From positions 105,770-169,769 of the forward strand of contig MFUV01000004.1 in assembly GCA_001787005.1 (NCBI GenBank): a stretch of DNA of 64,000 nt. The letters run 5' to 3'. Of the stretch, positions 1 through 64,000 are shown one piece after another (position 1 is the first letter of the stretch; every line of letters begins with the position of its first letter). The DNA is from Candidatus Nomurabacteria bacterium RIFCSPLOWO2_01_FULL_39_18. Its GTDB lineage: Bacteria; Patescibacteriota; Minisyncoccia; Phycocordibacterales; UBA9973. The notes under the pieces are model-generated. The model made no database searches and was not told the origin of the DNA. It saw nothing but the letters and a program-made list of their open reading frames with translations. The position numbers and the translations under genes were made by a program.

Positions 1-102
1 ATAAAACGCGGCTGCTTTCTTCGCTTCTTTGTCGAACCAAAAATGTGGAATTATTTTTTGCATATATAAAATACTACCACACTCGCAGACACGAAAAAAC
101 CC

Positions 103-130
103 TTGCAAAAATTACTTTTCGTAGTATAAT
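103..130 (+). promoter_or_regulatory. sigma70-like promoter TTGCAA-N16-TATAAT upstream of pilB
   Basis: TTGCAA at 103-108 and TATAAT at 125-130, about 17 nt before the ATG at 148. Confidence 0.4.
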
Positions 131-147
131 TTTCTTCTAGTGATTTT

Positions 148-1377
148 ATGGATGAATTTAATTCAATTATTGAAAAGGAGCTGGCGACTGGAGTAAATCT
201 TTCTATTATTAATTTAATAGATCACCTGTTACGGCATGCCTGCAATATTCATGCATCCGATATTCATATAGACCCGCAGGATAAAGTGGTTCGTATTCGA
301 TTTCGTATCGACGGCGTGCTTGAAGATGCGCATACACTTCCTAAAGATATTCACGGAGAAATAATTTCAAGAATAAAAGTTCTCTCTGGTCTTCGCACTG
401 ATGAACATAATGCCGCGCAGGATGGGCGCTTTCGTAGTATTATTTCCGATTCGGAAAACTCTAGCAGTGTCGATGTGCGTGTTTCTATTGTGCCTACCTA
501 TCATGGAGAAAACGCTGTCCTTCGTCTTCTCTCGGACAACGCGGAAAATTTTACACTTGAAACACTTGGCTTTACGGGAACAGACCAAAGAAAGATTTTA
601 AATGCCGTTAAGAAACCGTCGGGTATGATTTTAGTTACTGGCCCGACAGGATCCGGGAAAACTACTACTCTTTATACATTGATTAAAATGTTAAATTCCA
701 AAGATATATCTATTGTTACCATCGAAGACCCGATCGAATATGCAGTGGAAGACGTGGAACAGATACAGGTTAATACTCGCACGGGGCTAACATTTGCCAA
801 TGGACTTCGTTCGATATTGCGCCAAGACCCGAATGTTATAATGGTGGGTGAAATTAGAGATGTGGAAACTGCTGGTATCGCAGTCAATACTGCTCTTACC
901 GGGCACTTACTCCTTTCCACGCTCCACACCAATGATGTCTCAACCACCCTTCCTAGACTGCTCGATATGAAGATAGAATCATTTCTCGTAGCCTCGACTG
1001 TATCTGTAGCTATCGGGCAGAGATTGGTACGAAAGATCTGCGAAAAGTGCAAAGAAAGAAAAACTGTAACTGATGAAGAATACAAATGGCTCTCTGAAAC
1101 TCTTTCAGATCAGACCCTGTTGCAGAATAGAAATTATTTTCAGGGTAAAGGATGTGAATCGTGTAACGGCAGTGGCTATCGAGGACGAATCGTTATTGCT
1201 GAAGTACTAGTCGCTGATGAAGAAATTCGAACAGCAATCTTGCGCAAAGCTTCGGCGAGCGAAATTAAGCAGATTGCAATGAAGAACGGGATGACAACGA
1301 TGCTCGTCGACGGTTTCAAAAAAGCAGTTCTAGGGCTTACTACCATAGAAGAGGTTCTTCGTGTTACGCACGAATAA
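148..1377 (+). CDS. pilB: type IV pilus / T2SS assembly ATPase, GspE/PilB family (short N-terminus)
   Basis: Walker A GPTGSGKTT, Asp and His boxes, C-terminal tetracysteine CxxC...CxxC; followed by pilC and pilins. Confidence 0.85.
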   Translation: MDEFNSIIEKELATGVNLSIINLIDHLLRHACNIHASDIHIDPQDKVVRIRFRIDGVLEDAHTLPKDIHGEIISRIKVLSGLRTDEHNAAQDGRFRSIISDSENSSSVDVRVSIVPTYHGENAVLRLLSDNAENFTLETLGFTGTDQRKILNAVKKPSGMILVTGPTGSGKTTTLYTLIKMLNSKDISIVTIEDPIEYAVEDVEQIQVNTRTGLTFANGLRSILRQDPNVIMVGEIRDVETAGIAVNTALTGHLLLSTLHTNDVSTTLPRLLDMKIESFLVASTVSVAIGQRLVRKICEKCKERKTVTDEEYKWLSETLSDQTLLQNRNYFQGKGCESCNGSGYRGRIVIAEVLVADEEIRTAILRKASASEIKQIAMKNGMTTMLVDGFKKAVLGLTTIEEVLRVTHE

Positions 1378-1380
1378 ATT

Positions 1381-2562
1381 ATGGCTAAAAAATATTTAGA
1401 TTTTTTTAAAAAAAAGAGTCCAGTACACCCGATACACAAGGTAGATACCACAAAGGATAAAAAGTCCCCCGCCAAGAAAAACAGATGGCAAGATATTAGC
1501 TTTTTTTCCTACTCAAAATTTTCAGTAAAGAAACAGACATTTTTCGCCAAACGGTTGTCTTTCCTGATCAAAGCCGGAGTGCCGATGCTTGAGAGCATGT
1601 ATGTAATTAAAAAACAAGCAAAATCAAAATCCGAGATAGGTGTTTTTGAAAAAATCATTGCTGATATCGCCAATGGGCAATCTCTGGCCACATCCTTGGG
1701 GCGTTTCAAGGGAGTATTTGGAAATTTTGCCCTAAATATCATAAAGGCCGGCGAATCTAGCGGAACTTTGATGCAAAACTTGAGTTACCTAGCTGATGAA
1801 TTAAAGAAGAAAGAATTGCTCCGTAAAAAAATAATGAGCGCCCTCCTCTACCCTATCATCATCACGATAGCGACTCTTGGCATCACCGGACTTCTGGTAA
1901 TTTATATTTTCCCTAAAATTCTTCCAATCTTTCAAAATTTGGGCGCGGAGCTTCCCCTTTCCACCAGAATTGTCATATTTGTCAGCGATGGAGTGCGCAA
2001 CTATGGTTTTTATATTCTTCTGGGATTGATCGTGTTCGTTATAATTTCTTATTTTTTAAATAAAAAGTTGCCACCGTTCAGATTCTTTCTTCACGGATTG
2101 ATTCTCCGACTTCCATTTACTGGAGCGGTTGCCAAACACTACAACCTTACGAACTCTACCCGAACATTGGGACTTCTACTTAAAAGTGGACTGTCTCTAA
2201 CGGAGTCGCTCCATGTTACAGCCGATACTACGGAGAATGTGCAGTACAAAAAAGCTTTTGAAAATATTTCTCGTGGAGTAATGAAAGGCAAGAGTATGTC
2301 TGACATCATGGGTCAGTCCCCCCACCTTTTCCCCGACATGTTGGAGCACATGCTCTCAATTGGAGAAAAAAGCGGCAACTTGTCAACTACGCTTATTTAC
2401 CTATCTGAATATTACGAGAACGAATTTGATGAACTGACAAAAAACCTTTCTACTTCTATCGAGCCAGTACTGATGATTGTAATGGGAATTTTGGTAGGGT
2501 TCATCGCAATCTCTGTCATCACTCCGATATATGGCATTACCCAACACCTCAATCCAAAATAA
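1381..2562 (+). CDS. pilC: type IV pilus platform protein PilC/GspF
   Basis: 393 aa polytopic membrane protein with two T2SSF-like repeats, immediately after pilB. Confidence 0.85.
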   Translation: MAKKYLDFFKKKSPVHPIHKVDTTKDKKSPAKKNRWQDISFFSYSKFSVKKQTFFAKRLSFLIKAGVPMLESMYVIKKQAKSKSEIGVFEKIIADIANGQSLATSLGRFKGVFGNFALNIIKAGESSGTLMQNLSYLADELKKKELLRKKIMSALLYPIIITIATLGITGLLVIYIFPKILPIFQNLGAELPLSTRIVIFVSDGVRNYGFYILLGLIVFVIISYFLNKKLPPFRFFLHGLILRLPFTGAVAKHYNLTNSTRTLGLLLKSGLSLTESLHVTADTTENVQYKKAFENISRGVMKGKSMSDIMGQSPHLFPDMLEHMLSIGEKSGNLSTTLIYLSEYYENEFDELTKNLSTSIEPVLMIVMGILVGFIAISVITPIYGITQHLNPK

Positions 2563-2567
2563 ATTTT

Positions 2568-3032
2568 ATGGCGACTTTGTATAAAACAAAACAAGGACTC
2601 ACTCTGATCGAAATACTAGTAGTGGTGGCAATAATCGGGATCATCATTAGTTTTGGGATGTCCATTGATTTGAATGCTTTTAGGCGCGACACTTTCCAAG
2701 CCGAAGAGTCTACTATCGTTGCTCTTTTAGGAAAGGCTCGTAGTCGAGCGATGAGCAATATGTTTGACACAGCTCATGGAGTGTGTTACATTGCACCTAA
2801 CTACATTGTTTTCCGTGGTACTTGTGTTGCTGGAATACCAACCAATGAACTCACTCCAGCCAATGCGGCCATTGCTACAGCTTCCGACTTCTCCAATCCC
2901 GCAAAATTTCCTTCCGTTGTTTTTAATAGACTTGCGGGAACAGTAACTGGTAGTACTATTGATATAACAGTAACTGATGGGCTCAAAACAGAACATATAA
3001 TAATAAACAATGAAGGCACAATCAACTGGTAA
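2568..3032 (+). CDS. prepilin-type (class III signal) pilin/pseudopilin
   Basis: N-terminus KQGLTLIEILVVVAIIGII matches the G|FTLIE prepilin cleavage/methylation motif. Confidence 0.7.
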   Translation: MATLYKTKQGLTLIEILVVVAIIGIIISFGMSIDLNAFRRDTFQAEESTIVALLGKARSRAMSNMFDTAHGVCYIAPNYIVFRGTCVAGIPTNELTPANAAIATASDFSNPAKFPSVVFNRLAGTVTGSTIDITVTDGLKTEHIIINNEGTINW

Positions 3033-4458
3033 CAAATACATAAAAGGTATGGCAACCCTGGAGCTACTCATAGCTTTCGTGATACTTATACTATGCACCA
3101 GCGCCGTCATTATGGTTGCCTTCGGCAATCAGTCTTTCGCGGTTGATTCAGAAACGAACAATGAAGCTATCCAAAAAGCGCAGAAAGCACTGGAAGATAC
3201 AAGAGCTCTCTCTAGGCAGGATTTTGATTTAGTAGTTTCTGACCCAAATCCCATCCAAGATGGTATCTATACTAAACAAATTATAGTTGATCCATTTGCA
3301 GCCACGGAATGCAGTAGGCAGATCGAGTCTAAAATCACATGGGATACTGATATGAATCAGCCTCAAAGTATCAACCTATTCAGTCGTGTTGGAGATATTC
3401 CGGAGGCATTAGACTTGGGGGGAGACTGCTCGGCATCGCCACCCGGACCAGGATTCACTGTAGGTGGAGGACTGAATATGGGAGGTGCTAAAACAAATGG
3501 TTTAGATGTGTTAAATAAAAAAGTTTTCATCGCTCTTCAAGATCCTCCCGGGTTAGCATATGTAGACGCCACAAACTATGCGGCTCCCGTTCAAATAATG
3601 AATAGTTACGATGTTGGTTCTGAAGTAAATGATGTAGATATTGCCCGTGATCTAGATACCGGAGAAATCTATGCATATGTTGCTAGAGAAACAAATACCA
3701 ATCAGCTTCAAATTATTGATGTGACAGATATTAATAACCCGATTTTTGTTAGAAATGTAGATTTACCAGAAGTTGGAGGTAGTTCCGAACCGGAAGGATA
3801 CCGAGTTTATTATTATAAAAATAGACTCTATATGACCACCAAAGAAACTGCAGGTCCAGAACTCCATATATTCGATGCTTCGGACCCAGTAACTTCTTTC
3901 CCAAAGTTTGGAATAAAAGAATTAAACAGAACAGTGAATGATCTTGTGGTAGTTGATCAAAATATTGGTGGCACGAATTATTCTGTCGCTTACATGGTGG
4001 CCGATTCAGATCTAAAAGAGATTGGAGTATTTGATGTTACTACTGCAGGAACTGCAAACGAAATGTTTTCACTGAATATGACAGGTGGTGCCGATGCTTA
4101 TTCTTTATTTTTCTCTTCTACATCCAAACTTTTGTATGTAGGACGACAGGCGAACGCTGGTCAAGAATTTTTTGCATATGATGCATCTAACTCCTTTTCC
4201 ACACTTATTGAAAGAGCAAAGAGAGAAGTTGGTGAACATCCTATCGGTCTTCGTATTGCTGGTGCCTATGCATACATGGTTACAAATGATAGTAATGAAG
4301 ATTTTCAAACTTACAATGCTGATCCAGCGACTGGTCTTTCACATATTCGTACTTATAATGCTTCAAATAAAGGCACAGGCATAGATTACGAAGATCAGTT
4401 TATTTATGAAACTATGGAACAAGGAAGCGAAACTCTTCAAATCTACTATGCTCCCTAG
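3010..4458 (+). CDS. large pilin-like protein with LVIVD-repeat (beta-propeller-like) C-terminal domain; putative pilus tip adhesin
   Basis: Leader MKAQSTGNKYIKG|MATLELLIAFVIL is prepilin-like; repeated YAYVA..LQIIDVTD / YSVAYMVADSDLKEIGVFDVT / AYAYMVTND motifs typical of LVIVD repeats. Confidence 0.6.
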   Translation: MKAQSTGNKYIKGMATLELLIAFVILILCTSAVIMVAFGNQSFAVDSETNNEAIQKAQKALEDTRALSRQDFDLVVSDPNPIQDGIYTKQIIVDPFAATECSRQIESKITWDTDMNQPQSINLFSRVGDIPEALDLGGDCSASPPGPGFTVGGGLNMGGAKTNGLDVLNKKVFIALQDPPGLAYVDATNYAAPVQIMNSYDVGSEVNDVDIARDLDTGEIYAYVARETNTNQLQIIDVTDINNPIFVRNVDLPEVGGSSEPEGYRVYYYKNRLYMTTKETAGPELHIFDASDPVTSFPKFGIKELNRTVNDLVVVDQNIGGTNYSVAYMVADSDLKEIGVFDVTTAGTANEMFSLNMTGGADAYSLFFSSTSKLLYVGRQANAGQEFFAYDASNSFSTLIERAKREVGEHPIGLRIAGAYAYMVTNDSNEDFQTYNADPATGLSHIRTYNASNKGTGIDYEDQFIYETMEQGSETLQIYYAP

Positions 4459-4930
4459 GTCATTAAATAAAGGTTTCACTCTTATAGAGGTCTTAATTTA
4501 CATAGTCCTTTTTTCCATTCTCATGGGAGGTGGTTTTATAACTGCATATCAAATGATTGATGGTTCCAGGAAATTGAGCGCGAAAGATACTTTACAAGAA
4601 GAGGGTAATTTTATTATGCGAAAAATCAGCTGGGCACTGACAAGTGTTGATCCTACGGTTGCCACAATACCCTCAGCAGGAACTTCCCCCAACCTTAGAG
4701 TGACGAAATACGACGGAAATCAAATTGACGTTCAACTTAATGGAACAAAAATAGAAATGAAGCAAAGTATTAATGGCAGCACTTTTCGCCCGATAACGAC
4801 TGACAATGTTTCTGTCAGTAGTCTGCAATTTACATATATAACACCAGTGGGATTAGAGCCCGCGGGTATTACGGCAGCAGCAGTTATAAATGGAATAAAC
4901 TTTACCATTACAAAATACATGAGAAAATAA
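4448..4930 (+). CDS. minor pilin-like protein (prepilin N-terminus)
   Basis: MLPRSLNKG|FTLIEVLIYIVLFSIL; ORF track starts at 4406 but the internal Met gives a canonical short leader. Confidence 0.6.
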   Translation: MLPRSLNKGFTLIEVLIYIVLFSILMGGGFITAYQMIDGSRKLSAKDTLQEEGNFIMRKISWALTSVDPTVATIPSAGTSPNLRVTKYDGNQIDVQLNGTKIEMKQSINGSTFRPITTDNVSVSSLQFTYITPVGLEPAGITAAAVINGINFTITKYMRK

Positions 4931-4931
4931 T

Positions 4932-5348
4932 GTGAAAATGATTATTCTAAATAAAAGAAGAAATAAAGGATTCATCGCTCTCATATCTGCCATTGTCATT
5001 TCGGTGATTTTGTTACTCATTGCAGCCAACTTAAGCTTGACTTCATTTTATGGCCGCTCGAATATTTTAGATTCAGAACTTAAAGAAAGAAGTTCTGCCT
5101 TGGCTGAAGCTTGCGCAGATACAGCAATTTTAAAATTAGCAAACAATAAAGATTATGTATTAGTTGCCGCTGATCACAGCATCTCCGTGGGAACGGGACA
5201 ATGTGATATTGTTTCTTATTCTTTTCCCCGAACTGGAAACATAACCATCATAACAAAAGCTAATTATAATAATACTTATTTTACTACTCTACAGATTGTA
5301 GTTAATTCAGCAGCGAACATGGCTGTTGTTTCTTGGGAAGAAATATAA
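4932..5348 (+). CDS. minor pilin-like protein
   Basis: RRNKG|FIALISAIVISVILLLIA hydrophobic pilin-like N-terminus (no Glu5). Confidence 0.5.
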   Translation: MKMIILNKRRNKGFIALISAIVISVILLLIAANLSLTSFYGRSNILDSELKERSSALAEACADTAILKLANNKDYVLVAADHSISVGTGQCDIVSYSFPRTGNITIITKANYNNTYFTTLQIVVNSAANMAVVSWEEI

Positions 5349-5457
5349 ACATCATATCAACAGTCCCCCCTTTACAAACTGGCTACTATGTAGTAGTCTA
5401 CGGGACATATTATTAATATAAATAAGTCGAATATTATAAGTAAGTTATTATAAATTT

Positions 5458-5916
5458 ATGAAAAAAATCGTTAAAAATAAGGGTTTTACGTTGATTGAGA
5501 TTTTGGTCGTTATCGCTATCATTGCCATTTTGGCAGCTATAGTGCTTGTTGCTATCAATCCTGCTAAGAGATTCCAGGATGCTAGAAACACACAACGAAG
5601 AGCAAATGTGGAATCTATCTTGAGCGCAGTTCAACAGAATATGGTTGACAATAAAGGAATCTTTACATGCGCTGGCCCAGGAGCAATTCCTGCTGTCGCA
5701 ACTGTCATGGAGGACACAGGGGGCTATGATATAGCAGAATGTATTAGTGCTTACCTTTTAGTTCTTCCGGTTGATCCACAAAATGGTTCATGGACCGACG
5801 ATGACAATTATGATACAGACTACACTATTAAACAGGATGCTACTACTAAACAAGTAACTATCAATGCTCCGTCTGCTCCCGGAGACGGTGGAGGAACAAT
5901 TTCTGTCACTCGCTAA
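5458..5916 (+). CDS. pilA: type IV major pilin (PilA-like)
   Basis: MKKIVKNKG|FTLIEILVVIAIIAILAAIVL canonical class III signal; followed by a strong terminator. Confidence 0.8.
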   Translation: MKKIVKNKGFTLIEILVVIAIIAILAAIVLVAINPAKRFQDARNTQRRANVESILSAVQQNMVDNKGIFTCAGPGAIPAVATVMEDTGGYDIAECISAYLLVLPVDPQNGSWTDDDNYDTDYTIKQDATTKQVTINAPSAPGDGGGTISVTR

Positions 5917-5935
5917 ATAAATCCGATCTAGTTGC

Positions 5936-5972
5936 AAAAATCCCTCACATGCACGCATGTGAGGGATTTTTG
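5936..5972 (+). terminator. rho-independent terminator after the pilin gene
   Basis: CCCTCACATG-CACG-CATGTGAGGG stem followed by ATTTTT. Confidence 0.8.
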
Positions 5973-6043
5973 AATTTAATTATTTCACCTTTTTATTTTT
6001 CTCTCTCCTCTTCCCCTCCTCAACCCACTTTCCCCCTTTTCCC

Positions 6044-6065
6044 CATCTACGCCATGGCGTAGATG
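6044..6065. repeat. palindrome A copy 1 (CATCTACGCCATGGCGTAGATG)
   Basis: Perfect self-complementary 20-22-mer; identical copies at 9979-9998 and 10393-10412. Confidence 0.9.
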
Positions 6066-6091
6066 TAGTTAGTATGACAAATAATTATTCT

Positions 6092-6130
6092 TTTAGAGAG
6101 TTTAGAGAGAGTCTAAGGCTCTATCTACGT
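6092..6130. repeat. partial copy of the GAGTCTAAAGCTCTATCTGCG hairpin family
   Basis: gagagtctaaggctctatctacg has 2 mismatches versus the arm of the 31263 and 35747 hairpins. Confidence 0.5.
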
Positions 6131-6172
6131 CTTTATCCCTCTTGTCCTTTTATTTTATTACTTTATTTTTCC

Positions 6173-6559
6173 CTAATTCTTACCAACTTTTCTGTTTTTA
6201 AACAATTGCACGATAAAATAAATTATAGAAATAAAAGAATATAGTCCAGCGAAAAACAATGTTAGATCTTTACCATCAAAGCTTACTATGGCTCCACTCC
6301 CACCTCCTGTTTCATATGCAAGCAGAATAGATATGAGAACATATACAAGGGTGATAAGTGAATATATTTTATACTTCTTGGTGTCAAGCACAAAAGCAAA
6401 AAGACTCACAATAAACAATACTACACCCCAGTAAAATAAATATCCAATAAATTGAGCTGTATTATAATCGAATGGACCTTTTGTATATGACGAATACCCC
6501 AAAAATATTCCCACTGATAATAAAAGTAACGAAAAACTTATTATTTTTTTCATATTCAT
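6173..6559 (-). CDS. small membrane protein (3-4 TM), hypothetical
   Basis: Hydrophobic segments; co-oriented immediately downstream of the large secreted protein. Confidence 0.45.
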   Translation of the reverse strand: MNMKKIISFSLLLLSVGIFLGYSSYTKGPFDYNTAQFIGYLFYWGVVLFIVSLFAFVLDTKKYKIYSLITLVYVLISILLAYETGGGSGAIVSFDGKDLTLFFAGLYSFISIIYFIVQLFKNRKVGKN

Positions 6560-6599
6560 ATTAACCTATTATCTAATAACCCTCTTGAAATAACAACCT

Positions 6600-9500
6600 C
6601 TATTTCAACCCTATTGTTACAGAATAAACATTTCCATCATCAAGTTTGGTAGAAATGGTATACCAATATCCGGCTGGTAATTTTTTCGTACTCCAGTTAT
6701 AGATATACTGCTGACTTTCAGGATCCCATTTGTATGTGTTGCCAGTTGTCGCAGTGTCATTATAAACAGATTCAGTGGCGGAAACATTCATTTTCGCACC
6801 CATTTGCGCACCGAGCCATATAGGCGCCGAATCTGCTTGCATAATTGTGCCATCATATTTTCTAAGTTGAAATTTAACAGGGACTGTACTGCCAGCTTTG
6901 AATATGCTTTTCTCTTGATCAATTTGATGTGCTGTATCGTTTATTGGTTGGAGAAAACCAGAGAAAACATATGGCATAGTAACGGTTCTACCTTCAGGGG
7001 CAATAATATCTGTCTCTGGGACCCCATCTCCATTTTGATCAAGTTGTAATAATAAAGCTCCCGCAGAATTCAGTGTAACTTCTGCGATTGTCTCCGGGGT
7101 CACTGGAATATCTTTAAAGATTGTTGTCGTCGTTGTTCCATTGGTTAGAACCTTTTCTGATTCATATGTGAATATACCGGTATCTATACCTTTTATTTCT
7201 ATACTCCCCATTTCGTCTTCGGGGAGGTTTAAGTACTTACCCTCACCGAATTCCATATATGATGAATTCGTAATATTTTCTTCTACATAACAAAAGTCAA
7301 AATCTGGCGGGCAAATTTTACCAGTGTGATTAGGTACTGTAGCATAATCATAAGCATCGAGAGTAACCGGTGAGTGAATTGAAATACGAAAACGATTTTC
7401 TGTGTCTATTGGTTCGTTGTCTTTTACCACATTGTCTAATGCAACATCTCCAGCTTCAATTATTGATTTAATAAAATTATTCAGTGAATCGACTTCTAAA
7501 ATATCTTTATGTTCTCTGTTGAGTCTCAATATAGTATTATAATTTTTAAAATCTACCCAATATTTTTCCGCATTTCCAAGAAAATTCATATATTGCGCAC
7601 TAGGCACAACTACAGTTCCATCCCCATCCGAGGTAAAACGAGGTCTTTCGTCTAATGCATACGGAGGACATGTTACAGCTCCGGGTGGGCAAGACACTGA
7701 TTTTGGGTAGTACTCCATACTTGCGACAGTTTCGAGTCCCCAGCCAGCCACTTCAATCACTCGCATGTCTTCAGGCGGAGTCCATGCGTCTATATTGTCG
7801 TGCAAACTTTCTGCTTGAGAAAATAAATCTTGTGAGAGATTGATAGGCAAATTTGTTTCACCAATCAATGGATTGGTTCGACCTTCATTTCCAAAAAGAA
7901 AATCTTTGTACTCGTCATAGGAATCAATTACGCCACCAAAAGCTTGAACCATTTGTGTTGTAATTCCCGAAGGAATTGCATTATCCACGAATGTCGCAGG
8001 TGAAGCATCGACATGATTTATATATTCTTTACTTGGTAAAAGTCCATAAGCCCCGAGCATATTTCGTCCAAGTTCACGAGCGTGAATTTCGTCCATTAGC
8101 CAGCCACTCAAAATTCTCTGGTCATATCCATGGAGTATTGCTGGTACTGCCTTTGCTGTGCCAATTTCTGGCACGGCAACTAAAATTAATACATCTATAT
8201 TATCAATTAGATTATTTATTCCCGCAACCTTGTCGTCTTGTAATTTTTTCAAAAGCGTTTTAGCTAAAAGTCCACCGTTGCTGTGAGCAACAATGGTAAC
8301 TTTGCCGTTTTTTGATTCCGAGTCGACCAATGATTGTAGAGTATCGATTAACGAGACTGTTTCATTTTGATATTTTGTTCCATTGCTCACAATGTCTTCA
8401 ATGTCTTGTCGCCAGTCATAGGCATATTCTTTCCATTTTTTTATTTTTTGATCAGTAACCAATTGATCCATAGTTTCAGAAAAACTTTTATAGATATTTT
8501 GTCCCAAAGCCCCTGCTGGAAATGGCGTGTTTGTCTCTTTTATGATATCTCTTGTATAAATATCTAGATTCATGCTTGTTCCATCAGGATTCAAATACAA
8601 ATCTTCCACATCGCTGTTTGTATTTGGTTCCCATAACTGGTCTTCATCTCCATTATCTTGCTCGTACAATCTAGAACCCATTATTCCCGGCAAAAAGAGA
8701 ACATTGGAGAAACAGGTGGTGCAAGTCGGAACTTTCCAGCCATCTGGTATTTTCCAAGGGAAATTGTCGGTTACATTGCCAAAGCTAATCGCAGTATCAC
8801 AAATAAAATCATTATTTATATCATTACATCCCTCCTCTGGAGTATCGTGGTTGCGATAATAGTTACCACCTATTGGCATTGGTTGATAAATGAGATTTGC
8901 AGAATTACTAAAGGAAGAAATATTCGGAATGGACATGAAATTATTATTGTAAACTTTATTATTGTTTACATTTGAACTCATTGCGACACCTATATTAGTT
9001 ACAGAAATTGTGTTGTTGCGCACCGTTGTTCTTTGTGTATTCTGAGTTAAAAGTATTCCTGTGCTAATAATGTTTACACCAGGAATATATCCAGCTGTAT
9101 TGGTTACCACATTGCCATCAATGAGATTATCAAAATCATTAAAGGAAAGAAAAAATCCTAAACCGAAGCCACGTGTTTCGTTGTTTAAGAATCGGCTATT
9201 TGTTGTTTGAAACACACCAATCCCACTATCAAAACCTTCAATAATTAAATTTTTTACTGTAATGTTTTTTCTAAAAGCAATATTAATTCCACTTCCAACC
9301 CCAAATCCATTATTCCATTTCACTATTTTTCCATTACCGTCGAGCGTAATATTGTCATTCACAATTTGTATTACTTCGAACACATCCTGTGTCATGGTGC
9401 AAGTAAGGGTGACTTGGTTCCATATGCCAAATGTAGAGCAATCTCCGCCCGTAGTATCATTACGAATGGTTTTTGTACTAGGTTGAGTTTTAATGAAAAT

Positions 9501-9902
9501 TAAATGAGGTTCGTAGCCATTTAAAGTAAAAGTTGTATTTGGGGATTCATTTGCAGAACGTTGCACCACATTTTCCAATGAATCAATATAAAAATAAAGG
9601 TCTTGGTTTGGAAGATTTTCCAATAAAATAGTTATTTCTTCTTTGCCTGCTATTGGAATAAATACCACAGATGATCCTAGCGATATTTCTTTTATAATTT
9701 CAGTTTCGGGGCTAGAAGAAATAGTGATATCTAAAAAGTCTTGTATAAATGGAAGATTGGCTGTTTCCGTTGTCGAGGCAGACTCATTTAGGAGAATAGT
9801 ATCTTCAGCATTTACTGTATGCCCACCCCAAAAAGACACCAAAATGAGGACCACCACCCCAAATTTCAATGCATTTTTCAGTACAGTCATAAATATCTCC
9901 AT
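6600..9902 (-). CDS. large secreted multidomain protein: signal peptide + right-handed beta-helix repeats + LCAT-like lipase domain + C-terminal domains
   Basis: Signal peptide MTVLKNALKFGVVVLILVSFWGGHTVNA; NITLDGNGKIV / NITVKNLIIEG type beta-helix repeats; FLPGIMGSRLY and VTIVAHSNGGLL (GxSxG-type) motifs as in the LCAT family. ORF-track start 9980 overlaps a palindrome and was rejected in favour of MEIFM/MTVLK. Confidence 0.65.
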   Translation of the reverse strand: MEIFMTVLKNALKFGVVVLILVSFWGGHTVNAEDTILLNESASTTETANLPFIQDFLDITISSSPETEIIKEISLGSSVVFIPIAGKEEITILLENLPNQDLYFYIDSLENVVQRSANESPNTTFTLNGYEPHLIFIKTQPSTKTIRNDTTGGDCSTFGIWNQVTLTCTMTQDVFEVIQIVNDNITLDGNGKIVKWNNGFGVGSGINIAFRKNITVKNLIIEGFDSGIGVFQTTNSRFLNNETRGFGLGFFLSFNDFDNLIDGNVVTNTAGYIPGVNIISTGILLTQNTQRTTVRNNTISVTNIGVAMSSNVNNNKVYNNNFMSIPNISSFSNSANLIYQPMPIGGNYYRNHDTPEEGCNDINNDFICDTAISFGNVTDNFPWKIPDGWKVPTCTTCFSNVLFLPGIMGSRLYEQDNGDEDQLWEPNTNSDVEDLYLNPDGTSMNLDIYTRDIIKETNTPFPAGALGQNIYKSFSETMDQLVTDQKIKKWKEYAYDWRQDIEDIVSNGTKYQNETVSLIDTLQSLVDSESKNGKVTIVAHSNGGLLAKTLLKKLQDDKVAGINNLIDNIDVLILVAVPEIGTAKAVPAILHGYDQRILSGWLMDEIHARELGRNMLGAYGLLPSKEYINHVDASPATFVDNAIPSGITTQMVQAFGGVIDSYDEYKDFLFGNEGRTNPLIGETNLPINLSQDLFSQAESLHDNIDAWTPPEDMRVIEVAGWGLETVASMEYYPKSVSCPPGAVTCPPYALDERPRFTSDGDGTVVVPSAQYMNFLGNAEKYWVDFKNYNTILRLNREHKDILEVDSLNNFIKSIIEAGDVALDNVVKDNEPIDTENRFRISIHSPVTLDAYDYATVPNHTGKICPPDFDFCYVEENITNSSYMEFGEGKYLNLPEDEMGSIEIKGIDTGIFTYESEKVLTNGTTTTTIFKDIPVTPETIAEVTLNSAGALLLQLDQNGDGVPETDIIAPEGRTVTMPYVFSGFLQPINDTAHQIDQEKSIFKAGSTVPVKFQLRKYDGTIMQADSAPIWLGAQMGAKMNVSATESVYNDTATTGNTYKWDPESQQYIYNWSTKKLPAGYWYTISTKLDDGNVYSVTIGLK

Positions 9903-9978
9903 ATTAGCAGTATTTCCTAAAACGGCAACTGGGGGCCAGTCTGTAGTAGAGTTAGGGTTAATAAAATCTATAATTACC

Positions 9979-9998
9979 ATCTACGCCATGGCGTAGAT
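9979..9998. repeat. palindrome A copy 2 (ATCTACGCCATGGCGTAGAT)
   Basis: Perfect palindrome exactly between the stop of the 9998-10366 gene and the promoter region of the lipase gene. Confidence 0.9.
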
Positions 9999-10366
9999 TA
10001 GTTTGTATATGATTTAGCTAACTTAAATGTTTTAAATTCTTTCTGCAGGCCAATTCTTTTCAGATAAGCAAGAAAATCCACCGGCAGTGGCGAAGGCCCA
10101 ACCCAGACACTTTTCTGAATCATGACAAAATCAAAATTCTTAAGCTGTCGACGAAACCAATCTCGCTCTTTTTTCCTCGTATACGGAACATCGTACATTA
10201 AAAGTAGGTTCTTTGGCGCATCTTTTTTAAAATCAGAAACAAAAGAACGAAGATACAGCCGTTTGTTTTTTTTAGTATTTTTAAATTTTTTCGAATCACT
10301 GAAACTTGGCAAACCTAGAATATTCACCGGCACACCTTTGTAATAAAATTTCTTTCTTCTCGTCAT
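9998..10366 (-). CDS. small basic protein with Cas2/PaaX_C-like domain (paralog of 29178-29717 C-terminal half)
   Basis: LLLMYDVPYTRKKERDWFRRQLKNFDFVMIQKSVWVGP aligns with WRLVMYDLPIRFKKARDAFRFKLKDLGFFQFQKSAWIYP of the 179-aa paralog; the beta-YDV...R.Q.SV pattern resembles Cas2/VapD. Confidence 0.45.
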   Translation of the reverse strand: MTRRKKFYYKGVPVNILGLPSFSDSKKFKNTKKNKRLYLRSFVSDFKKDAPKNLLLMYDVPYTRKKERDWFRRQLKNFDFVMIQKSVWVGPSPLPVDFLAYLKRIGLQKEFKTFKLAKSYTN

Positions 10367-10392
10367 AAATCGATTATAGCACTTTTTCGTTA

Positions 10393-10412
10393 ATCTACGC
10401 CATGGCGTAGAT
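10393..10412. repeat. palindrome A copy 3 in the divergent region between the Cas2-like gene and recG
   Basis: Identical 20-mer ATCTACGCCATGGCGTAGAT. Confidence 0.9.
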
Positions 10413-10446
10413 GTGGATATAGTGGAAATAATGATATAATCTTTGA

Positions 10447-12666
10447 GTGGAACTTAGCGATAGACTTGAAATAAAATTCCGCTTAGATGTAAACCAAAAA
10501 AGGGCTTTAAATAGGCTCAAACTTTTCTCTATTGCCGACCTTTTGTACCACTTTCCTGTCAGATATTCTCATATTAGTGAAATAAAACCCATTAGCCAGT
10601 TAGTGGCGGGAGAATTTGCGACGGTCTATGGAAGATTTTGGAGTCCGGACATAAAAAGAGGATACAAAAGCAAAGTTTTGCGAGCAGAAGGAGAAGTGAT
10701 AGACGAAACTGGAAAAATAAAAGTTGTCTGGTTTAATCAAGCTTACATCGCGAAAATGATACATTCTGGACAATTCGTAGAACTAACCGGAAAAGTGATG
10801 GAAAGTAAAAGGGGCAAATATCTAGCAAACCCTGAATTCAAAAAGATTGATTTACTGCCGATTGATACACATGATTCTCTATTTAATTTTGAAAAGAAAA
10901 AACAGAGCGAAGTCTTTGGTTTTCCTGTTTATGCAGAGACCCGTGGCATAACTTCTAAATGGTTCTACCATGCAATAGAGAAAATATTGCGAGAAAAAAC
11001 GTTGGATAGAATAGGAGACTACATTCCAGAGGACATTCTTAAAAAATACAACCTCCCCAGCCTGAGGACCGCGCTCATTTGGATTCACAAGCCGAAAAAT
11101 TCGCGAGACGCTGAAAGCGCCAAGAAAAGATTCGCTTTCGAAGAAGTTTTTTGCATTCAGCTGGAGCGCCAGCATGACAAGTTTGAATACAAAAAAAATA
11201 AATCTTTTCAGATTATTCCAGATGAGAAAAACGTTAAGAAATTTTTAGAACGTTTTCCTTTCGAACCAACAAATTCCCAAAAGAAATCTATCGAGGTAGT
11301 CTTGGACGATATGGCGAAGAGTTTCCCCATGTCCCGCCTCCTAGAGGGTGATGTCGGATCTGGAAAGACAGCCGTTGCGGCCACAGCAAGCTATGTGGCA
11401 GTACAACAACGTCCCAATGGACAGACTTTTGGCAACTTACAAGTCGCTTACATGGCACCCACGGAGATCCTGGCGGCACAACACTTCGAATCTTTCATAG
11501 AATATTTTAAATACCTACCGATTAACATCGGGCTCATCACCGGATCAGGTTGCAGAAAATTCCCTTCTAAAGTTAACCCCCTCGGATGGACGAATATATC
11601 CCGCGCGCAGCTTTTGAAATGGGTAGCAAATGGAGAAATTCCCATATTGATAGGCACGCATGCTTTGATCCAAAAAACGGTTAAATTTAAAAATCTGGCG
11701 CTATGCGTGGTGGATGAACAGCACAGATTCGGTACAGCGCAGAGAAGAAAGTTGGTCAGGAAGGATGCAAAAGGAAATATGAGCGCTCCACACTTGCTCT
11801 CGATGACAGCTACCCCTATCCCCCGCACCTTGGCGCTGACCATCTATGGCGACCTAGACCTCTCTCTCCTCGATGAAATGCCTGCTGGCAGAAAGAAAAT
11901 AATAACAGAGATAATCACGCTGAAGGAGCGCGAAGAAACTTATGAAAAAGTCAGACAAGAATTAAAAGCTGGCAGACAGCTCTATGTGATCTGCCCGAGA
12001 ATTTTCGAACCGGATGAAGAGTACCCCTACCCGACCTCCCCCTATATAGGGGGAGGTGCCAAAGGCAGAGGGGGTATAGAAATGAAAGCCGTTACCACTG
12101 AAGCAAAACGACTCAAAAAAGAAGTTTTCAGAGAATACGAAATAGGTGTACTGCACAGCAAGATGAGCAAGGAAAAAAAAGAAAAAGTGATGCAGGAATT
12201 TACGGAAGGCAAAATAAATATTCTCTGCGCCACATCAGTGGTGGAAGTAGGAGTAAATGTGCCGAATGCCACCCTTATAATAATAGAAGGGGCGGAACGA
12301 TTCGGCTTAGCCCAGCTTCACCAGCTTCGCGGACGAGTGCTGAGGAGCACGCATCAAGCGTATTGTTACATCTTCGCTGACGCCAAAAGCGACAAAACTA
12401 TCGCCAGGTTAAAAGCTCTTAAAACCGCCCAAAACGGCTTCGAGCTCGCAGAGCTAGACCTCTCGCTCCGCGGTGCCGGAGAGCTCGGAGGAACGAAACA
12501 ATGGGGCATCACCGACCTCGGCATGGAAGCAATTAAAAATATAAAAATGGTTGAAGCCGCCCGCACCGAAGCTGTCCGCTTGATAGGAGAAGACCCAGAA
12601 CTCACTAAATATCCCCTACTGAAACAGAAAGTCCATCAAAAAGCTGGGGAATTTCATTTTGAATAA
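10447..12666 (+). CDS. recG: ATP-dependent DNA helicase RecG (GTG start)
   Basis: Wedge/OB N-terminus, DVGSGKT Walker A, DEQHRFG, helicase C motifs; TATAAT 9 nt upstream of the GTG. Confidence 0.9.
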   Translation: MELSDRLEIKFRLDVNQKRALNRLKLFSIADLLYHFPVRYSHISEIKPISQLVAGEFATVYGRFWSPDIKRGYKSKVLRAEGEVIDETGKIKVVWFNQAYIAKMIHSGQFVELTGKVMESKRGKYLANPEFKKIDLLPIDTHDSLFNFEKKKQSEVFGFPVYAETRGITSKWFYHAIEKILREKTLDRIGDYIPEDILKKYNLPSLRTALIWIHKPKNSRDAESAKKRFAFEEVFCIQLERQHDKFEYKKNKSFQIIPDEKNVKKFLERFPFEPTNSQKKSIEVVLDDMAKSFPMSRLLEGDVGSGKTAVAATASYVAVQQRPNGQTFGNLQVAYMAPTEILAAQHFESFIEYFKYLPINIGLITGSGCRKFPSKVNPLGWTNISRAQLLKWVANGEIPILIGTHALIQKTVKFKNLALCVVDEQHRFGTAQRRKLVRKDAKGNMSAPHLLSMTATPIPRTLALTIYGDLDLSLLDEMPAGRKKIITEIITLKEREETYEKVRQELKAGRQLYVICPRIFEPDEEYPYPTSPYIGGGAKGRGGIEMKAVTTEAKRLKKEVFREYEIGVLHSKMSKEKKEKVMQEFTEGKINILCATSVVEVGVNVPNATLIIIEGAERFGLAQLHQLRGRVLRSTHQAYCYIFADAKSDKTIARLKALKTAQNGFELAELDLSLRGAGELGGTKQWGITDLGMEAIKNIKMVEAARTEAVRLIGEDPELTKYPLLKQKVHQKAGEFHFE
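12022..12077. repeat. nested palindromic element inserted in-frame in recG
   Basis: TACCCCTACCCGACCTCCCCCTATATAGGGGGAGG...AGGGGGTA; encodes EYPYPTSPYIGGGAKGRGGIE; near-identical copy at 39869-39920. Confidence 0.85.
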
Positions 12667-12671
12667 GTAGT

Positions 12672-13121
12672 TTATTGTACTGTTCCCCCACCCATGTCCC
12701 CTAATTCTTTTTTAAGTTTCAAGTCTTCAGTCTTGGGCACGGGTCGGTAAACTGTGTCCGATTTTGCAGTATCCATTTTTATTAGCTTCTCACCATGCTC
12801 AATCAAAATATTTAAGCGAGCAAATATTTCCTCTACATTTATCATACCTTCTTTTCTTTTCTTTGTTATATCCGCAACTATGTCATCTTGAATTTTGGCT
12901 GGTAAATCGTCAAATCTGTGTAAATAAGTAGCATCCCAATACCCCAGGTTTAACAAAAATTCTCTGGCCGAAAACGGTCTTACTGACTCCGTTGCATGCT
13001 TAATTGTCTCTGAAGCATCTATTCCCCCTTTTCTGTCAGCGATACTTTTTCTATTAAATTTTCTAAACAATCTTTCTAGCATATTTTTATAAAAATTAAC
13101 AATGGTTTGATTATAGCACAA
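12672..13121 (-). CDS. hypothetical protein
   Basis: ORF only; no recognisable motifs. Confidence 0.35.
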   Translation of the reverse strand: MCYNQTIVNFYKNMLERLFRKFNRKSIADRKGGIDASETIKHATESVRPFSAREFLLNLGYWDATYLHRFDDLPAKIQDDIVADITKKRKEGMINVEEIFARLNILIEHGEKLIKMDTAKSDTVYRPVPKTEDLKLKKELGDMGGGTVQ

Positions 13122-13129
13122 TATATTTT

Positions 13130-13423
13130 CTATACCTGGGTTTTACTTAAAAGAACCTCTTTTACCGCTGAAGCTAAAAATAATATATATACTCTCATCT
13201 CATTTGAATCCATATGAAGAGCCTCCCTCGCTCTATCAAATATTGGTCCACCCTCATCCATCTTTGCATTTATACTCAACGTGCCATCGCGCTCTAATTT
13301 TAGATTCTGTGGTGATTTTATTCTCATTAATGCAACATAGTCAAAAGCATCTAGGGTTGCTCTAGCTTTTATAACTTTATCTCTTTGTGTTTCTTTATTT
13401 GTTGTAGATGGATGTTCGGGCAT
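13130..13423 (-). CDS. hypothetical protein
   Basis: ORF only; tight operon with 12672-13121, immediately downstream of a tRNA. Confidence 0.35.
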   Translation of the reverse strand: MPEHPSTTNKETQRDKVIKARATLDAFDYVALMRIKSPQNLKLERDGTLSINAKMDEGGPIFDRAREALHMDSNEMRVYILFLASAVKEVLLSKTQV

Positions 13424-13428
13424 ATTTG

Positions 13429-13502
13429 TCCGTCCTCTTGGATTCGAACCAAGGACCCCAGAGGTATAAGCTCTGTGCTCTAACCAACTGAGCTAAGGAC
13501 GG
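13429..13502 (-). tRNA. tRNA-Ile (anticodon UAU)
   Basis: Manual fold: acceptor CCGTCCT/AGGACGG, D-arm GCTCAGTTGGTTAGAGC, anticodon stem CAGAG/CTCTG with loop CTTATAC, T-arm CTTGGTTCGAATCCAAG, discriminator A; CCA not encoded. Confidence 0.8.
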
Positions 13503-13530
13503 AGGTTAAGAACATTTCAATATTACAAGA

Positions 13531-14010
13531 TTAATCTTGTTTTCGCAAAGATTTAATTGCTTTTTTGATTGTATCGTAGATTACCGGAAGCTCTAAATAG
13601 TCTATCGATATAGCAATCCAGGAGAGCCATACGGGTATCGCCACGAGAGCTGTGCCAGTAAACTGCGCATAAATTACTTCATCGGTAATCCAAAATAAAT
13701 GGAGCCACTGTGAATTAATAAAAAAAAGAAAAAGAATACTCCGCCACTCTAAACTTTTATCTTGCATGTATTGATAAATATAGAAGATAGAGCTTGTCAC
13801 AATGGCTGGTATTTCTGTATAGTCCACCAACGCAATGACAGTATCCCAAAAGCTACTCGGATCCCAGAGGGAGTGCCCGAATGTTTTGGAGAAAACAACA
13901 TTGGTCGTCATCCAATACAGATGCACCAGCTGTAACAGAAACAATAGAGCTGTAAGTGGAGCAATGACCCGATATTTGTCCTTGTACCATTTCCAAAATG
14001 TATTTAACAT
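13531..14010 (-). CDS. polytopic membrane protein, hypothetical
   Basis: Four or more hydrophobic helices. Confidence 0.45.
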   Translation of the reverse strand: MLNTFWKWYKDKYRVIAPLTALLFLLQLVHLYWMTTNVVFSKTFGHSLWDPSSFWDTVIALVDYTEIPAIVTSSIFYIYQYMQDKSLEWRSILFLFFINSQWLHLFWITDEVIYAQFTGTALVAIPVWLSWIAISIDYLELPVIYDTIKKAIKSLRKQD

Positions 14011-14126
14011 CTTTTATTAAAAAATTTTAAAATATAACTTTTTGTAGGAGTTTCGAGGCTGACGAGCCGAGAACTTCAGGATTTTTTAAGCTTCAAAAAA
14101 TCCGTACCGAAAAAAGTTGATATTTT

Positions 14127-16040
14127 TTAAATTTTTGTTTCACCTTCTTTTTTCTTCAGCACTATTCCATGCGCAGTTAGTATTTTCTCGTACTCTTCTT
14201 GTTCCAATGTCTCTACCTCTATAAGCTTACTGGCAATGGCAACAAAAGCCTTTTTGTTCTCTGTCAGAACCTTCTCTGCTGATTTCAATCCATCATTTAT
14301 TATTCTGGAAACTTCAGCATCCACCTTCGTAGAAACTGCCTCAGAATATTCTTTCTCGACTATTTCTCCGAACTGTGCCCTGCCCAAAGCACCTGCTAGG
14401 GCAATGGGGCCAATGGCGTCTGACATTCCCCAGCGTGTGACCATAGCTCGAGCTAGATTTGTGGCCACTTGCAAGTCAGAAGAAGGACCTGTGGTAATGT
14501 CACCAAAAATCATCTGTTCAGCAACATACCCGCCGAGCGACATAGCGATGTCGTCTATGAATTCTCTCTTGGACTGAAGCCGGCGCTCTTCGAGGGGCAA
14601 TTTTAATGTGTACCCCCCAGCATTGCCTCGCGCAATGATAGATACTTTATGTACTGGATCGGCATAGGGCAAGACTGAAGCCACCAGCGCATGACCTGCT
14701 TCATGATACGCAGTAATTTCTTTTTCTTTCTTTGAAAGCAAATGGCTCTTTCTCTCGGGACCGAGCAATACCTTCTCAATCGCGCGAATTAAATCAAATT
14801 GAAAAACTTTCTTGCGATTTTCTCGTGCGGCAAGTATTGCGCCCTCATTCATTAGCGAGTATAAATCAGCGCCAGAGAATCCTGGGGTACGTTCCGCAAT
14901 TAATTTCAAATTAATGTCTTCCGCAAGGGGTTTCTTGGTCGCGTGTATCATGAGTATCGCCTCGCGATCAGCGCGATCTGGCAAATCAAGTAATACTTTC
15001 CTGTCGAAACGCCCAGGACGGATAAGCGCCGGGTCGAGCACGTCAGGCCTGTTAGTAGCCGCCATGACTATCACCTTGTCGTTTGGCTCAAAGCCATCCA
15101 TCTCCACCAATATTTGATTTAGCGTCTGTTCACGTTCGTCGTTTCCCCCGCCGAACCCGCCTCCGCGAGTACGCCCTATGGCATCTATCTCATCCACGAA
15201 GATGATTGCAGGCGCCGCCTTTTTGGCCATTTTAAAGAGATCCCGTACTCGGGAAGCTCCAACACCCACGAACATCTCCACAAATTCGCTTCCTGACAAG
15301 TGGAAGAATGGGACGCTTGCTTCGCCTGCCACAGCCCTCGCGAGCAGGGTCTTGCCTGTGCCCGGAGCACCAGTCAATATGACGCCTTTCGGAATTCTCG
15401 CTCCAATATCTAAAAATTTCTTAGGGCTTTTAAGGAAATCCACAATTTCTTTCAATTCTTCTTTGGCTTCTTTACAGCCAGCCACGTCCTTGAAGGTGAC
15501 TTTATTATTTTTATCGTTTGGGTCGGTAATGCGCGCCTTGGACTGACCGAAGGTCATCGCTTGAATGCCAGCGCCCTTCACTTGCCGAGACAAATACCAG
15601 AAGAAAAGCAAAATAAAAACAATCGGCAATAAAAAGGGCAGAAGATTTAAAAGCCAGAAACCAAATCCGCCTTCATCTTTTATCTCTATTTCGGTTTTAG
15701 AAAGCGCGTCGCTCGTGACTCCATAATTAAAAAGTGTCTGAGAAAGCGATGAGCCGACTTCTTTTTTAGATTTTTTAGTTTCATCACTCTGGTAAGTAAT
15801 AGTTAGCTTGTCTCCCGCGACAACTATCTTCTTCACTTCTCCCCCAGATACGCCCTTGGCTAAGTCTGAAATAGGAATTTCGGGAGTTATTTTACTATCT
15901 CCAGAAATCGCCAAATAAGCTCCCGAGATAAGCATGAAAATGAGTATTGCTCCAGCGGCGTTCCCTAAAAAATTGTTTTTTTCTTTGCCCTTTTTGCCGT
16001 TACCCTGTTCAGTTTTTTTATTAAGAAAATTAAAATCCAT
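14127..16040 (-). CDS. ftsH: ATP-dependent zinc metalloprotease FtsH
   Basis: N-terminal TM, AAA module [18 protein letters not shown], second region of homology, HEAGHA zinc motif. Confidence 0.95.
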
Positions 16041-16114
16041 CTAACAATGGTAGCATAAAAAGTCCAAAAATCAAAGAAGAAAAATTAAATAAATTATTTC
16101 AAAAGAATCTTCTA

Positions 16115-16471
16115 TTATTTTCTATTTTGGACTTCGTATTGTTTTTTTAAGTCTTTAATCTGTTTAAGTTTAAGCTGCATTTCTCTAATAATCCTCGAAC
16201 ATTCTTCAAAATTTTCCTCATTGATCCCCACATCCACTGAACCCCAAGACCCATCGGGATTCCTCGTCTCGCCAATACTGGGGTCTATACTGGTTGGAGC
16301 CATATTTATACCACCACGATTAAGGTTCCCAGAAAGATGAAGTTCTTCAAGTAAACTTTCAAATTCTTTGCCTAAATCCAATAATTTGGATTCTATCTCA
16401 GTTCTAGGAACTTCTGCCATATTCATTCTCCTTTGATCCTCGGGGCGAAAACCTGCATTCATTATTCCCAT
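16115..16471 (-). CDS. hypothetical protein
   Basis: ORF only. Confidence 0.35.
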   Translation of the reverse strand: MGIMNAGFRPEDQRRMNMAEVPRTEIESKLLDLGKEFESLLEELHLSGNLNRGGINMAPTSIDPSIGETRNPDGSWGSVDVGINEENFEECSRIIREMQLKLKQIKDLKKQYEVQNRK

Positions 16472-16577
16472 GGTATTTTTATATTATTTATTAAAAGTAT
16501 AATTTCGACAAAAAAGCAAAACCTAATTATCCATGATTATAGTACTTAACGCATTAATAGCAAAGTTGTCTTGTATC

Positions 16578-16977
16578 TGTGGAGATGGGGGAAATCGAAT
16601 CCCCGTGCAGAAGGTTATTGCTAAGAAGTCTACATACATAGCGCGCTTGTGGGTTTAAATTAAAAAATTTAGAAACGAGCCAAATATTTTTTAATCGATT
16701 CTCTTTGTTTTGCTGTGACATCGAGAAAGTCGCCACAGCTATCCCGATAATATTATGCCCGCTCTTATATATCGGAAGTCTATAAGAGAGACATCAGTTA
16801 GGCGTAAGCCGAGACTGAAGCGAAAGCAAAGTCCGCCTCACCGAAGTAAGGAGAAATTGAAGCTTTCACTTTAGAAGCTAATTTTGCAATTAACATTTAG
16901 ACAAATTTTTACGAGATTATGTCTATGCTCGGTATGCATCAATAACAAATGACCAACTGTCTATGCCTTGCATCCCC
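16578..16977 (-). ncRNA. ssrA: tmRNA (ssrA)
   Basis: 5' GGGGAUG pairs with 3' CAUCUCC-ACA; T-arm GGGGAUUCGAUUUCCCC; internal ORF ...ADFAFASVSAYA-UAA; lies directly downstream of smpB. Confidence 0.7.
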
Positions 16978-17000
16978 ATGTTTTTCACGTCTTTCTTTTG

Positions 17001-17447
17001 TCAACGTCCTTTGTATTCCCTACGAATCTCTCGATCCGTCTCTCGTTTTTTTATAGTTTCGCGTTTATCGAATTTTTTCTTGCCTTTGACTGCCGCAATT
17101 CCCACCTTTATTTTTCTCCCTCTATTATACACTGAAATTGGTACGATTGTCAAACTTTTACTTTTCTCATTTCCCGCGAGCTCGCTGATTTCTTTTTTAG
17201 TTAGCAGAAGTCTCCTATTGCGCAATGGATCATAGTCCTTCTCCGCATTTTTCGGCTGATATGGCGGAATACTTGCATTGATTAAATATGCTTCACCTCC
17301 CCGCACAATAACAAAGGCCCCCTCGAACGACATTTGCCCCCCTCTTACAGATTTAACCTCGGAGCCCAAGAGCTCAATACCTGCTTCGTATTTTTCCAAG
17401 ATTTCGTAGTTAAAACGCGCTTTTCTGTTTTCGGCATAGTGAGACAT
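17001..17447 (-). CDS. smpB: SsrA-binding protein SmpB
   Basis: ARFNYEILEKYEAGIELLGSEVKSVR... is a typical SmpB. Confidence 0.9.
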   Translation of the reverse strand: MSHYAENRKARFNYEILEKYEAGIELLGSEVKSVRGGQMSFEGAFVIVRGGEAYLINASIPPYQPKNAEKDYDPLRNRRLLLTKKEISELAGNEKSKSLTIVPISVYNRGRKIKVGIAAVKGKKKFDKRETIKKRETDREIRREYKGR

Positions 17448-17525
17448 ACGTATATATTAGCATAATGTTGACTTCAAGCTTAAAATACGCTATTATCCTG
17501 TAATCAAAACATATTTATATATCAA

Positions 17526-18029
17526 TTGCGTGAAAGAATAAACAATCAAATACGGGCGAAGGAGCTCCGAGTGTTGGATCAGGAAAATAAGAATCTAGGT
17601 ATTTTAAGTATAAAAGATGCCTTAGAAATGGCGCAAAATGCCTGCTTAGACTTAATTGAGATAGGTCCCAATGCCAATCCGCCGCTAGCCAAGGTGATGG
17701 ATTTTGGCAAATATAAATATGAAGTAAGCAAGAAGTTGAAGAAACAAAAGGGTGGAGCAAAGCATACAGAAACCAAGTCAATCCAGATAAAAATAGGCAC
17801 GGGAGACCACGACTTGGAGCTCAAGGCGAAAACTGCTTCCAAATGGTTGAAGGAAGGGCACAGAATCAAAGTTGAACTTTTCCTTGCCGGACGCGCAAAG
17901 TATATGGATGAGAAATTTTTGAAAGAACGTTTGGACAGGGTGCTACATTTAATTACCGAAGATTATAAAATATCCGATGCGTATAAAAAGGGTCCGAAGG
18001 GTTTAACCACAACAATTGAAAAGAAATAG
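17526..18029 (+). CDS. infC: translation initiation factor IF-3 (non-ATG start)
   Basis: INNQIRAKELRVLDQENKNLGILSIKDALEMAQ...GKYKYE; infC-rpmI-rplT order. Confidence 0.9.
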   Translation: MRERINNQIRAKELRVLDQENKNLGILSIKDALEMAQNACLDLIEIGPNANPPLAKVMDFGKYKYEVSKKLKKQKGGAKHTETKSIQIKIGTGDHDLELKAKTASKWLKEGHRIKVELFLAGRAKYMDEKFLKERLDRVLHLITEDYKISDAYKKGPKGLTTTIEKK

Positions 18030-18060
18030 TTATAAAGTTTATAAAGTAGAATACAAATAC

Positions 18061-18255
18061 ATGAAAGGAATGAAAACAAATAAATCATATAGCAAAAGAC
18101 TGAAGCTTACCAAAAATGGCAAGGTTTTGTCTCGCAAGCCGGGCTTCAACCACTTCAATGCTAAACAATCCCGCACCACACAGCTAGCCGGACGCAAGGG
18201 ACAAAATTTTATTATCAAGAGCAAGCCGAGGAGCCACCTTTTACCGTTCAATTAA
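18061..18255 (+). CDS. rpmI: 50S ribosomal protein L35
   Basis: MKGMKTNKSYSKRLKLTKNGKVLSRKPGFNHFNAK...; ORF-track start 18016 is probably too early. Confidence 0.75.
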   Translation: MKGMKTNKSYSKRLKLTKNGKVLSRKPGFNHFNAKQSRTTQLAGRKGQNFIIKSKPRSHLLPFN

Positions 18256-18263
18256 AAATTAAT

Positions 18264-18316
18264 AATTACGAATTAAGAATTGGATTCGTAATCGTAAATT
18301 GACAACTCGTAATTTA
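18264..18316 (+). promoter_or_regulatory. conserved leader element (hairpin ATTACGAAT-N10-ATTCGTAAT + AACTCGTAATTTA) upstream of rplT
   Basis: The same module occurs in the same sense upstream of nusG (60324-60370). Confidence 0.5.
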
Positions 18317-18320
18317 TTAT

Positions 18321-18674
18321 ATGACCAGAGTAAAGAAGGGAGTACATGCATTAAAAAGAAGGAGAAGCATTCTAAAACAGACCAAGGGTTTTCGCCATGG
18401 AAGAAAGAGTAAAGAAAGGCAGGCTAAAGAGGCGCTTCTGCACGCTGGTAATTATTCTTTTGCCCACAGAAAAGACAAAAAGTCGCACAACAGGAAACTC
18501 TGGAATATAAAAATAAATGCAGGCACTCGTGAACTCGGAATGTCTTATTCTAGATTTATTGATGCACTGAAAAAGAAGAATGTATTGCTCGACCGTAAAA
18601 TCCTCGCTGATCTCGCGGAACACAATCCATCAACTTTTGCTAAGGTTCTGGAAAGCGTACAAGCAAAGGTCTAA
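18321..18674 (+). CDS. rplT: 50S ribosomal protein L20
   Basis: MTRVKKGVHALKRRRSILKQTKGFRHGRKS... Confidence 0.9.
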   Translation: MTRVKKGVHALKRRRSILKQTKGFRHGRKSKERQAKEALLHAGNYSFAHRKDKKSHNRKLWNIKINAGTRELGMSYSRFIDALKKKNVLLDRKILADLAEHNPSTFAKVLESVQAKV

Positions 18675-19282
18675 ATTTTATACTCTCCTATCTTGCTTTC
18701 TTCTATAAGAGTAATGATGCCTGCCACAAGTTTCTTAGGGTCTCCACTTACTGCGACCTTGGGAAAAGGACGGTGGCTTTTCTTTATAATATCTTTTAAT
18801 TCATCATCCATTTCCCACGGTCCCTCAAAAATGCCGATAGGTTTATTGTCCTCAAAGGCAACGGTAAATTCATGAATAGTCCCCACGCGACCACAGCCGC
18901 AAATAACCGCGTCTACAGAACGAGTCAACAGCAGATCTCTGCCTGGATAGCCGAAACCCGTATAAATAATCAAATCTAGATAGTCTACTGGAAGCTTATA
19001 AACTTCTACATGTTCACGCTCAGAGGCCGCCGGAGAAAAACCGATGGAAGTCCCCCCCATTTCTTTAGCTCCCATTGCAACCCAAAGCGGAAATCCCGTA
19101 GTTGCCCCTGTCACCAAGATAGCTCCCTGGCGCGCAATTTCACGCCCCAATTCTTTCGCTTTTTCCAGCGCATCCACTCCGCAATGACCCGTCTCAGCCG
19201 CGCCAGAAACACAGATTTTAATCTGGCTATGACCATGCTTTTTAGGGAAAATTGAGAGAGGATCCATATTTTCATTATACAT
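18671..19282 (-). CDS. LOG-family / TIGR00725-like Rossmann-fold nucleotide-binding protein
   Basis: ICVSGAAETGHCG...GAILVTGATTGFP motif arrangement. Confidence 0.5.
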   Translation of the reverse strand: MYNENMDPLSIFPKKHGHSQIKICVSGAAETGHCGVDALEKAKELGREIARQGAILVTGATTGFPLWVAMGAKEMGGTSIGFSPAASEREHVEVYKLPVDYLDLIIYTGFGYPGRDLLLTRSVDAVICGCGRVGTIHEFTVAFEDNKPIGIFEGPWEMDDELKDIIKKSHRPFPKVAVSGDPKKLVAGIITLIEESKIGEYKI

Positions 19283-19328
19283 AAATACAAAACTCTTTAC
19301 AATATAATTTTCGGTTAGAAAGATTTTT

Positions 19329-20693
19329 CTAACACTCTAGTTTGATACTATCGCCCACCTCTGGCGCATACACGTCAATGCCCAAATTGTCTCGGAGCTT
19401 TTGCACTAGAAACATCGCGGACTTCGGCTCTCCCATAACTACAAAAACTTTTTTAACTGTGTCTTGCATATCCCCGACGAAATCGAGCAGTCCATCCGAA
19501 TCTTTATGTCCTGAATATCCAGAAATTGTCACAATATGCGACCTCACTATTACATCTTCTCCTGTGATGCGCACGGTCTTCACTCCTTCTTGGATTAAAC
19601 GCCCCGGGGTGCCTACTGATTGATAGCCAGTTAAGAGCAAGGTATTGTTCGGATCCGGCAAATAATGCCTTTCGTGATGCACCACCCGCCCGCCAGAAGA
19701 CATTCCGCTGCCCGCAATAACTATCTTTGGGTTAGGCACAGTAGCAATCATTTTTGACTCCTCCGACTTTAGCGTATTGTGGAGTCCTGGAAAATCAAAT
19801 AAATATTTGTCGCTTCTCATTGCCTTCCGCGCATCGTTATTTAAATAATTTTTATAGTGTTTGAAAACTTCGGTGAGGCGAATAGCCAGCGGAGAATCTA
19901 GGAAAATAGGCATTATTGGTATGCGGTTATTCTCTACCAAGGAGTCAAGCTCGAAAAGAAGCTCCTGCGAGCGCTCTAATGAGAAAGTCGGTATGATGAG
20001 TGTGCCCTTCCTTTTATGATTGTCCTCAATCGTTTTCTCTAGGAACCTCCTGCGGTCATCTTTGGATTCATGATTTCTGTCGCCATAAACAGACTCCATT
20101 ATTAGATAATCCACATCGGCAACCTTTTCAGTATCAGGAAGTATGGGCGAGGGACTATTGCCCAAATCCCCCGTAAAAAGGATTTTCTTACCATTGAAAA
20201 CGAATAAAATCATTGCCGAACCTAAGATATGTCCAGCATTCAAAAAGGAAACTTCGAGATTTAGAGTTAATTTTATTTTCTCGTGATAGTCAAACCCTTC
20301 CCAGAGAGAAAGCGCTTTTTTTATATTTTCGGGCGTGTAGATTTTGTCCAGAGAAAGTTCTGTGTTTTTGGACAAAATACCCATGGTGTCTTCAAGCATG
20401 AGAGAGGCAAGCGGCTTGGTGGGTTTTGTGGAATAAATTTTTCCATGAAATCCTTCATGAATTAGTTTCGGAATACGACCCACGTGGTCAACGTGCGCGT
20501 GAGTAATGAAAAGAATATCGATATCTTTCCCAGCATAAGGAAAGGGATCCCAGTTTACATCGTCCGCCAATTTCATTCCCTGAACAAGGCCGCAGTCAAT
20601 CAGAACTCTCTTGCCGTCAGCTTCTAAAAGAAAATTGGCTCCCGTCACTGAGCCTACTCCCCCGCAGAATGTTATTTTAGCAGTACTTTGCAT
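19329..20693 (-). CDS. metallo-beta-lactamase-fold beta-CASP family ribonuclease (RNase J/CPSF-like)
   Basis: HAHVDH (HxHxDH) motif, beta-CASP-like C-terminal half. Confidence 0.6.
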   Translation of the reverse strand: MQSTAKITFCGGVGSVTGANFLLEADGKRVLIDCGLVQGMKLADDVNWDPFPYAGKDIDILFITHAHVDHVGRIPKLIHEGFHGKIYSTKPTKPLASLMLEDTMGILSKNTELSLDKIYTPENIKKALSLWEGFDYHEKIKLTLNLEVSFLNAGHILGSAMILFVFNGKKILFTGDLGNSPSPILPDTEKVADVDYLIMESVYGDRNHESKDDRRRFLEKTIEDNHKRKGTLIIPTFSLERSQELLFELDSLVENNRIPIMPIFLDSPLAIRLTEVFKHYKNYLNNDARKAMRSDKYLFDFPGLHNTLKSEESKMIATVPNPKIVIAGSGMSSGGRVVHHERHYLPDPNNTLLLTGYQSVGTPGRLIQEGVKTVRITGEDVIVRSHIVTISGYSGHKDSDGLLDFVGDMQDTVKKVFVVMGEPKSAMFLVQKLRDNLGIDVYAPEVGDSIKLEC

Positions 20694-20704
20694 TATGCCA
20701 GTAA

Positions 20705-21112
20705 TTATACCAGATCTTCTTTGATTGGTTTAAGACTTTTCAGATAATAAAATGAGAAATAAAATATTGCAAAAATTCCGCCAGCTAAATCAAGCAAGAC
20801 ATCAGAGACAGTGTCTAGGACATTGAAAGGATTTTGAATATTGACTTTGTCGACAAAAAATTCAAATATCTCCCAGCAAATGCCCATGGCTAGCACAAAG
20901 AATAAAATTTTAAAAATTAATCTAAAAGAGATGGTGCCGAGCGCAAAGAAATAAATGTATGCCAGCCCAAGCCAGATCCCGCCCAGAAAATGCATAATCA
21001 TATCAAAATACCAAATAGAAGAATACCAGTAGAATTTATTTGCGGAAAAATTCACTAAAAAGATAAAAAAGATGAGGTACGCCAGGTGTTTGAAAAGCTT
21101 TTTTCTATCCAT
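20705..21112 (-). CDS. small polytopic membrane protein, hypothetical
   Basis: Hydrophobic helices; start codon embedded in an inverted-repeat element. Confidence 0.4.
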   Translation of the reverse strand: MDRKKLFKHLAYLIFFIFLVNFSANKFYWYSSIWYFDMIMHFLGGIWLGLAYIYFFALGTISFRLIFKILFFVLAMGICWEIFEFFVDKVNIQNPFNVLDTVSDVLLDLAGGIFAIFYFSFYYLKSLKPIKEDLV

Positions 21113-21240
21113 CCCGTTAGAAGTAGGAAATCTTTAGATTTCCGTAGTTAAATTTATTAATAACAACTATAAGAAACTGGTCCATTATAACATTTCTGTA
21201 ACTTTAATTAACTAAATGACTTCTAACGGGATCCATATCT
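21104..21240. repeat. MITE-like element with terminal inverted repeats ATCCCGTTAGAAGT ... ACTTCTAACGGGAT
   Basis: 14-bp perfect inverted repeats about 95 bp apart; second copy at 40568-40670; the left arm contains the ATG of the downstream gene. Confidence 0.65.
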
Positions 21241-21505
21241 ATAAAAGTAAGAAAAAATCCGCCCGAAGCGGAATCCTTCTTAGGACTATTTCCAATGTAT
21301 TACCGTAGCTCAAAGCTAGGTGGGTGTCAGACAAGCTTGACCAAGGTCAAACCCGATCGAGACTCCCTAAAATTAGTGTTCTAGGTAATAATTGGAAATA
21401 ACCCTACTTTCAGTATAGCAAAATTATGGCGAGGAGCAACTGGACAGAAAGAATTTTTTGTTTCTGAATTAATTATAGAATTTTTGTCGTGATCCTGCTT
21501 AAGAA

Positions 21506-21541
21506 TTGTACATATATACGCTATAGCGTATATATGTACAA
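21506..21541. repeat. 36-bp perfect palindrome TTGTACATATATACGCTATAGCGTATATATGTACAA
   Basis: Self-complementary; directly abuts the stop codon of the last CYTH gene. Confidence 0.85.
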
Positions 21542-22084
21542 TTAAAAACGCATATTAAACCAGTCTAATTCGTATTCTTTTTTAATTAAAACTCTCTCCC
21601 CTTCACCAATACTTTTGTGATCTTCCAATCCGAGTATTTTTATTGCTTCTTGCACATGTTCATGACTTTTCCCTTCAATTTCCAGATAAGCGGGCATCCC
21701 TGGGTACTGATCCAGGTCAAATTGCCAATCCTTTAGGAGGAAAGATGCACGATCTTTTTCTTGATGGGCATAGTGCTCTATCCCGACATTTTCAAAAAGC
21801 TTCCCGGCAAGGATAGCATCACCAACACTTATATTTATCTCGTCAGAATGTCTGGTATTGCCTGTTATTTCTGGTAATGACTTCCAACTTATTTCAGACT
21901 TCCCACCCGTACTAGTTCGAATTCTTAAATACCATGGATCGTCGCCTTCATGGGTCAAACCTTTGGGTCCGTACCAATCGATAACAAGTCTTGTGTTCTG
22001 TATCTCTTTCGCGCCAAGTGCTTTTAACTTTTCTTTTACTTCTTCCTTATCTACATTTAAAACTTTCGTTTCAATTTCGTGCAT
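21542..22084 (-). CDS. CYTH-domain protein (triphosphate tunnel metalloenzyme / CyaB-like)
   Basis: N-terminal HEIETKVL (ExExK), LRIR and C-terminal YLEIE motifs. Confidence 0.7.
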   Translation of the reverse strand: MHEIETKVLNVDKEEVKEKLKALGAKEIQNTRLVIDWYGPKGLTHEGDDPWYLRIRTSTGGKSEISWKSLPEITGNTRHSDEINISVGDAILAGKLFENVGIEHYAHQEKDRASFLLKDWQFDLDQYPGMPAYLEIEGKSHEHVQEAIKILGLEDHKSIGEGERVLIKKEYELDWFNMRF

Positions 22085-22093
22085 AAAATCTAT

Positions 22094-22501
22094 TTAATCA
22101 ACAGGGCTTTCTACTTGCTCGTTTGTAAAGATAAAACTAGTTAAACCAGAATAGTACTGACTTTTAAACCATTTGACAGCTTCAGGGTCAACTTTGTTTA
22201 AAGCTGACAAGAGAGCATCCATTCTTACTTGATAAGTATAATTATCATTAGAATGTAATCTACTGTGACCACCCCCTACTTTTGGCGACACTAATGATCC
22301 GCCTGTAAACTCGGGCTCACCTGGGTCTAATGGGACTTTTATTTTGCCTAATGCTTCCTTAACAAAATCTGGAACAAAATCTGGAAAATTCTGAGGATTT
22401 AAAGTGATGTGCATATTATGTACTTGTTTCCCATGAAGTACCTCCGTAGGGAATTTTTCCTTCCCATATTCTTTTTTCCATGCTTCTGCTCTTGGATCCA
22501 T
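22094..22501 (-). CDS. hypothetical protein
   Basis: ORF only; embedded in the CYTH/ndk operon. Confidence 0.4.
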   Translation of the reverse strand: MDPRAEAWKKEYGKEKFPTEVLHGKQVHNMHITLNPQNFPDFVPDFVKEALGKIKVPLDPGEPEFTGGSLVSPKVGGGHSRLHSNDNYTYQVRMDALLSALNKVDPEAVKWFKSQYYSGLTSFIFTNEQVESPVD

Positions 22502-22509
22502 ACTAGTTA

Positions 22510-23064
22510 TTATAACTCATTTAATTTACTGTAAAGCATGATGTCATACTTGCCATCGATGACTTGATCTTCTTTTGAAACACCAAGGGTACTGAGAAAA
22601 TCGAATAATTCCTCTTGAATTTTCTTTCTGTCTTCGTAATCCTCGTGCTTTACCATCTTCTCTACTTCGATAAACTCTCCAAGTTGTTCCACAACATCAA
22701 GTACTATCTCCATATCTTTAAAGCTTGTCTTGATTCTCTTTTTATCCACGGTGGGGAGCTTATCCCATTTCATAAGTTCTAGAATCTCAACCATCATCGC
22801 CCCGTCCTTAATTTCCATTTCTCTTTCAATGCAATCCTGGTGACTACTCTGCGGAATCTTTAGGGTAAAAAAATATTTATCATTCTGTTTACGCACGCGT
22901 AAAACAGTCGCGCCCATAGGAACATCAGGATAAGGGGTTCCTTTTGGTGCAAACACATAATCAATTTGATGAAGCTCTTCGGAAAATTTACACCCAAGAT
23001 TTTGAAGTTTCTCCTTTACGGCTTCTCTATCCTTCAAAACCGCTTTTACTTCAACTTCATACAT
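22510..23064 (-). CDS. CYTH-domain protein (second paralog)
   Basis: YEVEVKAVL (ExExK), LRVR, FIEVE motifs. Confidence 0.7.
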   Translation of the reverse strand: MYEVEVKAVLKDREAVKEKLQNLGCKFSEELHQIDYVFAPKGTPYPDVPMGATVLRVRKQNDKYFFTLKIPQSSHQDCIEREMEIKDGAMMVEILELMKWDKLPTVDKKRIKTSFKDMEIVLDVVEQLGEFIEVEKMVKHEDYEDRKKIQEELFDFLSTLGVSKEDQVIDGKYDIMLYSKLNEL

Positions 23065-23069
23065 AAATT

Positions 23070-23663
23070 TTACTCATCCACTCCGAAACGTTTGTAGTCG
23101 TAAGTCGTGTCATCGCCGAACCAGTGTTTTATTTCATGCTCTGCTTCTTCGGGAGTTTCGGAACAATGAACAATATTCATTACTGCCCGTTTTTCTTTAT
23201 TCGCTAATGCCGGAGAATCAATCGAGAAATCCCCACGAATCGTCCCCACTTCTGCCAGATACGGCATCGTCGGTCCCGCAATTTTTCTCACCACATCTAC
23301 TGCATGCACGCCCTGCACAACCATTTTTACCAGCGGGGCAGATTTCATGTAGTCAACTAGCCATTTGCGAATTTCGGGACCAATTTGCGCAGGATCAATT
23401 GTGCCAAAATCAGCCAGCGCATCATAGCCATATTTTTCATAAGTTGAAAGAGTCTTGTGTCCAAGCCGAGTAATCCATTCTTCATTTTTTGGATAATGAG
23501 TGTCGAGCTGGTCATGAGATGGCTGGAACATTTCCAATGCCACAATCTTCAAATCTCGCTGTTCAAAACGACGGATAATCTCCCCCGTCAAGCCCTTGCG
23601 GACTCCGTCCGGCTTTATCATCACATATGTCTTTTCCTCTTTTGGATGTTTCATATTAACCAA
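23070..23663 (-). CDS. ndk: nucleoside diphosphate kinase (long form)
   Basis: TYVMIKPDGV ... NIVHCSET (NxxHxSD-like active-site His region). Confidence 0.75.
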   Translation of the reverse strand: MVNMKHPKEEKTYVMIKPDGVRKGLTGEIIRRFEQRDLKIVALEMFQPSHDQLDTHYPKNEEWITRLGHKTLSTYEKYGYDALADFGTIDPAQIGPEIRKWLVDYMKSAPLVKMVVQGVHAVDVVRKIAGPTMPYLAEVGTIRGDFSIDSPALANKEKRAVMNIVHCSETPEEAEHEIKHWFGDDTTYDYKRFGVDE

Positions 23664-23691
23664 TATAACAGAAAAAAATAATTTTGCAAAA

Positions 23692-24255
23692 TTATTTTTT
23701 TCTCATTCCTTTGAAAGTTATAGAGGAATAGTCGTCTATATTAATTCCATATCTTAGATAGCCTTCTTTGGCAGAAAAAATAAGACCATCTTTTGGATCA
23801 AGACCTATTTTTTGCGCAGAATTCTGTGCTTCTTTTATTGATGTTGATTCAACTTCAAGATAAGTGGGAATCTCCGGCCAAGAATCAATATCAAAAACTG
23901 TTTTTCCTTTCCTATATCTTATCTTTTTATTCTCTTCTTCCCTCTTTATCACAAGTCTGATAGATTTGAGTAATTCATAAGTTTTCTCATAATCATCTAC
24001 TATTACTTCTATTTCTTTCATTCCGGCATTGTCTCCATATCTTCCTTTTACACTTTCTTTGTAAGCTAGTGTTATTTCTTTCCCGTTGGTTCGTAACCTC
24101 AGCCATCGATCTCTCCGATTCATCCGAAAGTCTGGATAATCAAAAAGAGCTCGGCGGTAATCGTACTCTCCCACTTTCTCTGCGCTGATTTCTGCAAGCT
24201 TCTTCTCAAGTTTCGGGACGTCAACCTCTAAAAATGTAATTTCAAATTCTTCCAT
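23692..24255 (-). CDS. CYTH-domain protein (third, divergent paralog)
   Basis: EEFEITFLEVD, WLRLR, TYLEVE motifs; same size as the other two. Confidence 0.6.
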   Translation of the reverse strand: MEEFEITFLEVDVPKLEKKLAEISAEKVGEYDYRRALFDYPDFRMNRRDRWLRLRTNGKEITLAYKESVKGRYGDNAGMKEIEVIVDDYEKTYELLKSIRLVIKREEENKKIRYRKGKTVFDIDSWPEIPTYLEVESTSIKEAQNSAQKIGLDPKDGLIFSAKEGYLRYGINIDDYSSITFKGMRKK

Positions 24256-24257
24256 AA

Positions 24258-27023
24258 TTATTCCATCGTCTGATACCTCGCCATAATCTCCGCCTCCACT
24301 TCTTCTCGGTCGCGGCCGTATTTCACATAAGAAAGTTCTTTCAGAGAATCCACGATGTCGGGATTGCCTTTTTCTGGGGCTAGAGTTATCAAATTAAAAG
24401 GTTTAGTTGGTTGACCTTTTATTAGCATGCTCATGTAGGCATTGTAGTTGTCGAGCTTGGTGATGTCGGCCGCGGTAAATTGGGGCTTGAATTTCGGCTC
24501 GAGAAATGTCGCGTCCTCAGTGCCGACACGGAAGACGGCCATGGAACCGACATTGCCGAAGACTGCATTTTTAATATTGTCTTCGAGCTGAGTGATGTAT
24601 TGATGCGCAATATTAAGCGAGAGTCTATATTTGCGAGCTTCAGATAAAATAGAAGCGATGGAGTCAGTCGTAACATTCTGAAACTCGTCAATGTAGAGAT
24701 AGAAATCATTCATCGGCTTGCCAAACATGTCTACTCGCGAGAGCGCCGCCATCTGGATTTTGCCGACTAAGACAAGCCCGATCAGATTCGCATTGATATC
24801 CCCGAGTCTACCCTTCGAGAGGTTCACTAGAAGAATTTTCTTCTCATCCATAATCTTGCGGAAATTAAAAACAGAGTTCTGCTGAAGCACCACTGGGCGC
24901 ATAATGTCATTGGAAATAAAATTATCAAATTTTGAAGAAATATACGGCACGAAGTTCGCCAAAGATTGGTCTCCTGTTGTTTGCTCGGCGGAAATCCAGA
25001 ATTGTTTGATTATTGGATTCTTGCATCTCTCGAGCTTCATGTCGCGGAATTCTTTGTCAGCCAAAACACGGGTAATCTCGAGTAAGGTTGAGCCGGACTC
25101 GGGATTTTCCATCACTAAAAAGGCGCTATTTCTGAAATATTGTTCAAACATCGCCCCGCCTCCGACCTTCATGTCGAAGAGTTTATTGAAAATTCCCATC
25201 AGTTCGTTCACTACGAAAGTTTTCTGCTCTGGATATTTCGGATCATACTCGAGCATATTGAGCCCCATTGGGCGGGCAGTATAAGCCGGATCGAAATAGA
25301 TCACGTCATCGATACGCTCTTTCGGAATCCTGGACAAGATTGTCTGGATGTCTGTACCGTGCGGGTCTATATAACAGCAACCATCGCCAGCCTTTATATC
25401 CTGCGTAATCATATTGAGCATGATGTTGGTCTTTCCTGTACCCGTCTGACCGATGACATAGAAATGCCTCATGCGATCTTCGCGTGCCAGATGAATTATC
25501 GTATCGCGCCCCCGATAACTGTTAACTCCTAAAATCACACCCTCTTGTCCCATTTCGAGTGGCGCCGGCGCAATGCCAGCTTTGGCTTCTTTAAGCTGTG
25601 GCTGACTCCCGATACCAACCGGGAAATGAAAGACTGAAGAGAGTTCTTTCAAATTCATCGGCAAAATCTTATCATGGGAAAAAGAGCGGAAAGAAAAGTC
25701 TTGAAAAAGTTTTTTCAAATCATTTCCTTGCATTTCTTCAAAAAAGAAAGAATTGCTAGCCGCTTCAGAAAATTGGTGAAAGGAAGATTCTATCTCTTTC
25801 AAAATCGCCCCTGCGCGTTCTTTCGTCTCGGCAGAGGCTATCACTCGAATATTTGCCTTCATGATAGTGCTTTTTATTTTGTTGCCTATTTTCTCAGCTG
25901 CACCTTCGTCTACTGCCCGTCTGCCCTTCATATATTTTTCTTTTTTTTCTTCCGGCTCTTTCTTCACTCCAAAAACAAGTTCTTTGCCCGCTTTCAGCAG
26001 GGCATGATTGAATTTGTAGAAATTATCAGCCGCGTGTTTGACGGATACGCCATCCTTTACATCATCTAGGATCTTATGGAATTCATTTATGAATTTGTCT
26101 CCAGCCGGCGCGATAACAAGCTGAATCGCCGCGCCTTCTCCCACTGTTTGCAGTTTGGAAAAAACATTAAGTATTGGATTCATCGGATCGTGTTCGATAT
26201 TGTCATAGGTCTTGATCGGCATCACTGCTCGCTCGGTAAAGCTCGCATAAGCCCCGACTGACCCGCCAGAAACATTGAAAATATTATAGTCGTCGGTGAC
26301 CTCTCGAATTTTCGCATCATGATAAAATGCTAAAATTTGTTTTTCAAATAGCGTTAGATGTTTGTTGGGGATGGCGGCATAGACCACCACTTCATCGCTC
26401 TCTCCCGAAAGCGCCACTTCCAGGGTGAAATAATTTTCTTTTTCATTATTTTTACCGATGGAGATAGAATGCATGCCGGCATAAAATTGCTCCATCGCGC
26501 CGATGAATTCTTTGAACCCTTTTGATTTGTCAGCCTCATCGGTAGGTGGCGGAAGCGTTATTTCAAACAGGGTCATATTGAGCGATTTGTACAGTGGTGA
26601 GTCTTCTTTAAAATCGGACACAACTTGGCCGGTCTTTAAATATTGAATTAAGAGTCGGTGGAAATCGTCTTCAATATGCGGACTCCCCATCGCTTCCATC
26701 ACCGAGAGCGCATTTTTAATTCCTTTGGTAATAACAACGCCCAAAAGCTCTTCCATCACCACGTCGTGGGCTTCGGGCTTGAGCGCAAGCACGATACCCT
26801 CTTTGTCCTTCTTGTCTAGGAGAATACTTTCATATAAAGCCTGCCCTGCTGGCACATCCCTATACGCTTCTACAACTTCGCCGGCCGCATTTTCTTTAGC
26901 ATTTTCAAAATGTCCTATTTTAATTAATTCTTGCTCTCTTTTAGCAACATGCGCCCGCAAGTAGTCAAGCTCCTCTTCTGGAGTCTTAAACTTCGGCATT
27001 TCCTTAAAGAAGGATGGTTCCAT
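24258..27023 (-). CDS. FtsK/HerA-superfamily P-loop ATPase with VirD4/TraG-like (AAA_10/TraG-D_C-like) C-terminal half and long unique N-terminal region
   Basis: Walker A GQTGTGKTN, Walker B LYIDEFQ, SEARKYRLSLNIAHQ; no N-terminal TM helices. Confidence 0.5.
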   Translation of the reverse strand: MEPSFFKEMPKFKTPEEELDYLRAHVAKREQELIKIGHFENAKENAAGEVVEAYRDVPAGQALYESILLDKKDKEGIVLALKPEAHDVVMEELLGVVITKGIKNALSVMEAMGSPHIEDDFHRLLIQYLKTGQVVSDFKEDSPLYKSLNMTLFEITLPPPTDEADKSKGFKEFIGAMEQFYAGMHSISIGKNNEKENYFTLEVALSGESDEVVVYAAIPNKHLTLFEKQILAFYHDAKIREVTDDYNIFNVSGGSVGAYASFTERAVMPIKTYDNIEHDPMNPILNVFSKLQTVGEGAAIQLVIAPAGDKFINEFHKILDDVKDGVSVKHAADNFYKFNHALLKAGKELVFGVKKEPEEKKEKYMKGRRAVDEGAAEKIGNKIKSTIMKANIRVIASAETKERAGAILKEIESSFHQFSEAASNSFFFEEMQGNDLKKLFQDFSFRSFSHDKILPMNLKELSSVFHFPVGIGSQPQLKEAKAGIAPAPLEMGQEGVILGVNSYRGRDTIIHLAREDRMRHFYVIGQTGTGKTNIMLNMITQDIKAGDGCCYIDPHGTDIQTILSRIPKERIDDVIYFDPAYTARPMGLNMLEYDPKYPEQKTFVVNELMGIFNKLFDMKVGGGAMFEQYFRNSAFLVMENPESGSTLLEITRVLADKEFRDMKLERCKNPIIKQFWISAEQTTGDQSLANFVPYISSKFDNFISNDIMRPVVLQQNSVFNFRKIMDEKKILLVNLSKGRLGDINANLIGLVLVGKIQMAALSRVDMFGKPMNDFYLYIDEFQNVTTDSIASILSEARKYRLSLNIAHQYITQLEDNIKNAVFGNVGSMAVFRVGTEDATFLEPKFKPQFTAADITKLDNYNAYMSMLIKGQPTKPFNLITLAPEKGNPDIVDSLKELSYVKYGRDREEVEAEIMARYQTME

Positions 27024-27046
27024 TAAACTAATTATACAACAAAAAA

Positions 27047-27832
27047 TTAAACTTTGGTCAAAATTTCTGGTTCACCTTCGGTGATGAGGATCGTGTGTTC
27101 GAAGTGCGCGCTACGCTTTCCATCCGCCGTGCGAAAAGTGTAGCCATCGGCGTCGAGTGTTACATTCTTTGTGCCATTGTTAATCATTGGCTCGAGTGCG
27201 ATAACCATGCCCGGAATTAATTTTTCTCCTTTCCCCCTTTTACCAAAATTCGGAATATATGGATCTTCGTGCACATAACGCCCCACGCCATGTCCGGACA
27301 GAACCTCCACAATGCCATATTTGCCACCTCCCTTGGAGCGAATGAAGCTCTCTACCGCATAGCCTATATCTCCCACCGTGTTGCCTGTTTTGCCCCCCTG
27401 GGCTACGTCAATGCCTACTTGTAACGCCTGCTCTGTAATTTCAAGAAGTGCCTTGCTACCATCGCTTACAACACCCACGGGCACAGTCATGGCCATATCA
27501 GTAAAAAGTCCATTGTGCTTTAACCCTAAATCAATAGAGACAATATCGCCTTCTTTCAATATTCTGTCCTTCCTAGGAATCCCATGGACCACTTCATCGT
27601 TTACAGATACACAAAGTGCGGCTGGAAAAGGAATTTCTGCCCCAGCTGGTCGATAATTTAAAAAGGCTGGAGTGTCACCCATCTCTTTGATTAAATTCTG
27701 CGCATATGTGTCCAAGTCTTTCGTAGAAACTCCTGGAGCAACTTTTTCTTTCACCTTATGAAGCACAGTCGCCAGACGCCTGCCCCCTTCGCGCAGAATT
27801 TCTATTTCTTTTGGTGTCTTAATGATTATCAT
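27047..27832 (-). CDS. map: methionine aminopeptidase type I
   Basis: Pita-bread fold metal ligands (D..D..H..E..E pattern); adk-map linkage. Confidence 0.9.
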   Translation of the reverse strand: MIIIKTPKEIEILREGGRRLATVLHKVKEKVAPGVSTKDLDTYAQNLIKEMGDTPAFLNYRPAGAEIPFPAALCVSVNDEVVHGIPRKDRILKEGDIVSIDLGLKHNGLFTDMAMTVPVGVVSDGSKALLEITEQALQVGIDVAQGGKTGNTVGDIGYAVESFIRSKGGGKYGIVEVLSGHGVGRYVHEDPYIPNFGKRGKGEKLIPGMVIALEPMINNGTKNVTLDADGYTFRTADGKRSAHFEHTILITEGEPEILTKV

Positions 27833-27838
27833 AGCGTG

Positions 27839-28426
27839 CTAGAACCCAATGGCAGAAATTATGTCTTTGTGCACATCTTCAATACTTTGCTCACCATTTA
27901 TGGTATAAATTGTATACCCAGCTTTCCCTTTGAAATAATTCATAGCGGGAATAACACTGTTTATATATTCATCAAATCTTTTTTCAATACCTTCTTTTGT
28001 GTCATCATGTCTACCACGTAAAAGATTTCTTTTCATGGCTTCTTCCTTCCCCACTTCTATATAAATAATTTTTATATCATTTCTTTTATACCATTCCATC
28101 ATCACTTCAAAAGTTTGAGATTGAGGTATGGCACGAGGCCATCCGTCGGTGATCAAATGACTGTCTTTGGTAAGAAAATTTATAAGCATATTCGTGACCA
28201 TAGCATCAGGGAAAAACCCGGGTTGGAGTTCTCCTCGCGAAACGGAGTCTCTCATAAGAGTAGCTGTATAAGTATCAGATTCGATAATCTTTCGAAACTC
28301 ATTTCCTGGATAGGCATATAGACAATGTTTGCTATCCTTCTTTTTCAGAAAATCCATCAAAAGTTTAACCTGAGTGCCCTTGCCAGAACCCACTATTCCA
28401 AAAAATACAAAAGTCTGCGGTTGCAT
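27839..28426 (-). CDS. adk: adenylate kinase
   Basis: P-loop GIVGSGKGTQ; LID and NMP regions. Confidence 0.85.
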   Translation of the reverse strand: MQPQTFVFFGIVGSGKGTQVKLLMDFLKKKDSKHCLYAYPGNEFRKIIESDTYTATLMRDSVSRGELQPGFFPDAMVTNMLINFLTKDSHLITDGWPRAIPQSQTFEVMMEWYKRNDIKIIYIEVGKEEAMKRNLLRGRHDDTKEGIEKRFDEYINSVIPAMNYFKGKAGYTIYTINGEQSIEDVHKDIISAIGF

Positions 28427-28487
28427 CTTTTAACAATACAAAATTTAGCTTGAATAATCAAGGGTTTTATAATAGAATGGTCTCATT

Positions 28488-29096
28488 ATGAAAAGACTTG
28501 GATTTAACATAGTGCTTCTTGGGATGATAGCTTCCGGCAAAGAAACACAGGCTAATATTTTAAAAAAGAAATACGCGCTAAAATTCGTGGAGTCTGGTGT
28601 GTATTGGCGAAAACTTTTGAAAGAAAAAAGTGTTGATGGAGACTGGGTAAGAAGAACAACTGGAAAAGGAAGCCCAGCCCCGGTTGCTTTGATGAAAAAA
28701 TTCCTAGTTAGAGAGATTGCAAAAAAACCGAAGAATAAAGATTTGCTTTTTTTGGGCAATCCTAGATTGAAACCTGAAGCACAACTTTTGAAAAAGATAT
28801 TGAGTAAAAAGAGACAAGATTTTTTCGCTTTATACATCTCTCTGCCCGACAAAGAAGTTTATAAACGATCTCTGAAAAGGAGAACTGGAAAAATGAAAGG
28901 AATTTATAAGGTATTTGATACAAAAAAAATTATCGGCACTAGAATCAAGTGGCACAAAGATCAAGTGGGTAAAACAGTGAAATATTTTCAAAGCCTAAAA
29001 AAATTAAAAATAATCAATGGCAATCAACCCATCCCTAAAGTTACCAAGGATGTCCTAAAAGAAATTGAGGAGTATAAAAAACGGAGAGAAAATTAA
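28488..29096 (+). CDS. adenylate/nucleoside-monophosphate kinase-like paralog with degenerate P-loop
   Basis: LLGMIASGKETQANIL (Gly-to-Glu in GKGT); basic C-terminus. Confidence 0.45.
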   Translation: MKRLGFNIVLLGMIASGKETQANILKKKYALKFVESGVYWRKLLKEKSVDGDWVRRTTGKGSPAPVALMKKFLVREIAKKPKNKDLLFLGNPRLKPEAQLLKKILSKKRQDFFALYISLPDKEVYKRSLKRRTGKMKGIYKVFDTKKIIGTRIKWHKDQVGKTVKYFQSLKKLKIINGNQPIPKVTKDVLKEIEEYKKRREN

Positions 29097-29124
29097 CAGG
29101 AACGTATGTTTAAAAACTTCTGTT

Positions 29125-29162
29125 CTGTTGTGAAATCACGCATATGCGTGATTTCACAACAG
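29125..29162. repeat. 38-bp perfect palindrome CTGTTGTGAAATCACGCATATGCGTGATTTCACAACAG (putative operator)
   Basis: Self-complementary; TGTGA..TCACA half-sites; 15 nt downstream of the wHTH gene stop. Confidence 0.85.
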
Positions 29163-29177
29163 AGAGTTTAAATAAAA

Positions 29178-29717
29178 TTAAAGTCCAAAGTGAACTTTTA
29201 ATTTTGTTTCATCTAAAACTTTACTTACTTCTAAAATCTCTATATGCTTACGAACTCCATAAAAATCCGCTACGAACAGAATCTCCCCTTCGCATGGATA
29301 TGGATAGATCCAAGCACTCTTTTGAAATTGGAAAAATCCTAAATCTTTTAATTTGAATCTGAAAGCATCACGAGCTTTCTTGAATCTTATAGGAAGATCA
29401 TACATAACTAGACGCCACTTACCATCCCATTTTTTAGAGTTCTTGATTACAACTTCATCAATTAAGATTTCTCGTAACTTATTTTCCCCCTTTGGAGTGA
29501 TTATATATTTTTCTTTACCCTCTACTCTCACATGTCTAACAAATCTATATCTCCTCAAGCCGTGAAAAATCTGTTGTGTTTTTCGATTATTGTTGATGAT
29601 CGGCGATAATTTTTCTCCCAAAGCAACAGCGCAAAGTAAGCTTTGCGCTAGATTCATACCCTCCCCACCAGAGCTAAAAAATTTCTTTAATTTTGCTAAA
29701 TGTTCTAGTTTAACCAT
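29178..29717 (-). CDS. putative transcriptional regulator: N-terminal winged-helix + C-terminal Cas2/PaaX_C-like domain
   Basis: wHTH-like GLRRYRFVRHVRVEGKEKYIITPKGENKL; C-terminal WRLVMYDLPIRFKKARDAFRFKLKDLGFFQFQKSAWIYP. Confidence 0.5.
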   Translation of the reverse strand: MVKLEHLAKLKKFFSSGGEGMNLAQSLLCAVALGEKLSPIINNNRKTQQIFHGLRRYRFVRHVRVEGKEKYIITPKGENKLREILIDEVVIKNSKKWDGKWRLVMYDLPIRFKKARDAFRFKLKDLGFFQFQKSAWIYPYPCEGEILFVADFYGVRKHIEILEVSKVLDETKLKVHFGL

Positions 29718-29718
29718 A

Positions 29719-29754
29719 TGTTGTGAATTTTAGCATATGCGAAATTTCACCACA
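29719..29754. repeat. imperfect palindrome TGTTGTGAATTTTAGCATATGCGAAATTTCACCACA abutting the regulator start codon
   Basis: Shares TGTTGTGAA / GCATATGC / TTTCAC..ACA with the 29125-29162 palindrome. Confidence 0.7.
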
Positions 29755-29980
29755 AGGGAGGGGTGGGTAAACAAGGGAATTAAAGAACAATGGAAGGAAA
29801 TTGAAGAATATCGAAGCAGGTAGAAATTTTATTTTACTTTTACAACATCCTCAATATTATCTAGTGAAAGATTATATTGACTAGAAATTCTTGCATCACC
29901 CATGTCAAAAATCATAAAAAATTTCCTATCGTATCTAAGTCCAACATGGCTTATCTTCTCGCATAAAATAAAATTAATTT

Positions 29981-31252
29981 TTAATACTCCCGCATGGAGA
30001 CTTGCGCGTCGACTTTTTTCAGGAGATCGAGGACGACTGAGACAACGATAAGAAGAGATGTACCACCTATGGCCAGAGAGGCGATGCCCGTGACATGTTG
30101 CATGATGATGGGCAGAACTGCGATAAAACCTAGGAACACTGCGCCTAGGAGGGTGATACGGCTTAAGACTTTCGAAATATAGTCCGAGGTCGATGCGCCT
30201 GGACGAATTCCGGGAATAAACGCGCCATTTTTTTGCAGATTCGTAGAAAGCGCCTCAGGATCGAAGGTGACGGCAGTATAAAAGTAAGTGAAAAGAAAAA
30301 CCAAAATAAAATACAGTATGGCATAAAGTATGGAAGTCTGGGAAAATGACATGAGAACGCTTGAAATTTTCGCAATTATTGTGTTGCCAAAACGAGACAA
30401 GAAAGTGCCAATCATCTGCGGGAAAAGAAGAATAGAGAGAGCAAAAATTATTGGAATAACTCCGGCTTGATTCACTCGAAGAGGCAGATAGGTGGATCCT
30501 CCTCCGTACATTTTCATCCCCCTGACACGCTTAGCATAGGTTACGGGGATCGGTCTCTCCGCCTCTGTCACAAGCACAATCCCTGCCACGATAAGTACTC
30601 CCGCTACAATAAACATCAAGAAGAGAGGGATTTGAGAAGGATCGAAAGTGAAAATGAGCTGGCTGACTTGTGAAGGCAGACTAGAGACAATACCAGCGAA
30701 GATTATGAGCGAAACTCCATTGCCAATGCCGAATTCAGATATAAGTTCACCAATCCACATCAAGAGCACTGCTCCCCCGATGACAATAAATAAATTTGTA
30801 ACTTTATCGAAAGTTGTTAAATTTACCAAAATGCTCTGACTTTCTAAAATAGCCAAAAGGCTGAACCCCTGGATAGCCGCTAGCGGAACAGTCAGCAATC
30901 TCCCGTATTGAGTAAATTTTTTCCTGCCAGCCTCGCCTTCTTCGTGATAAATTTTTTTCAGAGCTGGAACCATGATGGTCAGAAGCTGCATGATGATAGA
31001 GCCAGTGATGTACGGACCGACACCAAGCATTATTATAGAGAGATTGGAAAGCCCACCTCCTGAGAATATATTTAAGATGCCGAAAAATTGATTATTCGCC
31101 AGGAATCGATTAAGCGCTAATGTATCAATCCCAGGAATAGGAATAGCGGAGAGCAATCTAAATACGATAAAAGAAAAGAGCACGAACAAAACCTTCTTTC
31201 GAAGAGAAGTGTCTGTCCAGATCAGTTTAATTTTATTAAAAAAATTCTGCAT
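29981..31252 (-). CDS. secY: preprotein translocase SecY
   Basis: 423 aa, 10 TM, conserved SecY signature regions; downstream of rplO. Confidence 0.95.
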   Translation of the reverse strand: MQNFFNKIKLIWTDTSLRKKVLFVLFSFIVFRLLSAIPIPGIDTLALNRFLANNQFFGILNIFSGGGLSNLSIIMLGVGPYITGSIIMQLLTIMVPALKKIYHEEGEAGRKKFTQYGRLLTVPLAAIQGFSLLAILESQSILVNLTTFDKVTNLFIVIGGAVLLMWIGELISEFGIGNGVSLIIFAGIVSSLPSQVSQLIFTFDPSQIPLFLMFIVAGVLIVAGIVLVTEAERPIPVTYAKRVRGMKMYGGGSTYLPLRVNQAGVIPIIFALSILLFPQMIGTFLSRFGNTIIAKISSVLMSFSQTSILYAILYFILVFLFTYFYTAVTFDPEALSTNLQKNGAFIPGIRPGASTSDYISKVLSRITLLGAVFLGFIAVLPIIMQHVTGIASLAIGGTSLLIVVSVVLDLLKKVDAQVSMREY

Positions 31253-31262
31253 TGCTTTCTTG

Positions 31263-31308
31263 GCAGATAGAGCTTTAGACTCTAGATAGAGTCTAAAGCT
31301 CTATCTGC
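31263..31308. repeat. 46-nt hairpin GCAGATAGAGCTTTAGACTC-TAGATA-GAGTCTAAAGCTCTATCTGC
   Basis: 20-bp perfect stem between the rplO stop and the secY start; related copy at 35747-35791. Confidence 0.85.
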
Positions 31309-31309
31309 G

Positions 31310-31612
31310 TTACTTAATCTTAATCTTTTTACCTTGAAGATTGAGCCTTTTTCTTATTTCAGAAAACTTCTCTCCCTTGGAAGCCAGCTTTGCTTTCGGC
31401 AACAAAAATAACTTCTGGATGGACTTAAACTGATATCCCCGGTTCTTAGGCAACTTCTTAATAATATCACGAAGTTCCGGGCGGCGTTTATTGCCCGCGC
31501 GAGCTGTCTGCCCCTTGCCTCCGCGACCTGAAGTCTTGGCATGTTTGCCCCCACGGCCGACAATGCGATCTTTCTTATTCTTATGAGTTCTTTTTAAATT
31601 ATGTATTTGCAT
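31310..31612 (-). CDS. rplO: 50S ribosomal protein L15 (short form)
   Basis: KNKKDRIVGRGGKHAKTSGRGGKGQTARAG; position between rpsE and secY. Confidence 0.7.
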   Translation of the reverse strand: MQIHNLKRTHKNKKDRIVGRGGKHAKTSGRGGKGQTARAGNKRRPELRDIIKKLPKNRGYQFKSIQKLFLLPKAKLASKGEKFSEIRKRLNLQGKKIKIK

Positions 31613-31625
31613 GGGATTTATTTAT

Positions 31626-32216
31626 TTAATCTGTCGGAATAATTGCGGCTAGAGCTTCTGGGATTATTACTGGAGGAACTTCTTTATTTTCTACGACAAT
31701 ATTTTCAGCCACTCCCTTTATATGCTTGATAGATATAGTGGAAAGCGCCGCCATCACCGCTTTGGCATTGTTTAATTTATTTTTACTATTAGACAGAATT
31801 TTTCCCGTAATGTCCTTCATGCCAGAAAGCTTCACTATATCGCGAACGACTGAACCTGCCACGAGTCCGCGACCCTTATTGGGCAATAGTTCGACATAGG
31901 AACTCGAGAATTTGGCAGAAAGTTCGTGGGGAATAGACATAGTCTTGGTTAAATTTAATTTAACCATGTTCTTCTTCGCATTTCGAACCGCCTTGTTAAT
32001 GGCAAGAGCGGTATCTCCAGCTTTTCCTAGACCCAGACCAACACATCCCTTCTTATCCCCTGCTATGAGCGCCACGCTAAAAGAAAACCTGCGTCCGCCA
32101 GCCACCACTCTGGTCACACGGCGAATATTTATTATTTTTTGATCAAATTCCGGCTTGGGTTTGCCAAAAGAAGAAGATCTTCGCCCGCTATTCTTTTTTT
32201 CGTTTCTTTTTTCCAT
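31626..32216 (-). CDS. rpsE: 30S ribosomal protein S5
   Basis: GLGKAGDTALAINKAVRNAKKNM... Confidence 0.9.
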   Translation of the reverse strand: MEKRNEKKNSGRRSSSFGKPKPEFDQKIINIRRVTRVVAGGRRFSFSVALIAGDKKGCVGLGLGKAGDTALAINKAVRNAKKNMVKLNLTKTMSIPHELSAKFSSSYVELLPNKGRGLVAGSVVRDIVKLSGMKDITGKILSNSKNKLNNAKAVMAALSTISIKHIKGVAENIVVENKEVPPVIIPEALAAIIPTD

Positions 32217-32222
32217 ATAAAA

Positions 32223-32564
32223 TTAAAATTGAAGTCCCAAAGCCCTGGCTTCATCCGCGACTGTTTTGATTCGTCCGGTATATTTAAATCCATTTCGATC
32301 GAAAACGACTTTTTTGATTTTCTTTTCAAGGCAAATTGTTCCGATCAGACGGCCAACCTCTTTGGCTCGCTCCGTCTTTGTTCCTTTTGTATTTTTAACA
32401 TCGCTGGCTGAAGCTATGGTCTTGCCTGAAAGGTCATTAATCACTTGCGCGTAGATAAATTTATTGGAACGGAAAACGGTCAGGCGCGGACGAACATCGG
32501 TGCCCTTTATTTTCACCCTAATTTTCTTCTTCAATCTTATTCTTTTGTTGTTTTTCTTAATCAT
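32223..32564 (-). CDS. rplR: 50S ribosomal protein L18
   Basis: KRIRLKKKIRVKIKGTDVRPRLTVFRSNKFIYAQVI... Confidence 0.9.
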   Translation of the reverse strand: MIKKNNKRIRLKKKIRVKIKGTDVRPRLTVFRSNKFIYAQVINDLSGKTIASASDVKNTKGTKTERAKEVGRLIGTICLEKKIKKVVFDRNGFKYTGRIKTVADEARALGLQF

Positions 32565-32583
32565 TTTTTTTTATTTTCTCCTC

Positions 32584-32638
32584 AAGGTCTTGCCTTGGAA
32601 TCCCTAAAGGCAAGACCTTTTCCCGAAAATTTATACGG
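32584..32638. repeat. hairpin AAGGTCTTGCCTT-N9-AAGGCAAGACCTT + TTCCCGAAAATTTA
   Basis: 13-bp perfect stem; overlaps the rplF stop; second copy at 41805-41858. Confidence 0.8.
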
Positions 32639-33209
32639 TCTTCTTGCCCTGCTTGCGCCTGATAACTTCGTTCTCGTAGCGCATACCTTTGCCCTTGTAA
32701 GGTTCTGGCTTCTTCAGGGCGCGCAATTGAGCTGTGAAGCTCCCCACTAATTCTTTATCGATGCCAAGGATAGTGATGTTATTCTTTTCCGCCGTGGCTA
32801 TGATCCCCTCTGGTATCTGCACAATAACAGGATGAGAAAATCCTAAGGCAAAATTAAATTCTTTGCCCCCGCCTGCGCGGGCAGGCTTGACTTCAGACTT
32901 GAATCCCACGCCTTCTAAGATTAATTTCTTTTGATATGGAGTTACCACCCCACCCATCATATTCTTAATGTGTGAAGCGTAAGTACCCCAAAGAGATTTG
33001 GAAAATTTGTCGTTTCTCTTCGCATTTAAGGTAACCATTTTGTCTGTAATATTGATTGTAATATCATCTCTGAAATCTTTCGTAATGGTGCCCTTTGGCC
33101 CCGCCACCGTTACCGTGGCGCCACTCTGACTCACTTTGACTCCTGCTGGTATTAATATTTCTTGTTTTCCAATTCTTGACATAAAATTTATTTTACAACT
33201 ATTTACCAA
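32631..33209 (-). CDS. rplF: 50S ribosomal protein L6
   Basis: SRIGKQEILIPAGVKV... Confidence 0.9.
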   Translation of the reverse strand: MVNSCKINFMSRIGKQEILIPAGVKVSQSGATVTVAGPKGTITKDFRDDITINITDKMVTLNAKRNDKFSKSLWGTYASHIKNMMGGVVTPYQKKLILEGVGFKSEVKPARAGGGKEFNFALGFSHPVIVQIPEGIIATAEKNNITILGIDKELVGSFTAQLRALKKPEPYKGKGMRYENEVIRRKQGKKTV

Positions 33210-33592
33210 ATTCTAAACAACGCTTCGCCTCCGACTTGCTCCTGCCTGGCAACCTTACCTGATAAAATTCCCTTCGGTGTTGAAAGTATGAGCAACCCAG
33301 CGCCGTTTCTAACTTTATGAATATCTTTAATCCTGAAATAAACACGACGAGACTGTTTGGAGACTCTTTCCGCTTCTGTGATTTTGGGTTTTTTGTTTAG
33401 ATAAGCAAGCTCTACTTCGAGCACTGGCTGATCCTTCTTGATTTTCTTCGAAACAGAATTTATGAAACCTTCTTTTTTCAAACATTCTAAAATCGCGTAT
33501 TTCATCTTGGAATATGGCAAGACCACAGACTCCTTGCCAGCGAGCGATCCATTCTTCATTATAATTATCATGTTTGAAATTGAATCCATGGC
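33203..33592 (-). CDS. rpsH: 30S ribosomal protein S8
   Basis: MDSISNMIIIMKNGSLAGKESVVLPYSKMK...; start moved to an internal Met. Confidence 0.85.
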   Translation of the reverse strand, partial: AMDSISNMIIIMKNGSLAGKESVVLPYSKMKYAILECLKKEGFINSVSKKIKKDQPVLEVELAYLNKKPKITEAERVSKQSRRVYFRIKDIHKVRNGAGLLILSTPKGILSGKVARQEQVGGEALFRIW

Positions 33593-33633
33593 TAAAAGTT
33601 GAAAGTTTGTAAAGTTATAAAGTTCATAAAGAA

Positions 33634-33819
33634 TTACCAAGAAGATTTTCTTACTCCTGGCAACATTCCCTCATTTGCTAATTCCCTGAAACAAATACGG
33701 CAAATGCCAAAATCTCTCATAAAGGCATTGCCTCGGCCACAGCGAAAACATCGATTTTTAGCCCGAGTGCTAAATTTCGGCAACTTTCTCGCTCTAGCTT
33801 TTACTGATGTTTTTGCCAT
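33634..33819 (-). CDS. rpsN: 30S ribosomal protein S14 type Z (zinc-binding)
   Basis: 61 aa with CFRCGR...CRIC. Confidence 0.9.
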
Positions 33820-33975
33820 AGATAATTAAATGGGAGCGCCCTGTTAATATCTCACTTTTTTTCTTTAACCCTTTATCAAATAAGACTATAAGAAAGGCTT
33901 AAAGGAGAAAAGCAGATTAATCAGAGACCTATTCCCTTACTGCCATATTATCAAATAAAAACAAAAGAGTCAATT

Positions 33976-34539
33976 TTATTTGACCTTCCCCTCTTCCTTC
34001 TTAAAAGGAACGCCCAAGAGTTCGAAGAAAGCTGTGCCTTCTTTTTTATTTTTCGCGGTTGAGACGAGGGTTACAGACATACCGAAAATATCTTTGATGT
34101 CTTCGTCCGCTGTTTCTGGAAAGATTGTGTGTTCTTTTATGCCGATAGTGAGATTGCCCACATTATCCACAGCCCCGCGAGAAATTCCCCTGAAGTCCTT
34201 CGTGCGAGGCAAGGCAACGTTTATCAACTTTTCCAAGAAAGCATACATCCTTTTCCCCCGCATGGTAACTACAACCCCGATAGGGTCACCCTGGCGAACC
34301 TTGAAGGATGAGATTGATTGTTTCGCGCCTCGGAGCGCTGACTTTTGTCCAGTAATCTTTGCTAGGCGATCCCCTATCGCTTCATTTTTGTTTTTATCTT
34401 TCTTGATAGCAGTGCCCGTACCCACGTTCATCACGATCTTCTGCATCTTGGGCGCAGCCAGGGCATTTTTATAATGAAAGATAACTCTCATTTTCTCAAA
34501 TGCTCCGCTTTCTTTTTCTTTTACGGTTGAATGTTTCAT
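33976..34539 (-). CDS. rplE: 50S ribosomal protein L5
   Basis: KMQKIVMNVGTGTAIKKDKNK ... typical L5. Confidence 0.9.
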   Translation of the reverse strand: MKHSTVKEKESGAFEKMRVIFHYKNALAAPKMQKIVMNVGTGTAIKKDKNKNEAIGDRLAKITGQKSALRGAKQSISSFKVRQGDPIGVVVTMRGKRMYAFLEKLINVALPRTKDFRGISRGAVDNVGNLTIGIKEHTIFPETADEDIKDIFGMSVTLVSTAKNKKEGTAFFELLGVPFKKEEGKVK

Positions 34540-34550
34540 GGAAATTTTAT

Positions 34551-34769
34551 TTATTTTTCTTTTCTGACATTAGAAGCATGTATCGGCATCGCGATATTTA
34601 TCATTGAACCTTTTTCTCCGGATTTTCTTGGGCGCTGGTGCTTCTTCATCATATTCAATCCTTCCACTATCACTTTATTCTGTAGAGTTAAAATACGGAC
34701 AATTTTGCCCCCTTTGCCTTTGTCCTTGCCTGTTATTATTATTACATTATCTCCTTTCTTGATTTTCAT
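34551..34769 (-). CDS. rplX: 50S ribosomal protein L24 (short)
   Basis: MKIKKGDNVIIITGKDKGKGGKIVRIL (KOW motif). Confidence 0.8.
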   Translation of the reverse strand: MKIKKGDNVIIITGKDKGKGGKIVRILTLQNKVIVEGLNMMKKHQRPRKSGEKGSMINIAMPIHASNVRKEK

Positions 34770-34788
34770 AATTTATATTTGCAATTAA

Positions 34789-35160
34789 CTAAATCACCTC
34801 CTGCGCCAAAGAAATTATTTTCTGAAATCCTTTTTCAGCGAGCTCTCTCGGAATAGGTCCGAACACGCGCCCAGCCTTTGGATCTTGTTTGCCTTTTTCT
34901 AAAATAACCACGGCATTGTCATCAAAACGAATATAAGACCCATCGCGCCTACGGTACGCGCTACGAGTACGCACTACCACAGCCTGATGCACATCCTTTT
35001 TCTTAACAGCCTTTCGTGGACTTGCGACTTTGACAGAAATGATCACGATCTCGCCCAGGGTCGCATATCTCTTTTTTGAAGAGCCCAATATTTTAAATAC
35101 CTTTCCTACGGTACCTCCGGCATTGTCTGTTATTTTTACTAATGTTTCATTTTGAATCAT
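34789..35160 (-). CDS. rplN: 50S ribosomal protein L14
   Basis: MIQNETLVKITDNAGG... Confidence 0.95.
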   Translation of the reverse strand: MIQNETLVKITDNAGGTVGKVFKILGSSKKRYATLGEIVIISVKVASPRKAVKKKDVHQAVVVRTRSAYRRRDGSYIRFDDNAVVILEKGKQDPKAGRVFGPIPRELAEKGFQKIISLAQEVI

Positions 35161-35165
35161 AAAAT

Positions 35166-35438
35166 TTAGATCACAGTAAATCTTTTATCTTTCGAAATTG
35201 GTCGCGTTTCTATTATTTCTACGGTATCTCCTATTTTATATTTGTTTTCTTCGTCGTGCGCTTTGTATTTTTTGCTGACTTTATAGAATTTTCCATATAG
35301 GGGGTGCTTTATAAATCTGGAAACAGAAACAACGATAGTTTTATCCATCTTGTCACCCACAACTACGCCCTTCAGGGTGCTATTCTTTTTTATTTTTCCT
35401 GTCTGCGCAGGCAGATCTTTTTTATTTTCTGTTTTCAT
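35166..35438 (-). CDS. rpsQ: 30S ribosomal protein S17
   Basis: [29 protein letters not shown]. Confidence 0.9.
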
Positions 35439-35540
35439 CCCAGTACTAAAATTTTATTTATAATCATTATTGTTAATCTATATTATTATCCCCTTTTTGT
35501 CTATTTTCTTAATTTTAATTAATCAAAAATTTAGTACGGG
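35439..35540. repeat. imperfect inverted-repeat pair (CCCAGTACTAAAATTTT / AAAAATTTAGTACGGG) flanking an AT-rich spacer between rpsQ and rpmC
   Basis: About 13-bp inverted repeats roughly 70 nt apart. Confidence 0.4.
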
Positions 35541-35548
35541 ACAAGTAT

Positions 35549-35737
35549 TTATTTATTATTGAGTGCTGTCAGAATTCTGGCTATTTGCTTTCGCAGGGTC
35601 GATTCTTCTTTTGTATTCTTTGACTTCGATCCTTCGGCTTTAAACCTGATAACCCTTATTTTCTCTCTAAAAGTTACAAGTTCTTTTTTTAACTCTTCTT
35701 CTTTCATTCCTTTTAAATTCTCTTTATTTTTTTTCAT
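35549..35737 (-). CDS. rpmC: 50S ribosomal protein L29
   Basis: 62 aa, LKGMKEEELKKELVTFREK. Confidence 0.8.
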   Translation of the reverse strand: MKKNKENLKGMKEEELKKELVTFREKIRVIRFKAEGSKSKNTKEESTLRKQIARILTALNNK

Positions 35738-35746
35738 GATTTTTTA

Positions 35747-35791
35747 CAGATAGAGTTTTAGACTCTAGATAGAGGCTAAACCTCTATCTGC
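35747..35791. repeat. hairpin CAGATAGAGTTTTAGACTC-TAGATA-GAGGCTAAACCTCTATCTG (variant copy)
   Basis: Same family as 31263-31308; between the rplP stop and the rpmC start. Confidence 0.8.
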
Positions 35792-36219
35792 TACTGCTTA
35801 TGTTCTCTGGAAATTATCCTGGCTTTGATCGGCAGTTTGGTGCCAGCTTTTCGGAGTGCTTCACGGGCGACCGGCTCTGGAGCCCCATCTACTTCGAAAA
35901 TAATGCGCCCGGGTAAAACATCGAAGCAATAGCCTTGCGGATCTCCCTTCCCCTTTCCCATGCCCACCTCTGCCGCCTTGGCAGTGAAGGGACGGTCTGG
36001 AAAAATACGAATCCAGTATTTGCCACTCTTGGTAAGAGTGCGGGATATTACTTTGCGAGCAGCTTCAAGCTGAGTAGACTTAACACGCGCTTGAGTTTCA
36101 GATTTAAGACCGAAAGAACCAAAGGAAAGCTTACTTCCCCTGGTGTCTGGCGTCATTGCCTTCGGATTGCTACGCATGGTCTGCCATTTTCTAAATTTTA
36201 CTTTTTTCGGTAACAACAT
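35791..36219 (-). CDS. rplP: 50S ribosomal protein L16
   Basis: MLLPKKVKFRKWQTMR...; start adjusted from 36240. Confidence 0.85.
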   Translation of the reverse strand: MLLPKKVKFRKWQTMRSNPKAMTPDTRGSKLSFGSFGLKSETQARVKSTQLEAARKVISRTLTKSGKYWIRIFPDRPFTAKAAEVGMGKGKGDPQGYCFDVLPGRIIFEVDGAPEPVAREALRKAGTKLPIKARIISREHKQ

Positions 36220-36223
36220 ATAT

Positions 36224-36943
36224 TTAATCGATCTTATCATTTCCCGATGCTTGCAGTCGGAATCCCGACTCCTCTGGACTTCGGGACTTGTCAGTAAAAA
36301 TCTTGCCGCGATAAATCCAAACCTTTATGCCGACAACGCCGTAGGGCAAAGTCGCACGTTCACGCTTGAAATCCACATCAGCTCGAAAGCTCTGAAGTGG
36401 TACAGAACCTCTTTTGAGCTCTTCAGTACGAGCAATATCCGCTCCACCCAGTCTGCCGCCTAAGACTATTCTTGCTCCCTCAACTCCGCGAGCCGACATT
36501 ACTTTCTCAATAATTGTTTTGATGACTCGGCGATAAGGCATTCTTTTCTCAAGTCCTTCGGCGATCATGTATGCTACTATAGCGGCATCGGCTTCTGGAT
36601 TCGTTACTTCAACAATCTCGAGTTTAAAATCTTCTGGCTTGGGGAGTTTCAGTTTCCCCATTTTATTTAAAATATCTTCCTTCAGTTTGGCTGCTCCGGC
36701 GCCCTCACGTCCTATAATAAGTCCGGGACGAGAAGTTTTAATAATGAACCTGGTAGCCTTCCTACTCCTTTCAATTTCAATAGTAGATATATACATCCCG
36801 CGCAATTTCTTTTCTAAATACTGACGTATCAAGACATCGCCCTTTAAATAAGAGACATATTTTTTCGGATCAGCAAACCAGCGAGATTTCCAATCTCTTA
36901 ATATAATCAATCTATGCGCGTATGGATGAACTATTTTACTCAT
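36224..36943 (-). CDS. rpsC: 30S ribosomal protein S3
   Basis: KIVHPYAHRLIILRDWKSRWF ... GGADIARTEELKRGSVPLQSFRADVD; start uncertain (36943 or 36958). Confidence 0.85.
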   Translation of the reverse strand: MSKIVHPYAHRLIILRDWKSRWFADPKKYVSYLKGDVLIRQYLEKKLRGMYISTIEIERSRKATRFIIKTSRPGLIIGREGAGAAKLKEDILNKMGKLKLPKPEDFKLEIVEVTNPEADAAIVAYMIAEGLEKRMPYRRVIKTIIEKVMSARGVEGARIVLGGRLGGADIARTEELKRGSVPLQSFRADVDFKRERATLPYGVVGIKVWIYRGKIFTDKSRSPEESGFRLQASGNDKID

Positions 36944-36944
36944 G

Positions 36945-37340
36945 TTATTTTGAATCAAGGGGAACCCTTGGGGAAACTCTTTTAAGGGTTCCCCTTTTAC
37001 TATCTTTAACTGCTACTACTTTTTCTCCCAATAATAAATTTACATTGCTGGTTCGTTTGTTTATTCGGTGCCCGGTGCCCATGGCCCTAGGCATCATCCT
37101 CTTCATAGTAACTCCTTTATCTACTCGTAATTCCTTTATAAATAAATTATCTCTTTCGATCCCCTTTTGTCTTGCATTAGCCACCGCTCCCAGCAAAAGC
37201 TTTTTTATGGGTAACCCGGCGCGCTTAGCTAGAAAATCAAGCTCAGCAATAGCTTCCGCTACTTTTTTACCCCTTATCAGCCTCGCAACCAAACGAACTT
37301 TCCTCGGAGACTGTCTATAATTTTTTAAAAATGCTTTCAT
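36945..37340 (-). CDS. rplV: 50S ribosomal protein L22
   Basis: AFLKNYRQSPRKVRLVARLIRGKKVAEAIAEL. Confidence 0.9.
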   Translation of the reverse strand: MKAFLKNYRQSPRKVRLVARLIRGKKVAEAIAELDFLAKRAGLPIKKLLLGAVANARQKGIERDNLFIKELRVDKGVTMKRMMPRAMGTGHRINKRTSNVNLLLGEKVVAVKDSKRGTLKRVSPRVPLDSK

Positions 37341-37352
37341 CTTATTTTTATT

Positions 37353-37706
37353 TTATTTTTTTGCGCCCTTCGCATCCGCTGCGGCAGCTGTCGCGCCCTT
37401 GGCGGCTGTTATCTCCGCTTCTTTCTTCTTCTGTTCAAGTTCTTTCTGCATCTTTCCCCCATGTTTCATAAATTTCTTAGTTCCTGAAAATTCCCCCAGC
37501 CTGTGCCCCACCATGTCTTCGGTCACCAAGACATCAATGTGCGTCTTGCCATTGTGGACACCGAAAGTGAAGCCGAGCATCTCGGGAGAGATGGCGGAAG
37601 CCCTTTTCCAGGTTTTGATAGCTCCTGTTGAAAGCGGATTTTTGCCGGCAATCTTTTTCAAGAGCCCTTCATCCACGTATATACCTTTTTTGATTGACCG
37701 AGTCAT
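37353..37706 (-). CDS. rpsS: 30S ribosomal protein S19 with Lys/Ala-rich C-terminal extension
   Basis: SIKKGIYVDEGLLKKI...GHRLGEF; about 25 extra C-terminal residues. Confidence 0.9.
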   Translation of the reverse strand: MTRSIKKGIYVDEGLLKKIAGKNPLSTGAIKTWKRASAISPEMLGFTFGVHNGKTHIDVLVTEDMVGHRLGEFSGTKKFMKHGGKMQKELEQKKKEAEITAAKGATAAAADAKGAKK

Positions 37707-37759
37707 GATTGATTTTTAACGAAACGAGCATTAAAAAAGCTCCTGACGAGCTTGGTTTT

Positions 37760-37787
37760 ATATTAGCAAATAAGAGTAAAAAGTCAA
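37760..37787 (-). promoter_or_regulatory. internal sigma70-like promoter (TTGACT-N16-TAATAT) driving rpsS and downstream genes
   Basis: -35 at 37787-37782, -10 at 37765-37760 on the minus strand; hairpin plus U6 (37752-37732) immediately downstream. Confidence 0.4.
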
Positions 37788-37922
37788 TTGTCGGGTAAAA
37801 ATAGTGATGGGGGACAAATCGGTCTCGAGTGCCGATCGTCCCCCTTAGATACCTCCTTTCTGTCAGCGTTAGCTGACCCTACATTCGCCGCCACCATGGA
37901 TGACGGTATTTCCTCCGCGCCC

Positions 37923-38024
37923 TCACTTTTTCTTCCCCATACGCTTTTTGGCGCGTAATGCTTTTTCGTTTTCAGCTTTACGCCGAAGCTCAGCCCGCTC
38001 AGCGGGCGTGTAGTGGTGTCCCAA
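37923..38024 (-). CDS. candidate 33-aa Lys/Arg-rich peptide (TTG start)
   Basis: AAAGGAG-N7-TTG; (M)GHHYTPAERAELRRKAENEKALRAKKRMGKKK. Confidence 0.25.
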   Translation of the reverse strand: MGHHYTPAERAELRRKAENEKALRAKKRMGKKK

Positions 38025-38130
38025 GGTGCATCTCCTTTCATCTACAACCTTAAAAGAAATATATATATAAAGCAAGATCTGGGTGTGAATAAAAATACAC
38101 AGGCGTTGCCTGTGTATTGGTTATTTGTGA

Positions 38131-38173
38131 GAAAAAATACGAGGGGCTCCGGAGGTAGCAGTGTCCGGAGCCC
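38131..38173 (-). terminator. intrinsic terminator inside the cassette (minus sense)
   Basis: GGGCTCCGG-N10-CCGGAGCCC followed by CTCGTATTTTTT on the minus strand. Confidence 0.6.
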
Positions 38174-38226
38174 GATGATAACTTTTTTTTGCCCCGACCT
38201 TCCTTCGGTCGGGGCTGGACGAGAGG

Positions 38227-38286
38227 CTAATAACAGCCTCTTCGCCCTTCGCGGCGCCTTCGGCGCCGCCCCAGGCGGAACCTCAT
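38227..38286 (-). CDS. candidate 19-aa poly-Arg peptide MRFRLGRRRRRREGRRGCY
   Basis: Promoter-like TTGCGT-N16-TATCAT, RBS AAAGGAGGTG 7 nt before the ATG. Confidence 0.3.
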   Translation of the reverse strand: MRFRLGRRRRRREGRRGCY

Positions 38287-38421
38287 CTGGGTACACCTCC
38301 TTTCATTTTTAATGATACCATAGTTGCGCAACTACGCAACTATGGTGTGGAAAAGTCAGTATAATATGAAATAAAAATAGTGATGGGGGCTTGGTCTGTG
38401 TTAGACCTCACCCCCGTAATC

Positions 38422-38589
38422 TCACCGTTTGTGGTTTTGCTCCTTGACGCCCTTTCGGGCGTCCCCCTTAAAGAGGCGACGAATCCACCGTTGCCGGCGG
38501 TCCACCACCCCTTTGTCTCTCGTGGTTTCCTCGTCGTCCCGTACCACGACGGGGCGATGCAACTTTATTCTTGTTGCCAAAACTCTCAT
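38422..38589 (-). CDS. candidate 55-aa basic protein MRVLATRIKLHRPVVVRDDEETTRDKGVVDRRQRWIRRLFKGDARKGVKEQNHKR
   Basis: RBS GAAAGGAGG 7 nt upstream of the ATG; followed by a module-A hairpin plus T-tract. Confidence 0.35.
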   Translation of the reverse strand: MRVLATRIKLHRPVVVRDDEETTRDKGVVDRRQRWIRRLFKGDARKGVKEQNHKR

Positions 38590-38739
38590 GCGAAACCTCC
38601 TTTCACTTAGGAGCTTAAAAGAAATATATATATAAAGCAAGTTCTGGGTGTGGAGAAATACAACCCCTCCAAACCTCCCCTTATCAGGGGAGGTACAAAA
38701 AATCCCCCTGACAAGGGGGACTTAGGGGGTTATTTTTTT

Positions 38740-39597
38740 TTATTTATTCTTTCCAGTTTTCCTGCGAGAGATGATAAATATATTCGAGTATTTTTTGGGT
38801 CCGCGGGTTTTGCGTCCGCCAGTAACTTTGCCCCACATCGTCTTTGGTCTCTTGGTTCCTCTGCCCTGTCTGCCTTCCCCGCCTCCGTATGGATGGTCTA
38901 CTGGGTTCATGGCAGTGCCTCGCACTGTTGGTCGAATTCCTTTCCAGCGGCTCTTGCCGGCCTTGCCGTAATTTTCCAAATGATGCTCTTCGTTTGAGAC
39001 TGTGCCGACAGATGCCCAGCAGTTTTCATTTATTTTTCTTATTTCTGTCGAAGGCATTCTAAGGTTCGAATATCCATCAGCATTGGCAACCACTTGGGCG
39101 AAGATTCCGGCCGAACGCCCGATCTTGGCCCCGCCATTTGGTTTGATTTCGATATTGTAGACGAAAGTTCCAAGTGGAATATTCCGTAATGGCAATCTAT
39201 TACCTGGCGAAAGCGGCGCCTTAGCAGATACGATGAAAGAGTCGCCGGGCTTAATGGATTTTGGCAACACTACATATCTTTTTTCCCCATCTTTATAGAC
39301 AGAGAGCCCGATAAAAGCTGAACGGTTCGGATCATATTCTACTGATTTTATTTTTGCGGGGATTTCTTTCTTGTCATATAGAAAGTCTACGTCTCGGAAA
39401 AGGCGCTTGTGCCCACCGCCTTTGTGCCTCATGGTGATGCGCCCTGCGCTATTGCGCCCCACAGAACGCCTGAAGCCATAAGTCAGAGACTTAGTCGGTC
39501 GAGACTTCGTCAAAACATGACTATAATTTACGTTAGTCATCTGCCTTCTTGATTTGCTTGTGGGTTTGTATGTCTTCATTGTCTCGTGATTAAACAA
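38740..39597 (-). CDS. rplB: 50S ribosomal protein L2
   Basis: 285 aa; GRNSAGRITMRHKGGGHKR. Confidence 0.95.
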   Translation of the reverse strand: MFNHETMKTYKPTSKSRRQMTNVNYSHVLTKSRPTKSLTYGFRRSVGRNSAGRITMRHKGGGHKRLFRDVDFLYDKKEIPAKIKSVEYDPNRSAFIGLSVYKDGEKRYVVLPKSIKPGDSFIVSAKAPLSPGNRLPLRNIPLGTFVYNIEIKPNGGAKIGRSAGIFAQVVANADGYSNLRMPSTEIRKINENCWASVGTVSNEEHHLENYGKAGKSRWKGIRPTVRGTAMNPVDHPYGGGEGRQGRGTKRPKTMWGKVTGGRKTRGPKKYSNIFIISRRKTGKNK

Positions 39598-39859
39598 ACT
39601 CTATTTTATCGCCCTTCTTTAAATAAACTAGGGCTTTCTTGCCCCCTCCTCTCTTGCCGGGCTTGCCTCTCGAAATAATATGCTTTACCGGAACTTTTAA
39701 AACATTTATCTTAATCGGGTGTACTTTGTAAAGGGCAAAAATAGCTTTATCTATTTCTTTTTTGTTGGCAGAAGAAGCTACATCGAAAGTGTAGACATTC
39801 TGCTCCTGCATAAAGGAAGCTTTCTCGGTAACTCTTGGATTTTTGATAATGGTTGTCAT
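39590..39859 (-). CDS. rplW: 50S ribosomal protein L23
   Basis: 89 aa; IIKNPRVTEKASFMQEQNVYTFDV. Confidence 0.9.
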   Translation of the reverse strand: MTTIIKNPRVTEKASFMQEQNVYTFDVASSANKKEIDKAIFALYKVHPIKINVLKVPVKHIISRGKPGKRGGGKKALVYLKKGDKIEFV

Positions 39860-39868
39860 GTTGTTTTT

Positions 39869-39920
39869 TACCCCCTCCTTTCTCCTCCCCCTATATAGGG
39901 GGAGGCTGGGTAGGGGTATT
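39869..39920. repeat. nested palindromic element, intergenic copy (rplD stop / rplW RBS)
   Basis: TACCCCTACCCAGCCTCCCCCTATATAGGGGGAGG..AGGGGGTA (minus sense); supplies AAAGGAGG upstream of the rplW ATG; matches the recG insert. Confidence 0.85.
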
Positions 39921-40575
39921 ACCCTCTCGATTCTAAGAATTTTGCACTTTCTGTGGAGTTTTCTATTATGAGATATTTGTAATTTAAAACGTCTAATGGA
40001 TTTATGTTTTTAATAAATATTATATCTAGGATCGGGATATTTCTAAAGCTCTTTTCTGTGTTTTTATTTCGTTCATACAAAGCCAATAAAATTTTTGGTT
40101 TTCTCGTTTCTAGATTTTTCAAGTTCCCCGCCCTTGCCAGATTTTTCATCACTTCTACCGCAAACTTTGTATTTATTCTTGACATTTCAAGTGAATCAAT
40201 AAAAAGTATTTCGTTGTCTTTCAGCTTACGAGATAGGACTGAGAAGAGCGCCTGCGCGCGCATTTTCTTGGAGATTTTTCTTTTATAATTCTTCTCGGCA
40301 AGCGGACCATGAGTTACGCCTCCGCCAACCCAGATGGGGCTCCTCGAAGAGCCGTGTCGCGCTCGTCCTGTGCCCTTTTGCTTCCAGGGCTTTCTGCCTC
40401 CGCCTCGGACTTCCCCACGGCCTTTCGTGTCAGCAGTGCCTGCGCGCTTGTTACTGCGCATTCCTTCTACCACCTGGTGCACTAAGTCACTGCGCCATTT
40501 AGCACCAAAAACTTTCGGGGACAGTGTGATTGTTCCTGATTCTTTTCCTTTTTGATTATGTATTTTTGCTTCCAT
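39919..40575 (-). CDS. rplD: 50S ribosomal protein L4
   Basis: 218 aa; TKGRGEVRGGGRKPWKQKGTGRAR. Confidence 0.9.
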   Translation of the reverse strand: MEAKIHNQKGKESGTITLSPKVFGAKWRSDLVHQVVEGMRSNKRAGTADTKGRGEVRGGGRKPWKQKGTGRARHGSSRSPIWVGGGVTHGPLAEKNYKRKISKKMRAQALFSVLSRKLKDNEILFIDSLEMSRINTKFAVEVMKNLARAGNLKNLETRKPKILLALYERNKNTEKSFRNIPILDIIFIKNINPLDVLNYKYLIIENSTESAKFLESRG

Positions 40576-40670
40576 CCCGTTAGAAGTAGATCGCGATCAA
40601 CTCGCTTTCCTTATATTTAATGTTCTTAATTTTACTAATGGTTAATTTCATACTTTTTTTATTTTTAAAT
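40568..40670. repeat. MITE-like element copy 2 (inverted repeats ATCCCGTTAGAAGT / ACTTCTAGCGGGAT)
   Basis: The left arm contains the rplD ATG; about 63-nt AT-rich interior; one mismatch versus the 21104-21240 copy. Confidence 0.6.
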
Positions 40671-40699
40671 TGCGATCGCGACTTCTAGCGGGATCCATT

Positions 40700-41323
40700 T
40701 TATCTACTTATTATTTCAACCAAACTTCCACGCTTACCTGCAATTGCTCCCTTTATAAGCATAATGTTGCTTTCCAAGTCAACTAAAACGACTTTCAAAT
40801 TCTTCTGGGTGATGCGGTCTCCGCCCATTCTGCCTGCCATTCGCATGCCCTTCGGAACATGGGTTCGCAGTCCTCCGCCGATGCTTCCTGGCTCTCTTTC
40901 CGAATGCTTCTGACCATGAGTGCGGGGACCGCCATGGAATCCGTGCCGCTTCACAACACCCTGGAAACCCTTACCCTTGGAGACGCTCGTGACCTGCAAA
41001 TTATCTCCTGGGGCAAAAGCTGAAACATTAATTTCATCACCAACTTTCACGTCGCTAGTGTCGGCAGGTTTCAACCTAAATTCCTTGAGAGTCTTAAAAA
41101 GTTTATCGGAAACTAGAGCCATTGTTCCTATCTGGGCTTTATTGATCCTCTGTTTCTTACCTCTCCCGAAACCCAACTGAATTGCATTGTAGCCATCTTT
41201 TGATTTCTCGAAGATTCTCGTCACTGTCACAGGCGGAGTAAAAACTGCGGTTACTGGAACAACCTTGCCGTCTTCGGAAAAATATTCCGTCATATTCTCT
41301 TTTGTTCCTAAGATGAACTTCAT
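40700..41323 (-). CDS. rplC: 50S ribosomal protein L3
   Basis: 207 aa; GFQGVVKRHGF. Confidence 0.9.
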   Translation of the reverse strand: MKFILGTKENMTEYFSEDGKVVPVTAVFTPPVTVTRIFEKSKDGYNAIQLGFGRGKKQRINKAQIGTMALVSDKLFKTLKEFRLKPADTSDVKVGDEINVSAFAPGDNLQVTSVSKGKGFQGVVKRHGFHGGPRTHGQKHSEREPGSIGGGLRTHVPKGMRMAGRMGGDRITQKNLKVVLVDLESNIMLIKGAIAGKRGSLVEIISR

Positions 41324-41338
41324 AAAATCCCTTTATTC

Positions 41339-41767
41339 CTACAACATCTTCACGTCAATATCCACTCCAGAAGGAAGCGACAAATTAGTAAGAGCCTCTA
41401 TTGTCTTAGTATTTGGATTTATAATATCAATCAATCTCTTGTGTACTCGGATCTCGAACTGTTCCCTCGTGTTTTTATAAATAAAGGGAGAACGATTGAC
41501 TGTATATTTTTTTATTTCGGTTGGTAGTGGCACAGGTCCAACAACACTCGCATCATGACGCGCCGCAGTATCCATAATTTGTTTGACAGAGCTATCAAGA
41601 ATCTTGCTCTCATACGCTCGTACACGTATGCGAAGCACTACCTTGCCATCCCCTCCTTCCTTGTTAGATTTCTCTTTTTTCACGGAAATCTTTGGCGGTT
41701 TGGGAGTTTTCGCCACTGTCGCCTTTACTGCTTTGGGCTTTTTCACTTTTATATCTCTTGTTGTCAT
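41339..41767 (-). CDS. rpsJ: 30S ribosomal protein S10 with Lys-rich N-terminal extension
   Basis: KVVLRIRVRAYESKILD...; ATG (MTTRDIK) preferred over the upstream TTG that lies inside the hairpin repeat. Confidence 0.8.
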   Translation of the reverse strand: MTTRDIKVKKPKAVKATVAKTPKPPKISVKKEKSNKEGGDGKVVLRIRVRAYESKILDSSVKQIMDTAARHDASVVGPVPLPTEIKKYTVNRSPFIYKNTREQFEIRVHKRLIDIINPNTKTIEALTNLSLPSGVDIDVKML

Positions 41768-41804
41768 GGATTTATTTAAAAGGACAATTTGGATTTTTCT
41801 CCCC

Positions 41805-41858
41805 AAGGTCTTGCCTTAAGGAACCCAAAGGCAAGACCTTTTCCCGAAAAATTTAACC
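41805..41858. repeat. hairpin AAGGTCTTGCCTT-N10-AAGGCAAGACCTT + TTCCCGAAAAATTTA (copy 2)
   Basis: Overlaps the tuf stop codon; identical stems to 32584-32638. Confidence 0.8.
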
Positions 41859-43046
41859 TAAGATCTTCGTAACCACTCCAGCCCCAACCGTCTTGCCTCC
41901 TTCACGGATAGCGAATCGTTGAGATTCCTCGAGCGCGACAGGAGTAACTAATTTAACTGTAATCTTCACTGTATCTCCAGGCATCACCATCTCTGTTCCA
42001 TCAGCTAGAGTAACGTCACCTGTCACATCTGTCGTTCGAACATAAAACTGCGGCTTATAACCCTTGAAGAAAGGAGTGTGTCGTCCGCCTTCTTCTTTTT
42101 TCAGAACATAAATTTCGCAAGTGAAATTGTCATGCGGAGTTACGGTTCCGGGCTTTGCGAGAACTTGCCCTCGAGTAATATCTTCTTTCTTAAGACCTCG
42201 GAGAAGTATGCCAGCGTTGTCTCCAGCCATTCCTTCTTGCAGATTTTTATTAAACATTTCAATCCCGGTGACTGTGGTCTTTTGAGTTGCCTTAATTCCG
42301 ACAATTTCCACATCTTCGCCGACTTTCACTACGCCTCTTTCGATTTTCCCAGTGACAACAGTCCCGCGACCTTCAATAGAGAAGATATCTTCAACTGGCA
42401 TAAGAAAGGGCTTGGCAATATCGCGGACTGGAATGGGGATGTAAGTGTCGAGCGCATTTACGAGCTCAAGCACTTTCTTCGCCCATTCATCATCAACCGA
42501 CTTTGCTTCAAGGGCCTTTAATCCTGAACCCCTGATAACAGGAGCGCCAGCGCCATCAAAGCCTTGCTTAGTAAGGAGTTCACGTATTTCTTCTTCCACC
42601 AAGTCAATCATGTCTTTATCGTCAACCATGTCGCACTTATTGAGGAAAACGATTATTTTCGGCACGCCAACTTGCTTCGCAAGCAAAACATGTTCACGAG
42701 TTTGAGGCATCGCGCCGTCAGTCGCCGCAACCACAAGAATAGCTCCATCCATTTGAGCCGCACCGGTGATCATGTTCTTGATGTAGTCAGCGTGTCCAGG
42801 AGCATCAATGTGCGCGTAGTGGCGAGCATCGGTCGAATACTCGTTGTGAGAAATATTAATAGTAATTCCGCGAGCCTTTTCTTCTGGAGCATTGTCAATC
42901 TGATCAACACCCCGAAGTCTAACTTGCTTTCCAGCCATGTTTAGCACATGGAGGATTGCCGCAGTTAATGTGGTCTTACCATGGTCAACGTGACCAATAG
43001 TGCCTACGTTAATATGCGGTCGATCTCTTTTAAATTCTTCTGCCAT
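41853..43046 (-). CDS. tuf: elongation factor Tu
   Basis: [21 protein letters not shown] motifs; 397 aa. Confidence 0.97.
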
Positions 43047-43288
43047 AATCTTTTTAAGCCCTACCAGTGGCGGGCAAGCTAATAGTTAAGACTCAACGTA
43101 CGAGAACCAGTCGCTAAGGCTTAATTACTAACAATATATTAACTAATAATTGCTATTTGTTTTAAAAACCTCAACCTAAGGCTGATCCGCCTTTGGCGGA
43201 AATAGAAAAACTGCAAAAGTGCAGTTGTTTACATACTAACAAATTAAAAAGGATTGTCAATTAACCCCCATTGTAATAGACTTCAAGT

Positions 43289-43972
43289 ATGAGCATAGGA
43301 GCATTGGGAAGTTTCCCACACATAGAAAAACCTGCAAAAGGTTTAAGCAGGAGGGAAGTCGTGGAGCAAGTTTTTAATAGATACCATAAAAATCTTATTA
43401 ATTGGTGTATATATAAATTAAAAACAAAAAATTTAGGCTTTGACCACCAGAGTGATGCGGAGGAAATAGTCGCAGAAGTTTATGCGACATTGTTAGACGA
43501 GAAAAAAAGTCCTATTGATTTAAATAACCCAAACATTGAAGCATATCTGAACACTGCTTTACAACATGCAATTGGTCACTATATTAGAGAAAAAAATACA
43601 AAAAAGAGAAGACCGGAGGGATTGCTCTTGTCTTTAGAAGAAGTTGAGGATAGGAAAGATATTGCTCCTCAGTTGACACAATATTTTGCTGAACATACAT
43701 CTCAGCATACAAGTGATAAAGAAGAAATGTACGAAAAAATTGAGCAAGCATTAAAAAGATTGGGGAGTAGGAATCCAAAAATGGCTAAGATAATTAAAGA
43801 AAGATATGGATTGGGAAAAACCCAAGTACAGATAGCTGAATCTTATGGTGAAAAAAAACAAAACATACAGTATTTGGAAAAGCAGGCTTTGGGATTTTTG
43901 TATGGTATTATCACCGGCAGAATCATGAGCGATTTATCTATACCAAAAGGGAAAATCAAGAAACAGGGATAG
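43289..43972 (+). CDS. sigma-70 family RNA polymerase sigma factor (ECF-like)
   Basis: Region 2-like VVEQVFNRYHKNLINWCIY and region 4 HTH KTQVQIAESYGEKKQNIQYLEKQAL. Confidence 0.6.
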   Translation: MSIGALGSFPHIEKPAKGLSRREVVEQVFNRYHKNLINWCIYKLKTKNLGFDHQSDAEEIVAEVYATLLDEKKSPIDLNNPNIEAYLNTALQHAIGHYIREKNTKKRRPEGLLLSLEEVEDRKDIAPQLTQYFAEHTSQHTSDKEEMYEKIEQALKRLGSRNPKMAKIIKERYGLGKTQVQIAESYGEKKQNIQYLEKQALGFLYGIITGRIMSDLSIPKGKIKKQG

Positions 43973-43974
43973 TT

Positions 43975-44799
43975 CTAGCTGGTGTATTTTCTTATCTCCT
44001 CACAAAGTTTTTTAGCCTCTGCCTTGGGATTATCGGAGAAAATCACTCCCCGAGAGGAGTTGATGATGAGTCCAAGACCTTCGCTATTCAACCCCGCCTT
44101 CATAACAGCTTTTAGGTCTCCACCTTGCGCCCCTATTCCTGGCACAAGGAAAGTCATGTCGCCTGTAATTTCTCGAATTTTTTTCATCTCTTTGGGATAA
44201 GTTGCGCCAACCACGAGCATGCAATTATTATTTTTATTCCAACTTTTTGAAACTTTTTCTGCCATCACCAGCCAAAGAGCCTTGCCGGCAAGAGCATTCA
44301 AGGGCCAGGAGCGTTGAATATATAAATCTTGAATTTCCTTTGCACCTGGATTGGAAGTACGGCAAAGAAGGATGCAACCTTTGTCTTTCCGATCTAAAAA
44401 GGGTTTCAGCGCTTCACTCCCCAAATATGGATGAAGCGTAATCGCGTCGAAGCCAAACCAATCAAAAAGCGAATCCACATAACCCTGGTTGGTGTTCCCG
44501 ATGTCCGCCCTCTTGCAATCACAAATGGTAAAAATATCTGGATATTTTTTTTGTAGATATTCCATAGTCATTTTTAATTCTTTTATTCCCTTATCCCCAT
44601 GCGCTTCATAAAAAGCAATATTGGGCTTGAACGCGGAGGCGTATTCGTGTGTCTCTTCTATAATCCATTTATTGAATTCAAATTGTGGGAATTCTAATTT
44701 AAAAAATCTTTCAGGAATTTTTGAAATATCCGCATCCAACCCCACGCAAAGAAGAGAATTTATTTTCTTAGCTCTTTTGTTGTATTTATTGATAATCAT
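43975..44799 (-). CDS. pyrF: orotidine 5'-phosphate decarboxylase (type 2)
   Basis: LCVGLDAD...KRADIGNT...VPGIGAQGG. Confidence 0.8.
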   Translation of the reverse strand: MIINKYNKRAKKINSLLCVGLDADISKIPERFFKLEFPQFEFNKWIIEETHEYASAFKPNIAFYEAHGDKGIKELKMTMEYLQKKYPDIFTICDCKRADIGNTNQGYVDSLFDWFGFDAITLHPYLGSEALKPFLDRKDKGCILLCRTSNPGAKEIQDLYIQRSWPLNALAGKALWLVMAEKVSKSWNKNNNCMLVVGATYPKEMKKIREITGDMTFLVPGIGAQGGDLKAVMKAGLNSEGLGLIINSSRGVIFSDNPKAEAKKLCEEIRKYTS

Positions 44800-45416
44800 T
44801 TGGTGTGCTCTTTAAACCAATTTTCGACTTTTTTTAGCTTATCGCCTCTTATCATTCCAAGCTTTTTGACTTCATCAAAAATAGTGGGAAAGGAGCTAAT
44901 GTGGTGTAATTTAACTTTTGCCTTACTAAAGGCATCCCTTGCCTCTGGAAAATCATAACTTACAATCACTAAACAATTTTTTACTTTCGCACCCTCTTTC
45001 CTCAAGTTCTCTACTGCGCGAAGACTACTATCCCCCGTTGTTACTAAGTCTTCAATTAGCAAAACATTTTTATTCAAAACGCTTCCTCCTTCTACCATTC
45101 GCTTTGTCCCATGATCCTTTGCCTTTTTGCGCACAAAAACAGAAGGTATTTTAAGTAGAAACCCTAAGGCTGCACTGTGAGGAATCCCCGCTGCTTCTAC
45201 CCCAGCTATCACATCTAGTTTTATTTTTTCTCTTTTAATAATCTCGGCAAAACTTTGAATGATAATTTGCCATTCATTCGGATGAAATGGTAATTTTCTA
45301 TTGTCTATATATATGGGGGAAACGATGCCAGACTTAAAAGTAATGGGGTTATCAGGCATAAATCCAACAGCTCCGATTTTAAGAAGCGCCTTCGCAACCT
45401 TTTGCTCGGTATTCAT
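44796..45416 (-). CDS. pyrE: orotate phosphoribosyltransferase
   Basis: PRTase motif VLLIEDLVTTGDS; start adjusted to an internal Met. Confidence 0.8.
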   Translation of the reverse strand: MNTEQKVAKALLKIGAVGFMPDNPITFKSGIVSPIYIDNRKLPFHPNEWQIIIQSFAEIIKREKIKLDVIAGVEAAGIPHSAALGFLLKIPSVFVRKKAKDHGTKRMVEGGSVLNKNVLLIEDLVTTGDSSLRAVENLRKEGAKVKNCLVIVSYDFPEARDAFSKAKVKLHHISSFPTIFDEVKKLGMIRGDKLKKVENWFKEHTK

Positions 45417-46528
45417 ACTTTTGATTTTAACCCCTCCTTTATCTCTTTCGCAAGATAGGGATTCCACATTGCTCCTGTTGCGGACATGACAATGTCCGCC
45501 CCGGCATCTCGGTATTCAAAAAAGTCATCGGCATTCATAACTCCTCCCACGCCGATAATGGTATATGAGAAGCTAAGCTCCTCACGAATTTTCTTCAATC
45601 GCCTTACCATTTCGAGCCCAGCCCATTTGATAGCATGCCCGCATACTCCACTCCGCAGTCTGCCCTTGCCGGGCAGGGCTTGATTGCCTTTTTCATCCAC
45701 AATCTCTGCAGAAATAGTATTGATGGCAGAGATGGCTTGTATAATATTTCCAATTTCTTTTACAAAATTTCGCAACATTTCGCCATCTTTAAAATAAGCG
45801 ATTTTTATAATAAGAGGAGTATTACCTACAACTTCCTTTATGGCTTTAGCAACCATCACGCTCCTTTGCGTATCATAACAAAGTAAATTATTCGTGCCTT
45901 CGTTGGGGCAACTTAAGTTGACTTCAACTATTTTAACCCCGGTATTTTTCAAAAACTCGGCAGTTTTTTTAAAATCGTCAATAAAATCATCTACGCTTTG
46001 CATTTCTTTCTTGGTATCTTGGAAGCTCCCAATAACTACCTGACCTTCGCGTGTATTTTTAACTACATTGCCTAAATCTTTTTGCCAGAATTCCGGCTCA
46101 AAAGATGGTACTCCGAATGAGTTTGTAATTGAAAGGGGTTTGTCGTATTCACGACTCGCGATTAGTTTATTGTTTGCTTTTTCCAGAGTTAAGTCACCTT
46201 CAACTTTAACCGATAAAACATTTGGCCACGGATGGCAGGGATACTTAAGACTGCGAACAGTTTTATAAGTAACGATATCAAAACCTTTATCTAGTGCTGC
46301 TTGCACAAAATTACCATTGAGTAATGGTCCCGCCGGAATTCCAAAAGGCGAATTTACTTTAAAACCCAGAAAATCATACCTCTTACCAAGGGGAACCCTT
46401 GGTATTTGTATTCCATCGGCAAAAGCACCAAAAGGACCTTGCTCGAAGTTCTCTTCATATGATTTCCCTGGATCGTAGAATGGGGTAAGAAGCATATTTA
46501 GTATAGTAGCAATAAATCGCCAAAACAA
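45413..46528 (-). CDS. pyrD: dihydroorotate dehydrogenase-family protein
   Basis: FGIPAGPLLNGNFVQAALDKGF, VNLSCPN, IIGVGGV motifs. Confidence 0.7.
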   Translation of the reverse strand: MFWRFIATILNMLLTPFYDPGKSYEENFEQGPFGAFADGIQIPRVPLGKRYDFLGFKVNSPFGIPAGPLLNGNFVQAALDKGFDIVTYKTVRSLKYPCHPWPNVLSVKVEGDLTLEKANNKLIASREYDKPLSITNSFGVPSFEPEFWQKDLGNVVKNTREGQVVIGSFQDTKKEMQSVDDFIDDFKKTAEFLKNTGVKIVEVNLSCPNEGTNNLLCYDTQRSVMVAKAIKEVVGNTPLIIKIAYFKDGEMLRNFVKEIGNIIQAISAINTISAEIVDEKGNQALPGKGRLRSGVCGHAIKWAGLEMVRRLKKIREELSFSYTIIGVGGVMNADDFFEYRDAGADIVMSATGAMWNPYLAKEIKEGLKSKV

Positions 46529-46537
46529 AAACTGTCT

Positions 46538-47575
46538 TTATAGATTCGCTTTCTGCTCTTTTTGTAGAACGGGTAAATAATATTTTTTAGCCAAGCCAAT
46601 TATCCAATCATGCATTTCGGCAATCACATTCCTGTGGCTTGATCCAATTGAATAAATCGCAGGGCAACCAGTTCGGTCCCTTTCGTCTAAGACAAAAGGG
46701 GTTACGCTTGATAAAACTTCTGGTTTTATTTCGATAAGTAGTTCCCCACTGTCAGTCTCTCTGAAATAAAATTTATCTAATTTAAAATCGCTGGCTTCAT
46801 CAGAATCAAGCATGTTGAGATCACTATATTTACTTTCGATGTTTGCAAATAAATGTATGTGGGAGCTTGCTAGGGCATAAATTAAATGTAGAGAGCCATT
46901 GGCTAATTTTTCGAATTTATCAATTGGCATTTTCTCCCTAAACTGATTTTCATAAACCTTGGGCAAGATCTTGATGGTTCCCCATAAAGTATTGATGGCA
47001 GTTAAAATTCCTGAACGTATCTGTGCATGAGGGTCTTTAACCCCTCCAACCCCTCCCTCAAGCATTAGAAGCTTACTATACCTGTCATAGGCCATTGATT
47101 TTAGATCTTCACCCGAAAGATAATCGTATCTCTTTTTTCTCTTATCTTGCTGCCACTCTACTAGCACTCGTTTCATGAAAGTTTTATTGTTATTCATTAA
47201 AAAATTGGCAACGTCTTTGGAATTTTTCAAACTTGATAATAAGAACTTGATTACGGAGTCTGGTAAAAAAACATCCGGCATCGCCACTCTAACCAGACCT
47301 GGAGAATGAGCCTTGATACCCTCAAGTGTCTTTAGCCAAATTTCTTCAATAAATATAGCAAGTAGAGCATTAATTTCGGCTTTCACCCTATTTGGCTTTT
47401 CTAATGATCCAAGATGTTCAGCCGCTTCAAACTCACCCTTCTCAAAACCTTTTTTAATAGGACGAATACCAATTTTATCAACACCTGCTATTGTGTGTAG
47501 ATGATCAATGATTTCCTTGTTCGGTTTTGGCTCACCAGGCATTACCAATATAATAGCAGAAACCAAGGAAATCAA
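46538..47575 (-). CDS. hypothetical protein
   Basis: ORF only. Confidence 0.35.
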   Translation of the reverse strand: MISLVSAIILVMPGEPKPNKEIIDHLHTIAGVDKIGIRPIKKGFEKGEFEAAEHLGSLEKPNRVKAEINALLAIFIEEIWLKTLEGIKAHSPGLVRVAMPDVFLPDSVIKFLLSSLKNSKDVANFLMNNNKTFMKRVLVEWQQDKRKKRYDYLSGEDLKSMAYDRYSKLLMLEGGVGGVKDPHAQIRSGILTAINTLWGTIKILPKVYENQFREKMPIDKFEKLANGSLHLIYALASSHIHLFANIESKYSDLNMLDSDEASDFKLDKFYFRETDSGELLIEIKPEVLSSVTPFVLDERDRTGCPAIYSIGSSHRNVIAEMHDWIIGLAKKYYLPVLQKEQKANL

Positions 47576-47615
47576 AAACTTGGTTTGAAATGATTTTTAT
47601 TACAAAGGTCAGATG

Positions 47616-47996
47616 TTAGGGAATTATATTCAGCCTAGAGCTATTTTCTTTGGACTTTATCAAATTATTTAATCCCTCCGATATATAATGGGTTAAAAGC
47701 CTCTTTCTTGATAATTCTTCCCACTTTTTCTTCCCTGTTTCTCTTGCTGGCTGATCTGCCATTTTCAAGAAACCATCAAATTCATCTAATTCTTTTTTGG
47801 CTTTTTCCATCTCTATCTGCGCTTCTTCTGCTTCGGTCTTCAAATCCTCAAGACCCATATCACTAGTCTCTTTTTTAAGATAATCTTCCACTTCAACTCT
47901 AAATTCTTCAGACTCAGCGTCTAGCCCCGCTTGTCCTGCCCCAATCCTCGCCCCTAGTCTAGCACGATACCGAATATCTGAAAGTGCCCCAGTCAT
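47616..47996 (-). CDS. hypothetical acidic coiled-coil protein
   Basis: ORF only. Confidence 0.35.
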   Translation of the reverse strand: MTGALSDIRYRARLGARIGAGQAGLDAESEEFRVEVEDYLKKETSDMGLEDLKTEAEEAQIEMEKAKKELDEFDGFLKMADQPARETGKKKWEELSRKRLLTHYISEGLNNLIKSKENSSRLNIIP

Positions 47997-48234
47997 TAAT
48001 ACTTCTAAGAATTTTTTAAAACCTTTTGGCTCGGCACCTAATTTTCTTTTTCAGCTTCTCTTGTCCTGAATCTATCTGAAGCACGGGCCATATCTTCGGC
48101 CAACTCTTTGTCTTTTACCGGCTCTTCATCTGGTCTAAATGGTCGCATTTTCATAAATTTAAAAATATTAAAACCTGATAATATTGTTAATATTATCACG
48201 ACATTAAATATTGACAATGTTAGTTGTGAACTTT

Positions 48235-50406
48235 TTACTTCCTCGCCGCAATGATAGTTTCAGCCACATTATTAGGTACTATATCGTACCTGAAGAATTC
48301 CATGGTGAAAGAGGCGCGGCCTTCGGTCATTGAGCGTAGTCCGGTCATGTACCCGAACATTTCTGAAAGAGGCACAATGGCGCGAATAACTTTATTCATT
48401 CCTCTGTCTTCCATGCCTTCGATGAGTGCGCGCTTACTCGAGAGGTTGCCGGTGACGTCTCCCATGAATTTGTCTGGAGTAACAACCTCCACCTTCATCA
48501 TTGGCTCTAGAATTACTGGGCTTGCTCTACGGCATGCATCTTGTATCGCCATTGAAGCGGCTATTTTGAACGCCATTTCGTTTGAGTCAACTTCGTGATA
48601 ACTTCCATCCCAGAGATCCACTGAAACATTGACCATCTTAAATCCAGCCAGAACTCCACGGTCGAGCCCCTCTTTAAATCCTTTCTCACAAGGCGCGATA
48701 TATTCCTGCGGAATTACTCCCCCTTTGATGCTATTTATAAATTCAAAACCAGGAGACCTCTTGGTGTTCTTTGGCAAATCTTCAAGTTCTTCTTTAGTCA
48801 GAACTTCCATCGGCTTAACTTTGATCTTCACATGTCCGTAGTTTCCGCGTCCGCCTGACTGTTTGATATATTTGCCTTCAGCTTCAGAGGTGCCACTGAT
48901 CGTCTCACGATAAGCTACTTGCGGCTTGCCGACGTTCGCCTCCACAGTAAATTCGCGCTTCATTCGATCCACAATGATTTCCAAATGTAGCTCCCCCATG
49001 CCGGCAATGATGGTCTCGCCCGTCTCTTGATCTGTAGAAACTTTAAAAGTTGGATCTTCTTGCGCTAGACGATTGAGCGCCATACCCATTTTTTCTTGGT
49101 CTGCTTTTGTCTTCGGCTCAATACGGAGCGAGATGACTGGTTCTGGGAAAACAATTCTGTCTAGAATGATAGCGTTGTCCTCATCACAGAGAGTGTCTGA
49201 AGTAATGGTATCTTTCAGCCCCACCGCGGCGGCAATTTCTCCAGCGAAAACTTTTTTCACTTCTTCACGGTCGTTAGCATGCATTCTTAAAATTCGCCCA
49301 ATTCTCTCTTTGTTACGCGTACGAGGATTGTAGACATAGCTTCCAGCAGAAAGAGTCCCTGAATATACACGGAAGAAAATGAGCTGACCGACGAATGGAT
49401 CGGTGGCAACTTTGAAGGCAAGAGCGGCAAAAGGCTCGGCGTCTGATGCGTTTCTAACGATTGGCTTTTCGTCATTCGGATCAATGCCTGGAATGGGGGG
49501 GATGTCTGTGGGAGCTGGCAAATAATCCACCACGGCATCGAGCACTAGCTGGACACCTTTATTCTTGAGCGCGCTTCCGGCGAAGACTGGGAAAATTTCA
49601 TTCGAAATTACAGCTTTGCGCAAAGTCTTTTTTAATACATCGATGTCGGGAATCATCCCCTCTAAATACTCCGTCATCATCACTTCATCCGTCTCCACTA
49701 TTTTTTCAACAAGTTCACTGTGATACTTCACTGCATCGGCTTTTAGATTCTCGGGGATTTCTTTCTCCACTACTTTATTGCCCATGTCTCCCTCAAAGTA
49801 GAAAGCCTTCATGGTCAGCAAGTCGACAACTCCTTCGAACTTCTCTTCGAGGCCAATAGGAATCTGCACGCGGACAGCCTTCTTGCTAAGCCGGTCTAGA
49901 ATCGTAGCATAAGAATGTTCAAAAGAAGCGCCGGTTCTGTCTAGTTTGTTCACGAAGCAAATGCGAGGCACCTTAGCTTCATCAGCATAACGCCAATTTG
50001 TTTCAGATTGAGGCTCTACTCCGGCCACTCCGTCGAAAACAACTACCGCGCCATCGAGCACACGGAGAGATCTCTTCACTTCTACAGTGAAATCAATGTG
50101 CCCAGGAGTATCGATGATGTTGAAACGATGCTTCAATGGATGTTGAGCACCCGCCTTCGCCAAGGTTTCGGCGGGCACGTATGTTGGTGTCCAGAAACAC
50201 GTGACCGCTGCCGAGGTGATAGTGATGCCACGTTCGCGTTCTTGCTCCATCCAGTCCGTCACCGTTTCTCCTTCATGCACTTCACCTATTTTGTGTGACA
50301 CCCCAGTATAAAAAAGCACGCGTTCAGTCGTGGTTGTCTTGCCCGCGTCAATGTGCGCGATAATTCCAAAATTTCTAACTTTTTCTAGAGGATAATCTCG
50401 TTCCAT
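48235..50406 (-). CDS. fusA: elongation factor G
   Basis: [14 protein letters not shown], domain IV/V; str operon order rpsL-rpsG-fusA. Confidence 0.97.
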
Positions 50407-50415
50407 ATAATTCTC

Positions 50416-50886
50416 TTACCAAGCAAGATGGGCGAAGGCTTTGTTAGCTTCTGCCATTTTATGCGTATCTTCTTTCTTTTTAATAGCTGAACCTTCGTTC
50501 TTGGAAGCAGCAATGAGCTCATCTGCGAGTTTGAGATACATTGGTTTGCCTTTAGTATTACGAGCGGCGTCGCGAATCCATCGCATAGCTAGAGCCATTT
50601 TCCTTTCCGCCCGCACTTCGATGGGCACCTGATAATTCGCGCCTCCGATACGCTTAGAACGCACCTCCGTTGAAGGACCGGCATTTCTCATTGCTAAATC
50701 GAAAATCTCAAGCGGATTTGGATTACTTGTTTTTTCTTTTATCACGTCAAAAGCGGCATACATAACTTTCCTGGCAGTTTCTTTCTTGCCAGACCACATG
50801 ATGTAATTAATAAACTTCTCTAACTTTTGAGAGTTATATACGAAGTCTGGTCCCACCATATTTCGATTTTTTACTTTTCTGCGCAT
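50416..50886 (-). CDS. rpsG: 30S ribosomal protein S7
   Basis: 156 aa, typical S7. Confidence 0.95.
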   Translation of the reverse strand: MRRKVKNRNMVGPDFVYNSQKLEKFINYIMWSGKKETARKVMYAAFDVIKEKTSNPNPLEIFDLAMRNAGPSTEVRSKRIGGANYQVPIEVRAERKMALAMRWIRDAARNTKGKPMYLKLADELIAASKNEGSAIKKKEDTHKMAEANKAFAHLAW

Positions 50887-50895
50887 AATTATTTT

Positions 50896-51312
50896 TTACT
50901 TACTTTTTGGTTTCTTGTTGCCATAGAGAGATCTACCTTGCCGTCTCTTCTCAACTCCTTGTGTGTCGAGCACCCCACGCACGATGTGATATCTCACCCC
51001 GATTAAATCCTTCACGCGCCCTCCGCGGAGCATTACCACAGAGTGTTCTTGCAAATTGTGACCTTCGCCGGGGATATAAGCTGTGACTTCCATGCCATTG
51101 GTCAGACGTACTCTGGCGATCTTTCTTAAAGCTGAGTTTGGTTTCTTGGGAGTGGTTGTTGAAACTTTTATACAAACACCCCTCTTGAACGGAGCTGGTG
51201 AAAAAACTGGCCTATTTTTCAAGACATTAAATCCCTTCGCCAGAGCAACTGTTTTGTGCTTGGAGTGGACTTTGACTCTATTTTTCTTAATTAATTGGTT
51301 TATCGTTGGCAT
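50896..51312 (-). CDS. rpsL: 30S ribosomal protein S12
   Basis: [11 protein letters not shown]...[10 protein letters not shown]. Confidence 0.95.
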
Positions 51313-51384
51313 TTTAATGTCTTATATAAAATAAAAGAGTCCGAAGACTCCAAAAGACACTAGAATAATTTACTATAAATAGGC

Positions 51385-52005
51385 CTAAAATGCAATACCA
51401 GTAAACAAACGGAAGAGAAGGGAAAGTATCGGGTACAAATAGCTTGGGAAAAAGACAATGAAAATGAGCAGTAGAACTAGTGAGTACTGTTCGAGGAGTT
51501 TGACGACAGGATCAAAAGAATAGGGCAAAAAAGAAAAAAGTATTTTAGAACCATCAAGCGGTGGAATGGGAACAAGATTAAATATACCTAAAGCTAGATT
51601 TACGATGACAATGGTGGAAGTTATGAAATAAAAATCTGGAGAAACAGACGCGTGAGATGCTAAACGAATGACAATACCAAAAATAAAAGCAATCAAAAAG
51701 TTCGCCAACACACCCGCCACCGCTACGGCCATAGTTCCCCACCTCTTGTTGCTTAAATTATCTGGATTATAAGGCACAGGCTTCGCCCATCCAAATAAAA
51801 ATGGGGAGTGCGCTACTACTAAAATGATTGGTAAAATTATTGAGCCGAAAATATCCAAATGTTTGAGTGGGTTGAGGGTCAGACGTCCGGCAAAACGTGC
51901 TGTTTTATCTCCGAAATACTCCGCCGCGAAACCGTGAGAAACTTCATGAATGACAATGGACATCACGAGTATAGCTATATAGAAAATGGTATTTGTTGCG
52001 CCCAT
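51385..52005 (-). CDS. M50-family site-2 protease-like membrane metalloprotease
   Basis: HEVSHG (HExxH) within a TM helix; polytopic. Confidence 0.6.
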   Translation of the reverse strand: MGATNTIFYIAILVMSIVIHEVSHGFAAEYFGDKTARFAGRLTLNPLKHLDIFGSIILPIILVVAHSPFLFGWAKPVPYNPDNLSNKRWGTMAVAVAGVLANFLIAFIFGIVIRLASHASVSPDFYFITSTIVIVNLALGIFNLVPIPPLDGSKILFSFLPYSFDPVVKLLEQYSLVLLLIFIVFFPSYLYPILSLLFRLFTGIAF

Positions 52006-52047
52006 ATAGATTCTATGATAACATGTGGGGACTAAGAATAAAATAAG

Positions 52048-52293
52048 ATGAAAATATGCGCAATAACAAAGAAGGGTTCAATCGTCGGCGGAGGATATTC
52101 CAACAGGACCCGCGCGACCAAATTCAATCCGACTGGCAAGAAACGAAAATACTTAAATCTTCAAAGGAAGAAAGTTTTTATTCCTGAATTAAATAAATCT
52201 ATCAACATAGAAGCATCTGTTCAAGGTTTCCGCACTATGAAGAAGCGGGGCGCTTACGCCACTCTCCTAAAAGCTGGATTAATAAAAGCTTAA
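52048..52293 (+). CDS. rpmB: 50S ribosomal protein L28
   Basis: ICAITKKGSIVGGGYSNRTRATKFNPTGKKRKY...NLQ pattern. Confidence 0.7.
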   Translation: MKICAITKKGSIVGGGYSNRTRATKFNPTGKKRKYLNLQRKKVFIPELNKSINIEASVQGFRTMKKRGAYATLLKAGLIKA

Positions 52294-53591
52294 GCTGGCA
52301 CAAAAGTAAGCGCAGTTCCCTTCTTGCCCGAACGGCCGGTTCGACCGATGCGGTGCACGTAGGTGTCGTAGGTTTGTGGTACATCGTAGTTTATAACGTG
52401 GGTTACATCTGGGATATCAAGCCCCCTCGCCGCTACATCAGTCGCAATCAAGACATTTATGCGATCTTTTTTAAATGAATCAAGAATTCGAATTCTCTCG
52501 CGACTCCTTTTGTCTCCATGAATTGCGCCTACTTTGAAGCCCATATGCCCAAGCTCTTTCGCTAAAGTATCCACACTGTGTTTCATCTCACGGAAGATTA
52601 GTGTTTTCATTGGACGACCGCCTGCCTGCGCAGACAGGTCTTTTTTCAAAACTTCGTGTAATTTCTCTAATTTTTCTTCTTTGCTTTTAACGCGAATCAC
52701 ATCTTGGTCAATATTCTTTGCTGTTTCGCCAGATACCACAGAAATAAAGACGGGATCTTTCAGATATTGTTCGGTCAACTTTTTAATTTCCGGAGACAAA
52801 GTCGCTGAGAAAAAAAGAGTTTGCCTTTCTTTTGCAGTTTTGCCGATTATATAAACCATATCGTCTCGAAAACCCATATCGAGCATCCTGTCCGCTTCAT
52901 CAAGCACAACAGAATGGCACCCTGACAAATCCAAAACTTTTTTTTCTATCAGATCGCGGAGTCTGCCCGGTGTACCAATAACAAATGAGACACCAAGCTT
53001 TATTTCTCTGATTTGTTTCACGATTGGAAGACCTCCCACGCAAGCCACAGAGAACATCCCGAAACCAAAAGCAAGGGTTTTAAAATCATTTTCTATCTGC
53101 AGAGCGAGTTCGCGGGTCGGAGCCATAATCAAAACAGTTTCTTTTTTATTTTGCCCCTTGGTCTTGAAAATTTTTTCTATCAAGGGCAAAAGAAAGGCCG
53201 CGGTTTTGCCTGTGCCAGTGTTTGCCATACCGAAAACATCTCTGCCTTCTAAAACTATCGGTATTGCTTGGTCTTGAATGGGTCGAGGATGAAGAAACCC
53301 CACCCCTGTGATATTTTTGTGAAGTTGAGAATTAAAGGGAAAATCTAGAAAAGTATGCTTTGAAACATACGGCTTCTCCTCCATGTGTTGACCCTTTTTA
53401 ATGAAACGAGAAAAATCTATCCGCTCGCCCCGCCTAATGCGGGGCGAGCCACTGGATCTGCTTTTATTTTTATTGCCCCCAAAACGAGGACGAGAATTAT
53501 TAAATTTTCCGCTACCGAAGCGGGGTTTTGCCTTTGAGGCAAATTTAGGTCGTCCGAATTTACTCGGAGTGGCCGAATGAGTCTTGTACAT
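52290..53591 (-). CDS. DEAD-box ATP-dependent RNA helicase with Arg/Gly-rich N-terminus
   Basis: Q-motif, ANTGTGKT, DEAD, SAT, HRIGRTGR. Confidence 0.85.
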   Translation of the reverse strand: MYKTHSATPSKFGRPKFASKAKPRFGSGKFNNSRPRFGGNKNKSRSSGSPRIRRGERIDFSRFIKKGQHMEEKPYVSKHTFLDFPFNSQLHKNITGVGFLHPRPIQDQAIPIVLEGRDVFGMANTGTGKTAAFLLPLIEKIFKTKGQNKKETVLIMAPTRELALQIENDFKTLAFGFGMFSVACVGGLPIVKQIREIKLGVSFVIGTPGRLRDLIEKKVLDLSGCHSVVLDEADRMLDMGFRDDMVYIIGKTAKERQTLFFSATLSPEIKKLTEQYLKDPVFISVVSGETAKNIDQDVIRVKSKEEKLEKLHEVLKKDLSAQAGGRPMKTLIFREMKHSVDTLAKELGHMGFKVGAIHGDKRSRERIRILDSFKKDRINVLIATDVAARGLDIPDVTHVINYDVPQTYDTYVHRIGRTGRSGKKGTALTFVPA

Positions 53592-53693
53592 AATGGGTCA
53601 TCCCCAAAATGCAAAAAGAGTGCAAGAAGTGAGAATGATGTCAGAAGAGTAGCATTTTGCTACTAATTTGTCAATTGTTCCGTAATTGTAAAT

Positions 53694-54497
53694 TTATCTA
53701 CCCTCTTGCAAGGGTTTAATTATGCTAAAAATATATTTATTTATTTCACTAGCGTTACTAAGAATAAATTTAGTATTTGTATAATCTTTTTCTTCTTCAC
53801 CGGAGAAATCAATGATTTTCGCCCCAGCCTCAAGGGCAATGAGCTTACCTGCAGCAAAATCGTGAAACTCAATATTATCAGTAATTATTGATTCAATCTT
53901 TCCCAAAGCAAGTAGACAGTAATCATGAGCCCCAGACCAGTTGTAAAGAACCCTCTTACAACCTGCACCAACTAAAGAAAACATTAGTTTGCCCAAATAA
54001 TCACGGTCAATTTTGTAGCCACAAATATAGGCAACGGTTGTCTTATTTTTATCAATAACATTATTAACTTTTATTCGCCTGCCGTTTACATATGTCCCAC
54101 CATTTTTTATGGCAGAATAAGTCTGATCTATTATTGGCTGATAAATAACACCCGCAACAGATTCATTTTTATAGAGTAAGGCGATTGAAATAGAAAAATT
54201 AGGGATACCTATTACAAAATTATTTGTGCCATCCATGGGATCTATAACTAGGGTATAGTCAGAATTTTTATTAGTTTTACCTTCTTCCTCGGAGTGAATG
54301 TTATACCGGGGAAATTCTTTCTTTAAGATTTTTAAAATACTTTTTTCAGAATTTAAATCCGCTTTCGTTTGAAAATCCGCTAAAGTTGATTTCTCGGTTA
54401 CATCCATAACCTGACCAAAATATTTTCTTAAGACCCTCCCTCCGGCATGAGCAGCTTTTATTAAAATTTGCAGATCTTTACTTGCTGTCCTTTTCAT
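53694..54497 (-). CDS. inositol monophosphatase family protein (SuhB/CysQ-like)
   Basis: VIDPMDGTNNF and FHDFAAG motifs; start adjusted to an internal Met. Confidence 0.7.
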   Translation of the reverse strand: MKRTASKDLQILIKAAHAGGRVLRKYFGQVMDVTEKSTLADFQTKADLNSEKSILKILKKEFPRYNIHSEEEGKTNKNSDYTLVIDPMDGTNNFVIGIPNFSISIALLYKNESVAGVIYQPIIDQTYSAIKNGGTYVNGRRIKVNNVIDKNKTTVAYICGYKIDRDYLGKLMFSLVGAGCKRVLYNWSGAHDYCLLALGKIESIITDNIEFHDFAAGKLIALEAGAKIIDFSGEEEKDYTNTKFILSNASEINKYIFSIIKPLQEGR

Positions 54498-54498
54498 A

Positions 54499-54990
54499 TT
54501 ATTCAAATTGCCTTCCAATAATATTGTTCGGGCTCTCTTTGTTAAAAAGCATCTCGCTATTTTCCAATAAGTAAACACTTTTAATGCCGGCAGAAGTCAT
54601 TTGCTTCCAACACGGCTCACAGCACCACCAGTGACCCCATAGATATAAATCTGCCCCTTCGGGATCTTCTCCATTCTCCTTTGCATTAGCGATTGCTTTG
54701 GGCTCACTATGATTTTTGGGATGGCAGCCCTCACAGAGTTCATACCCCTGGCCCGTTGGAATTCCCCGCTTTACCCTTTCACATTCATGAGTCTCATGGT
54801 AGGTGCTACCGTTTGCCCCTCTACCAATAATTTTCCCGTCTTTCACTACAACGCTTGATGTAGGCATTGTTTTGTCTAATGAATTCAATCTTCCGAATTC
54901 TTTAGCTTCGGCCATAAATGGATTCGATAGTGGAACGTATAAAACAAAACGTCCTTCTGGTTGATATGGATATTTGATATTTTTATTCAT
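54499..54990 (-). CDS. dCMP/cytidine deaminase zinc-binding protein
   Basis: HSEPKAI ... CCEPC zinc ligands; divergent from thyA; ORF-track start 55176 rejected. Confidence 0.7.
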   Translation of the reverse strand: MNKNIKYPYQPEGRFVLYVPLSNPFMAEAKEFGRLNSLDKTMPTSSVVVKDGKIIGRGANGSTYHETHECERVKRGIPTGQGYELCEGCHPKNHSEPKAIANAKENGEDPEGADLYLWGHWWCCEPCWKQMTSAGIKSVYLLENSEMLFNKESPNNIIGRQFE

Positions 54991-55008
54991 TCCACTATAC
55001 TCTACTAC

Positions 55009-55842
55009 ATGACATCTTTTGACACAATATATCAGGGAATTATCAAAAAAATAATGGACGAAGGTATTGAAGAGCTGAATGAACGAACGGGTCATAAGAC
55101 AAAAGCTCTGCCCGGAATCACATTTTCTCTTGATATTGAAAAAGATGGTTTCCCCATTCTCACGCTTCGCAAGCAACCGTTAAAATCTCCAATCGCCGAA
55201 CAGGTTTGGTTTGTACAGGGAGAGAAAGATACAACATTTCTGCGAAAATTTACCAAAATGTGGGACCCTTTTATGGAACCCGATGGCACACTGCCATTCT
55301 CCTACGGCTGGAGGTGGCGCAACCACTTCGGTCGCAATCAGCTCGGAAACACAATCGAGCTTCTGGAAAAAGAACCAAGTTCGCGCCATGGGGTGATCAT
55401 CACTTGGGATCCAAAAGACGATGGACATGGCGGAACACCTAAGAAAAATATCCCTTGCCCTTTTGCCTATACTATAAATATAATCGGTGGCAGACTGCAC
55501 ATGCACAACATTGTCCGCTCTAACGACATGATACTTGGCTGTCCATTTGATGTTTTTGGATTTGCTCTGCTACAATGCATGATCGCGCAGAGACTCGGCG
55601 TTCGTCCGGGAATTTACACCCACACAATATCCAATGCCCATGTTTATGACAATCACTACGAGGGAGCAAGGGAAATAATAAAAAGAACGAATGATCACAA
55701 AAAGGTAGAATTGCATCTGCCAAAAGATTCATTAAAACGAGCAGAGCAAAAAGATGAAGATTTGGTGGGAGAAATTCTGGCAGATTTACAAGCTCAATAT
55801 AACCCCCTTCCGCCAATCAGTGGACTAGAAATTGCTTTATGA
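55009..55842 (+). CDS. thyA: thymidylate synthase
   Basis: IPCPFAYT (Cys nucleophile region), RSNDMILGCPFDVFGFALLQCMIAQ. Confidence 0.85.
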   Translation: MTSFDTIYQGIIKKIMDEGIEELNERTGHKTKALPGITFSLDIEKDGFPILTLRKQPLKSPIAEQVWFVQGEKDTTFLRKFTKMWDPFMEPDGTLPFSYGWRWRNHFGRNQLGNTIELLEKEPSSRHGVIITWDPKDDGHGGTPKKNIPCPFAYTINIIGGRLHMHNIVRSNDMILGCPFDVFGFALLQCMIAQRLGVRPGIYTHTISNAHVYDNHYEGAREIIKRTNDHKKVELHLPKDSLKRAEQKDEDLVGEILADLQAQYNPLPPISGLEIAL

Positions 55843-56372
55843 TTTCCCTTATTGCGGCAATTGGCAGAAATAATGAACTTGGTAAAGGAAATGATTTAGT
55901 CTGGAAATTTCCTGCTGATCAAAAGTTTTTTCGAGAGACCACTTCTGGACATCCGATAATTATGGGACGAAAGACTTTCGAATCCCTCGGGCGTAGCCTT
56001 ACGGGCGAGCCTATCGGCAGGCCCCTGCCGAATCGACAAAATATAGTAATTACTAGAGACAAAAACTATCTACGGAATGGCCTGCCTGCGCAGGCAGGCG
56101 TAGATGTTGTACATTCATTGGACGAAGCATTAAAATTGGTTTCTAAGGAAGAAGAGGTTTTTATAATCGGCGGCGCGGAAATTTTCAGACAAGCCATGTC
56201 CACTGCTGACAGGCTCTACATTACCCACTTTGACGCGGAAGATAAGGGTGCGGATGTGTTTTTCCCAGAAATTGTTCCGGTAGTCTGGAATGAAATATCC
56301 CACCAAGAATTCAAACCGGACTCAGAAAATCCAATCCCTTATATTTTTTCAGTCTATGAAAAATTTACTTGA
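55839..56372 (+). CDS. folA: dihydrofolate reductase
   Basis: MISLIAAIGRNNELGKGNDLVWKFPADQKFFRETT... Confidence 0.85.
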   Translation: MISLIAAIGRNNELGKGNDLVWKFPADQKFFRETTSGHPIIMGRKTFESLGRSLTGEPIGRPLPNRQNIVITRDKNYLRNGLPAQAGVDVVHSLDEALKLVSKEEEVFIIGGAEIFRQAMSTADRLYITHFDAEDKGADVFFPEIVPVVWNEISHQEFKPDSENPIPYIFSVYEKFT

Positions 56373-56446
56373 TAAATTTTAAGGAGCGGAGGATTCCGCC
56401 CCGTAGGGGAAGGACTGTAGCGGGAGAAAATTTATCAAGTAAATTT
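56361..56446. repeat. long hairpin: 20-bp perfect AT-rich inverted repeats flanking a 46-nt GC-rich core (bidirectional terminator-like)
   Basis: AAATTTACTTGATAAATTTT ... AAAATTTATCAAGTAAATTT; the first arm overlaps the folA stop. Confidence 0.7.
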
Positions 56447-56448
56447 TT

Positions 56449-56778
56449 CTAGGGATCTTCGGGTGTTCTGATCCTGATAAAAACATCTTCGCCCTCGGGA
56501 GATTTCTCTTTTTTATATTTTCTTTTTTTATTTATTTCAATTTTTCTAATTAATTCTTTCTCCAGATCAAAACCCATGTTCTCACACATACCGAGAATGA
56601 ATATCATCACATCTGCAAATTCCTCTGCCACGCCCGGCTGATTTTTGTTGTGTTTAGAAAAGGCTTCGGAGAGTTCTTCGTGCGCTCGGCAAAATTCCAG
56701 CGCCACATTGGTGAGGTTGAACCCCTTTTCCACTTTGTTCCGCATTACTTCTTTTTGTAATTCTTTCAAGTCAACCAT
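56449..56778 (-). CDS. MazG-like nucleotide pyrophosphohydrolase
   Basis: All-alpha, EExxE...D pattern: EFCRAHEELSEA ... AEEFADVMIFIL. Confidence 0.6.
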   Translation of the reverse strand: MVDLKELQKEVMRNKVEKGFNLTNVALEFCRAHEELSEAFSKHNKNQPGVAEEFADVMIFILGMCENMGFDLEKELIRKIEINKKRKYKKEKSPEGEDVFIRIRTPEDP

Positions 56779-56805
56779 TCTCTATAATATAGCATTTATG
56801 CGAAG

Positions 56806-56882
56806 CTTCTTGCAATTTTTTGATCCCGAGGGGTCCCACCCGGTACTCCGGGAAGGGCGTAGGGACGAAAAATTGCAAGAAG
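56806..56882. repeat. hairpin: 15-bp AT-rich inverted repeats (CTTCTTGCAATTTTT/AAAAATTGCAAGAAG) flanking a 47-nt GC-rich core related to the 56381-56426 core
   Basis: Cores share CC.CCC.GTA...GGGAAGG..GTAG.GGGA. Confidence 0.6.
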
Positions 56883-56891
56883 CGAAGCTAT

Positions 56892-57896
56892 TTAATCTTT
56901 TTTGCCGAGTGCCTTCAAAATCTTCAAATACATTGCTTCAACAATCTTTTTCTGTTTTCCCCCAGTCGTCACATAATGGTCTAACCCAGGTGCGGCGTTG
57001 ATTTCGATTACGTAATATCTAGAGTTTTTAGGGTTTTTGGCAATATCGCCTTTTGTAACCATAATATCTACACCTGCAATCCGAAGCCCCATATCTCTTG
57101 TGAGCTTTATCGCAATTTTACAAAAATCAGGGTGGATAGTATTTGTCATATCAACGGCATCTCCGCCAGTGGACAAATTGGCATTGTCTAACAAAAATAT
57201 TTTTTCACCTTTGGCAGGGATGCTGCCAAAAGTATAGCCAAGTTTTTTTAATTTAATTTTTATTCTTCTGTCTTCGAAATTTATTCTCGTGTCTCGCTCT
57301 GTTTTTTCAAAAAGTTTTTGCTTTTTCTTTAGCAAGCTAAATATAGAATTTTTACCATCCCCCGTCACAGAAAGCGGGATGCGTTCATATGCAGAAATTA
57401 TTTCTTTATCCAAAACAACAATCCGATAATCCCGGCCCGGTAAATATTTTTCGATGATAGCAACTCTGTCTATTTTGAATACCTCAAGGAGCGCATGACG
57501 CAGTTTTACGGCATCAGAAACAAGGCACACTCCAAGACCTTGGCTTTGGCTGTTGGGTTTTACGATAAGTGGATAGCCAAGTTTCTTTGCATAACTTATC
57601 CCATAGGGAATAGTACGTTTACTTTTTATTATCTTAGCCCAGCTGTCTTTGAAAATAGTTTTGCCTTCTGCCACCGGATAGCCCTTCTTTTTCATGAAAA
57701 ATTTCGCATAATCCTTGTCGCGAGCTATGTCGGAAGAAGCGATGTGATTGAGGTCGAGGGAATACATTCGCAAGGACCGCACCACACCATTTTTATATAT
57801 TATCTGAGCAGCGATCCCCCACTCTGGTTCTACTATCGCTCTCGCTCCGACTTTCGATGCAAGTTTTTTAATTAAGTTTGTTAAATAAGGGAGCAT
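56892..57896 (-). CDS. ATP-grasp ligase, RimK/CofF-like
   Basis: YPLIVKPNSQSQGLGV, EINAAPG ATP-grasp signatures. Confidence 0.65.
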   Translation of the reverse strand: MLPYLTNLIKKLASKVGARAIVEPEWGIAAQIIYKNGVVRSLRMYSLDLNHIASSDIARDKDYAKFFMKKKGYPVAEGKTIFKDSWAKIIKSKRTIPYGISYAKKLGYPLIVKPNSQSQGLGVCLVSDAVKLRHALLEVFKIDRVAIIEKYLPGRDYRIVVLDKEIISAYERIPLSVTGDGKNSIFSLLKKKQKLFEKTERDTRINFEDRRIKIKLKKLGYTFGSIPAKGEKIFLLDNANLSTGGDAVDMTNTIHPDFCKIAIKLTRDMGLRIAGVDIMVTKGDIAKNPKNSRYYVIEINAAPGLDHYVTTGGKQKKIVEAMYLKILKALGKKD

Positions 57897-58566
57897 AAAT
57901 ATCTTTGCTAGCTTTTATTCTTAATTCTTTTTTATTTATTTTGTTGGTGAACACAACTGGAGCTCCGGTTATGATCGCGAGCGGTGTTCTTTCATCTCCC
58001 TCCCCCGTGGAGAGCACTGCCGCGGTGGCCAGGCTGTCAGCAACGTCCGTCCTTGAGAATCTCAATATTCTGCCAAAAATATCTTTTCTGCCGATATAAT
58101 TTCTAACGCCCTTAAATCCAGCATAGCCCAGAGCCAAACCTATTGCTCCCATGCGAAATGGCAAAAACCCCGAATCTGTTATTAGAACTCCTAGATTTTT
58201 CAGCCGGAATTTTTGCGCCAATTTTTTACGTAAAAATTCCGCACTCTTAAAACTATCTTTGGGTAGAAGCATGAGCTTCCCGTTACCATTTGATTCATCA
58301 ATGCCAGAAGCAGCCATAACCATCCCGTCTTTAATGGTGAACCAAGTATTTTTAGTTTTAATAGCAAGAGTGCTTTCTTGTTTTATTAAAGCAATTTTCT
58401 GTTTTTCATTTCTATGCACTACTGTTCTGCCTTCTGACAATGCGACGATCTTAGAAGTTACAACAAGAATGGACTTGTCGGGAATTTTCTTGATATGCTT
58501 AAAAATAAATTCTGGTAAATTTTCATTCTCACGAAAAATACTGGTCCTAGCCGTTTTTATTTCCAT
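57868..58566 (-). CDS. CofE-like (F420-0:gamma-glutamyl ligase family) protein
   Basis: VVTSKIVALSEGR, Gly-rich loops; overlaps the ATP-grasp gene. Confidence 0.5.
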   Translation of the reverse strand: MEIKTARTSIFRENENLPEFIFKHIKKIPDKSILVVTSKIVALSEGRTVVHRNEKQKIALIKQESTLAIKTKNTWFTIKDGMVMAASGIDESNGNGKLMLLPKDSFKSAEFLRKKLAQKFRLKNLGVLITDSGFLPFRMGAIGLALGYAGFKGVRNYIGRKDIFGRILRFSRTDVADSLATAAVLSTGEGDERTPLAIITGAPVVFTNKINKKELRIKASKDIYAPLFNKLN

Positions 58567-58594
58567 TATTATATTTTAATATAATTGCGATAAT

Positions 58595-59302
58595 TTATAT
58601 TTTTGGTTCATGACGAAGCGCACCAAAGAGATATTTGTGTTCTATCATAAAACCAAGATTCAGGATATGCTTCTTTTCCAAGAAGGACAGAAGGTTGTTG
58701 ACTAATACAAAAGAGACACAGATACCAATCGCAAATAATGTGCGCTCAAGTGCCACAATTGGTATAAGCGATATCCAAACCGGCGCTGGTAGTGCAAAAA
58801 ACCATATCCACAAAGCACCACCGACTGCGTGAGCACTAAAAGTAGCACCAAGCGCTCGCGCTAGAAGAAATCTGTCGCGGAAAAAATAGGCAACAATCGG
58901 AATTGTCCAGAAAAGAGCAAAGTACCAAACGGTTCGGCCAATGGGATGAACAACGAAAGCAATAATCGCAAGCATTGGAATAATTAGATTTAATTTTCCT
59001 TTCCGGGTAAAATACAGCACTGCAAAAAGCATCGGCAAAAAACGAATAATTGTTCCAACATCCTCTATCATCGCTCCATGAAATAAAAAGTTGATAAACT
59101 GCATCAAAAACACTGCTATTACGCCTGGTAAACTGCCTATAAAAGCTCCTGCTACTGGTGCAAAAGCATCATACACCATGAATTTCGCTTTTGATCCTTC
59201 CAATTGGGTTATTGGAATTTGTAAAGCAATAAATCCTAAAACTGTAAAAATAACAACAAAAAGAATGTTTCTTTTTGTAAAATATTGTTTAATGTTTGAC
59301 AT
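58595..59302 (-). CDS. polytopic membrane protein (possible small transporter component)
   Basis: 6-7 hydrophobic helices. Confidence 0.35.
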   Translation of the reverse strand: MSNIKQYFTKRNILFVVIFTVLGFIALQIPITQLEGSKAKFMVYDAFAPVAGAFIGSLPGVIAVFLMQFINFLFHGAMIEDVGTIIRFLPMLFAVLYFTRKGKLNLIIPMLAIIAFVVHPIGRTVWYFALFWTIPIVAYFFRDRFLLARALGATFSAHAVGGALWIWFFALPAPVWISLIPIVALERTLFAIGICVSFVLVNNLLSFLEKKHILNLGFMIEHKYLFGALRHEPKI

Positions 59303-59327
59303 ATTGATATATTAGCACAATTACTTG

Positions 59328-59753
59328 CTATTTTACTACCTCAATGCCCATTGATCGAGCAGAACCGGCGATGATGTTAATGGCGCCCTCGTCGTCTTTA
59401 GCATTCAGATCTGCCCTTTTCTTATTGGCAATTTCTAGTGCTTGCGCTCGAGTAATTTTTCCAGCTTTCATCGCAATGTTTTTGCCGGAACCTTTTTCTA
59501 CCCCAGCCACTTTTAGAATAAGCCCTGTAACGGGCGGAGTTTTCACCACGAAATCATAGCTTCGATCTTCATAGACAGTAATAGAAACTCCCACTTTGTC
59601 TCCTGCCATCTTTGATGTTGCCGCATTGAATTTAGTGACGAAATCACCAATATTAATACCAGCCTGACCAAGCGCGGGGCCCAAGGGCGGCGCAGGAGTA
59701 GCTTTTGCAGCCTGAATTTGAAGTTTTATTTTTTTGGTTATCTTTTTTGCCAT
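59328..59753 (-). CDS. rplK: 50S ribosomal protein L11
   Basis: 141 aa; [14 protein letters not shown]. Confidence 0.95.
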
Positions 59754-59771
59754 TTAAGTTTAAAGATTAGC

Positions 59772-60317
59772 TTATATTTTCTTAACTTGCAAGAAATCTA
59801 ATTCAACTGGGGTTTCACGACCAAACATTGAGACAAGTACCTTTATCTTGCCTCGTTCTTGATCCACGGAATTAATTTTCCCTTCTAGATCTTTAAACGG
59901 ACCATCTATGATTAGAATACTTTCTCCGGGGGCCATATCAATGTTGTGCTTAATAGTGCCAGCATTCATTTTCTTAAATAAATAATCCACTTCTTCCCCT
60001 TTAAGAGGAACGGGGTTGACTCCCGCGCCAACGAAACCAGTAACCCTAGGGGTGTTGCGTACAACATACCAAGAGTCGTCGGTGACGATCATATCTACCA
60101 ATACGTAACCTGGATAAATTTTTTCTTCCACTTCCACGCGCTTGCTTCCCTTTATTTTTATCTTTTTTTCAACTGGCACAATAACGTTGAAAATTTTATC
60201 GTGCATGCCCAAAGAATCAATACGCTGTTTTAGATTTCGCAAAACAACATTTTCATAACCAGCATATGTATGGATTGCGTACCAATTTCTCGCTCCCTGT
60301 GTTTCTTGTTTTGACAT
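59772..60317 (-). CDS. nusG: transcription termination/antitermination factor NusG
   Basis: NGN + KOW domains; WYAIHTYAGYEN. Confidence 0.9.
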   Translation of the reverse strand: MSKQETQGARNWYAIHTYAGYENVVLRNLKQRIDSLGMHDKIFNVIVPVEKKIKIKGSKRVEVEEKIYPGYVLVDMIVTDDSWYVVRNTPRVTGFVGAGVNPVPLKGEEVDYLFKKMNAGTIKHNIDMAPGESILIIDGPFKDLEGKINSVDQERGKIKVLVSMFGRETPVELDFLQVKKI

Positions 60318-60323
60318 GAATTT

Positions 60324-60370
60324 AAATTACGAGTTATTAATTACGAATTTCAAATTATTAATTCGTAATT
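60324..60370 (-). promoter_or_regulatory. conserved leader element upstream of nusG (same module as upstream of rplT)
   Basis: On the minus strand: AATTACGAAT-N12-ATTCGTAATT then ACTCGTAATTTA 8 nt before the ATG. Confidence 0.5.
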
Positions 60371-60371
60371 C

Positions 60372-60557
60372 TTAATTGCCAATCAACTTCTCTAAGCCCT
60401 TTGAAAAAATAAAGTCAAAAATACCCAGATAATAAGCAACTAGAACAGACAGCACGATAACTATCAGAGTATAAGAAAAGATTTGGCTTTTTTTCGGCCA
60501 TATTACATGCTTCAGTTCTGTTTTTGTTTCTTTCAAATATTCAGTAATTTTTGACAT
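60372..60557 (-). CDS. secE: preprotein translocase SecE
   Basis: 61 aa, single TM; secE-nusG-rplK order. Confidence 0.7.
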   Translation of the reverse strand: MSKITEYLKETKTELKHVIWPKKSQIFSYTLIVIVLSVLVAYYLGIFDFIFSKGLEKLIGN

Positions 60558-60680
60558 TTTTTAAAAAAGCCCCCTTCAGGGCTTTCTTAAGAGTAACATT
60601 CTGAAGATTAAAAAGCAAATACTCAACTCACCTCACCCCTCCGCCCCTCTCCTTGCCAAGGAGAGGGGTTGGGGAGAGGT

Positions 60681-61478
60681 CTACCTTATTTCATAAGTAA
60701 TATTCACATCCGAACTTATGGTATTCTCCCCCTTCGGAACTTCTGCCGGAGCAGATGCCCCGCTATCAGAGGACATCATTTCAGCCTTGCCATAATACAT
60801 TGGCATCGGATAATTGCCATTCTCGCTAAAATTTACAATTTTTCCTAATTTCACACCCAAATCCCTCGATAAAACTTTGGCTTTTTCTTTTGCGTCATTA
60901 ATCGCTTCTTTTCTTGCTTGCGCCTTCAATGCATCTTCATCATCTATGGAAAAATTAGGACCGCTTAAATCACTGACACCCAAGCCCCCCAGCCCTTGCA
61001 TGATTTTGCCAACATCGTCAGTGTTGCGAACTTTCACCGTGATACTTTCATACGCTTCATAACCGGAAATCACATTCTTCCCCGGACGAGGCGGACAACC
61101 CCACTCACTACAAGGTATCATTATTTGATTGTCATATTTATATTCATATTTTGGATTAAAAGAAACATTTGTGGTTTTGATATCTTTTTCCGCTATGCCG
61201 TTCGCCTTCAAAAAATCCAGCGAATTTTTCTCAACTTTCGCTACGGCTTCCTGCGCTTCTTTGACCGTTTTGCCATCTTTTCTGATAGTGAAATAAACAT
61301 TGGCAATGTCGGGCACGGCAGAAATCTCTCCATGTCCCGAGAGGGTAATGCTGTTATATCCACCCGACATGCGATAAGACTTCCATTCAGAAACTAGTTT
61401 CACTGCAAAAAACAATGAAATAATAATAATAAAACCCAAGCCCGCTCTATATAGATTTTTTATGTATTCATTCGGCAT
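60681..61478 (-). CDS. SIMPL-domain (DUF541) protein
   Basis: N-terminal TM followed by a SIMPL-like repeat architecture. Confidence 0.6.
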   Translation of the reverse strand: MPNEYIKNLYRAGLGFIIIISLFFAVKLVSEWKSYRMSGGYNSITLSGHGEISAVPDIANVYFTIRKDGKTVKEAQEAVAKVEKNSLDFLKANGIAEKDIKTTNVSFNPKYEYKYDNQIMIPCSEWGCPPRPGKNVISGYEAYESITVKVRNTDDVGKIMQGLGGLGVSDLSGPNFSIDDEDALKAQARKEAINDAKEKAKVLSRDLGVKLGKIVNFSENGNYPMPMYYGKAEMMSSDSGASAPAEVPKGENTISSDVNITYEIR

Positions 61479-61504
61479 ACAAGTAATTATATATAGCTAA
61501 AAAA

Positions 61505-62536
61505 TTAAATCAAGTTGACTTCTGGAATAAGTTTAATCTTAAATTTATCGAAAACTGAATTAGTTATCTTCTCCGCCAAATTTTTAATTTCTTCTCCGCT
61601 TGCTCCGCCATAATTCACAATCACTAACGCTTGTCTCTCGTGTACCCCCACATTGCCTAACTTATACCCCTTCCAGCTTGTCCCATTTGCGGGACCGCAT
61701 TGTTCAATCAACCAAGCAGATGGAATTTTTGTCAGGTTGTCTTCTCTAAAATGCGGCATATCCGGATATTTCTGGAGAAGGTTTTTTAACTTTTCCTGTT
61801 CCATAAAAATATTTTTGAAAAAACTGCCGGCATTGCCGATAATTTTAGGATCTGGTAATTTGTTTTTACGAATCATTGTTACCGCATCGCTTATGTCTCT
61901 GGGGCTTTTTATTATAATTTTGTTTTTTTCTAGATATTCTTGTAGAATTTTATAGCTTATATTTTTCTTCTCAATTTTGCTTAATTTTAAAGTTATGGCA
62001 AAAATAAAATACTTCTCTTTTAATTCATTTTTAAAAATGCTGTCTCGATAGCCTAATTCACATTCGTCTCTAGTAAAAATTCTTTTTGTCCCGTCCTCGG
62101 TAGAAAAAGTCTCTACATTTTCTAAAATATTTTTGAGTTCTGCCCCGTAGGCACCAACATTCTGCATCGGGGCGGCTCCTACGGTTCCTGGAATAAATGC
62201 TAAATTTTCAATCCCCCAATACTCACGATCAACAGCAAAGAGAACTAGATCATGCCAGATTTCTCCAGACATCGCGCGGATCAAAACCTCGGTCGTAGTT
62301 TCGCTTAAAACTTCAATGCCTTTCAGGTTATTTAGAACAACCAAGCCATCAAGATCACCGGTGAATAGAACATTGCTACCTCCGCCAAGAAATATTTTCT
62401 TATTTTCTTTAAACTCCGGCAGGGCAAAAAGCTCCGTCAGGTCTGCGGGATCGTTTATTTCGGTAAAAAGTTTGGCACGAGCAGACACCCCAAAAGTATT
62501 TAATTCAGTCAGATCGTAATCTCGGTAAATTTTCAT
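61505..62536 (-). CDS. murB: UDP-N-acetylenolpyruvoylglucosamine reductase
   Basis: FAD-binding GGGSNVLF; C-terminal MurB domain. Confidence 0.85.
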   Translation of the reverse strand: MKIYRDYDLTELNTFGVSARAKLFTEINDPADLTELFALPEFKENKKIFLGGGSNVLFTGDLDGLVVLNNLKGIEVLSETTTEVLIRAMSGEIWHDLVLFAVDREYWGIENLAFIPGTVGAAPMQNVGAYGAELKNILENVETFSTEDGTKRIFTRDECELGYRDSIFKNELKEKYFIFAITLKLSKIEKKNISYKILQEYLEKNKIIIKSPRDISDAVTMIRKNKLPDPKIIGNAGSFFKNIFMEQEKLKNLLQKYPDMPHFREDNLTKIPSAWLIEQCGPANGTSWKGYKLGNVGVHERQALVIVNYGGASGEEIKNLAEKITNSVFDKFKIKLIPEVNLI

Positions 62537-62537
62537 A

Positions 62538-63068
62538 TTACAAGATCTCTTTTTCCAGTCTTTTTTCTATCTCTTCTTCACTCAGTGGGCGTAGCATCTT
62601 CCGCAGCTCTGGATCTTCTGATAAATCTATTCCTTGCTTCTCGAGCAGGAGAGACATCATCTTCATAAGTTTGGTAACTTCTCGTTCTGAAATGAGATTT
62701 AATTGCAGATGAGTTTCTTCTCGCAAGTCGTCTACTTTGGCCGTGCGGTTTTGCGAGATAAGCACGAAAATCGCGAGGATGATCGCCTCGAGGGACACTA
62801 TGTTGGTCAGTAGATTGAAAGGAAAAGGATCAAATGGGGGGACAGACGCTATTTGGTTAGTATTGATAAGTATCCAACCAATGAATAAAAATACGTTGAA
62901 CAATAAAAAGGTGTTGCTCCCGAAATTCTCCGTCATGAAGTCCGCCATTTTTTCCGTAATCGTCCGCCGGGCATCTGCCTTCGCCTTAATGCTACGAAAG
63001 ACTCTTTTACGGGCTTCTTCATTCTCGCCAAAGAGTAACTTCAAAAATGAAATATTATTATTAGCCAT
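62538..63068 (-). CDS. DUF1003-family membrane protein
   Basis: Two TM helices, then charged coiled-coil C-terminus. Confidence 0.5.
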   Translation of the reverse strand: MANNNISFLKLLFGENEEARKRVFRSIKAKADARRTITEKMADFMTENFGSNTFLLFNVFLFIGWILINTNQIASVPPFDPFPFNLLTNIVSLEAIILAIFVLISQNRTAKVDDLREETHLQLNLISEREVTKLMKMMSLLLEKQGIDLSEDPELRKMLRPLSEEEIEKRLEKEIL

Positions 63069-63074
63069 TATTCT

Positions 63075-64000
63075 CTAATTATACAATTTCTGTATCTTTT
63101 CAGCCAGCTCATAACTATTCCCGTGCCCAATTAACCCTAAATAAGATTGAATCGTTTCTGGTTTTGGATCGTCGCCCACATTTTTTAACATTCTTCGCTT
63201 TGTACTCGTCCTTAAAACTCTATGATGAGCAAAGTGTACCCAACCAAGGAAATCAATGCCGGAAGCAATGGTTTTGATAAAAACTTTATCTGGATGTAAT
63301 TGTAATTTAAGCTTTTCTTCTAAAAATTTAGAGATTTTAGGTAAAATATTTTCTAGACACATTCTGTTCGGCCCTAAAATGACAAAATCATCTGCGTATC
63401 GGATATAGTATTTCACTTTCAATTCCCTTTTCATGAACTGATCAAATTCATTCATGTAGATATTCACAAGAAGCTGACTGGTAAGATTCCCGAGTGGCAA
63501 CCCCTTTTTGCATATATCAGCTAAAGCGTAAATGTGTATTTTGGAAGAAAAACTATCTAAAACTTGCGACAGTAACCAAAGAAGGTTTTTGTCTCTTATA
63601 TGTTTTTCTAAAATTTTCTTCAAAATTCGATGATCAATATTCGCAAAGAATTTTTTAATGTCGCATTTCAATACCCAACATGTTTGTGTATTGTTTTTTG
63701 AAACTTTTCGGAAAAAGCTTCGAAACCTGTTTATGGCCTTGTGTGTACCTTTATTTATCCTGCAAGAATAGGAGTCATAGATAAACTTGGAGTCGAAATA
63801 TTCATAAAGCTCCTGGTATATTAGATGGTGAAGTATTCTATCTCTAACCGTCGCTTTGTGTATTTGCCTCGGTTTCGGATCAGAAATGTTGAAAGCTGTA
63901 TAGCTCCCATGTTTATAGGTTTTGTTTTTTAAGTCATTATATAAATCAAAAATATTGTCCATCAACTTAGCTTGAAATAAGATAACATCTTTGCGACCTT
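63075..64000 (-). CDS. diversity-generating retroelement (DGR) reverse transcriptase, Brt-like; N-terminus runs off the window
   Basis: KTYKHGSYTAFNISDPKPRQIHKATVRDRILHHL (near Brt N-term), DIKKFFANIDH, GLPLGNLTSQLLVNIYM (DGR-specific SQ motif 4), YIRYADDFVIL; frame stays open to 64000. Confidence 0.8.
   Translation of the reverse strand, partial: GRKDVILFQAKLMDNIFDLYNDLKNKTYKHGSYTAFNISDPKPRQIHKATVRDRILHHLIYQELYEYFDSKFIYDSYSCRINKGTHKAINRFRSFFRKVSKNNTQTCWVLKCDIKKFFANIDHRILKKILEKHIRDKNLLWLLSQVLDSFSSKIHIYALADICKKGLPLGNLTSQLLVNIYMNEFDQFMKRELKVKYYIRYADDFVILGPNRMCLENILPKISKFLEEKLKLQLHPDKVFIKTIASGIDFLGWVHFAHHRVLRTSTKRRMLKNVGDDPKPETIQSYLGLIGHGNSYELAEKIQKLYN

Follow-up and report, generated by a model that had tools for sequence, protein, structure and literature searches.

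Two loci within a 64-kb stretch of DNA, hereafter the window, carry the same inverted repeats directly at the start of a gene. This raises the question whether they are copies of a small mobile element that donates translation starts or a shared translational control structure, the two readings offered by the first-pass annotation. We therefore followed the repeats from the window into relatives of both genes and further into metagenome-assembled genomes (MAGs) of Patescibacteria.

Inverted repeats and duplicated start codons in the window

The inverted repeats are real, as the 14-mer ATCCCGTTAGAAGT was re-located at both loci in perfect or near-perfect pairs. Locus 1 holds exact arms at 21111-21124 (+) and 21219-21232 (-) with a spacing of 94 nt, and locus 2 holds ATCCCGTTAGAAGT at 40574-40587 (+) and ATCCCGCTAGAAGT, with one mismatch, at 40681-40694 (-) with a spacing of 93 nt. 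Arm complementarity is 14/14 in copy 1 and 13/14 in copy 2, where the mismatch is C-A in the sense RNA; the stem of copy 2 is lengthened by about 7 bp, with about 40672-40680 pairing with 40592-40598. When up to two mismatches were allowed, the window contained four matches to the 14-mer compared to 0.35 expected, a number reached by 0 of 100 shuffles, and no copy was found in the 64 kb beyond these two loci. The interiors of the two copies are dissimilar, with the likeness limited to approximately 20 terminal nucleotides, and the copies are members of different subfamilies. Both are 121-122 nt in size, and their coding content consists of upstream open reading frames (uORFs) of 10 and 16 codons only. 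All features are summarized in Table 1.

Table 1. Features of the two element loci in the window and of their host genes.
Feature	Position	Strand	Remarks
Element copy 1, 122 nt, non-coding	21111-21232	-	14-nt arms: 5' 21232-21219 ATCCCGTTAGAAGT, 3' 21124-21111 ACTTCTAACGGGAT
P2 hairpin GGAAATC-TAAA-GATTTCC, 1 nt before the 3' arm of copy 1	21126-21143	-	Consensus fold, 64 family members
Internal extended -10-like motif TGTTATAAT in copy 1, facing the 135-aa gene; candidate promoter	21184-21192	-	Position kept in subfamily
Retained upstream target ATGG, locus 1	21233-21236	-	Captured start 21236-21234 and duplicated GG 21234-21233
Regenerated start of the 135-aa gene	21109-21112	-	Element AT 21112-21111 and flank G 21110; duplicated GG 21110-21109
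Host gene 1, conserved 135-aa membrane protein	20705-21112	-	49 homologous loci
Element copy 2, 121 nt, non-coding, CGCGATCGC...GATCGCGATCT subfamily	40574-40694	-	Arms: 5' 40694-40681 ATCCCGCTAGAAGT, 3' 40587-40574
Retained upstream ATGG, locus 2	40695-40698	-	1 nt past the rplC stop (40702-40700)
Regenerated rplD ATG	40573-40575	-	Element AT 40575-40574 and flank G 40573
Host gene 2, rplD (ribosomal protein L4)	39919-40575	-	PF00573

Both host genes lie on the minus strand, which corrects the earlier description; the plus-strand ATG at 21216 opens a 30-aa ORF only and is not the conserved gene at locus 1. The inner arm had been described as containing the ATG of the downstream gene. It does abut the start codon and provides its A and T, but the G comes from the flank. 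Just beyond the distal arm, a second copy of the start codon (ATGG) is present at both loci (21236-21233 and 40698-40695), and the target duplication is GG in both copies. The upstream ATG of copy 1 opens the uORF MDPVRSHLVN across the 5' arm (21236-21204, including the stop), and that of copy 2 opens MDPARSRDRNLKIKKV, again followed by a stop (40698-40648). The regenerated start region of the 135-aa gene is identical to the empty-site sequence ATGGATAGAAAAAAGC of the related locus L131, and the rplD start in relatives is the same as at the window locus (ATGGAAGCAAAAATA).

Filled and empty sites in relatives

Among orthologues of the 135-aa gene, about 40 loci are empty at the site of copy 1 and 7 are filled, and the closest relative (81%) is empty. 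The gene is leaderless in most relatives, with TATAAT or TAAAAT, 6 nt and the ATG found at most of the 49 homologous loci; the empty-site form reads TATAAT-N6-ATGGAYAG. Two filled loci (L136 and L141) carry an element of the same subfamily at the same insertion point as copy 1. The filled loci are recurrent and non-monophyletic, and two subfamilies occur at the same nucleotide. Copy 2 was found in 7/7 same-species contigs from other samples, the species being present in several ERZ/JGI samples, and is absent from four relatives with 80-84% identical L4. The rplC-rplD spacers of these four are 30-85 nt long with a different hairpin in each, and a clean empty junction (TAAAATGGAAGC) was not found among them, so that the empty-site proof comes from locus 1. 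Relatives of neither window gene carry the element as a conserved leader. Together with the unrelated housekeeping functions of the downstream genes across the family, these close relatives without the element speak against a shared control structure as its primary nature.

With regard to conservation, the arms were identical in 28/28 positions, compared to 66-88% in the interior and 53-60% at third positions of the adjacent coding sequence, the latter being saturated. Across 37 arm variants, positions 2, 12, 13 and 14 were changed on both sides in 15, 12, 14 and 15 cases, with 2, 0, 4 and 1 mismatches, respectively, a pattern that at the level of the aligned sequences is compensatory. In addition, 4/6 base pairs of the P2 hairpin showed compensatory GC<->AU changes in 11-26 of the 64 members. 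The P2 loops are of the GNRA/UUCG type, and the sense strand has more G-U than A-C pairs. The covariation of P2 and of inner and outer arm positions is also compatible with a folded DNA strand.

A family of start-codon elements in Patescibacteria

Beyond the window, the search for the 14-mer in inverted pairs yielded far more than two copies, namely at least 119 stretches with exact paired arms across many MAGs of Patescibacteria (CPR bacteria). Several single MAGs carry at least 4-7 loci each, and the density is about 15-30 copies per Mb. Most copies were gathered by their exact arms, a bias that was mitigated with loci selected by protein. Within the 14-nt inverted repeats that form the arms, a core of 9 nt (CCCGTTAGA / TCTAACGGG) is invariant. 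Neither the motif, nor MITEs in CPR bacteria, nor a prokaryotic GIY-YIG element bounded by terminal inverted repeats (TIRs) was described in full-text searches, which covered papers other than those available by subscription only, and with respect to phage carriage, neither form of the element matched in IMG/VR and no PHROG match was obtained. The family is apparently previously undescribed.

The insertion geometry follows the pattern ATGR-element-GRA. In 122 of 129 copies, the AT of the element and the G of the flank rebuild a start codon that opens, in a single orientation, an ORF of 30 codons or more. Downstream of the element this codon is ATG throughout; upstream, ATG stands in 111 copies, GTG in 2 and TTG in 2. 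The duplication is mostly 2 nt (110 copies) but not strictly so, as 7 copies have 1 nt and 6 have 3 nt; the 3' junction is precise and the 5' junction varies by +/-1 A. With few exceptions, the occupied target, [A/G/T]TG-R-A, is a genuine start codon, and the gene that it opens is often leaderless. Its G-R is duplicated, the original start stays upstream, and the rebuilt ATG is in frame with the intact host gene. An RA at +4/+5 was found at 89% of the element sites compared to 28% of ordinary starts, and a leaderless-type box (TANNNT, 6-7 nt upstream) at 45% compared to 18%. Of the ATGRA sites left unoccupied, 202 are at starts and 592 in non-coding DNA, yet approximately 95% of the elements lie at starts. 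The 5-nt target alone is insufficient for this occupancy, and extra targeting or survivorship must be assumed. Bystander copies likewise lie at start codons, and a member of the copy 2 subfamily was found at the start of a different gene (L161). Within a subfamily, all elements point the same way with respect to the gene. Tandem copies (L105, L108 and L119) show an abutted-end junction, ACTTCTAACGGGAT-GR-ATCCCGTTAGAAGT.

These features agree with a MITE, a non-autonomous inverted-repeat transposable element: small non-coding copies, TIRs, a duplication, dispersed copies, insertion polymorphism and a coding element with the same ends, although the latter does not encode a classical transposase. 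The idea of a small mobile element donating translation starts is well supported by multiple copies within MAGs, its occurrence in many CPR lineages, empty and filled sites, the 2-nt duplication and the supplied AT of the start codon.

A coding relative with a GIY-YIG ORF

By inspecting unpaired arms, a coding form was located (L038:159-446). It comprises 282 nt with the same arms and a single 95-codon GIY-YIG ORF (PF01541, E = 2.5e-16; 60 bits compared to a cut-off of 22.6). The ORF starts at the captured host ATG, runs through both arms and ends in a TGA stop that overlaps the regenerated ATG; the coding element sits between the promoter and start codon on one side and the host ORF on the other. 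Its arms (ATCCCGTTAGAGAT) show the same junction geometry as those of the non-coding copies and are identical to the arms of an 81-nt non-coding subfamily. At murG, ruvX, a gene for an ATP-synthase subunit and a 67-aa ORF, the coding form has identical ATGA-arm...arm-GA junctions and overlaps the host gene by the same 4 nt. Homologues of the nuclease form 2,685 clusters, and the top matches are nearly all 95 aa long. In 37 aligned homologues with 64-79% identity, the arm-encoded MNPVRD start and FLSLTG end are invariant or nearly so, as are Y12/Y14, Y25-T26-G27, R33/R35, H39-N40, E71 and N85; Met10 is conserved as well and could be the real start. The nearest relatives with solved structures are UPF0213 proteins (1zg2, E = 1.2e-8; 1ywl) and SLX1 (7wme and 7cq2 at about 6e-3).

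As the same arms and the same geometry bound the coding GIY-YIG form, the window copies would be its non-coding, MITE-like members. We infer this link between the two forms from the common arms, the identical insertion geometry, the shared lineages and the tandem association. Past the arms, the homology between the window copies and the coding element is weak and limited to ...TTTCCT before the 3' arm; in a shuffle test, only the 3' 30 nt of copy 1 reached the 95th percentile. The commonest non-coding arms end in AGAAGT and those of the coding form in AGAGAT, and a coding form with AGAAGT arms was not found. No coding copy is present in the 64-kb window, and no arm-bounded transposase-like ORF was detected in about 1.1 Mb of DNA examined. 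A profile search with the uORF peptides, aimed at a transposase read in from the captured ATG as MNPVRS..., returned only ten ORFs of 39-61 aa. No intron or ribozyme family was detected by Rfam over the window or both loci.

Expression of the host genes

In one subfamily, 22/29 copies keep open a frame of 39 codons that starts at the upstream ATG and ends with a TAA inside the 3' arm (shuffles: mean 3.8, maximum 11), with 46/78/14 stops in the three frames. This long uORF is confined to that subfamily; in the two window copies, the frame ends within 10-16 codons. The internal extended -10 of copy 1 occurs in its subfamily as TGATATAAT, TGGTATAAT and TGTTATACT, and the native upstream -10 of the empty orthologues is missing at window locus 1 and in L136/L141, which is only suggestive of a promoter for the 135-aa gene. 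As a general property, an internal outward promoter was rejected: extended -10 motifs were found in 29/122 elements compared to 20 expected (maximum 32), and their association with a loss of the upstream -10 box gave p = 0.31. The motif was kept as a lead for the copy 1 subfamily.

According to the first-pass annotation, a long stem in the mRNA sequesters the initiation codon. A stem is indeed predicted at both loci, but it covers only the AU of the AUG, and a transcript from the internal extended -10 of copy 1 may omit the 5' arm altogether. Many interiors hold a second CTAACGGG, which could compete for the 5' arm. The anti-SD motif is reported as absent in about half of the Parcubacteria (PMC9297842).

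Alternative explanations

An unlikely alternative is a conventional MITE moved by a classical transposase (DDE, for instance IS30-like with duplications of 2-3 bp and abutted ends, or a serine, tyrosine or IS110-type recombinase acting at a 2-nt core), for which the GIY-YIG ORF would be cargo or an independent tenant. TIRs, a short duplication, multiple copies and empty and filled sites are hallmarks of MITEs, the abutted-end tandem junction resembles a recombinase or IS-circle junction, and the variation of the duplication between 1 and 3 nt resembles IS30/IS3. The flanking dinucleotide also weakly follows element relatedness (71% for nearest neighbours compared to 57%), a signal with a chi-square p = 0.11 that is confounded by orthology. 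However, the GIY-YIG gene is the sole coding form in the 1.1 Mb. Cargo status is hard to reconcile with arms that are the N- and C-terminal codons of the nuclease in 37/37 homologues and with a gene that has no start or stop of its own, and compensatory changes between the arms are unexpected for TIRs that are bound independently as duplexes. Even less probable is a retro-element, for which target-primed reverse transcription would copy the sense transcript into a nicked start codon. The precise 3' and variable 5' junctions, the fixed orientation relative to transcription and the G-U pairs favouring the sense strand would fit, but no reverse transcriptase is associated, TIRs and abutted-end tandem junctions are features of DNA transposons, and the coding partner is a DNA nuclease. 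We consider this reading very improbable.

The regulatory reading would make the element a cis-acting RNA first, whose arm stem masks the start until a trans factor or upstream translation opens it, and which is kept for regulation and spread only secondarily. Both regions fold better than their shuffles (z of -2.8 and -2.4), P2 covaries and closes on GNRA/UUCG-type loops, G-U pairs exceed A-C pairs in the sense strand, conservation of the arms far exceeds that of synonymous sites nearby, and the second CTAACGGG could act as a competitor. The fixed orientation within subfamilies fits as well, but is also a consequence of the asymmetry of the target. Against this stand the downstream genes, which are unrelated (106 proteins with 144 Pfam families), the lack of the element in the nearest relatives of either window gene, its patchy and non-monophyletic occupancy and the existence of a coding form. 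Rfam gave nothing relevant either, whether the window was searched at the gathering threshold or the two loci at E <= 10. A cis-regulatory leader or riboswitch was rejected for the patchiness among orthologues and the unrelated downstream genes, although the structural covariation is present, and a regulatory RNA as the primary nature of the element is quite improbable.

Comparison with known systems

Bacterial MITEs such as Correia/NEMIS of Neisseria, the enterobacterial ERIC/IRU and the pneumococcal RUP are similar in that they are about 100-150 bp long, non-coding, bounded by TIRs with a short duplication and present in many copies; they are co-transcribed with their neighbours, form long hairpins and sometimes carry promoters. 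The MITEs known so far go back to classical IS transposases and insert into intergenic regions, whereas the present family lands on the start codon, rebuilds it, keeps the upstream start and has its ends in common with a GIY-YIG gene. Free-standing GIY-YIG homing genes (phage T4 seg; I-TevI type) are likewise selfish genes consisting of little more than a nuclease in a tolerated insertion, and a 2-nt stagger is typical of the GIY-YIG superfamily. Homing enzymes, however, have a separate DNA-binding domain and long sites (14-40 bp) and spread between homologous alleles by repair, in contrast to the 95 aa of this nuclease (about the size of the catalytic domain), the 5-nt target in many non-homologous genes, the inverted-repeat ends and the non-coding derivatives. 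A homing endonuclease gene with a long site in a cognate allele only was rejected, as only ATG-R-A is conserved in the reconstructed targets and many unrelated genes are hit; the NCBIfam model for group-I-intron endonucleases scored the coding form at 24.8, far below the cut-off of 56. UPF0213/YhbQ (COG2827) and SLX1 share the same small GIY-YIG domain and are the closest solved structures; recognition of the arm stem would be in keeping with SLX1, which cleaves DNA with branches or stem-loops. Unlike the present nuclease, they are not known as mobile or bounded by inverted repeats, and the arm-encoded MNPVRD and FLSLTG termini are peculiar to this family.

The Rickettsia palindromic elements are also small palindromic mobile repeats tolerated in genes of reduced genomes, but they are inserted in frame and translated within the host protein, while the element described here stays outside the host ORF through its duplicated and rebuilt start. 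REPIN-RAYT systems share long-kept, hairpin-forming repeat doublets and a dedicated single-gene partner flanked by repeats; RAYT, however, is a relative of HUH/Y1 transposases and REPINs are extragenic, whereas here no RAYT was found and the location is the start codon. An IS200/IS605-type PATE or REPIN, which would have a subterminal hairpin of its own at either end, no duplication and an HUH transposase as partner, was rejected: in this family one end pairs with the other, 2 nt are duplicated, and the DNA examined yielded no HUH gene. Integron attC sites resemble the element in their variable-length imperfect palindromes, their ...CTAAC / GTTAG... cores, their action as a folded strand and the dependence of cassettes on an external promoter. 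They were rejected because the core order (GTTAGA...TCTAAC) is the reverse of the R''(RYYYAAC)...R'(GTTRRRY) order of attC, arrays and an intI are absent, and single copies are scattered over the starts of housekeeping genes. The occurrence of GCGATCGC in copy 2 had pointed to the HIP1 context of cyanobacteria, an idea that was dropped, since the genes and all related contigs belong to Patescibacteria.

Proposed mechanism and implications

Taken together, the window loci are probably MITE-like copies of a tiny Patescibacteria element, which would be mobilised by a nuclease and accompanied by uORF-assisted expression of the host gene. The nuclease would make staggered 2-nt cuts at the element ends and at the targets; it would recognise the arms when folded into a stem or cruciform, with sequence specificity in the core, and would act in trans to mobilise the non-coding copies. 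Overhangs of 2 nt at the 3' end are known from GIY-YIG enzymes, among them I-TevI and Eco29kI. Ribosomes starting at the retained upstream ATG would translate into the element and thereby unfold the arm stem; the host gene would stay expressed through translational coupling or through re-initiation at the regenerated ATG, which lacks an SD. In the copy 1 subfamily, the internal extended -10 may drive the gene instead.

A more far-reaching reading, which we put forward tentatively and would not yet call probable, joins these points. Here, the 95-codon GIY-YIG gene would be the transposase of a new transposon class and, at 282 bp, the smallest autonomous element known, without its own promoter, start codon or free-standing stop. 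It would integrate with a 2-nt stagger into start codons, preferably of leaderless genes, be expressed from the captured ATG and pass ribosomes to the host ATG via the 4-nt ATGA overlap. The hairpins of approximately 80-133 nt, including both window copies, would be its MITEs, recognised as a core-specific stem by an SLX1-like structure-specific nuclease.

If this holds true, a minimal autonomous element would be defined at 282 bp, and the UPF0213/SLX1-like GIY-YIG nucleases would join the few enzymes known to mobilise transposable elements in prokaryotes. Tool builders could also take an interest in so compact a nuclease, with its short defined target and its structured DNA handle. GIY-YIG insertions in CPR rRNA genes have been reported "outside the context of homing" (PMC11270868), and these may be the same elements. 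For the annotation of CPR genomes, it would follow that gene starts beside elements, short uORFs and 95-aa calls, often cut to 86 aa, are misread at present. The elements would further serve as a natural experiment on leaderless and SD-independent initiation in Patescibacteria, a group in which translation has otherwise hardly been studied. Finally, they would have found a new harmless seat in essential genes of streamlined genomes, where the start is duplicated and rebuilt and translation is coupled. This would be selfish DNA hidden at the level of translation, a concept akin to introns at the RNA level and inteins at the protein level.

Two copies of the element in the window

In the window, the 14-nt arm ATCCCGTTAGAAGT was found four times at up to two mismatches against 0.35 expected, a count reached by no shuffle, which confirms the inverted-repeat pairs that the first-pass annotation had proposed at two loci (see table). 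On the minus strand, both loci read 5′-ATGG/ATCCCG(Y)TAGAAGT...ACTTCTAACGGGAT/GGA-3′, with slashes marking the element ends. The inner arm had also been said to contain the ATG of the downstream gene; this holds for the A and T, which are the final two bases of both elements, but not for the G, which belongs to the flank. A second ATGG lies immediately beyond the opposite arm, at locus 2 only 1 nt past the rplC stop. The two interiors are dissimilar, the likeness being confined to the ends, and the folding of both regions exceeds shuffles (z −2.8 and −2.4). Copy 1 has a second hairpin, P2, while copy 2 lacks it and has a lengthened arm stem instead (CGCGATC/GATCGCG). Copy 2 was present in 7 of 7 contigs of the window's own species recovered from other samples. 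In its subfamily, GCGATCGC, the octamer called HIP1 in cyanobacteria, stands on both interior sides and extends the arm stem (also in L041, L094, and L161; L numbers denote fetched metagenomic loci). No Rfam family matched at either element locus, the tmRNA and one tRNA being the sole matches over the window.

Features of the window
Feature	Position	Strand	Remarks
Arm ATCCCGTTAGAAGT, locus 1	21111-21124	plus	reverse complement at 21219-21232; spacing 94 nt
Arm ATCCCGTTAGAAGT, locus 2	40574-40587		partner with one mismatch at 40681-40694; spacing 93 nt
Host gene 1, 135-aa membrane protein	20705-21112	minus	
Host gene 2, rplD	39919-40575	minus	rplC end at 40700
P2 hairpin, copy 1	21126-21143		
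Extended −10, copy 1, TGTTATAAT	21192-21184		perfect
GCGATCGC, copy 2	40672-40680; 40592-40598		
Non-coding region, ~130-170 nt	~21250-21420	minus	ends in intrinsic terminator 21272-21258
CYTH-domain gene	21542-22084	minus	
Perfect 40-bp palindromes	21504-21543; 29124-29163		20-nt arms, no spacer
Hairpin AAGGTCTTGCCTT-loop-AAGGCAAGACCTT	32573-32630; 41793-41852		
Second palindrome family	31263-31308; 35747-35790		CAGATAGAG.TTTAGACTCTA / TAGAG.CTAAA.CTCTATCTG
tmRNA, standard one-piece	16577-16977	minus	Rfam, 113 bits
tRNA	13429-13502	minus	Rfam

Further repeats were observed. The AAGGTCTTGCCTT/AAGGCAAGACCTT hairpin is followed on the minus strand by GAGGAG/GGGGAG and a gene start (S10 operon head; gene 32223-32564), and may be a common leader or operator of ribosomal-protein operons. 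Members of the second palindrome family lie between consecutive minus-strand genes, and the perfect palindrome at 21504-21543 adjoins the CYTH-domain gene at its 3′ end.

Distribution and mobility

The arm scan covered one genome per species for exact arm pairs separated by 75-105 nt and gave at least 119 stretches, so that the window's two copies are not the only ones. Every stretch comes from a Patescibacteria MAG (Kaiser-, Nomura-, Zambryski-, Yanofsky-, Jorgensen-, Wolfe-, Harrison-, Yonath-, and Kerfeldbacteria, “Paceibacterota”, Minisyncoccia, and others), and among those listed several single MAGs contribute 4-7 loci each. In IMG/VR, neither this non-coding form nor the coding form described below was present.

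For the 135-aa gene, 49 metagenomic loci were fetched via relatives of its protein (40-81% identity), a selection blind to the arms. Approximately 40 of them are empty and show the conserved upstream non-coding region with its terminator, a TATAAT/TAAAAT box, 6 nt, and ATGGAYAGAAAAAAGC. Among the empty loci is the window's closest relative at this gene (L131, 81%), whose start matches the 3′ junction of the window exactly. The identical nucleotide is occupied not only in the window but in six other loci (ATGG/.../GGAC), by the window's 122-nt subfamily in L136/L141 and by a subfamily of 81 nt whose arms end in AGAGAT in L159, L161/L163, and L170. As the filled loci are not mutual closest relatives, the same start codon was struck repeatedly. 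Three more bystander copies (two unique) in the 49 loci are also at start codons, one of them of copy 2's subfamily. The non-coding region between the CYTH-domain and 135-aa genes is kept in nearly all 49 loci, matched no Rfam family even at E ≤ 10, and may represent a small RNA or 3′ UTR element of CPR bacteria.

Four relatives with 80-84% identical L4 have an unchanged rplD start and no element, so that a conserved leader is not seen there. A clean empty rplC-rplD junction was not found in these four because each spacer holds its own, different hairpin. These hairpins (L127-L130) lie ~30-85 nt upstream of rplD; that of L128 contains GTTAGAT...ATCTAAC, the short core of the arms, and the L127 spacer is filled by the second palindrome family type (CAGATAGAG.TTTAGACTCTA). 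Hairpin elements appear to have a hotspot in this spacer. Of the two readings first offered, a small mobile element or a shared translational control structure, the former is supported by the number of stretches, the empty and filled sites, and the repeated hits on one start codon.

Insertion geometry and constraint

Insertion anatomy was read from 129 exact-arm copies. In 122, the element's AT plus the G of the flank opens an ORF of ≥30 codons, in a single orientation only; of the remainder, four are the upstream partner in a tandem pair and one is truncated by the locus end. The direct flank repeat has a length of 2 nt (GA or GG, rarely GT) in 110 copies; it is 1 nt long in 7 and 3 nt long in 6. 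The upstream start-codon copy is ATG in 111, GTG in 2, and TTG in 2, whereas the downstream codon is ATG in all, and therefore the AT is the element's own. The 3′ junction is exact, and the 5′ junction shifts by one A. In the reconstructed targets, R at +4 is followed by A at +5 in 89% of cases, compared with 28% of ordinary starts in the same DNA, and a TANNNT box occurs 6-7 nt upstream in 45% compared with 18%; this spacing is leaderless-promoter geometry. The hosts are housekeeping genes with no relation to one another (SSB, DnaB, several aminoacyl-tRNA synthetases, L4, L25, ClpP, CTP synthase, topoisomerase, H+-PPase), with 144 Pfam families among 106 proteins.

Several variants were noted alongside. 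Elements with arms ACCCCGTTAGAG.../...CTCTAACGGGGT lie in TTG/.../TGAC(A) (L048:6979-7030, L053:6797-6875, L063:1789-1918, L080:192-310, L106:1910-1987), a target that resembles a −35 box rather than a start codon. Other copies, with ACCCCG arms, regenerate GTG starts (L102:2159, L112:212, L055:2661). Three tandem copies at L038:1579-2023 have an altered 3′ arm, ACTTTCGGAGGGAT, in the first two, giving an SD-like GGAGG ahead of the ATG.

Within the loci selected by protein, arm identity is 28 of 28 positions and interior identity 66-88%, while adjacent-gene third codon positions are 53-60% identical (saturated). Among 37 arm variants recovered by the 9-nt core alone, CCCGTTAGA is invariant, and changes in both arms at positions 2, 12, 13, and 14 numbered 15, 12, 14, and 15, against 2, 0, 4, and 1 mismatches. 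For an alignment of 64 sequences from the 119-127-nt group, RNAalifold gave the arm stem plus P2, one nucleotide ahead of the 3′ arm; four of the six P2 pairs show GC↔AU exchanges (11-26 sequences), and the loops are of the GNRA/UUCG type. Orientation relative to the host gene is constant inside each subfamily, with one exception.

A coding relative

Among the unpaired arms, a 282-nt element (L038:159-446) with arms ATCCCGTTAGAGAT/ATCTCTAACGGGAT was spotted in ATGA/.../GAAAATT at the murG start. It consists of a single ORF, which starts on the captured ATG and ends on a TGA that overlaps the regenerated one (GGGATGA); the 95-aa product has a GIY-YIG domain (PF01541, E = 2.5e−16, 60 bits, cut-off 22.6). 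Homologues fill 2,685 protein database clusters; the best 120 have, almost without exception, a length of precisely 95 aa, or of 86 aa if called from the internal Met10, and are named solely “GIY-YIG nuclease family protein” or, erroneously, “excinuclease ABC subunit C”. An alignment of 37 sequences (64-79% identity) shows (near-)invariance of the catalytic-motif residues and of the termini MNPVRD and FLSLTG, which are the arm translations. Three further homologues seen in their contigs (ORF 1201-1488, host gene from 1485) have the junctions ATGA/ATCCCGTTAGAGAT...ATCTCTAACGGGAT/GA, their hosts being a 67-aa ORF, ruvX, and an ATP-synthase subunit. Among solved structures, the UPF0213 proteins BH0048 and EF2693 are nearest, with SLX1 next; a group-I-intron endonuclease model scored far under its cut-off, and PHROG gave no match. 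Other small GIY-YIG ORFs, 38-49% identical and without these arms (L101:6305-6544, L030:7097-7330, L020:4413-4622), suggest a broader stock of stand-alone GIY-YIG genes in these genomes.

Movement and start-codon preference

GIY-YIG enzymes such as I-TevI and Eco29kI yield a 2-nt stagger. The arm-pairing requirement and the affinity to UPF0213/SLX1 suggest a structure-specific nuclease, which would recognise the arm stem or cruciform plus the sequence-specific core and cut at the base. The tandem copies in L105, L108, L119, and L038 share the regenerated ATGR, and hence the rebuilt site is open to renewed targeting. Possibly, the mover is instead a classical transposase or recombinase working on an abutted-end junction.

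The same 922 kb hold 202 unoccupied ATGRA sites at called starts, 592 in non-coding DNA, and 4,124 within genes. Sequence preference and tolerance predict that about one quarter of surviving copies would be at start codons, compared with ~95% observed. This excess is possibly survivorship, since the start codon tolerates precise excision alone and neutral intergenic copies may decay.

Expression of the host gene

Read across the 5′ arm, the upstream-ATG frame gives M-(N/D)-P-V-R-S/D in every case. This frame stays open for 39 codons in 22 of 29 copies of the 122-nt subfamily with the GGAAGC hairpin (shuffled interiors: mean 3.8, maximum 11; stops per frame 46/78/14), ending at a TAA within the 3′ arm that lies 4 nt short of the host ATG. 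From this retention beyond shuffles we infer that the upstream ATG is translated in this subfamily, with termination-reinitiation likely at the host ATG; the coding form would use the same route via its ATGA overlap. About half of Parcubacteria are without the anti-SD motif (PMC9297842), so an SD-less internal ATG is ordinary for these organisms. The window uORFs are short (MDPVRSHLVN-stop in copy 1, MDPARSRDRNLKIKKV-stop in copy 2), and a ribosome on them would nonetheless unwind the 5′ arm. The extended −10 of copy 1 is conserved in position across its subfamily, and the native upstream −10 of empty orthologues is missing in the window and L136/L141. Transcripts from this candidate internal promoter, which is statistically only suggestive, would have no 5′ arm and an unmasked ATG.

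Relation to known systems

The window element is a MITE by every defining feature that can be tested, and to our knowledge its target and partner are unlike those of any known MITE. The attC, REPIN/RAYT, IS200/605, and riboswitch readings were ruled out on architecture. The coding form is similar to a free-standing GIY-YIG homing endonuclease gene, but has neither the long recognition site nor the cognate-allele spread of one. No earlier description of the element was found in the open full-text literature. GIY-YIG ORFs in CPR rRNA-gene insertions were described as non-intronic and seemingly outside homing (PMC11270868), and could be this same element. As a system, this is a new variant joining features of MITEs and homing endonuclease genes to start-codon capture, with a substantial chance of being a new class of transposon.

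Follow-up and report, generated by a model that had tools for sequence, protein, structure and literature searches.

The DNA analysed here, a window of 64,000 nucleotides from the ultra-small groundwater bacterium Candidatus Nomurabacteria bacterium RIFCSPLOWO2_01_FULL_39_18 (Paceibacteria, CPR), carries a 921-aa P-loop ATPase followed by three CYTH genes and ndk, for which our preferred reading, held with a probability of about 60%, is that genes for nucleotide salvage and pool maintenance have built up around an ATPase with a housekeeping role, and that this ATPase and the slot behind it do not form one machine. The CYTH and ndk genes appear to be an optional accessory for nucleotide housekeeping, not a dedicated machine of a new kind. 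The region forms the end of the ribosomal-protein/secY-adk-map superoperon, in which adk, map, the ATPase, CYTH-A, ndk, CYTH-B, a 135-aa ORF and CYTH-C follow one another on the minus strand (table 1) at spacings of 6, 23, 2, 28, 5, 8 and 9 bp, with 429 bp separating CYTH-C from the next gene. The identical arrangement is present on many independently assembled contigs of the same organism. The tightly packed genes that an earlier note on this DNA had described after adk-map, with gaps of 2-28 bp, are all in place, as is the nearby divergent adk paralog, and gaps of this size suggest that the packed run would be co-transcribed.

Table 1. Features of the locus, in positions of the window.
Feature	Position	Strand	Description
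adk	27839..28426	-	Adenylate kinase, 195 aa; first gene of packed co-directional run; Pfam ADK 5.2e-18
map	27047..27832	-	Type I methionine aminopeptidase, 261 aa; Peptidase_M24 6e-42; TIGR00500 268.6 bits vs cut-off 171
ATPase	24258..27023	-	921 aa, soluble, VirB4/VirD4 (T4CP) superfamily, Pfam DUF8128 family
ATPase residues 1-135	26619..27023	-	Helical module; fused copy of ~141-aa protein
ATPase residues 139-480	25584..26609	-	DUF8128 domain, VirB4 N-terminal-domain fold
CYTH-A	23692..24255	-	187 aa; Pfam CYTH 40.5 bits
ndk	23070..23663	-	Nucleoside-diphosphate kinase, 197 aa, internal insertion; Pfam NDK 5.5e-36 in two stretches
CYTH-B	22510..23064	-	184 aa; Pfam CYTH 78.7 bits
135-aa ORF (hyp135)	22094..22501	-	Orphan, species-restricted
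CYTH-C	21542..22084	-	180 aa; Pfam CYTH 33.6 bits
Palindrome, perfect, 34 nt	21507..21540	.	Begins 1 nt past CYTH-C stop codon
Structured RNA, ~155 nt	21252..21405	-	124-nt rod-like core and intrinsic terminator; distal border of slot
Distal backbone, conserved	18671..21112	-	Pfam annotations precomputed for identical contigs
DUF2238 membrane protein	20705-21112	-	Distal backbone
beta-CASP MBL nuclease	19329-20693	-	Distal backbone
LOG/LDcluster4 protein	18671-19282	-	Distal backbone
Insertion secY/adk, lineage-specific	28488..29717	.	Second adk and PaaX_M/Cas2-like protein
adk paralog, divergent	28488-29096	+	Pfam ADK 1.4e-15
PaaX_M/Cas2-like protein, 179 aa	29178-29717	-	Within secY/adk insertion

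In relatives, with or without CYTH genes, a fixed backbone runs secY, adk, map, ATPase, slot, structured RNA, DUF2238, MBL nuclease and LOG, the distal order DUF2238-MBL-LOG being kept in GTDB and metagenome loci alike. Among the GTDB loci, map lies upstream of the ATPase in 17, ndk follows it in 18, and CYTH genes occur in just 2 (L009 and L016). In the RNA-anchored sample, CYTH genes are missing from 27 of the 37 metagenome loci in which the entire slot is visible, a figure to be read with a possible undercount of CYTHs in mind, as the HMM rests on a small number of sequences, and very divergent members could escape it. They are also missing from close relatives whose ATPase is 85-87% identical, such as L001 and L002 (87%), which read secY-adk-map-ATPase-ndk-DUF2238-MBL-LOG. 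The ATPase-ndk backbone thus exists free of CYTHs, contrary to the idea of an operon fusing the two, and a fixed composition does not hold either, given that C only, B only, A only, B+C (L087, L089, L091) and A+B+C (L016, L088, L132) are all seen, in variable order. Of the gene-order conservation expected across relatives, what stands is that CYTHs recur at this locus in other Nomurabacteria as one-to-one counterparts of A, B and C; their number and order do not.

This distribution has already weakened the proposal of a single dedicated and so far undescribed system, composed of the ATPase, ndk and the three CYTHs, that would serve nucleotide signalling, the handling of polyphosphate or the transfer of nucleotides, and whose motor would move a substrate made or consumed by the CYTH and ndk enzymes. 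The tight packing, with only 2 bp between ATPase and CYTH-A, speaks for it, and so do the return of the order ATPase-A-ndk-B-x-C in L088 and of the trio in L016 and L132. CYTHs sit in the slot in five CYTH-C contexts and in RNA-anchored loci; CYTH-C, the final slot gene wherever found, lies between the ATPase and DUF2238/MBL in all five contexts looked up and nowhere else in the sample. However, the evolution of the ATPase is that of a core housekeeping gene, whereas the CYTHs diverge faster, and the genes next to ATPase homologs of 41-50% identity are unrelated ones, dnaX and rmuC for example, so that the link to CYTHs does not follow the ATPase into its more distant homologs. We consider a single system very unlikely.

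The CYTH proteins themselves are genuine, all three exceeding the Pfam gathering cut-off of 23.2 bits, and they are anciently diverged subfamilies with one-to-one orthologs in other genomes (41-61% identity for CYTH-A in L016, L009 and L088 and up to 80% in L132; 59-70% for CYTH-B). CYTH-B is of the classical triphosphate-tunnel-metalloenzyme type (ExExK, VLRVR, ExE), when the CYTH-A subfamily carries a WxRxR motif and the CYTH-C subfamily, with homologs in 437 clusters, an aromatic Y/FxRxR motif. Since such orthologs exist and the catalytic motifs of CYTH-C are kept in nearly all of 120 listed homologs (ExExK in 115, Y/FxRxR in 118, ExE in 118), the CYTHs are conserved enzymes and not junk. 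The CYTH-A of the window genome has ExExT in place of the hallmark ExExK and may, judging from this substitution, be impaired.

Several sources annotate homologs of these proteins as "adenylate cyclase class 2", the JGI label of many CYTH-C homologs, and CYTH-B passes the cut-off of NCBIfam cyaB TIGR00318 (79.6 vs 57.95 bits), which could make the CYTHs class IV (CyaB-type) adenylate cyclases and the cluster a cAMP signalling module. CYTH-A and CYTH-C nevertheless fall under that cut-off, and CYTH-A, -B and -C lack each of the three sequence features by which, following Vogt et al. 2021 (PMC8233210), class IV adenylate cyclases are recognised: the HF extension is absent, both xRxR arginines, including the first, are kept, and ExE stands where ExA would be expected. 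All three N-termini read M-x-E-x-E, with no space for an HFxxxx extension, and gaps of 2-9 bp upstream preclude alternative starts. Among proteins of solved structure, all three are moreover closest to the triphosphatase SaTTM/Saci_0718 (9.7e-10 for CYTH-B), which forms no cyclic nucleotide. On these criteria CYTH-A, -B and -C would be triphosphatases, their motifs fitting this activity and not that of class IV adenylate cyclases, and the cAMP signalling raised previously is scarcely credible.

With regard to the salvage and pool-maintenance reading, the theme of nucleotide and phosphate metabolism, already recognised in the earlier note, is supported by what the slot contains. Its usual content is ndk, the commonest occupant, or a 360-aa adk-like kinase, with NUDIX, HD, HIT, histidine phosphatase, toxin-antitoxin and IS200-like genes as occasional occupants; the slot and its surroundings together yield pyrH-like AA_kinase (5 loci), cytidylate kinase (2), NUDIX (2) and HD (2) genes, along with HIT, His_Phos_1, YfbR-like HD_3 and the 360-aa adk-like kinase. 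The kinases come in more than one form. The window adk is 38% identical to that of the closest relatives vs 56-58% to those of L008 and L010, hence two adk types at the same position; likewise, the window ndk (start at TTG, or at an ATG 9 nt downstream) is 81-88% identical to those of L010 and L016 and just 32-43% to those of most syntenic relatives, hence two ndk types. The insertion holding the second adk is missing from L001 and L007 and present in some metagenome loci. The slot between ATPase and structured RNA would gather enzymes that act on nucleotide phosphates, by interconversion or by hydrolysis: adk, the second adk and ndk could convert salvaged NMPs and NDPs into NTPs, and the CYTH enzymes could hydrolyse triphosphate substrates, CYTH-B as a generic tripolyphosphate/NTP type and CYTH-A and -C with an organic triphosphate presumably stacked against the aromatic W/Y residue of each. 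Kinases and CYTHs might between them keep the nucleotide and phosphate pool balanced or clean in an organism dependent on nucleotide salvage.

The non-metabolic cargo suggests that the slot also behaves partly as an integration hotspot: an MNT/HepT toxin-antitoxin pair and DUF559 lie in the slot of L022 and L008, IS200-like Y1 transposases in L009 and L088, and orphans recur. The 135-aa ORF is by its sequence an orphan, with no match in Pfam, NCBIfam, PADLOC or PHROGs and only itself among 5.8 billion proteins; its position is taken elsewhere by unrelated small ORFs or HIT/HD genes. This behaviour also fits a defence or conflict hotspot, in which the CYTHs, with NUDIX, HD and HIT, would be nucleotide-depleting or signal-degrading effectors swapped between strains, and such a view would accommodate the strong differences in slot content among close relatives and the weak similarity of the ATPase to PADLOC mad8/HerA. 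Yet neither PADLOC nor PHROG returned a match for the CYTHs, ndk or the orphan, no sensor/effector architecture was recognised, the commonest occupants are ordinary kinases (ndk, adk-like), and the divergence of CYTH-B and CYTH-C orthologs broadly follows that of the host backbone, if at a higher rate. A defence-like module is accordingly an unlikely description of the locus.

Just downstream of the cluster lies a previously unannotated, conserved and covariation-supported RNA, with no match in Rfam. Its covariance model matches 18 earlier loci and 73 of 80 metagenome loci; 95.8% of alignment cells are paired, vs 32-47% in slid controls, 17 pairs show compensatory changes, and none of 500 shuffles attains the observed value. 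A promoter-like TTGCTC-N16-TATACT precedes it, and its layout is riboswitch-like, a closing helix and conserved loops being followed by an intrinsic terminator (21272-21258) that lies ~25 nt ahead of the start codon of DUF2238. The 34-nt palindrome, present in a single copy in the window when 0 are expected by chance, falls within an insertion that alignment shows to be window-specific, and is missing in aligned relatives.

CPR bacteria are in general unable to make nucleotides de novo. A scavenging pipeline can be envisaged in which the ATPase would import or thread host DNA/RNA, the MBL nuclease and LOG-type enzyme degrade it, and adk, ndk and CYTHs recycle the products, the RNA sensing a nucleotide and gating the distal genes. 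Its motor shares ancestry with T4CP and VirB4 proteins that translocate DNA, the RNA layout would suit it, and the clade retains the block adk-map-ATPase-(ndk or adk-like)-RNA-DUF2238-MBL-LOG even where the ATPase is only 47% identical. The constancy with which the ATPase adjoins ndk/adk, MBL nuclease and LOG in this clade could reflect a functional link, a point that counts against the preferred reading. But the whole neighbourhood of the clade, ribosomal genes included, is syntenic, so synteny alone is no proof of function, the ATPase is devoid of a membrane anchor and no channel partner is seen nearby, and distant members of its family lack these neighbours. Such a pipeline is quite unlikely in our view.

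The housekeeping character on which the preferred reading builds is that of the ATPase, a vertically inherited, housekeeping-grade soluble member of the VirB4/VirD4 superfamily. Its conservation parallels that of SecY and IF3 among close relatives (87/85/77/62% identity, vs 84/84/78/65% for SecY), and its family counts 4,976 50%-identity clusters at E<=1e-30. The sequence contains no TM segment, and Walker A (GQTGTGKT, residue 525) and Walker B (YLYIDE, residue 775) are intact; it matches Pfam TraG-D_C (23.0 bits, cut-off 22) and TrwB_AAD_bind (21.7, cut-off 20.5), DUF87 scoring under its Pfam cut-off. An AF2 model (pLDDT 84.3) retrieved TrwK/VirB4 at 7e-13 and TrwB with a target TM of 0.64-0.68 in Foldseek. 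Homology and structure prediction also dispose of the supposedly unique N-terminus, which is Pfam PF26449 (DUF8128), common to thousands of relatives, preceded by a fused small partner protein (residues 1-135). In other Patescibacteria, a separate ~141-aa gene lies directly upstream of shorter (~790 aa) ATPases (position -1 in 18 loci), and its HMM matches residues 13-127 of the window ATPase (E 1.3e-8), as well as all the long-form ATPases tested.

A survey of Patescibacteria found 5,713 VirD4-like T4CP homologues in 2,918 genomes, just 148 of them near virB4, and its authors raised exaptation as a possibility (PMC12102498). By homology, the window ATPase is most likely a hexameric translocase of nucleic acid or protein co-opted for a chromosomal function. 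With VirB4 it shares the fold of the N-domain (DUF8128, residues 139-480), and its P-loop motor (residues 490-921), which contains an all-alpha insertion, resembles that of TrwB.

The packed minus-strand order adk-map-ATPase-CYTH-ndk-CYTH-hypothetical-CYTH, which the earlier note had read from the sequence, is recovered in the window as open reading frames, with Pfam families for adk, map, ndk, and the three CYTH proteins and NCBIfam assignments in agreement, and the divergent adk paralog placed nearby by the same note is found as well (see the table below). The intergenic gaps along the cluster are 6, 23, 2, 28, 5, 8, and 9 bp, followed by one of 429 bp, and the same arrangement is found on many independently assembled contigs of the source organism. 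The cluster is real, and its genes, to judge from their spacing, are probably co-transcribed. What it joins is a clade-wide ATPase and a variable slot, that is, the gene interval between this ATPase and a structured RNA upstream of genes for a DUF2238 membrane protein, a beta-CASP MBL nuclease (MBL), and LOG, and this slot collects mainly nucleotide-phosphate enzymes. Elsewhere, the window carries type IV pilus genes (PilB-like T2SSE, PilC-like T2SSF, prepilin) together with a 1126-aa protein that combines NosD-like beta-helix and LCAT/lipase-like domains, a pair of small proteins that each contain a PaaX_M/Cas2-like domain, a tRNA-Ile, and a tmRNA gene.

Coordinates of features in the window (positions without prefix) and in loci of relatives (L handles), with the gene content of five further slots; adk360 is a 358-364-aa adk-like kinase
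Feature	Position	Strand	Evidence or content
adk	27839-28426	-	ORF; Pfam family match
map	27047-27832	-	ORF; Pfam family match
921-aa ATPase ORF	24258-27023	-	Marginal TraG-D_C and TrwB_AAD_bind matches, DUF87 sub-threshold
CYTH-A (187 aa)	23692-24255	-	Pfam CYTH
ndk	23070-23663	-	Pfam family match
CYTH-B (184 aa)	22510-23064	-	Pfam CYTH
hyp135 (135-aa ORF)	22094-22501	-	ORF only, orphan
CYTH-C (180 aa)	21542-22084	-	Pfam CYTH
Second, divergent adk	28488-29096	Opposite to cluster	Pfam
Palindrome, 34 nt	21507-21540		TGTACATATATACGCTATAGCGTATATATGTACA
Structured RNA, about 155 nt	21252-21405	-	Alignment, covariance model, covariation
RNA 124-nt core	21282-21405	-	Then short linker
RNA intrinsic terminator	21272-21258	-	Predicted
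Same RNA in other loci	L001:13428-13551; L016:7045-7170; L087-L091; L092-L171		
PaaX_M/Cas2-like proteins	9998-10366; 29178-29717		Beside recG; between secY and second adk
Type IV pilus genes and 1126-aa protein	148-5916; 6600-9980		
tRNA-Ile	13428-13502		Anticodon UAU
tmRNA gene	16577-16977		Adjoins smpB (17001-17447)
adk360	L009:14656-15732; L089:5346-6428; L090:1675-2757		Also in L119, L132, L135, L141, L144, L163
Slot cargo	L022:12860-13673; L008:12833-13876; L009:13291-13926; L088:5632-6306		
DGR-like pair and 208-aa ORF	L001:3224-4637		Same positions in L002
ATPase called as two ORFs	L091:2004-4748		691 and 214 aa
L087 slot			ATPase-292aa-ndk-B-85aa-C
L088 slot			ATPase-A-ndk-B-His_Phos_1-Y1_Tnp-HD_3-61aa-C
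L089 slot			ATPase-adk360-B-C
L090 slot			adk360-C
L091 slot			ATPase-ndk-B-His_Phos_1-HIT-C

The family to which the ATPase belongs comprises 19,697 clusters at 50% identity for E <= 1e-3 and 4,976 for E <= 1e-30, with full-length identities to the window protein of 85-88% in more than 100 clusters. Because a PDB sequence search returned nothing beyond a marginal match to TrwB (E 0.08), structure prediction was needed. When the AlphaFold2 model built from a 32-sequence alignment (pLDDT 84.3) was compared with the PDB by Foldseek, TrwK/VirB4 of R388 came out at the top (E 7e-13, ~905-910 alignment columns), the C-terminal motor matched the R388 coupling protein TrwB (E about 1e-11, target TM 0.64-0.68, about 450 residues), and HerA structures were placed below both; neither of the HerA hallmarks looked for is present, as DUF87, with a score of 19.2, stays below its cut-off of 23.2 and no NurA gene lies nearby. 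The all-alpha insertion of the motor corresponds to helices 600-703 of the model. Upstream of the motor, the protein has a VirB4-type N-terminal domain, which precomputed annotation assigns to Pfam PF26449 (DUF8128), a family on which our literature search found nothing useful. Alignments of most relatives cover residues ~145-917 only, and in 18 loci with shorter ATPases a ~141-aa gene lies directly upstream on the same strand; since an HMM of this gene aligns with the window ATPase at residues 13-127 (E 1.3e-8) and with all long-form N-termini, residues 1-135 are a fused partner protein. The long N-terminal region, held to be unique in the earlier note, is therefore nothing of the kind once remote homology and structure prediction are considered, given its DUF8128 family, VirB4-like fold, and fused partner. 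Overall, the description that suits the ATPase best is that of a soluble VirB4/VirD4 superfamily protein whose N-domain is VirB4-like and whose motor is T4CP-like. In the relative's locus L091, the ATPase is called as two ORFs; either the gene is truly split there, or the contig contains a frameshift or assembly error.

Scanning GTDB with each species represented by a single genome, we obtained 80 loci, which were annotated with HMMs built from the window proteins; all are from Patescibacteria-type MAGs, some of them under other taxon labels. At ATPase identities of at least ~47-50%, the order is secY-adk-(variable)-map-ATPase-(variable)-ndk-DUF2238-MBL-LOG, beyond which lie convergent rplT-rpmI-infC, with ndk after the ATPase in 18 loci (directly so in 12 of these), whereas all these neighbours are missing around more distant ATPases (41-50% identity), which are found instead with dnaX-like, RmuC, and DUF5663 genes, among others. 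Among close relatives, ATPase identity tracks that of SecY and IF3 (87/85/77/62%, vs 84/84/78/65% for SecY). A relative with an 87% identical ATPase lacks CYTH genes, the 135-aa ORF, and the second adk. Comparison of the window's ndk and adk with those of the loci L001, L007, L010, and L016 further revealed two deeply diverged types of each gene, both in the one syntenic position: for ndk, the window copy shares 81-88% identity with those of L010 and L016 and 32-43% with most others; for adk, it shares 38% with those of the closest relatives of the window and 56-58% with those of L008 and L010. The trio itself recurs in L016, whose ATPase is 52% identical and whose slot reads ndk-B-A-C, with orthologs at 64% (B), 44% (A), and 61% (C); L009 has a lone A-type CYTH accompanied by a NUDIX protein, an IS200-like transposase, a 358-aa adk-like kinase, and an HD protein. 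Of the 437 homolog clusters of CYTH-C, five contexts were looked up and all five fall in the same slot.

When the downstream RNA was used as the anchor for a second, independent set of 80 metagenome loci, the same backbone appeared in every locus with recognised neighbours, and 37 of the loci show both the ATPase and the RNA. In 27 of these 37 complete slots there is no CYTH gene (ndk alone in 24, the 360-aa adk-like kinase alone in 3); the other 10 hold C only (3), B and C (2), B only (2), A only (2), or all three (1). On the basis of these counts and contexts, the CYTH genes are recurrent but optional occupants of the slot, variable in number and order. The conservation of gene order in relatives thus holds for the backbone secY-adk-map-ATPase-slot-DUF2238-MBL-LOG, but not for the CYTH genes. 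The presence of adk360 in slots devoid of ndk suggests non-orthologous replacement of the latter.

In syntenic loci, the stretch from secY to MBL also holds pyrH-like AA_kinase (5), cytidylate kinase (2), NUDIX (2), and HD (2) genes, an SRPBCC protein, and assorted housekeeping genes. In different genomes, the slot also carries an MNT/HepT toxin-antitoxin pair, a DUF559 endonuclease-like gene with NUDIX, and IS200-like Y1 transposases, a cargo that amounts to hotspot behaviour. Together with the orphan ORFs, it could be taken to mark the slot as a defence hotspot, in line with the defence-like module considered in the earlier note. However, PADLOC returned no match for CYTH-A/B/C, ndk, or hyp135, with a partial mad8/HerA similarity for the ATPase only, and PHROGs had none for the CYTHs, ndk, or the orphan ORF; the defence module is not borne out by these searches, and we rate the hotspot reading below that of a slot collecting mainly nucleotide-phosphate enzymes. 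In a close relative (L001, with the same positions in L002), a diversity-generating-retroelement-like (DGR-like) pair, made up of a bAvd-like gene and a reverse transcriptase, sits with a 208-aa ORF within the operon of ribosomal protein genes, inserted between rplE and rpsN.

The orphan itself, hyp135, has no family match in Pfam, NCBIfam, PADLOC, or PHROGs and finds only itself among 5.8 billion proteins, its position being occupied in other genomes by unrelated small ORFs. A perfect 34-nt palindrome begins 1 nt past the CYTH-C stop codon, within a ~110-170-nt stretch absent from relatives; being single-copy in the window and absent from relatives, it is ruled out as a repeated element.

All three CYTH proteins exceed the Pfam CYTH (PF01928) gathering cut-off of 23.2 (bits: A 40.5, B 78.7, C 33.6). 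Their pairwise identities of 16-23%, against 44-81% to their own orthologs elsewhere, rule out recent paralogy. According to Vogt et al. (2021; PMC8233210), class IV cyclases are recognised by HFxxxxExExK, by a small residue where xRxR has its first arginine, and by ExA, whereas triphosphatases carry ExExK, xRxR, and ExE, with a W/Y preceding xRxR in thiamine triphosphatases. Here, the motifs read EVEVK/VLRVR/EVE in CYTH-B, EIETK/YLRIR/EIE in CYTH-C, and EFEIT/WLRLR/EVE in CYTH-A, and among the 120 CYTH-C homologs listed, ExExK is found in 115, Y/FxRxR in 118 (Y 100, F 18), and ExE in 118. The threonine at residue 7 of CYTH-A, where all orthologs seen have lysine, is not an assembly error, since the exact protein is present on 23 contigs. 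The HFxxxx extension is absent, the first Glu being residue 3 in A, B, and C and in 109 of the 120 CYTH-C homologs listed, and a longer N-terminus is not possible because the upstream gaps are just 2-9 bp. Cyclase-type substitutions are likewise absent from A, B, and C, which keep both arginines and ExE. The activity as class IV (cAMP) adenylate cyclases, one of several named in the earlier note, thus fails on three counts, and the three subfamilies, although annotated as "adenylate cyclases", are almost certainly not cyclases as far as their motifs can tell. NCBIfam TIGR00318 (cut-off 57.95) scores B at 79.6, C at 41.2, and A at 32.3, a model that, as noted by Vogt et al., mixes SaTTM-like triphosphatases with cyclases. 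On these grounds, CYTH-A, CYTH-B, and CYTH-C are predicted triphosphatases. The aromatic residue before xRxR is W in A and Y in C, with V in B, and the alignment to SaTTM places the same Trp, Tyr, and Val at its Ala54 position; the substrate of CYTH-A and CYTH-C would thus probably be an organic triphosphate that stacks on this aromatic residue. A literature search for CYTH proteins in Patescibacteria found nothing useful.

The 429-bp gap after CYTH-C holds an unannotated element conserved more than the flanking genes, namely the structured RNA that borders the slot, whose core is preceded by a promoter-like TTGCTC-N16-TATACT. A covariance model found it in 18 earlier loci and in 73 of the 80 metagenome loci, with at least 120 metagenome matches, always on the gene strand and directly upstream of DUF2238 or MBL. 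The predicted fold is a rod, closed by a long helix, interrupted by a large internal loop, and capped by an apical hairpin whose loop is CUUG; covariation supports it. The first covariation test found 91.8% of cells paired (34-44% in slid controls) and compensatory changes at 25 of 42 pairs, the second, on 67 further sequences, 95.8% paired (32-47% in slid controls) and 17 compensatory pairs, both from alignments that were fitted to the model and so favour the structure, a bias that the slid controls share; none of 500 shuffles reached the observed covariation in either test. No Rfam family matched at gathering score or at E <= 0.1, and the sole match at E <= 10 was an isrK-like terminator. 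From its fold and position, the RNA would serve DUF2238-MBL-LOG as a leader or riboswitch, or else be a free, 6S-like sRNA; literature on 6S RNA in CPR yielded nothing useful.

CPR/Patescibacteria form a large share of bacterial diversity, cannot make their own nucleotides, and depend on nucleotide salvage. How they obtain and manage nucleotides is an open question on which this locus bears. The earlier note had fused the ATPase, three CYTH paralogs, and ndk, appended to adk-map, into one undescribed nucleotide system; of this, the gathering of nucleotide-phosphate enzymes in the slot stands and agrees with the dependence of these bacteria on salvage, but no single new system emerges, as the CYTHs are optional beside a clade-wide ATPase. 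What the locus offers is rather an ATPase derived from VirB4/T4CP proteins and, separately, predicted CYTH triphosphatases that accompany nucleotide kinases. A more ambitious reading would take the whole block adk-map-ATPase-(ndk or adk-like, with or without CYTH)-RNA-DUF2238-MBL nuclease-LOG as a Paceibacteria unit for scavenging nucleic acids and nucleotides, in which a soluble T4SS-derived VirB4/VirD4-type motor would be co-opted for imported nucleic acid, nucleases and kinases would recycle the imported material, the new riboswitch-like RNA would sense nucleotide state, and the CYTH trio would be an optional triphosphate-handling extension; we consider this reading improbable and, like the defence hotspot, rank it below the main one. 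Short of such a unit, the locus already matters in several respects: the secretion-type ATPase family, with its about 5,000 clusters at 50% identity (E <= 1e-30), is of very large size, is conserved in Nomurabacteria about like SecY, and is fixed there at the end of the ribosomal superoperon, with a VirB4-like N-domain missed by sequence annotation; nucleotide kinases and triphosphate/nucleotide hydrolases in one slot offer concrete enzymes for tests of nucleotide salvage; and a widespread, family-less structured RNA borders this slot. The locus thus corrects annotations and turns vague ideas of "T4CP exaptation" into testable targets.

With regard to known systems, the CYTHs have their best solved relative in SaTTM (Saci_0718), with which, as with other TTMs, they have ExExK, xRxR, and ExE in common; they differ from it in their 16-29% identity, in the aromatic residue for Ala54 in A and C, and in the occurrence of three subfamilies in one locus. 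WLRLR (A) and YLRIR (C) also place an aromatic residue where the 25-kDa thiamine triphosphatase has its thiazolium-stacking tryptophan, a likeness of motif only, and the stacked moiety may equally be a nucleobase. The RNA resembles 6S RNA in that its predicted rod includes a large internal loop, on the 3' strand of which a mini-hairpin can form, and it resembles transcription-terminating riboswitches in that an intrinsic terminator follows its predicted closing helix just ahead of a start codon; it differs from both in matching no Rfam family even at E <= 10.

As for the ATPase, it is like type IV coupling proteins (TrwB of R388, VirD4, Cag-beta) in its P-loop motor, which has intact Walker A and Walker B motifs, superposes on TrwB with its all-alpha insertion, and gets marginal Pfam matches to TraG-D_C and TrwB_AAD_bind. 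Unlike them, it has about 480 additional N-terminal residues and no N-terminal membrane anchor (there is no N-terminal hydrophobic stretch, and the 19-residue Kyte-Doolittle maximum of 1.54 falls at residue 743, inside the NBD), and its gene, conserved like a core gene, sits inside a ribosomal/secY-adk-map cluster with no relaxase or T4SS gene nearby, the neighbours in syntenic loci being adk, map, ndk, CYTH, DUF2238, MBL, and LOG. From VirB4 (TrwK of R388) it is set apart by 9-11% sequence identity, by the lack of a Pfam CagE_TrbE_VirB match and of VirB3, VirB6, and VirB8 among its neighbours, and by sequence profiles that score its motor as T4CP-like. A recent survey counted 5,713 VirD4-like T4CP homologues in 2,918 Patescibacteria genomes, of which just 148 lie near virB4, its authors raising an exaptation that they could not exclude (Quinonero-Coronel et al. 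2025; PMC12102498). The window ATPase very probably belongs among these homologues; its DUF8128/VirB4-like N-domain, its fused small partner, and its conserved position after adk-map go undescribed in the survey.

Homology over both N-domain and motor extends to phrog_5156 (PHROGs, E 7.7e-79, residues 147-921) and to ~913-aa "DUF87 domain-containing" proteins of Bacillus phages and plasmids (tblastn, 20-24% identity over residues 195-919). Such homologs occur in phages JL, Shanette, CP-51, and G and in Bacillus plasmids (L212, L213); the Herelleviridae gene adjoins a StbA/ParM-like gene, and that of a 65-kb B. subtilis plasmid lies a few kb away from the TcpD/TcpE conjugation genes. The Bacillus homologs are thus carried by mobile elements, namely conjugative-type plasmids and Herelleviridae phages, whereas the CPR gene lies on the chromosome in conserved synteny and is inherited vertically.

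Follow-up and report, generated by a model that had tools for sequence, protein, structure and literature searches.

The minus strand of the 64-kb window (the whole stretch of DNA that was analysed) carries secY, paaXl, adk and map in this order, and an adk-like kinase paralogue lies on the plus strand, convergent with paaXl (Table 1). Two related palindromes flank paaXl, P_up at its start codon and P_dn 14 nt past its stop; on its other side, P_dn is 27 nt from the end of the convergent adk-like gene. The segment holding paaXl and both palindromes fits exactly between the stop of the adk-like gene and that of secY. An earlier note on this DNA had described a 38-bp perfect palindrome past the stop, an imperfect one at the start codon, and a gene placed between secY and an adk paralogue. 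Both palindromes are real, the first being the inner part of a 40-bp repeat and the second 81% identical to it, and the placement of the gene agrees with the ORF order and with the Pfam ADK match of the paralogue. We also looked for CRISPR arrays and CRISPR-like repeat families and found none in the 64-kb window, in keeping with the remark of that note that no CRISPR lies nearby. The GC content of the cassette (31-36%) is similar to that of adk and of the adk-like gene and below that of secY, and it is not diagnostic.

Table 1. Features of the paaXl locus, in window coordinates.
Feature	Position	Strand	Basis or remark
paaXl, 179-aa mini-PaaX gene	29178..29717	minus	ORF; Pfam PaaX_M E 2.4e-20
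P_up, imperfect palindrome, putative operator and promoter	29719..29754	strandless	1 nt before paaXl ATG (29717)
P_dn, 40-bp perfect palindrome, putative second operator	29124..29163	strandless	20+20 nt, no spacer
Whole segment missing from close relatives (0.9-kb unit)	29097..29980	strandless	blastn vs empty-site loci
Decayed adk-like 3'-end relic adjoining P_up	29751..29836	plus	weak tblastn
adk-like kinase paralogue, cassette neighbour	28488..29096	plus	Pfam ADK E 1.4e-15
secY, upstream neighbour of paaXl	29981..31252	minus	ORF
adk	27839..28426	minus	downstream of paaXl in gene order
map	27047..27832	minus	after adk in gene order

The product of paaXl consists of an N-terminal winged helix (approximately residues 20-90) followed by a Cas2-like PaaX_M domain, the latter recognised by Pfam search at residues 95-167 (PF20803, 72.8 bits against a cut-off of 24). 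The Pfam match to Cas2 was weak (PF09827, E 0.005, 17.5 bits against a cut-off of 23.8), TIGR01573 for Cas2 gave 18.4 bits against 24.5, and PADLOC Cas2_II matched over only about 40 residues (E 1.7e-6). The equivalog TIGR02277 of the PaaX family (COG3327) scored 19.9 bits against a cut-off of 264.55, the N-terminal PaaX winged helix PF07848 gave no Pfam match at E<=1, and the PaaX_C effector domain PF08223 gave no match, the protein ending at residue 179, directly after the Cas2-like domain. The secondary structure of the model shows a helix-turn-helix and a beta wing (H23-33, H38-43, H45-56, E60-73). Searching the PDB with the AlphaFold model (mean pLDDT 77), Foldseek returned PaaX 8a39 at the top (E 5.8e-4 for the whole model), then Rv0674 and 3l09, and after these Cas2 and MarR-type proteins; the probability was 0.8-0.97 for several of the Cas2 structures. 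Searching the PDB by sequence for relatives of PaaX or Cas2 gave no useful match. The product is a "mini-PaaX", a winged helix joined to the Cas2-like PaaX_M domain and devoid of the ligand-binding C-terminal domain of PaaX. The winged helix and Cas2-like fold that had been read from the sequence are borne out by the PaaX_M match and by the AlphaFold and Foldseek results, and the protein did not fall into an unrelated characterised family. The same fusion had been thought uncommon, which is not so, as it is the ordinary PaaX_M architecture of Pfam, found in about 2,090 clusters (50% identity) at E<=1e-10; nearly all of the best 150 proteins listed are 170-230 aa long.

Among 28 aligned homologues the M1 start is conserved, and the Cas2-like domain, with its 40-odd invariant residues, is far better conserved than the DNA-binding half. 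D107, at the end of strand 1, is invariant in the 28 homologues and, in a weak profile alignment (E 0.17), is aligned with D10 of the Cas2 protein SSO1404 (2i8e), which we take to be the catalytic Asp of Cas2. Two motifs, the YD that closes strand 1 and the Q-x-S of strand 3, pair with SSO1404 in this weak alignment too. No paper combining PaaX with Cas2, or PaaX with Candidate Phyla Radiation, turned up in literature searches, and searches for PaaX/Cas2-like proteins with Patescibacteria or winged-helix terms found nothing describing the cassette.

The two palindromes stand out from the rest of the window. Degenerate patterns with up to 3 mismatches matched exactly P_up and P_dn, with 0.00-0.02 matches expected from shuffles, and a weight matrix made from the homologous sites scored them 47.7 and 51.0, no further site in the 64-kb window reaching 8 (shuffled maximum 0.5). 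In 291 kb of flanks of unique loci only two extra sites were present, both solo, in loci L003 and L017. The scan extended over about 10% of a single genome and over flanks of +/-4 kb at homologous loci, and sites of a more distant regulon may therefore exist. The two-palindrome layout was found in about 45 unique homologous loci (32-76% protein identity), essentially every locus with enough flank having both copies. Their common form is TGTnGTkAAwTT-nn-GCAT|ATGC-nn-AAwTTmACnACA, a 36-40-bp dyad whose centre, CATATG, is invariant across loci. Within a locus, the upstream and downstream arms match in 13.8 of 16 columns; shuffling brings this down to 10.1, and 0 of 10,000 shuffles reached the observed value. 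Arm positions +/-12-17 covary symmetrically (observed 0.83-1.00, expected 0.36-0.70). These patterns suggest that the palindromes are probably binding sites of the product of paaXl itself. They had indeed been called cognate, a description strengthened by the arms matching within a locus far more than between loci; relatives that have the gene keep the palindromes as well. Residues 25, 26 and 50 of the protein co-vary with G/T at +/-12 of the arms, a correlation not used here because it is confounded by phylogeny.

Other readings of the palindromes were rejected. Their 11-6-11 layout is like a recombinase core, but a dif/Xer site was rejected: every paralogue has two sites around it, the arms follow the gene to which they are linked, and two paralogues in one genome (L005, L012) differ in their arms. 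An integron-like array bounded by such sites was discarded as well, since, outside L003 and L017, no sites delimit the cargo between secY and P_up. As to a restriction-modification link, CATATG is not avoided (18 occurrences observed, 13 expected).

The upstream palindrome coincides with promoter motifs. On the minus strand, a -35 element TTGTGG (29755-29750) and an extended -10 element TGC-TAAAAT (29735-29727) are separated by a 17-nt spacer, and the ATG follows 9 nt past the -10, as it does in most loci. The general form of this promoter is TTG-N17-TGnTAnAAT. Of the 50 unique upstream sites, 47 have the pattern TGnTAnnnT and 41 have TTG as part of the -35; the corresponding counts among the 46 downstream sites are just 14 and 10. 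Leaderless starts are general in this genome: a Shine-Dalgarno motif precedes only 3 of the 36 ORFs in the window, and at several window ORFs a TATAAT-like -10 box stands 7-12 nt ahead of the start codon. As P_up carries the promoter, its binding by the protein should shut off the leaderless transcript of paaXl. We propose that a dimer would bind the 36-40-bp dyad, its winged helices reading the widely spaced and lineage-variable outer arms, and that the invariant, flexible centre may be read, or merely bent, under the conserved Cas2-like dimer. P_up would span the -35, the spacer, the extended -10 and the start of the leaderless transcript, and its occupancy would exclude RNA polymerase, so that the protein would keep its own level constant. 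The site bound by E. coli PaaX is TGATTC-N27-GAATCA; this protein represses Px, its own promoter, through a block to RNA polymerase, and its C-terminus binds the inducer (PMC9493321). The autoregulation proposed in the earlier note is thus an inference that the promoter inside P_up supports well.

The cassette is an accessory insert; it does not belong to the housekeeping genes of the secY-adk-map cluster. Eleven close relatives, whose secY is 85-97% identical, have no paaXl between secY and the kinase, and in 6 of the 11 the stop codons of secY and the kinase overlap. In blastn comparisons with the empty-site relatives L093, L096, L098 and L100, homology ends at window position 29982 and resumes at 29081-29096. 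The adk-like paralogue is not part of the insert, being present in empty-site relatives too (L096, L098 and L100 have it and lack paaXl). Its product is 94-95% identical to the L098/L099 kinase over residues 1-100, 80% over 101-150 and 71% from 151 to the end, and the 3' third of the gene looks imported; no mosaic structure was detected in secY. On a rough secY tree at least 7 gain or loss events are needed, a count that is biased because the filled loci were picked for having paaXl and the empty ones for secY similarity.

Direct repeats of gene 3' ends bracket the cassette as clear duplications in L005, L018 and L050. Bracketing repeats measure 28, 30, 34, 40 and 58-61 nt. In the window, the sequence adjoining P_up reads HKGGVGK ... 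KEQWKEIEEYRSR, and the intact adk-like gene reads WHKDQVGK ... KEIEEYKKRREN, both ending in a stop codon. This relic was detected when the C-terminus of the kinase was searched by tblastn against the flank upstream of paaXl (E 0.008, plus a colinear weak match with E 0.87), a signal that is weak alone; it parallels the clear duplications of the three loci above. Considering that eleven relatives are without the cassette and that gene 3' ends are duplicated at several loci, we regard the cassette as accessory and laterally exchanged. Nomurabacteria may gain it and lose it by recombination at the 3' ends of the genes on either side. The module had also been called possibly mobile; its accessory nature stands, given the eleven empty relatives, while active transposition is not supported, because identical copies never change context.

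We favour as the probable reading, if by no means a secure one, that the locus is a self-contained and negatively autoregulated mini-PaaX repressor cassette with two operators, sitting as an accessory insert at the junction of convergent genes.

A different and unlikely explanation is that the cassette is an unrecognised minimal mobile element, similar to an insertion sequence. The winged helix would bind the terminal palindromes and the Cas2-like domain would cut or join DNA; the protein would promote, or direct host enzymes to promote, excision as a small circle and integration at the 3' ends of convergent genes, leaving the 28-61-nt duplications. Autoregulation would then follow from the overlap of the promoter with one end, by which many insertion sequences autoregulate. 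One gene does lie between two copies of its own predicted site with the promoter inside one of them, and P_up and P_dn flank it as terminal repeats would, a resemblance in form only. The protein also retains Cas2 hallmarks (YD in strand 1, Q-x-S in strand 3, and the PADLOC Cas2_II match), but Pfam, NCBIfam and PADLOC revealed PaaX_M and Cas2 only, with no known transposase or recombinase motif, and the fold search gave no transposase. paaXl is patchy, some sister genomes having it and others not, and solo extra sites exist in L003 and L017, both in favour of this reading; however, near-identical multi-copy families were not seen, and the identical protein P0047 lies in the same context at 10 of the 10 places listed (out of 24 contigs). 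Direct repeats of the 3' end of the flanking gene are found in L005, L018, L050 and L067 with no recombinase gene within the bracket, yet they are variable in length and lie outside the palindromes by 13-95 nt of unrelated sequence, so the palindromes are not the crossover points. Moreover, all secY-linked copies have one orientation, as expected for transfer through flanking homology, and the mosaic kinase points to ordinary homologous recombination. If the cassette were nonetheless such an element, this would be the first recombination activity for a stand-alone Cas2-like protein, with a bearing on the origin of the Cas1-Cas2 integrase.

We also hold it doubtful that paaXl is a one-gene toxin, defence or addiction module, in which the winged helix and the operators would keep a Cas2/VapD-like nuclease effector at a very low dose. 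paaXl has an accessory, patchy occurrence, and the variable spot that it occupies gathers unrelated cargo as well, but it is a single gene with no conserved partner (antitoxin or sensor) in any context. Tight autorepression through two operators, as predicted here, is typical of dose-sensitive genes, and one population variant has a 27-nt in-frame deletion with loss of invariant basic residues. Against this, PADLOC shows nothing past the weak Cas2 similarity, and in the viral contigs of IMG/VR homologues do not exceed 46% identity and no site matches; a link with phages was rejected, these contigs having distant partial homologues only. Conservation is much stronger in the Cas2-like domain than in the DNA-binding half, and the Asp that aligns with the catalytic residue of Cas2 is retained, but the same PaaX_M-type domain is a dimerisation module in PaaX (PMC9493321). 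It also weighs against the repressor reading that the only visible target of the protein is its own gene, with no evident benefit to the host, which leaves room for a second activity of the Cas2-like domain.

Within the repressor cassette that we favour, P_dn would be a promoter-less second operator for the same protein, just past the stop. Its likeliest role would be a stronger repression by looping of the ~590-bp gene; alternatively, it may be a bound roadblock or a 3' hairpin, parting the transcript of the cassette from the convergent neighbour 12-41 nt away. The distance between P_up and P_dn is 573-689 bp across loci, without helical phasing (Rayleigh p ~0.1), a result that is neutral on looping. 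P_dn looks like a second operator because there is no promoter in it and the hairpin is not maintained: positions +/-1-4 and +/-12-17 retain their dyad symmetry and +/-9-10 do not, complementarity there being that of chance (0.59 vs 0.57; 0.63 vs 0.62). This result bears on the idea that P_dn is a mere bidirectional intrinsic terminator between convergent genes, operator-like by duplication and not bound by protein, which we judge improbable. P_dn does lie between convergent stop codons in most contexts, but loci with a co-directional next gene retain it too (L010, L014, L016, L019). Its RNA would fold with a mean free energy of -15.5 kcal/mol, down to -29, and in the window the stem is perfect with TTTTT 8 nt beyond, although a simple terminator scan makes no call in the window. 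A T-run (TTTT) follows P_dn on the sense strand in 15/43 loci and on the antisense strand in 2/43, leaving 65% of loci without it; the stem is weakly above chance at +/-5-6, and the arms of P_dn track the upstream site of the same locus across lineages.

Finally, a vertically inherited housekeeping regulator of adk and its paralogue within the ribosomal-protein cluster is very improbable and largely refuted by the empty sites: the secY-paaXl-kinase-adk-map synteny recurs in ~19-25 loci, P_dn always lies close to the kinase stop, and secY and paaXl distances are weakly correlated (rho 0.39, reached by 30 of 2,000 permutations), but this correlation is 0.12 in a 14-locus subset where that of secY with map is 0.47, paaXl is missing in 11/11 nearest relatives examined with the kinase genes kept, the weight matrix finds no site at the adk or adk-like promoters, and paralogous cassettes adjoin smc/rnc, fmt/def, uvrB and trmD.

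Among known systems, the closest is PaaX of E. coli W (8a39; PF07848, PF20803 and PF08223), which represses phenylacetate catabolism. It is the best structural match, which also has a winged helix followed by PaaX_M and an operator of inverted hexamers far apart (27 nt between the arms, ~22 nt here). Repression of its own promoter by occlusion of RNA polymerase is known for PaaX at Px (PMC9493321) and predicted for paaXl. Unlike PaaX, which has ~305-316 aa, the mini-PaaX is without the phenylacetyl-CoA-binding C-terminal domain, falls below the TIGR02277 cut-off and leaves PF07848 unmatched; no paa genes are nearby, the neighbours being ribosomal genes, secY, the kinase, smc, fmt and uvrB; and the invariant CATATG centre, the post-stop second operator and the behaviour as an accessory cassette are its own. 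Cas2, the subunit for CRISPR adaptation, and VapD share the ferredoxin-like nuclease fold, and the YD and Q-x-S motifs align with SSO1404, whereas paaXl scores below the curated cut-offs, its domain is fused to a DNA-binding domain, no CRISPR array is in the window and no cas1 is among the annotated flanking genes. As in lambda cI (OL/OR), LacI (O1/O2) and GalR (OE/OI), a repressor gene or promoter is bracketed by cognate operators, one of them overlapping the promoter; those operators can be bridged into a loop, as may also happen here, but paaXl has a single long dyad per side, a second site without visible promoter and a product of an unrelated family.

Insertion sequences with the transposase promoter in the left terminal repeat, and RAYT genes with REP palindromes on both sides, similarly have one gene between two sequences bound by its product (predicted for paaXl), the promoter in one of them, and a patchy distribution. 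In contrast with these, our cassette shows no recognisable transposase chemistry, occurs as single copies staying in context, has no target duplication of fixed length, and its palindromes are not dispersed in the 64-kb window. Elements that integrate at gene 3' ends bring a replacement 3' end with them; likewise, the gene beside the cassette is intact on one side, and the other side has a remnant copy of its last 11-20 codons (L005, L018, L050, with a relic in the window). Unlike in those elements, there is no integrase in the bracket, which spans just 0.7-1.2 kb in L005 and L018, and the targets vary (a cmk-like gene, uvrB, secY, the adk-like gene).

To our knowledge, bacteria of the Candidate Phyla Radiation have very few recognisable regulators, and almost none with a known binding site. 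The present analysis yields a large uncharacterised family (~2,000 clusters at 50% identity) together with a predicted family operator, with lineage-specific variants of its arms, and a predicted leaderless promoter, in a design of one gene and two predicted operators that is simple and testable. It is also a clean natural case of an accessory gene lodged within the genome's most conserved gene cluster, for which sister species hold filled and empty alleles and duplicated gene ends around the cassette record its entry. Moreover, if the Cas2-like domain does more than dimerise, paaXl would belong to a family of transcription factors linked to Cas2 biochemistry.

We found that the 179-aa gene paaXl is bracketed by two palindromes, P_up just before its start codon and P_dn just past its stop codon; we call the three together the cassette. 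The minus-strand order is L15, secY, paaXl, adk, map and the gene of a DUF8128/TraG-like ATPase, and this ATPase gene is 3' of map in most of the related loci with flank past map, with or without a cassette. P_dn lies 14 nt from the paaXl stop codon and 27 nt from the stop of the convergent adk-like gene, and the two palindromes are 81% identical. They were the sole matches in the 64-kb window to degenerate patterns allowing up to 3 mismatches (chance expectation 0.00-0.02), and with a weight matrix made from homologous sites they scored 47.7 and 51.0, the rest of the 64 kb staying below 8. The ORF, the two sites and these chance tests confirm the palindrome-flanked regulator gene described in an earlier note on this DNA.

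Features of the cassette, its neighbors and intergenic repeats in the window
Feature	Position	Strand	Remark
paaXl	29178..29717	-	179-aa ORF
P_dn	29124-29163		perfect 20+20-nt inverted repeat without spacer, TCTGTTGTGAAATCACGCAT then ATGCGTGATTTCACAACAGA
P_up	29719-29754		imperfect palindrome, 1 nt from paaXl ATG
-35 TTGTGG	29755-29750	-	
extended -10 TGC-TAAAAT	29735-29727	-	ATG at 29717
secY	29981..31252	-	
adk-like	28488..29096	+	ADK-family gene, convergent with paaXl
adk	27839..28426	-	
map	27047..27832	-	
DUF8128/TraG-TrwB-like ATPase	24258-27023	-	921 aa, after map
repeat family pair	31257-31308; 35740-35791		
repeat family pair	32574-32632; 41795-41853		
repeat family pair	12035-12056; 39884-39905		

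Scans of species-representative genomes and metagenomes gave 75 homologous loci, about 45 of them unique, with 32-76% protein identity. Essentially every locus with enough flank has a palindrome before the start and another 6-80 nt past the stop, the few apparent exceptions being contig ends or partly degraded sites. The common core is TGTnGTkAAwTT-nn-GCAT/ATGC-nn-AAwTTmACnACA, with CATATG invariant, and the outer arms vary by lineage (GTGAA/TTCAC, GTTAA/TTAAC, TATAA/TTATA, CTGCTAA/TTAGCAG, GTCTCAAA/TTTGAGAC). Upstream and downstream arms of the same locus agree in 13.8 of 16 columns, compared to 10.1 of 16 with shuffled partners, a value of 13.8 being reached in 0 of 10,000 shuffles. Dyad covariation is strong at positions +/-12 to +/-17 (complementarity 0.83-1.00 observed, 0.36-0.70 expected), and two paralogues in one bin (L005 and L012, MFUG01) differ in their arms. 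Considering the shared layout, the agreement within loci, the covariation and the different arms of paralogues, the sites are cognate to the linked gene, as the earlier note had proposed: arms follow their own locus. We infer from these patterns that the paaXl protein probably binds the palindromes physically.

Over residues 95-167, the protein matches Pfam PaaX_M, which is the Cas2-like domain in the middle of PaaX (E 2.4e-20). Cas2 models give weak matches under their cut-offs, and the PaaX equivalog model gives 19.9 bits, its cut-off being 264.55. The N-terminal half was covered by no model in domain searches. The AlphaFold model (28 homologues, mean pLDDT 77) has a helix-turn-helix with a beta wing, then a beta-alpha-beta-beta-alpha-beta domain; the PDB structures that match it best are PaaX of E. 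coli (8a39, E 5.8e-4), Rv0674 and 3l09, and after these PaaX-type structures come Cas2 structures and MarR-type winged helices. The protein ends where the effector-binding C-terminal domain of PaaX would start. The PaaX_M match, the modelled winged helix and Cas2-like fold and this truncation therefore define a two-domain "mini-PaaX". A profile search (E<=1e-10) found the fusion, wrongly called uncommon in the earlier note, in about 2,090 clusters (50% identity); among the best 150 listed, almost all have lengths of 170-230 aa. Close homologues all belong to Parcubacteria, Paceibacterota or Nomurabacteria metagenome bins. The C-terminal domain is more conserved than the N-terminal half, and many basic and aromatic residues are invariant. 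In a weak alignment (E 0.17) with the Cas2 protein SSO1404 (2i8e), D107, the residue in which strand 1 ends, aligns with the catalytic D10, and Q132/S134 align with Q33/S35.

A second assembly of the same strain (L106) is 100% identical to the window over 2.6 kb; its paaXl (L106 563-1075) carries one substitution and a 27-nt in-frame deletion (window 29361-29387) between AGATTCAA repeats, losing RFKKARDAF with the invariant R111, K113 and R116. Either it is a natural allele, probably inactive, the gene then being dispensable, or the assembly is at fault.

The upstream copy has the features of a promoter. An extended -10 (TGnTAnnnT) is found in the right half of 47 of 50 unique upstream sites and of 14 of 46 downstream sites, and a TTG at the left edge, exactly 17 nt 5' of the -10, in 41/50 and 10/46, respectively; the gap from the -10 to the ATG is 9 nt in most loci. 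In the whole window, Shine-Dalgarno motifs precede 3 of 36 ORFs and in several ORFs a TATAAT-like -10 box precedes the start codon by 7-12 nt, so that leaderless transcripts seem to be the usual case in this genome and one from paaXl would be normal. The putative P_up operator would span -35 to +1, and bound P_up should thus shut out RNA polymerase. PaaX of E. coli acts as a repressor of its own promoter, Px, by RNA polymerase exclusion, and it binds distant inverted hexamers, TGATTC-N27-GAATCA (PMC9493321). The mode of action would be alike and the design is comparable, with arms 27 nt apart in the PaaX operator and about 22 nt in the paaXl palindrome.

Downstream sites are without promoter motifs, and their mean symmetry is 14.8/18, compared to 14.1/18 upstream. 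Their complementarity is at chance level at +/-9-10 and modestly above it at +/-5-6, which argues that P_dn is not kept as a hairpin. A TTTT run lies 3' of P_dn in 15/43 loci on the sense strand and in 2/43 on the antisense strand; in this minority, P_dn may therefore also serve as a terminator. The site is also kept where the next gene is co-directional, and no helical phase was found in the P_up-P_dn spacing (573-689 bp). From its sequence, we read P_dn as a putative second operator for the paaXl protein, whose likeliest roles would be in looping and as a roadblock or insulator.

Within the DNA covered, the protein would regulate only itself. The weight matrix gave no sites beyond P_up and P_dn in the 64-kb window and only two extra ones in 291 kb of unique-locus flanks. 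Both are solo palindromes without adjacent paaXl: that of L003 (2174-2213) is directly past the secY stop, with a TrmB-like gene and two small ORFs between it and P_up, and that of L017 (~1981-2020), 2 kb upstream, shares the 30 nt that come after it with the P_dn of that locus. An unrelated 20-bp perfect palindrome, ATCTACGCCATGGCGTAGAT, has three copies in the window (6045-6071, 9979-10005, 10393-10419), one abutting the start of the LCAT/NosD-like gene at 6600..9980 (minus strand; 1126 aa) and another shortly before recG (10447..12666); a different regulator may use it as its operator. Three further families of hairpin-like or palindromic intergenic repeats, one of them the perfect 22-mer CCTCCCCCTATATAGGGGGAGG, are in or near the ribosomal-protein cluster.

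By its secY, which is 100% identical to P0270, the window belongs to Candidatus Nomurabacteria RIFCSPLOWO2_01_FULL_39. The interruption of secY-adk pointed out in the earlier note proved to be accessory: paaXl is absent from this place in 11/11 relatives examined (secY 85-97% identical), compared to which the window is longer by 884 bases (29097-29980), exactly stop-to-stop. In the relatives, secY is convergent, with stops overlapping by 4 nt, with the adk-like gene (L098/99, L093, L100, L096/97; in L093 the contig stops within the kinase gene, which is seen in part) or with a cmk-like, Cytidylate_kin2-type kinase gene (L102, L104), is directly followed by adk (L094/95, L105), or is arranged otherwise (L101, L103). 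The two kinase genes are unrelated and some relatives have neither; the choice of kinase gene is a second layer of variability at this junction. The adk-like protein of the window is a mosaic, 94-95% identical to its nearest relative over residues 1-100, 80% over residues 101-150 and, for the final third, 71%; this third is closer to other lineages (85%), and no such break was found in secY. On a rough secY tree with biased sampling, paaXl presence or absence changes at least 7 times. Paralogous cassettes occupy other convergent housekeeping junctions (PBP/CapA and smc-rnc, hpf and fmt-def, uvrB and an unknown gene). In secY-linked loci, P_dn is mostly 12-41 nt from the kinase stop, and the stretch from secY to P_up measures 29 to 2,175 nt, with unrelated TrmB-like, asparaginase-like and unknown genes as cargo. 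An IS200-type Y1 transposase gene (PF01797) directly past map in L104 (7473-8153) is another sign of insertion tolerance in the cluster.

Six bins (L001, L002, L004, L011, L015, L016) are labelled 'uncultured Candidatus Saccharibacteria'. The first three agree in gene order with the Nomurabacteria window and have secY 82-85% identical to its secY, and the flanks covered for the others are without secY; these labels look unreliable.

Duplicated gene ends bear on the mode of spread. In L005, the cassette lies between the two perfectly identical copies of a 40-nt direct repeat: on the left is the original cmk-like tail (..KKWLEN, then stop), with the secY stop overlap kept, and the right copy lies within the intact cmk-like gene, which now ends ..KKWLTK. 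In L050, a repeat of the last 11-12 secY codons (34 nt, 91%) is found beyond the cassette, at about 35 nt from the stop of the adk-like gene. In L018, the bracket consists of 58-61 nt from the 3' end of uvrB (89%) and encloses a 79-aa ORF as well as the cassette; L067, a relative of L018, lacks the uvrB remnant, and in its place a terminator hairpin is duplicated. The window itself has a decayed relic of the adk-like tail by P_up (29751-29836; tblastn E 0.008, weak alone). These bracketing repeats, of unequal lengths and outside the palindromes, are consistent with the entry of a small circle by one crossover, or with DNA uptake and then illegitimate recombination aided by homology, and recombination between them would precisely excise the cassette. 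Alternatively, the cassette could transpose itself, its formal layout being that of an insertion sequence or RAYT/REP locus, but it has neither their chemistry nor their copy-number behaviour. Considering that none of the brackets holds a recombinase gene, that an identical protein (P0047) is in one context only at 10 listed places, and that all secY-linked copies have one orientation, lateral spread by flanking homology is better supported than self-transposition.

A literature search found no description of the cassette. paaXl is not a PaaX orthologue, as it lacks the effector domain, nearby paa genes and a sufficient equivalog score, and it shares fold and motifs with Cas2 but is not a CRISPR Cas2. 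The layout recalls lambda cI, a repressor gene bracketed by looping operators. Apart from the rarity of the fusion, the main reading of the earlier note, a possibly mobile winged-helix/Cas2-like autoregulator with cognate palindromes between secY and adk, largely stands. In conclusion, we consider it reasonably probable that this is a self-contained, autorepressed mini-PaaX cassette, with one operator embedded in its promoter and a second past its stop codon, which would be exchanged among Nomurabacteria as an accessory insert.
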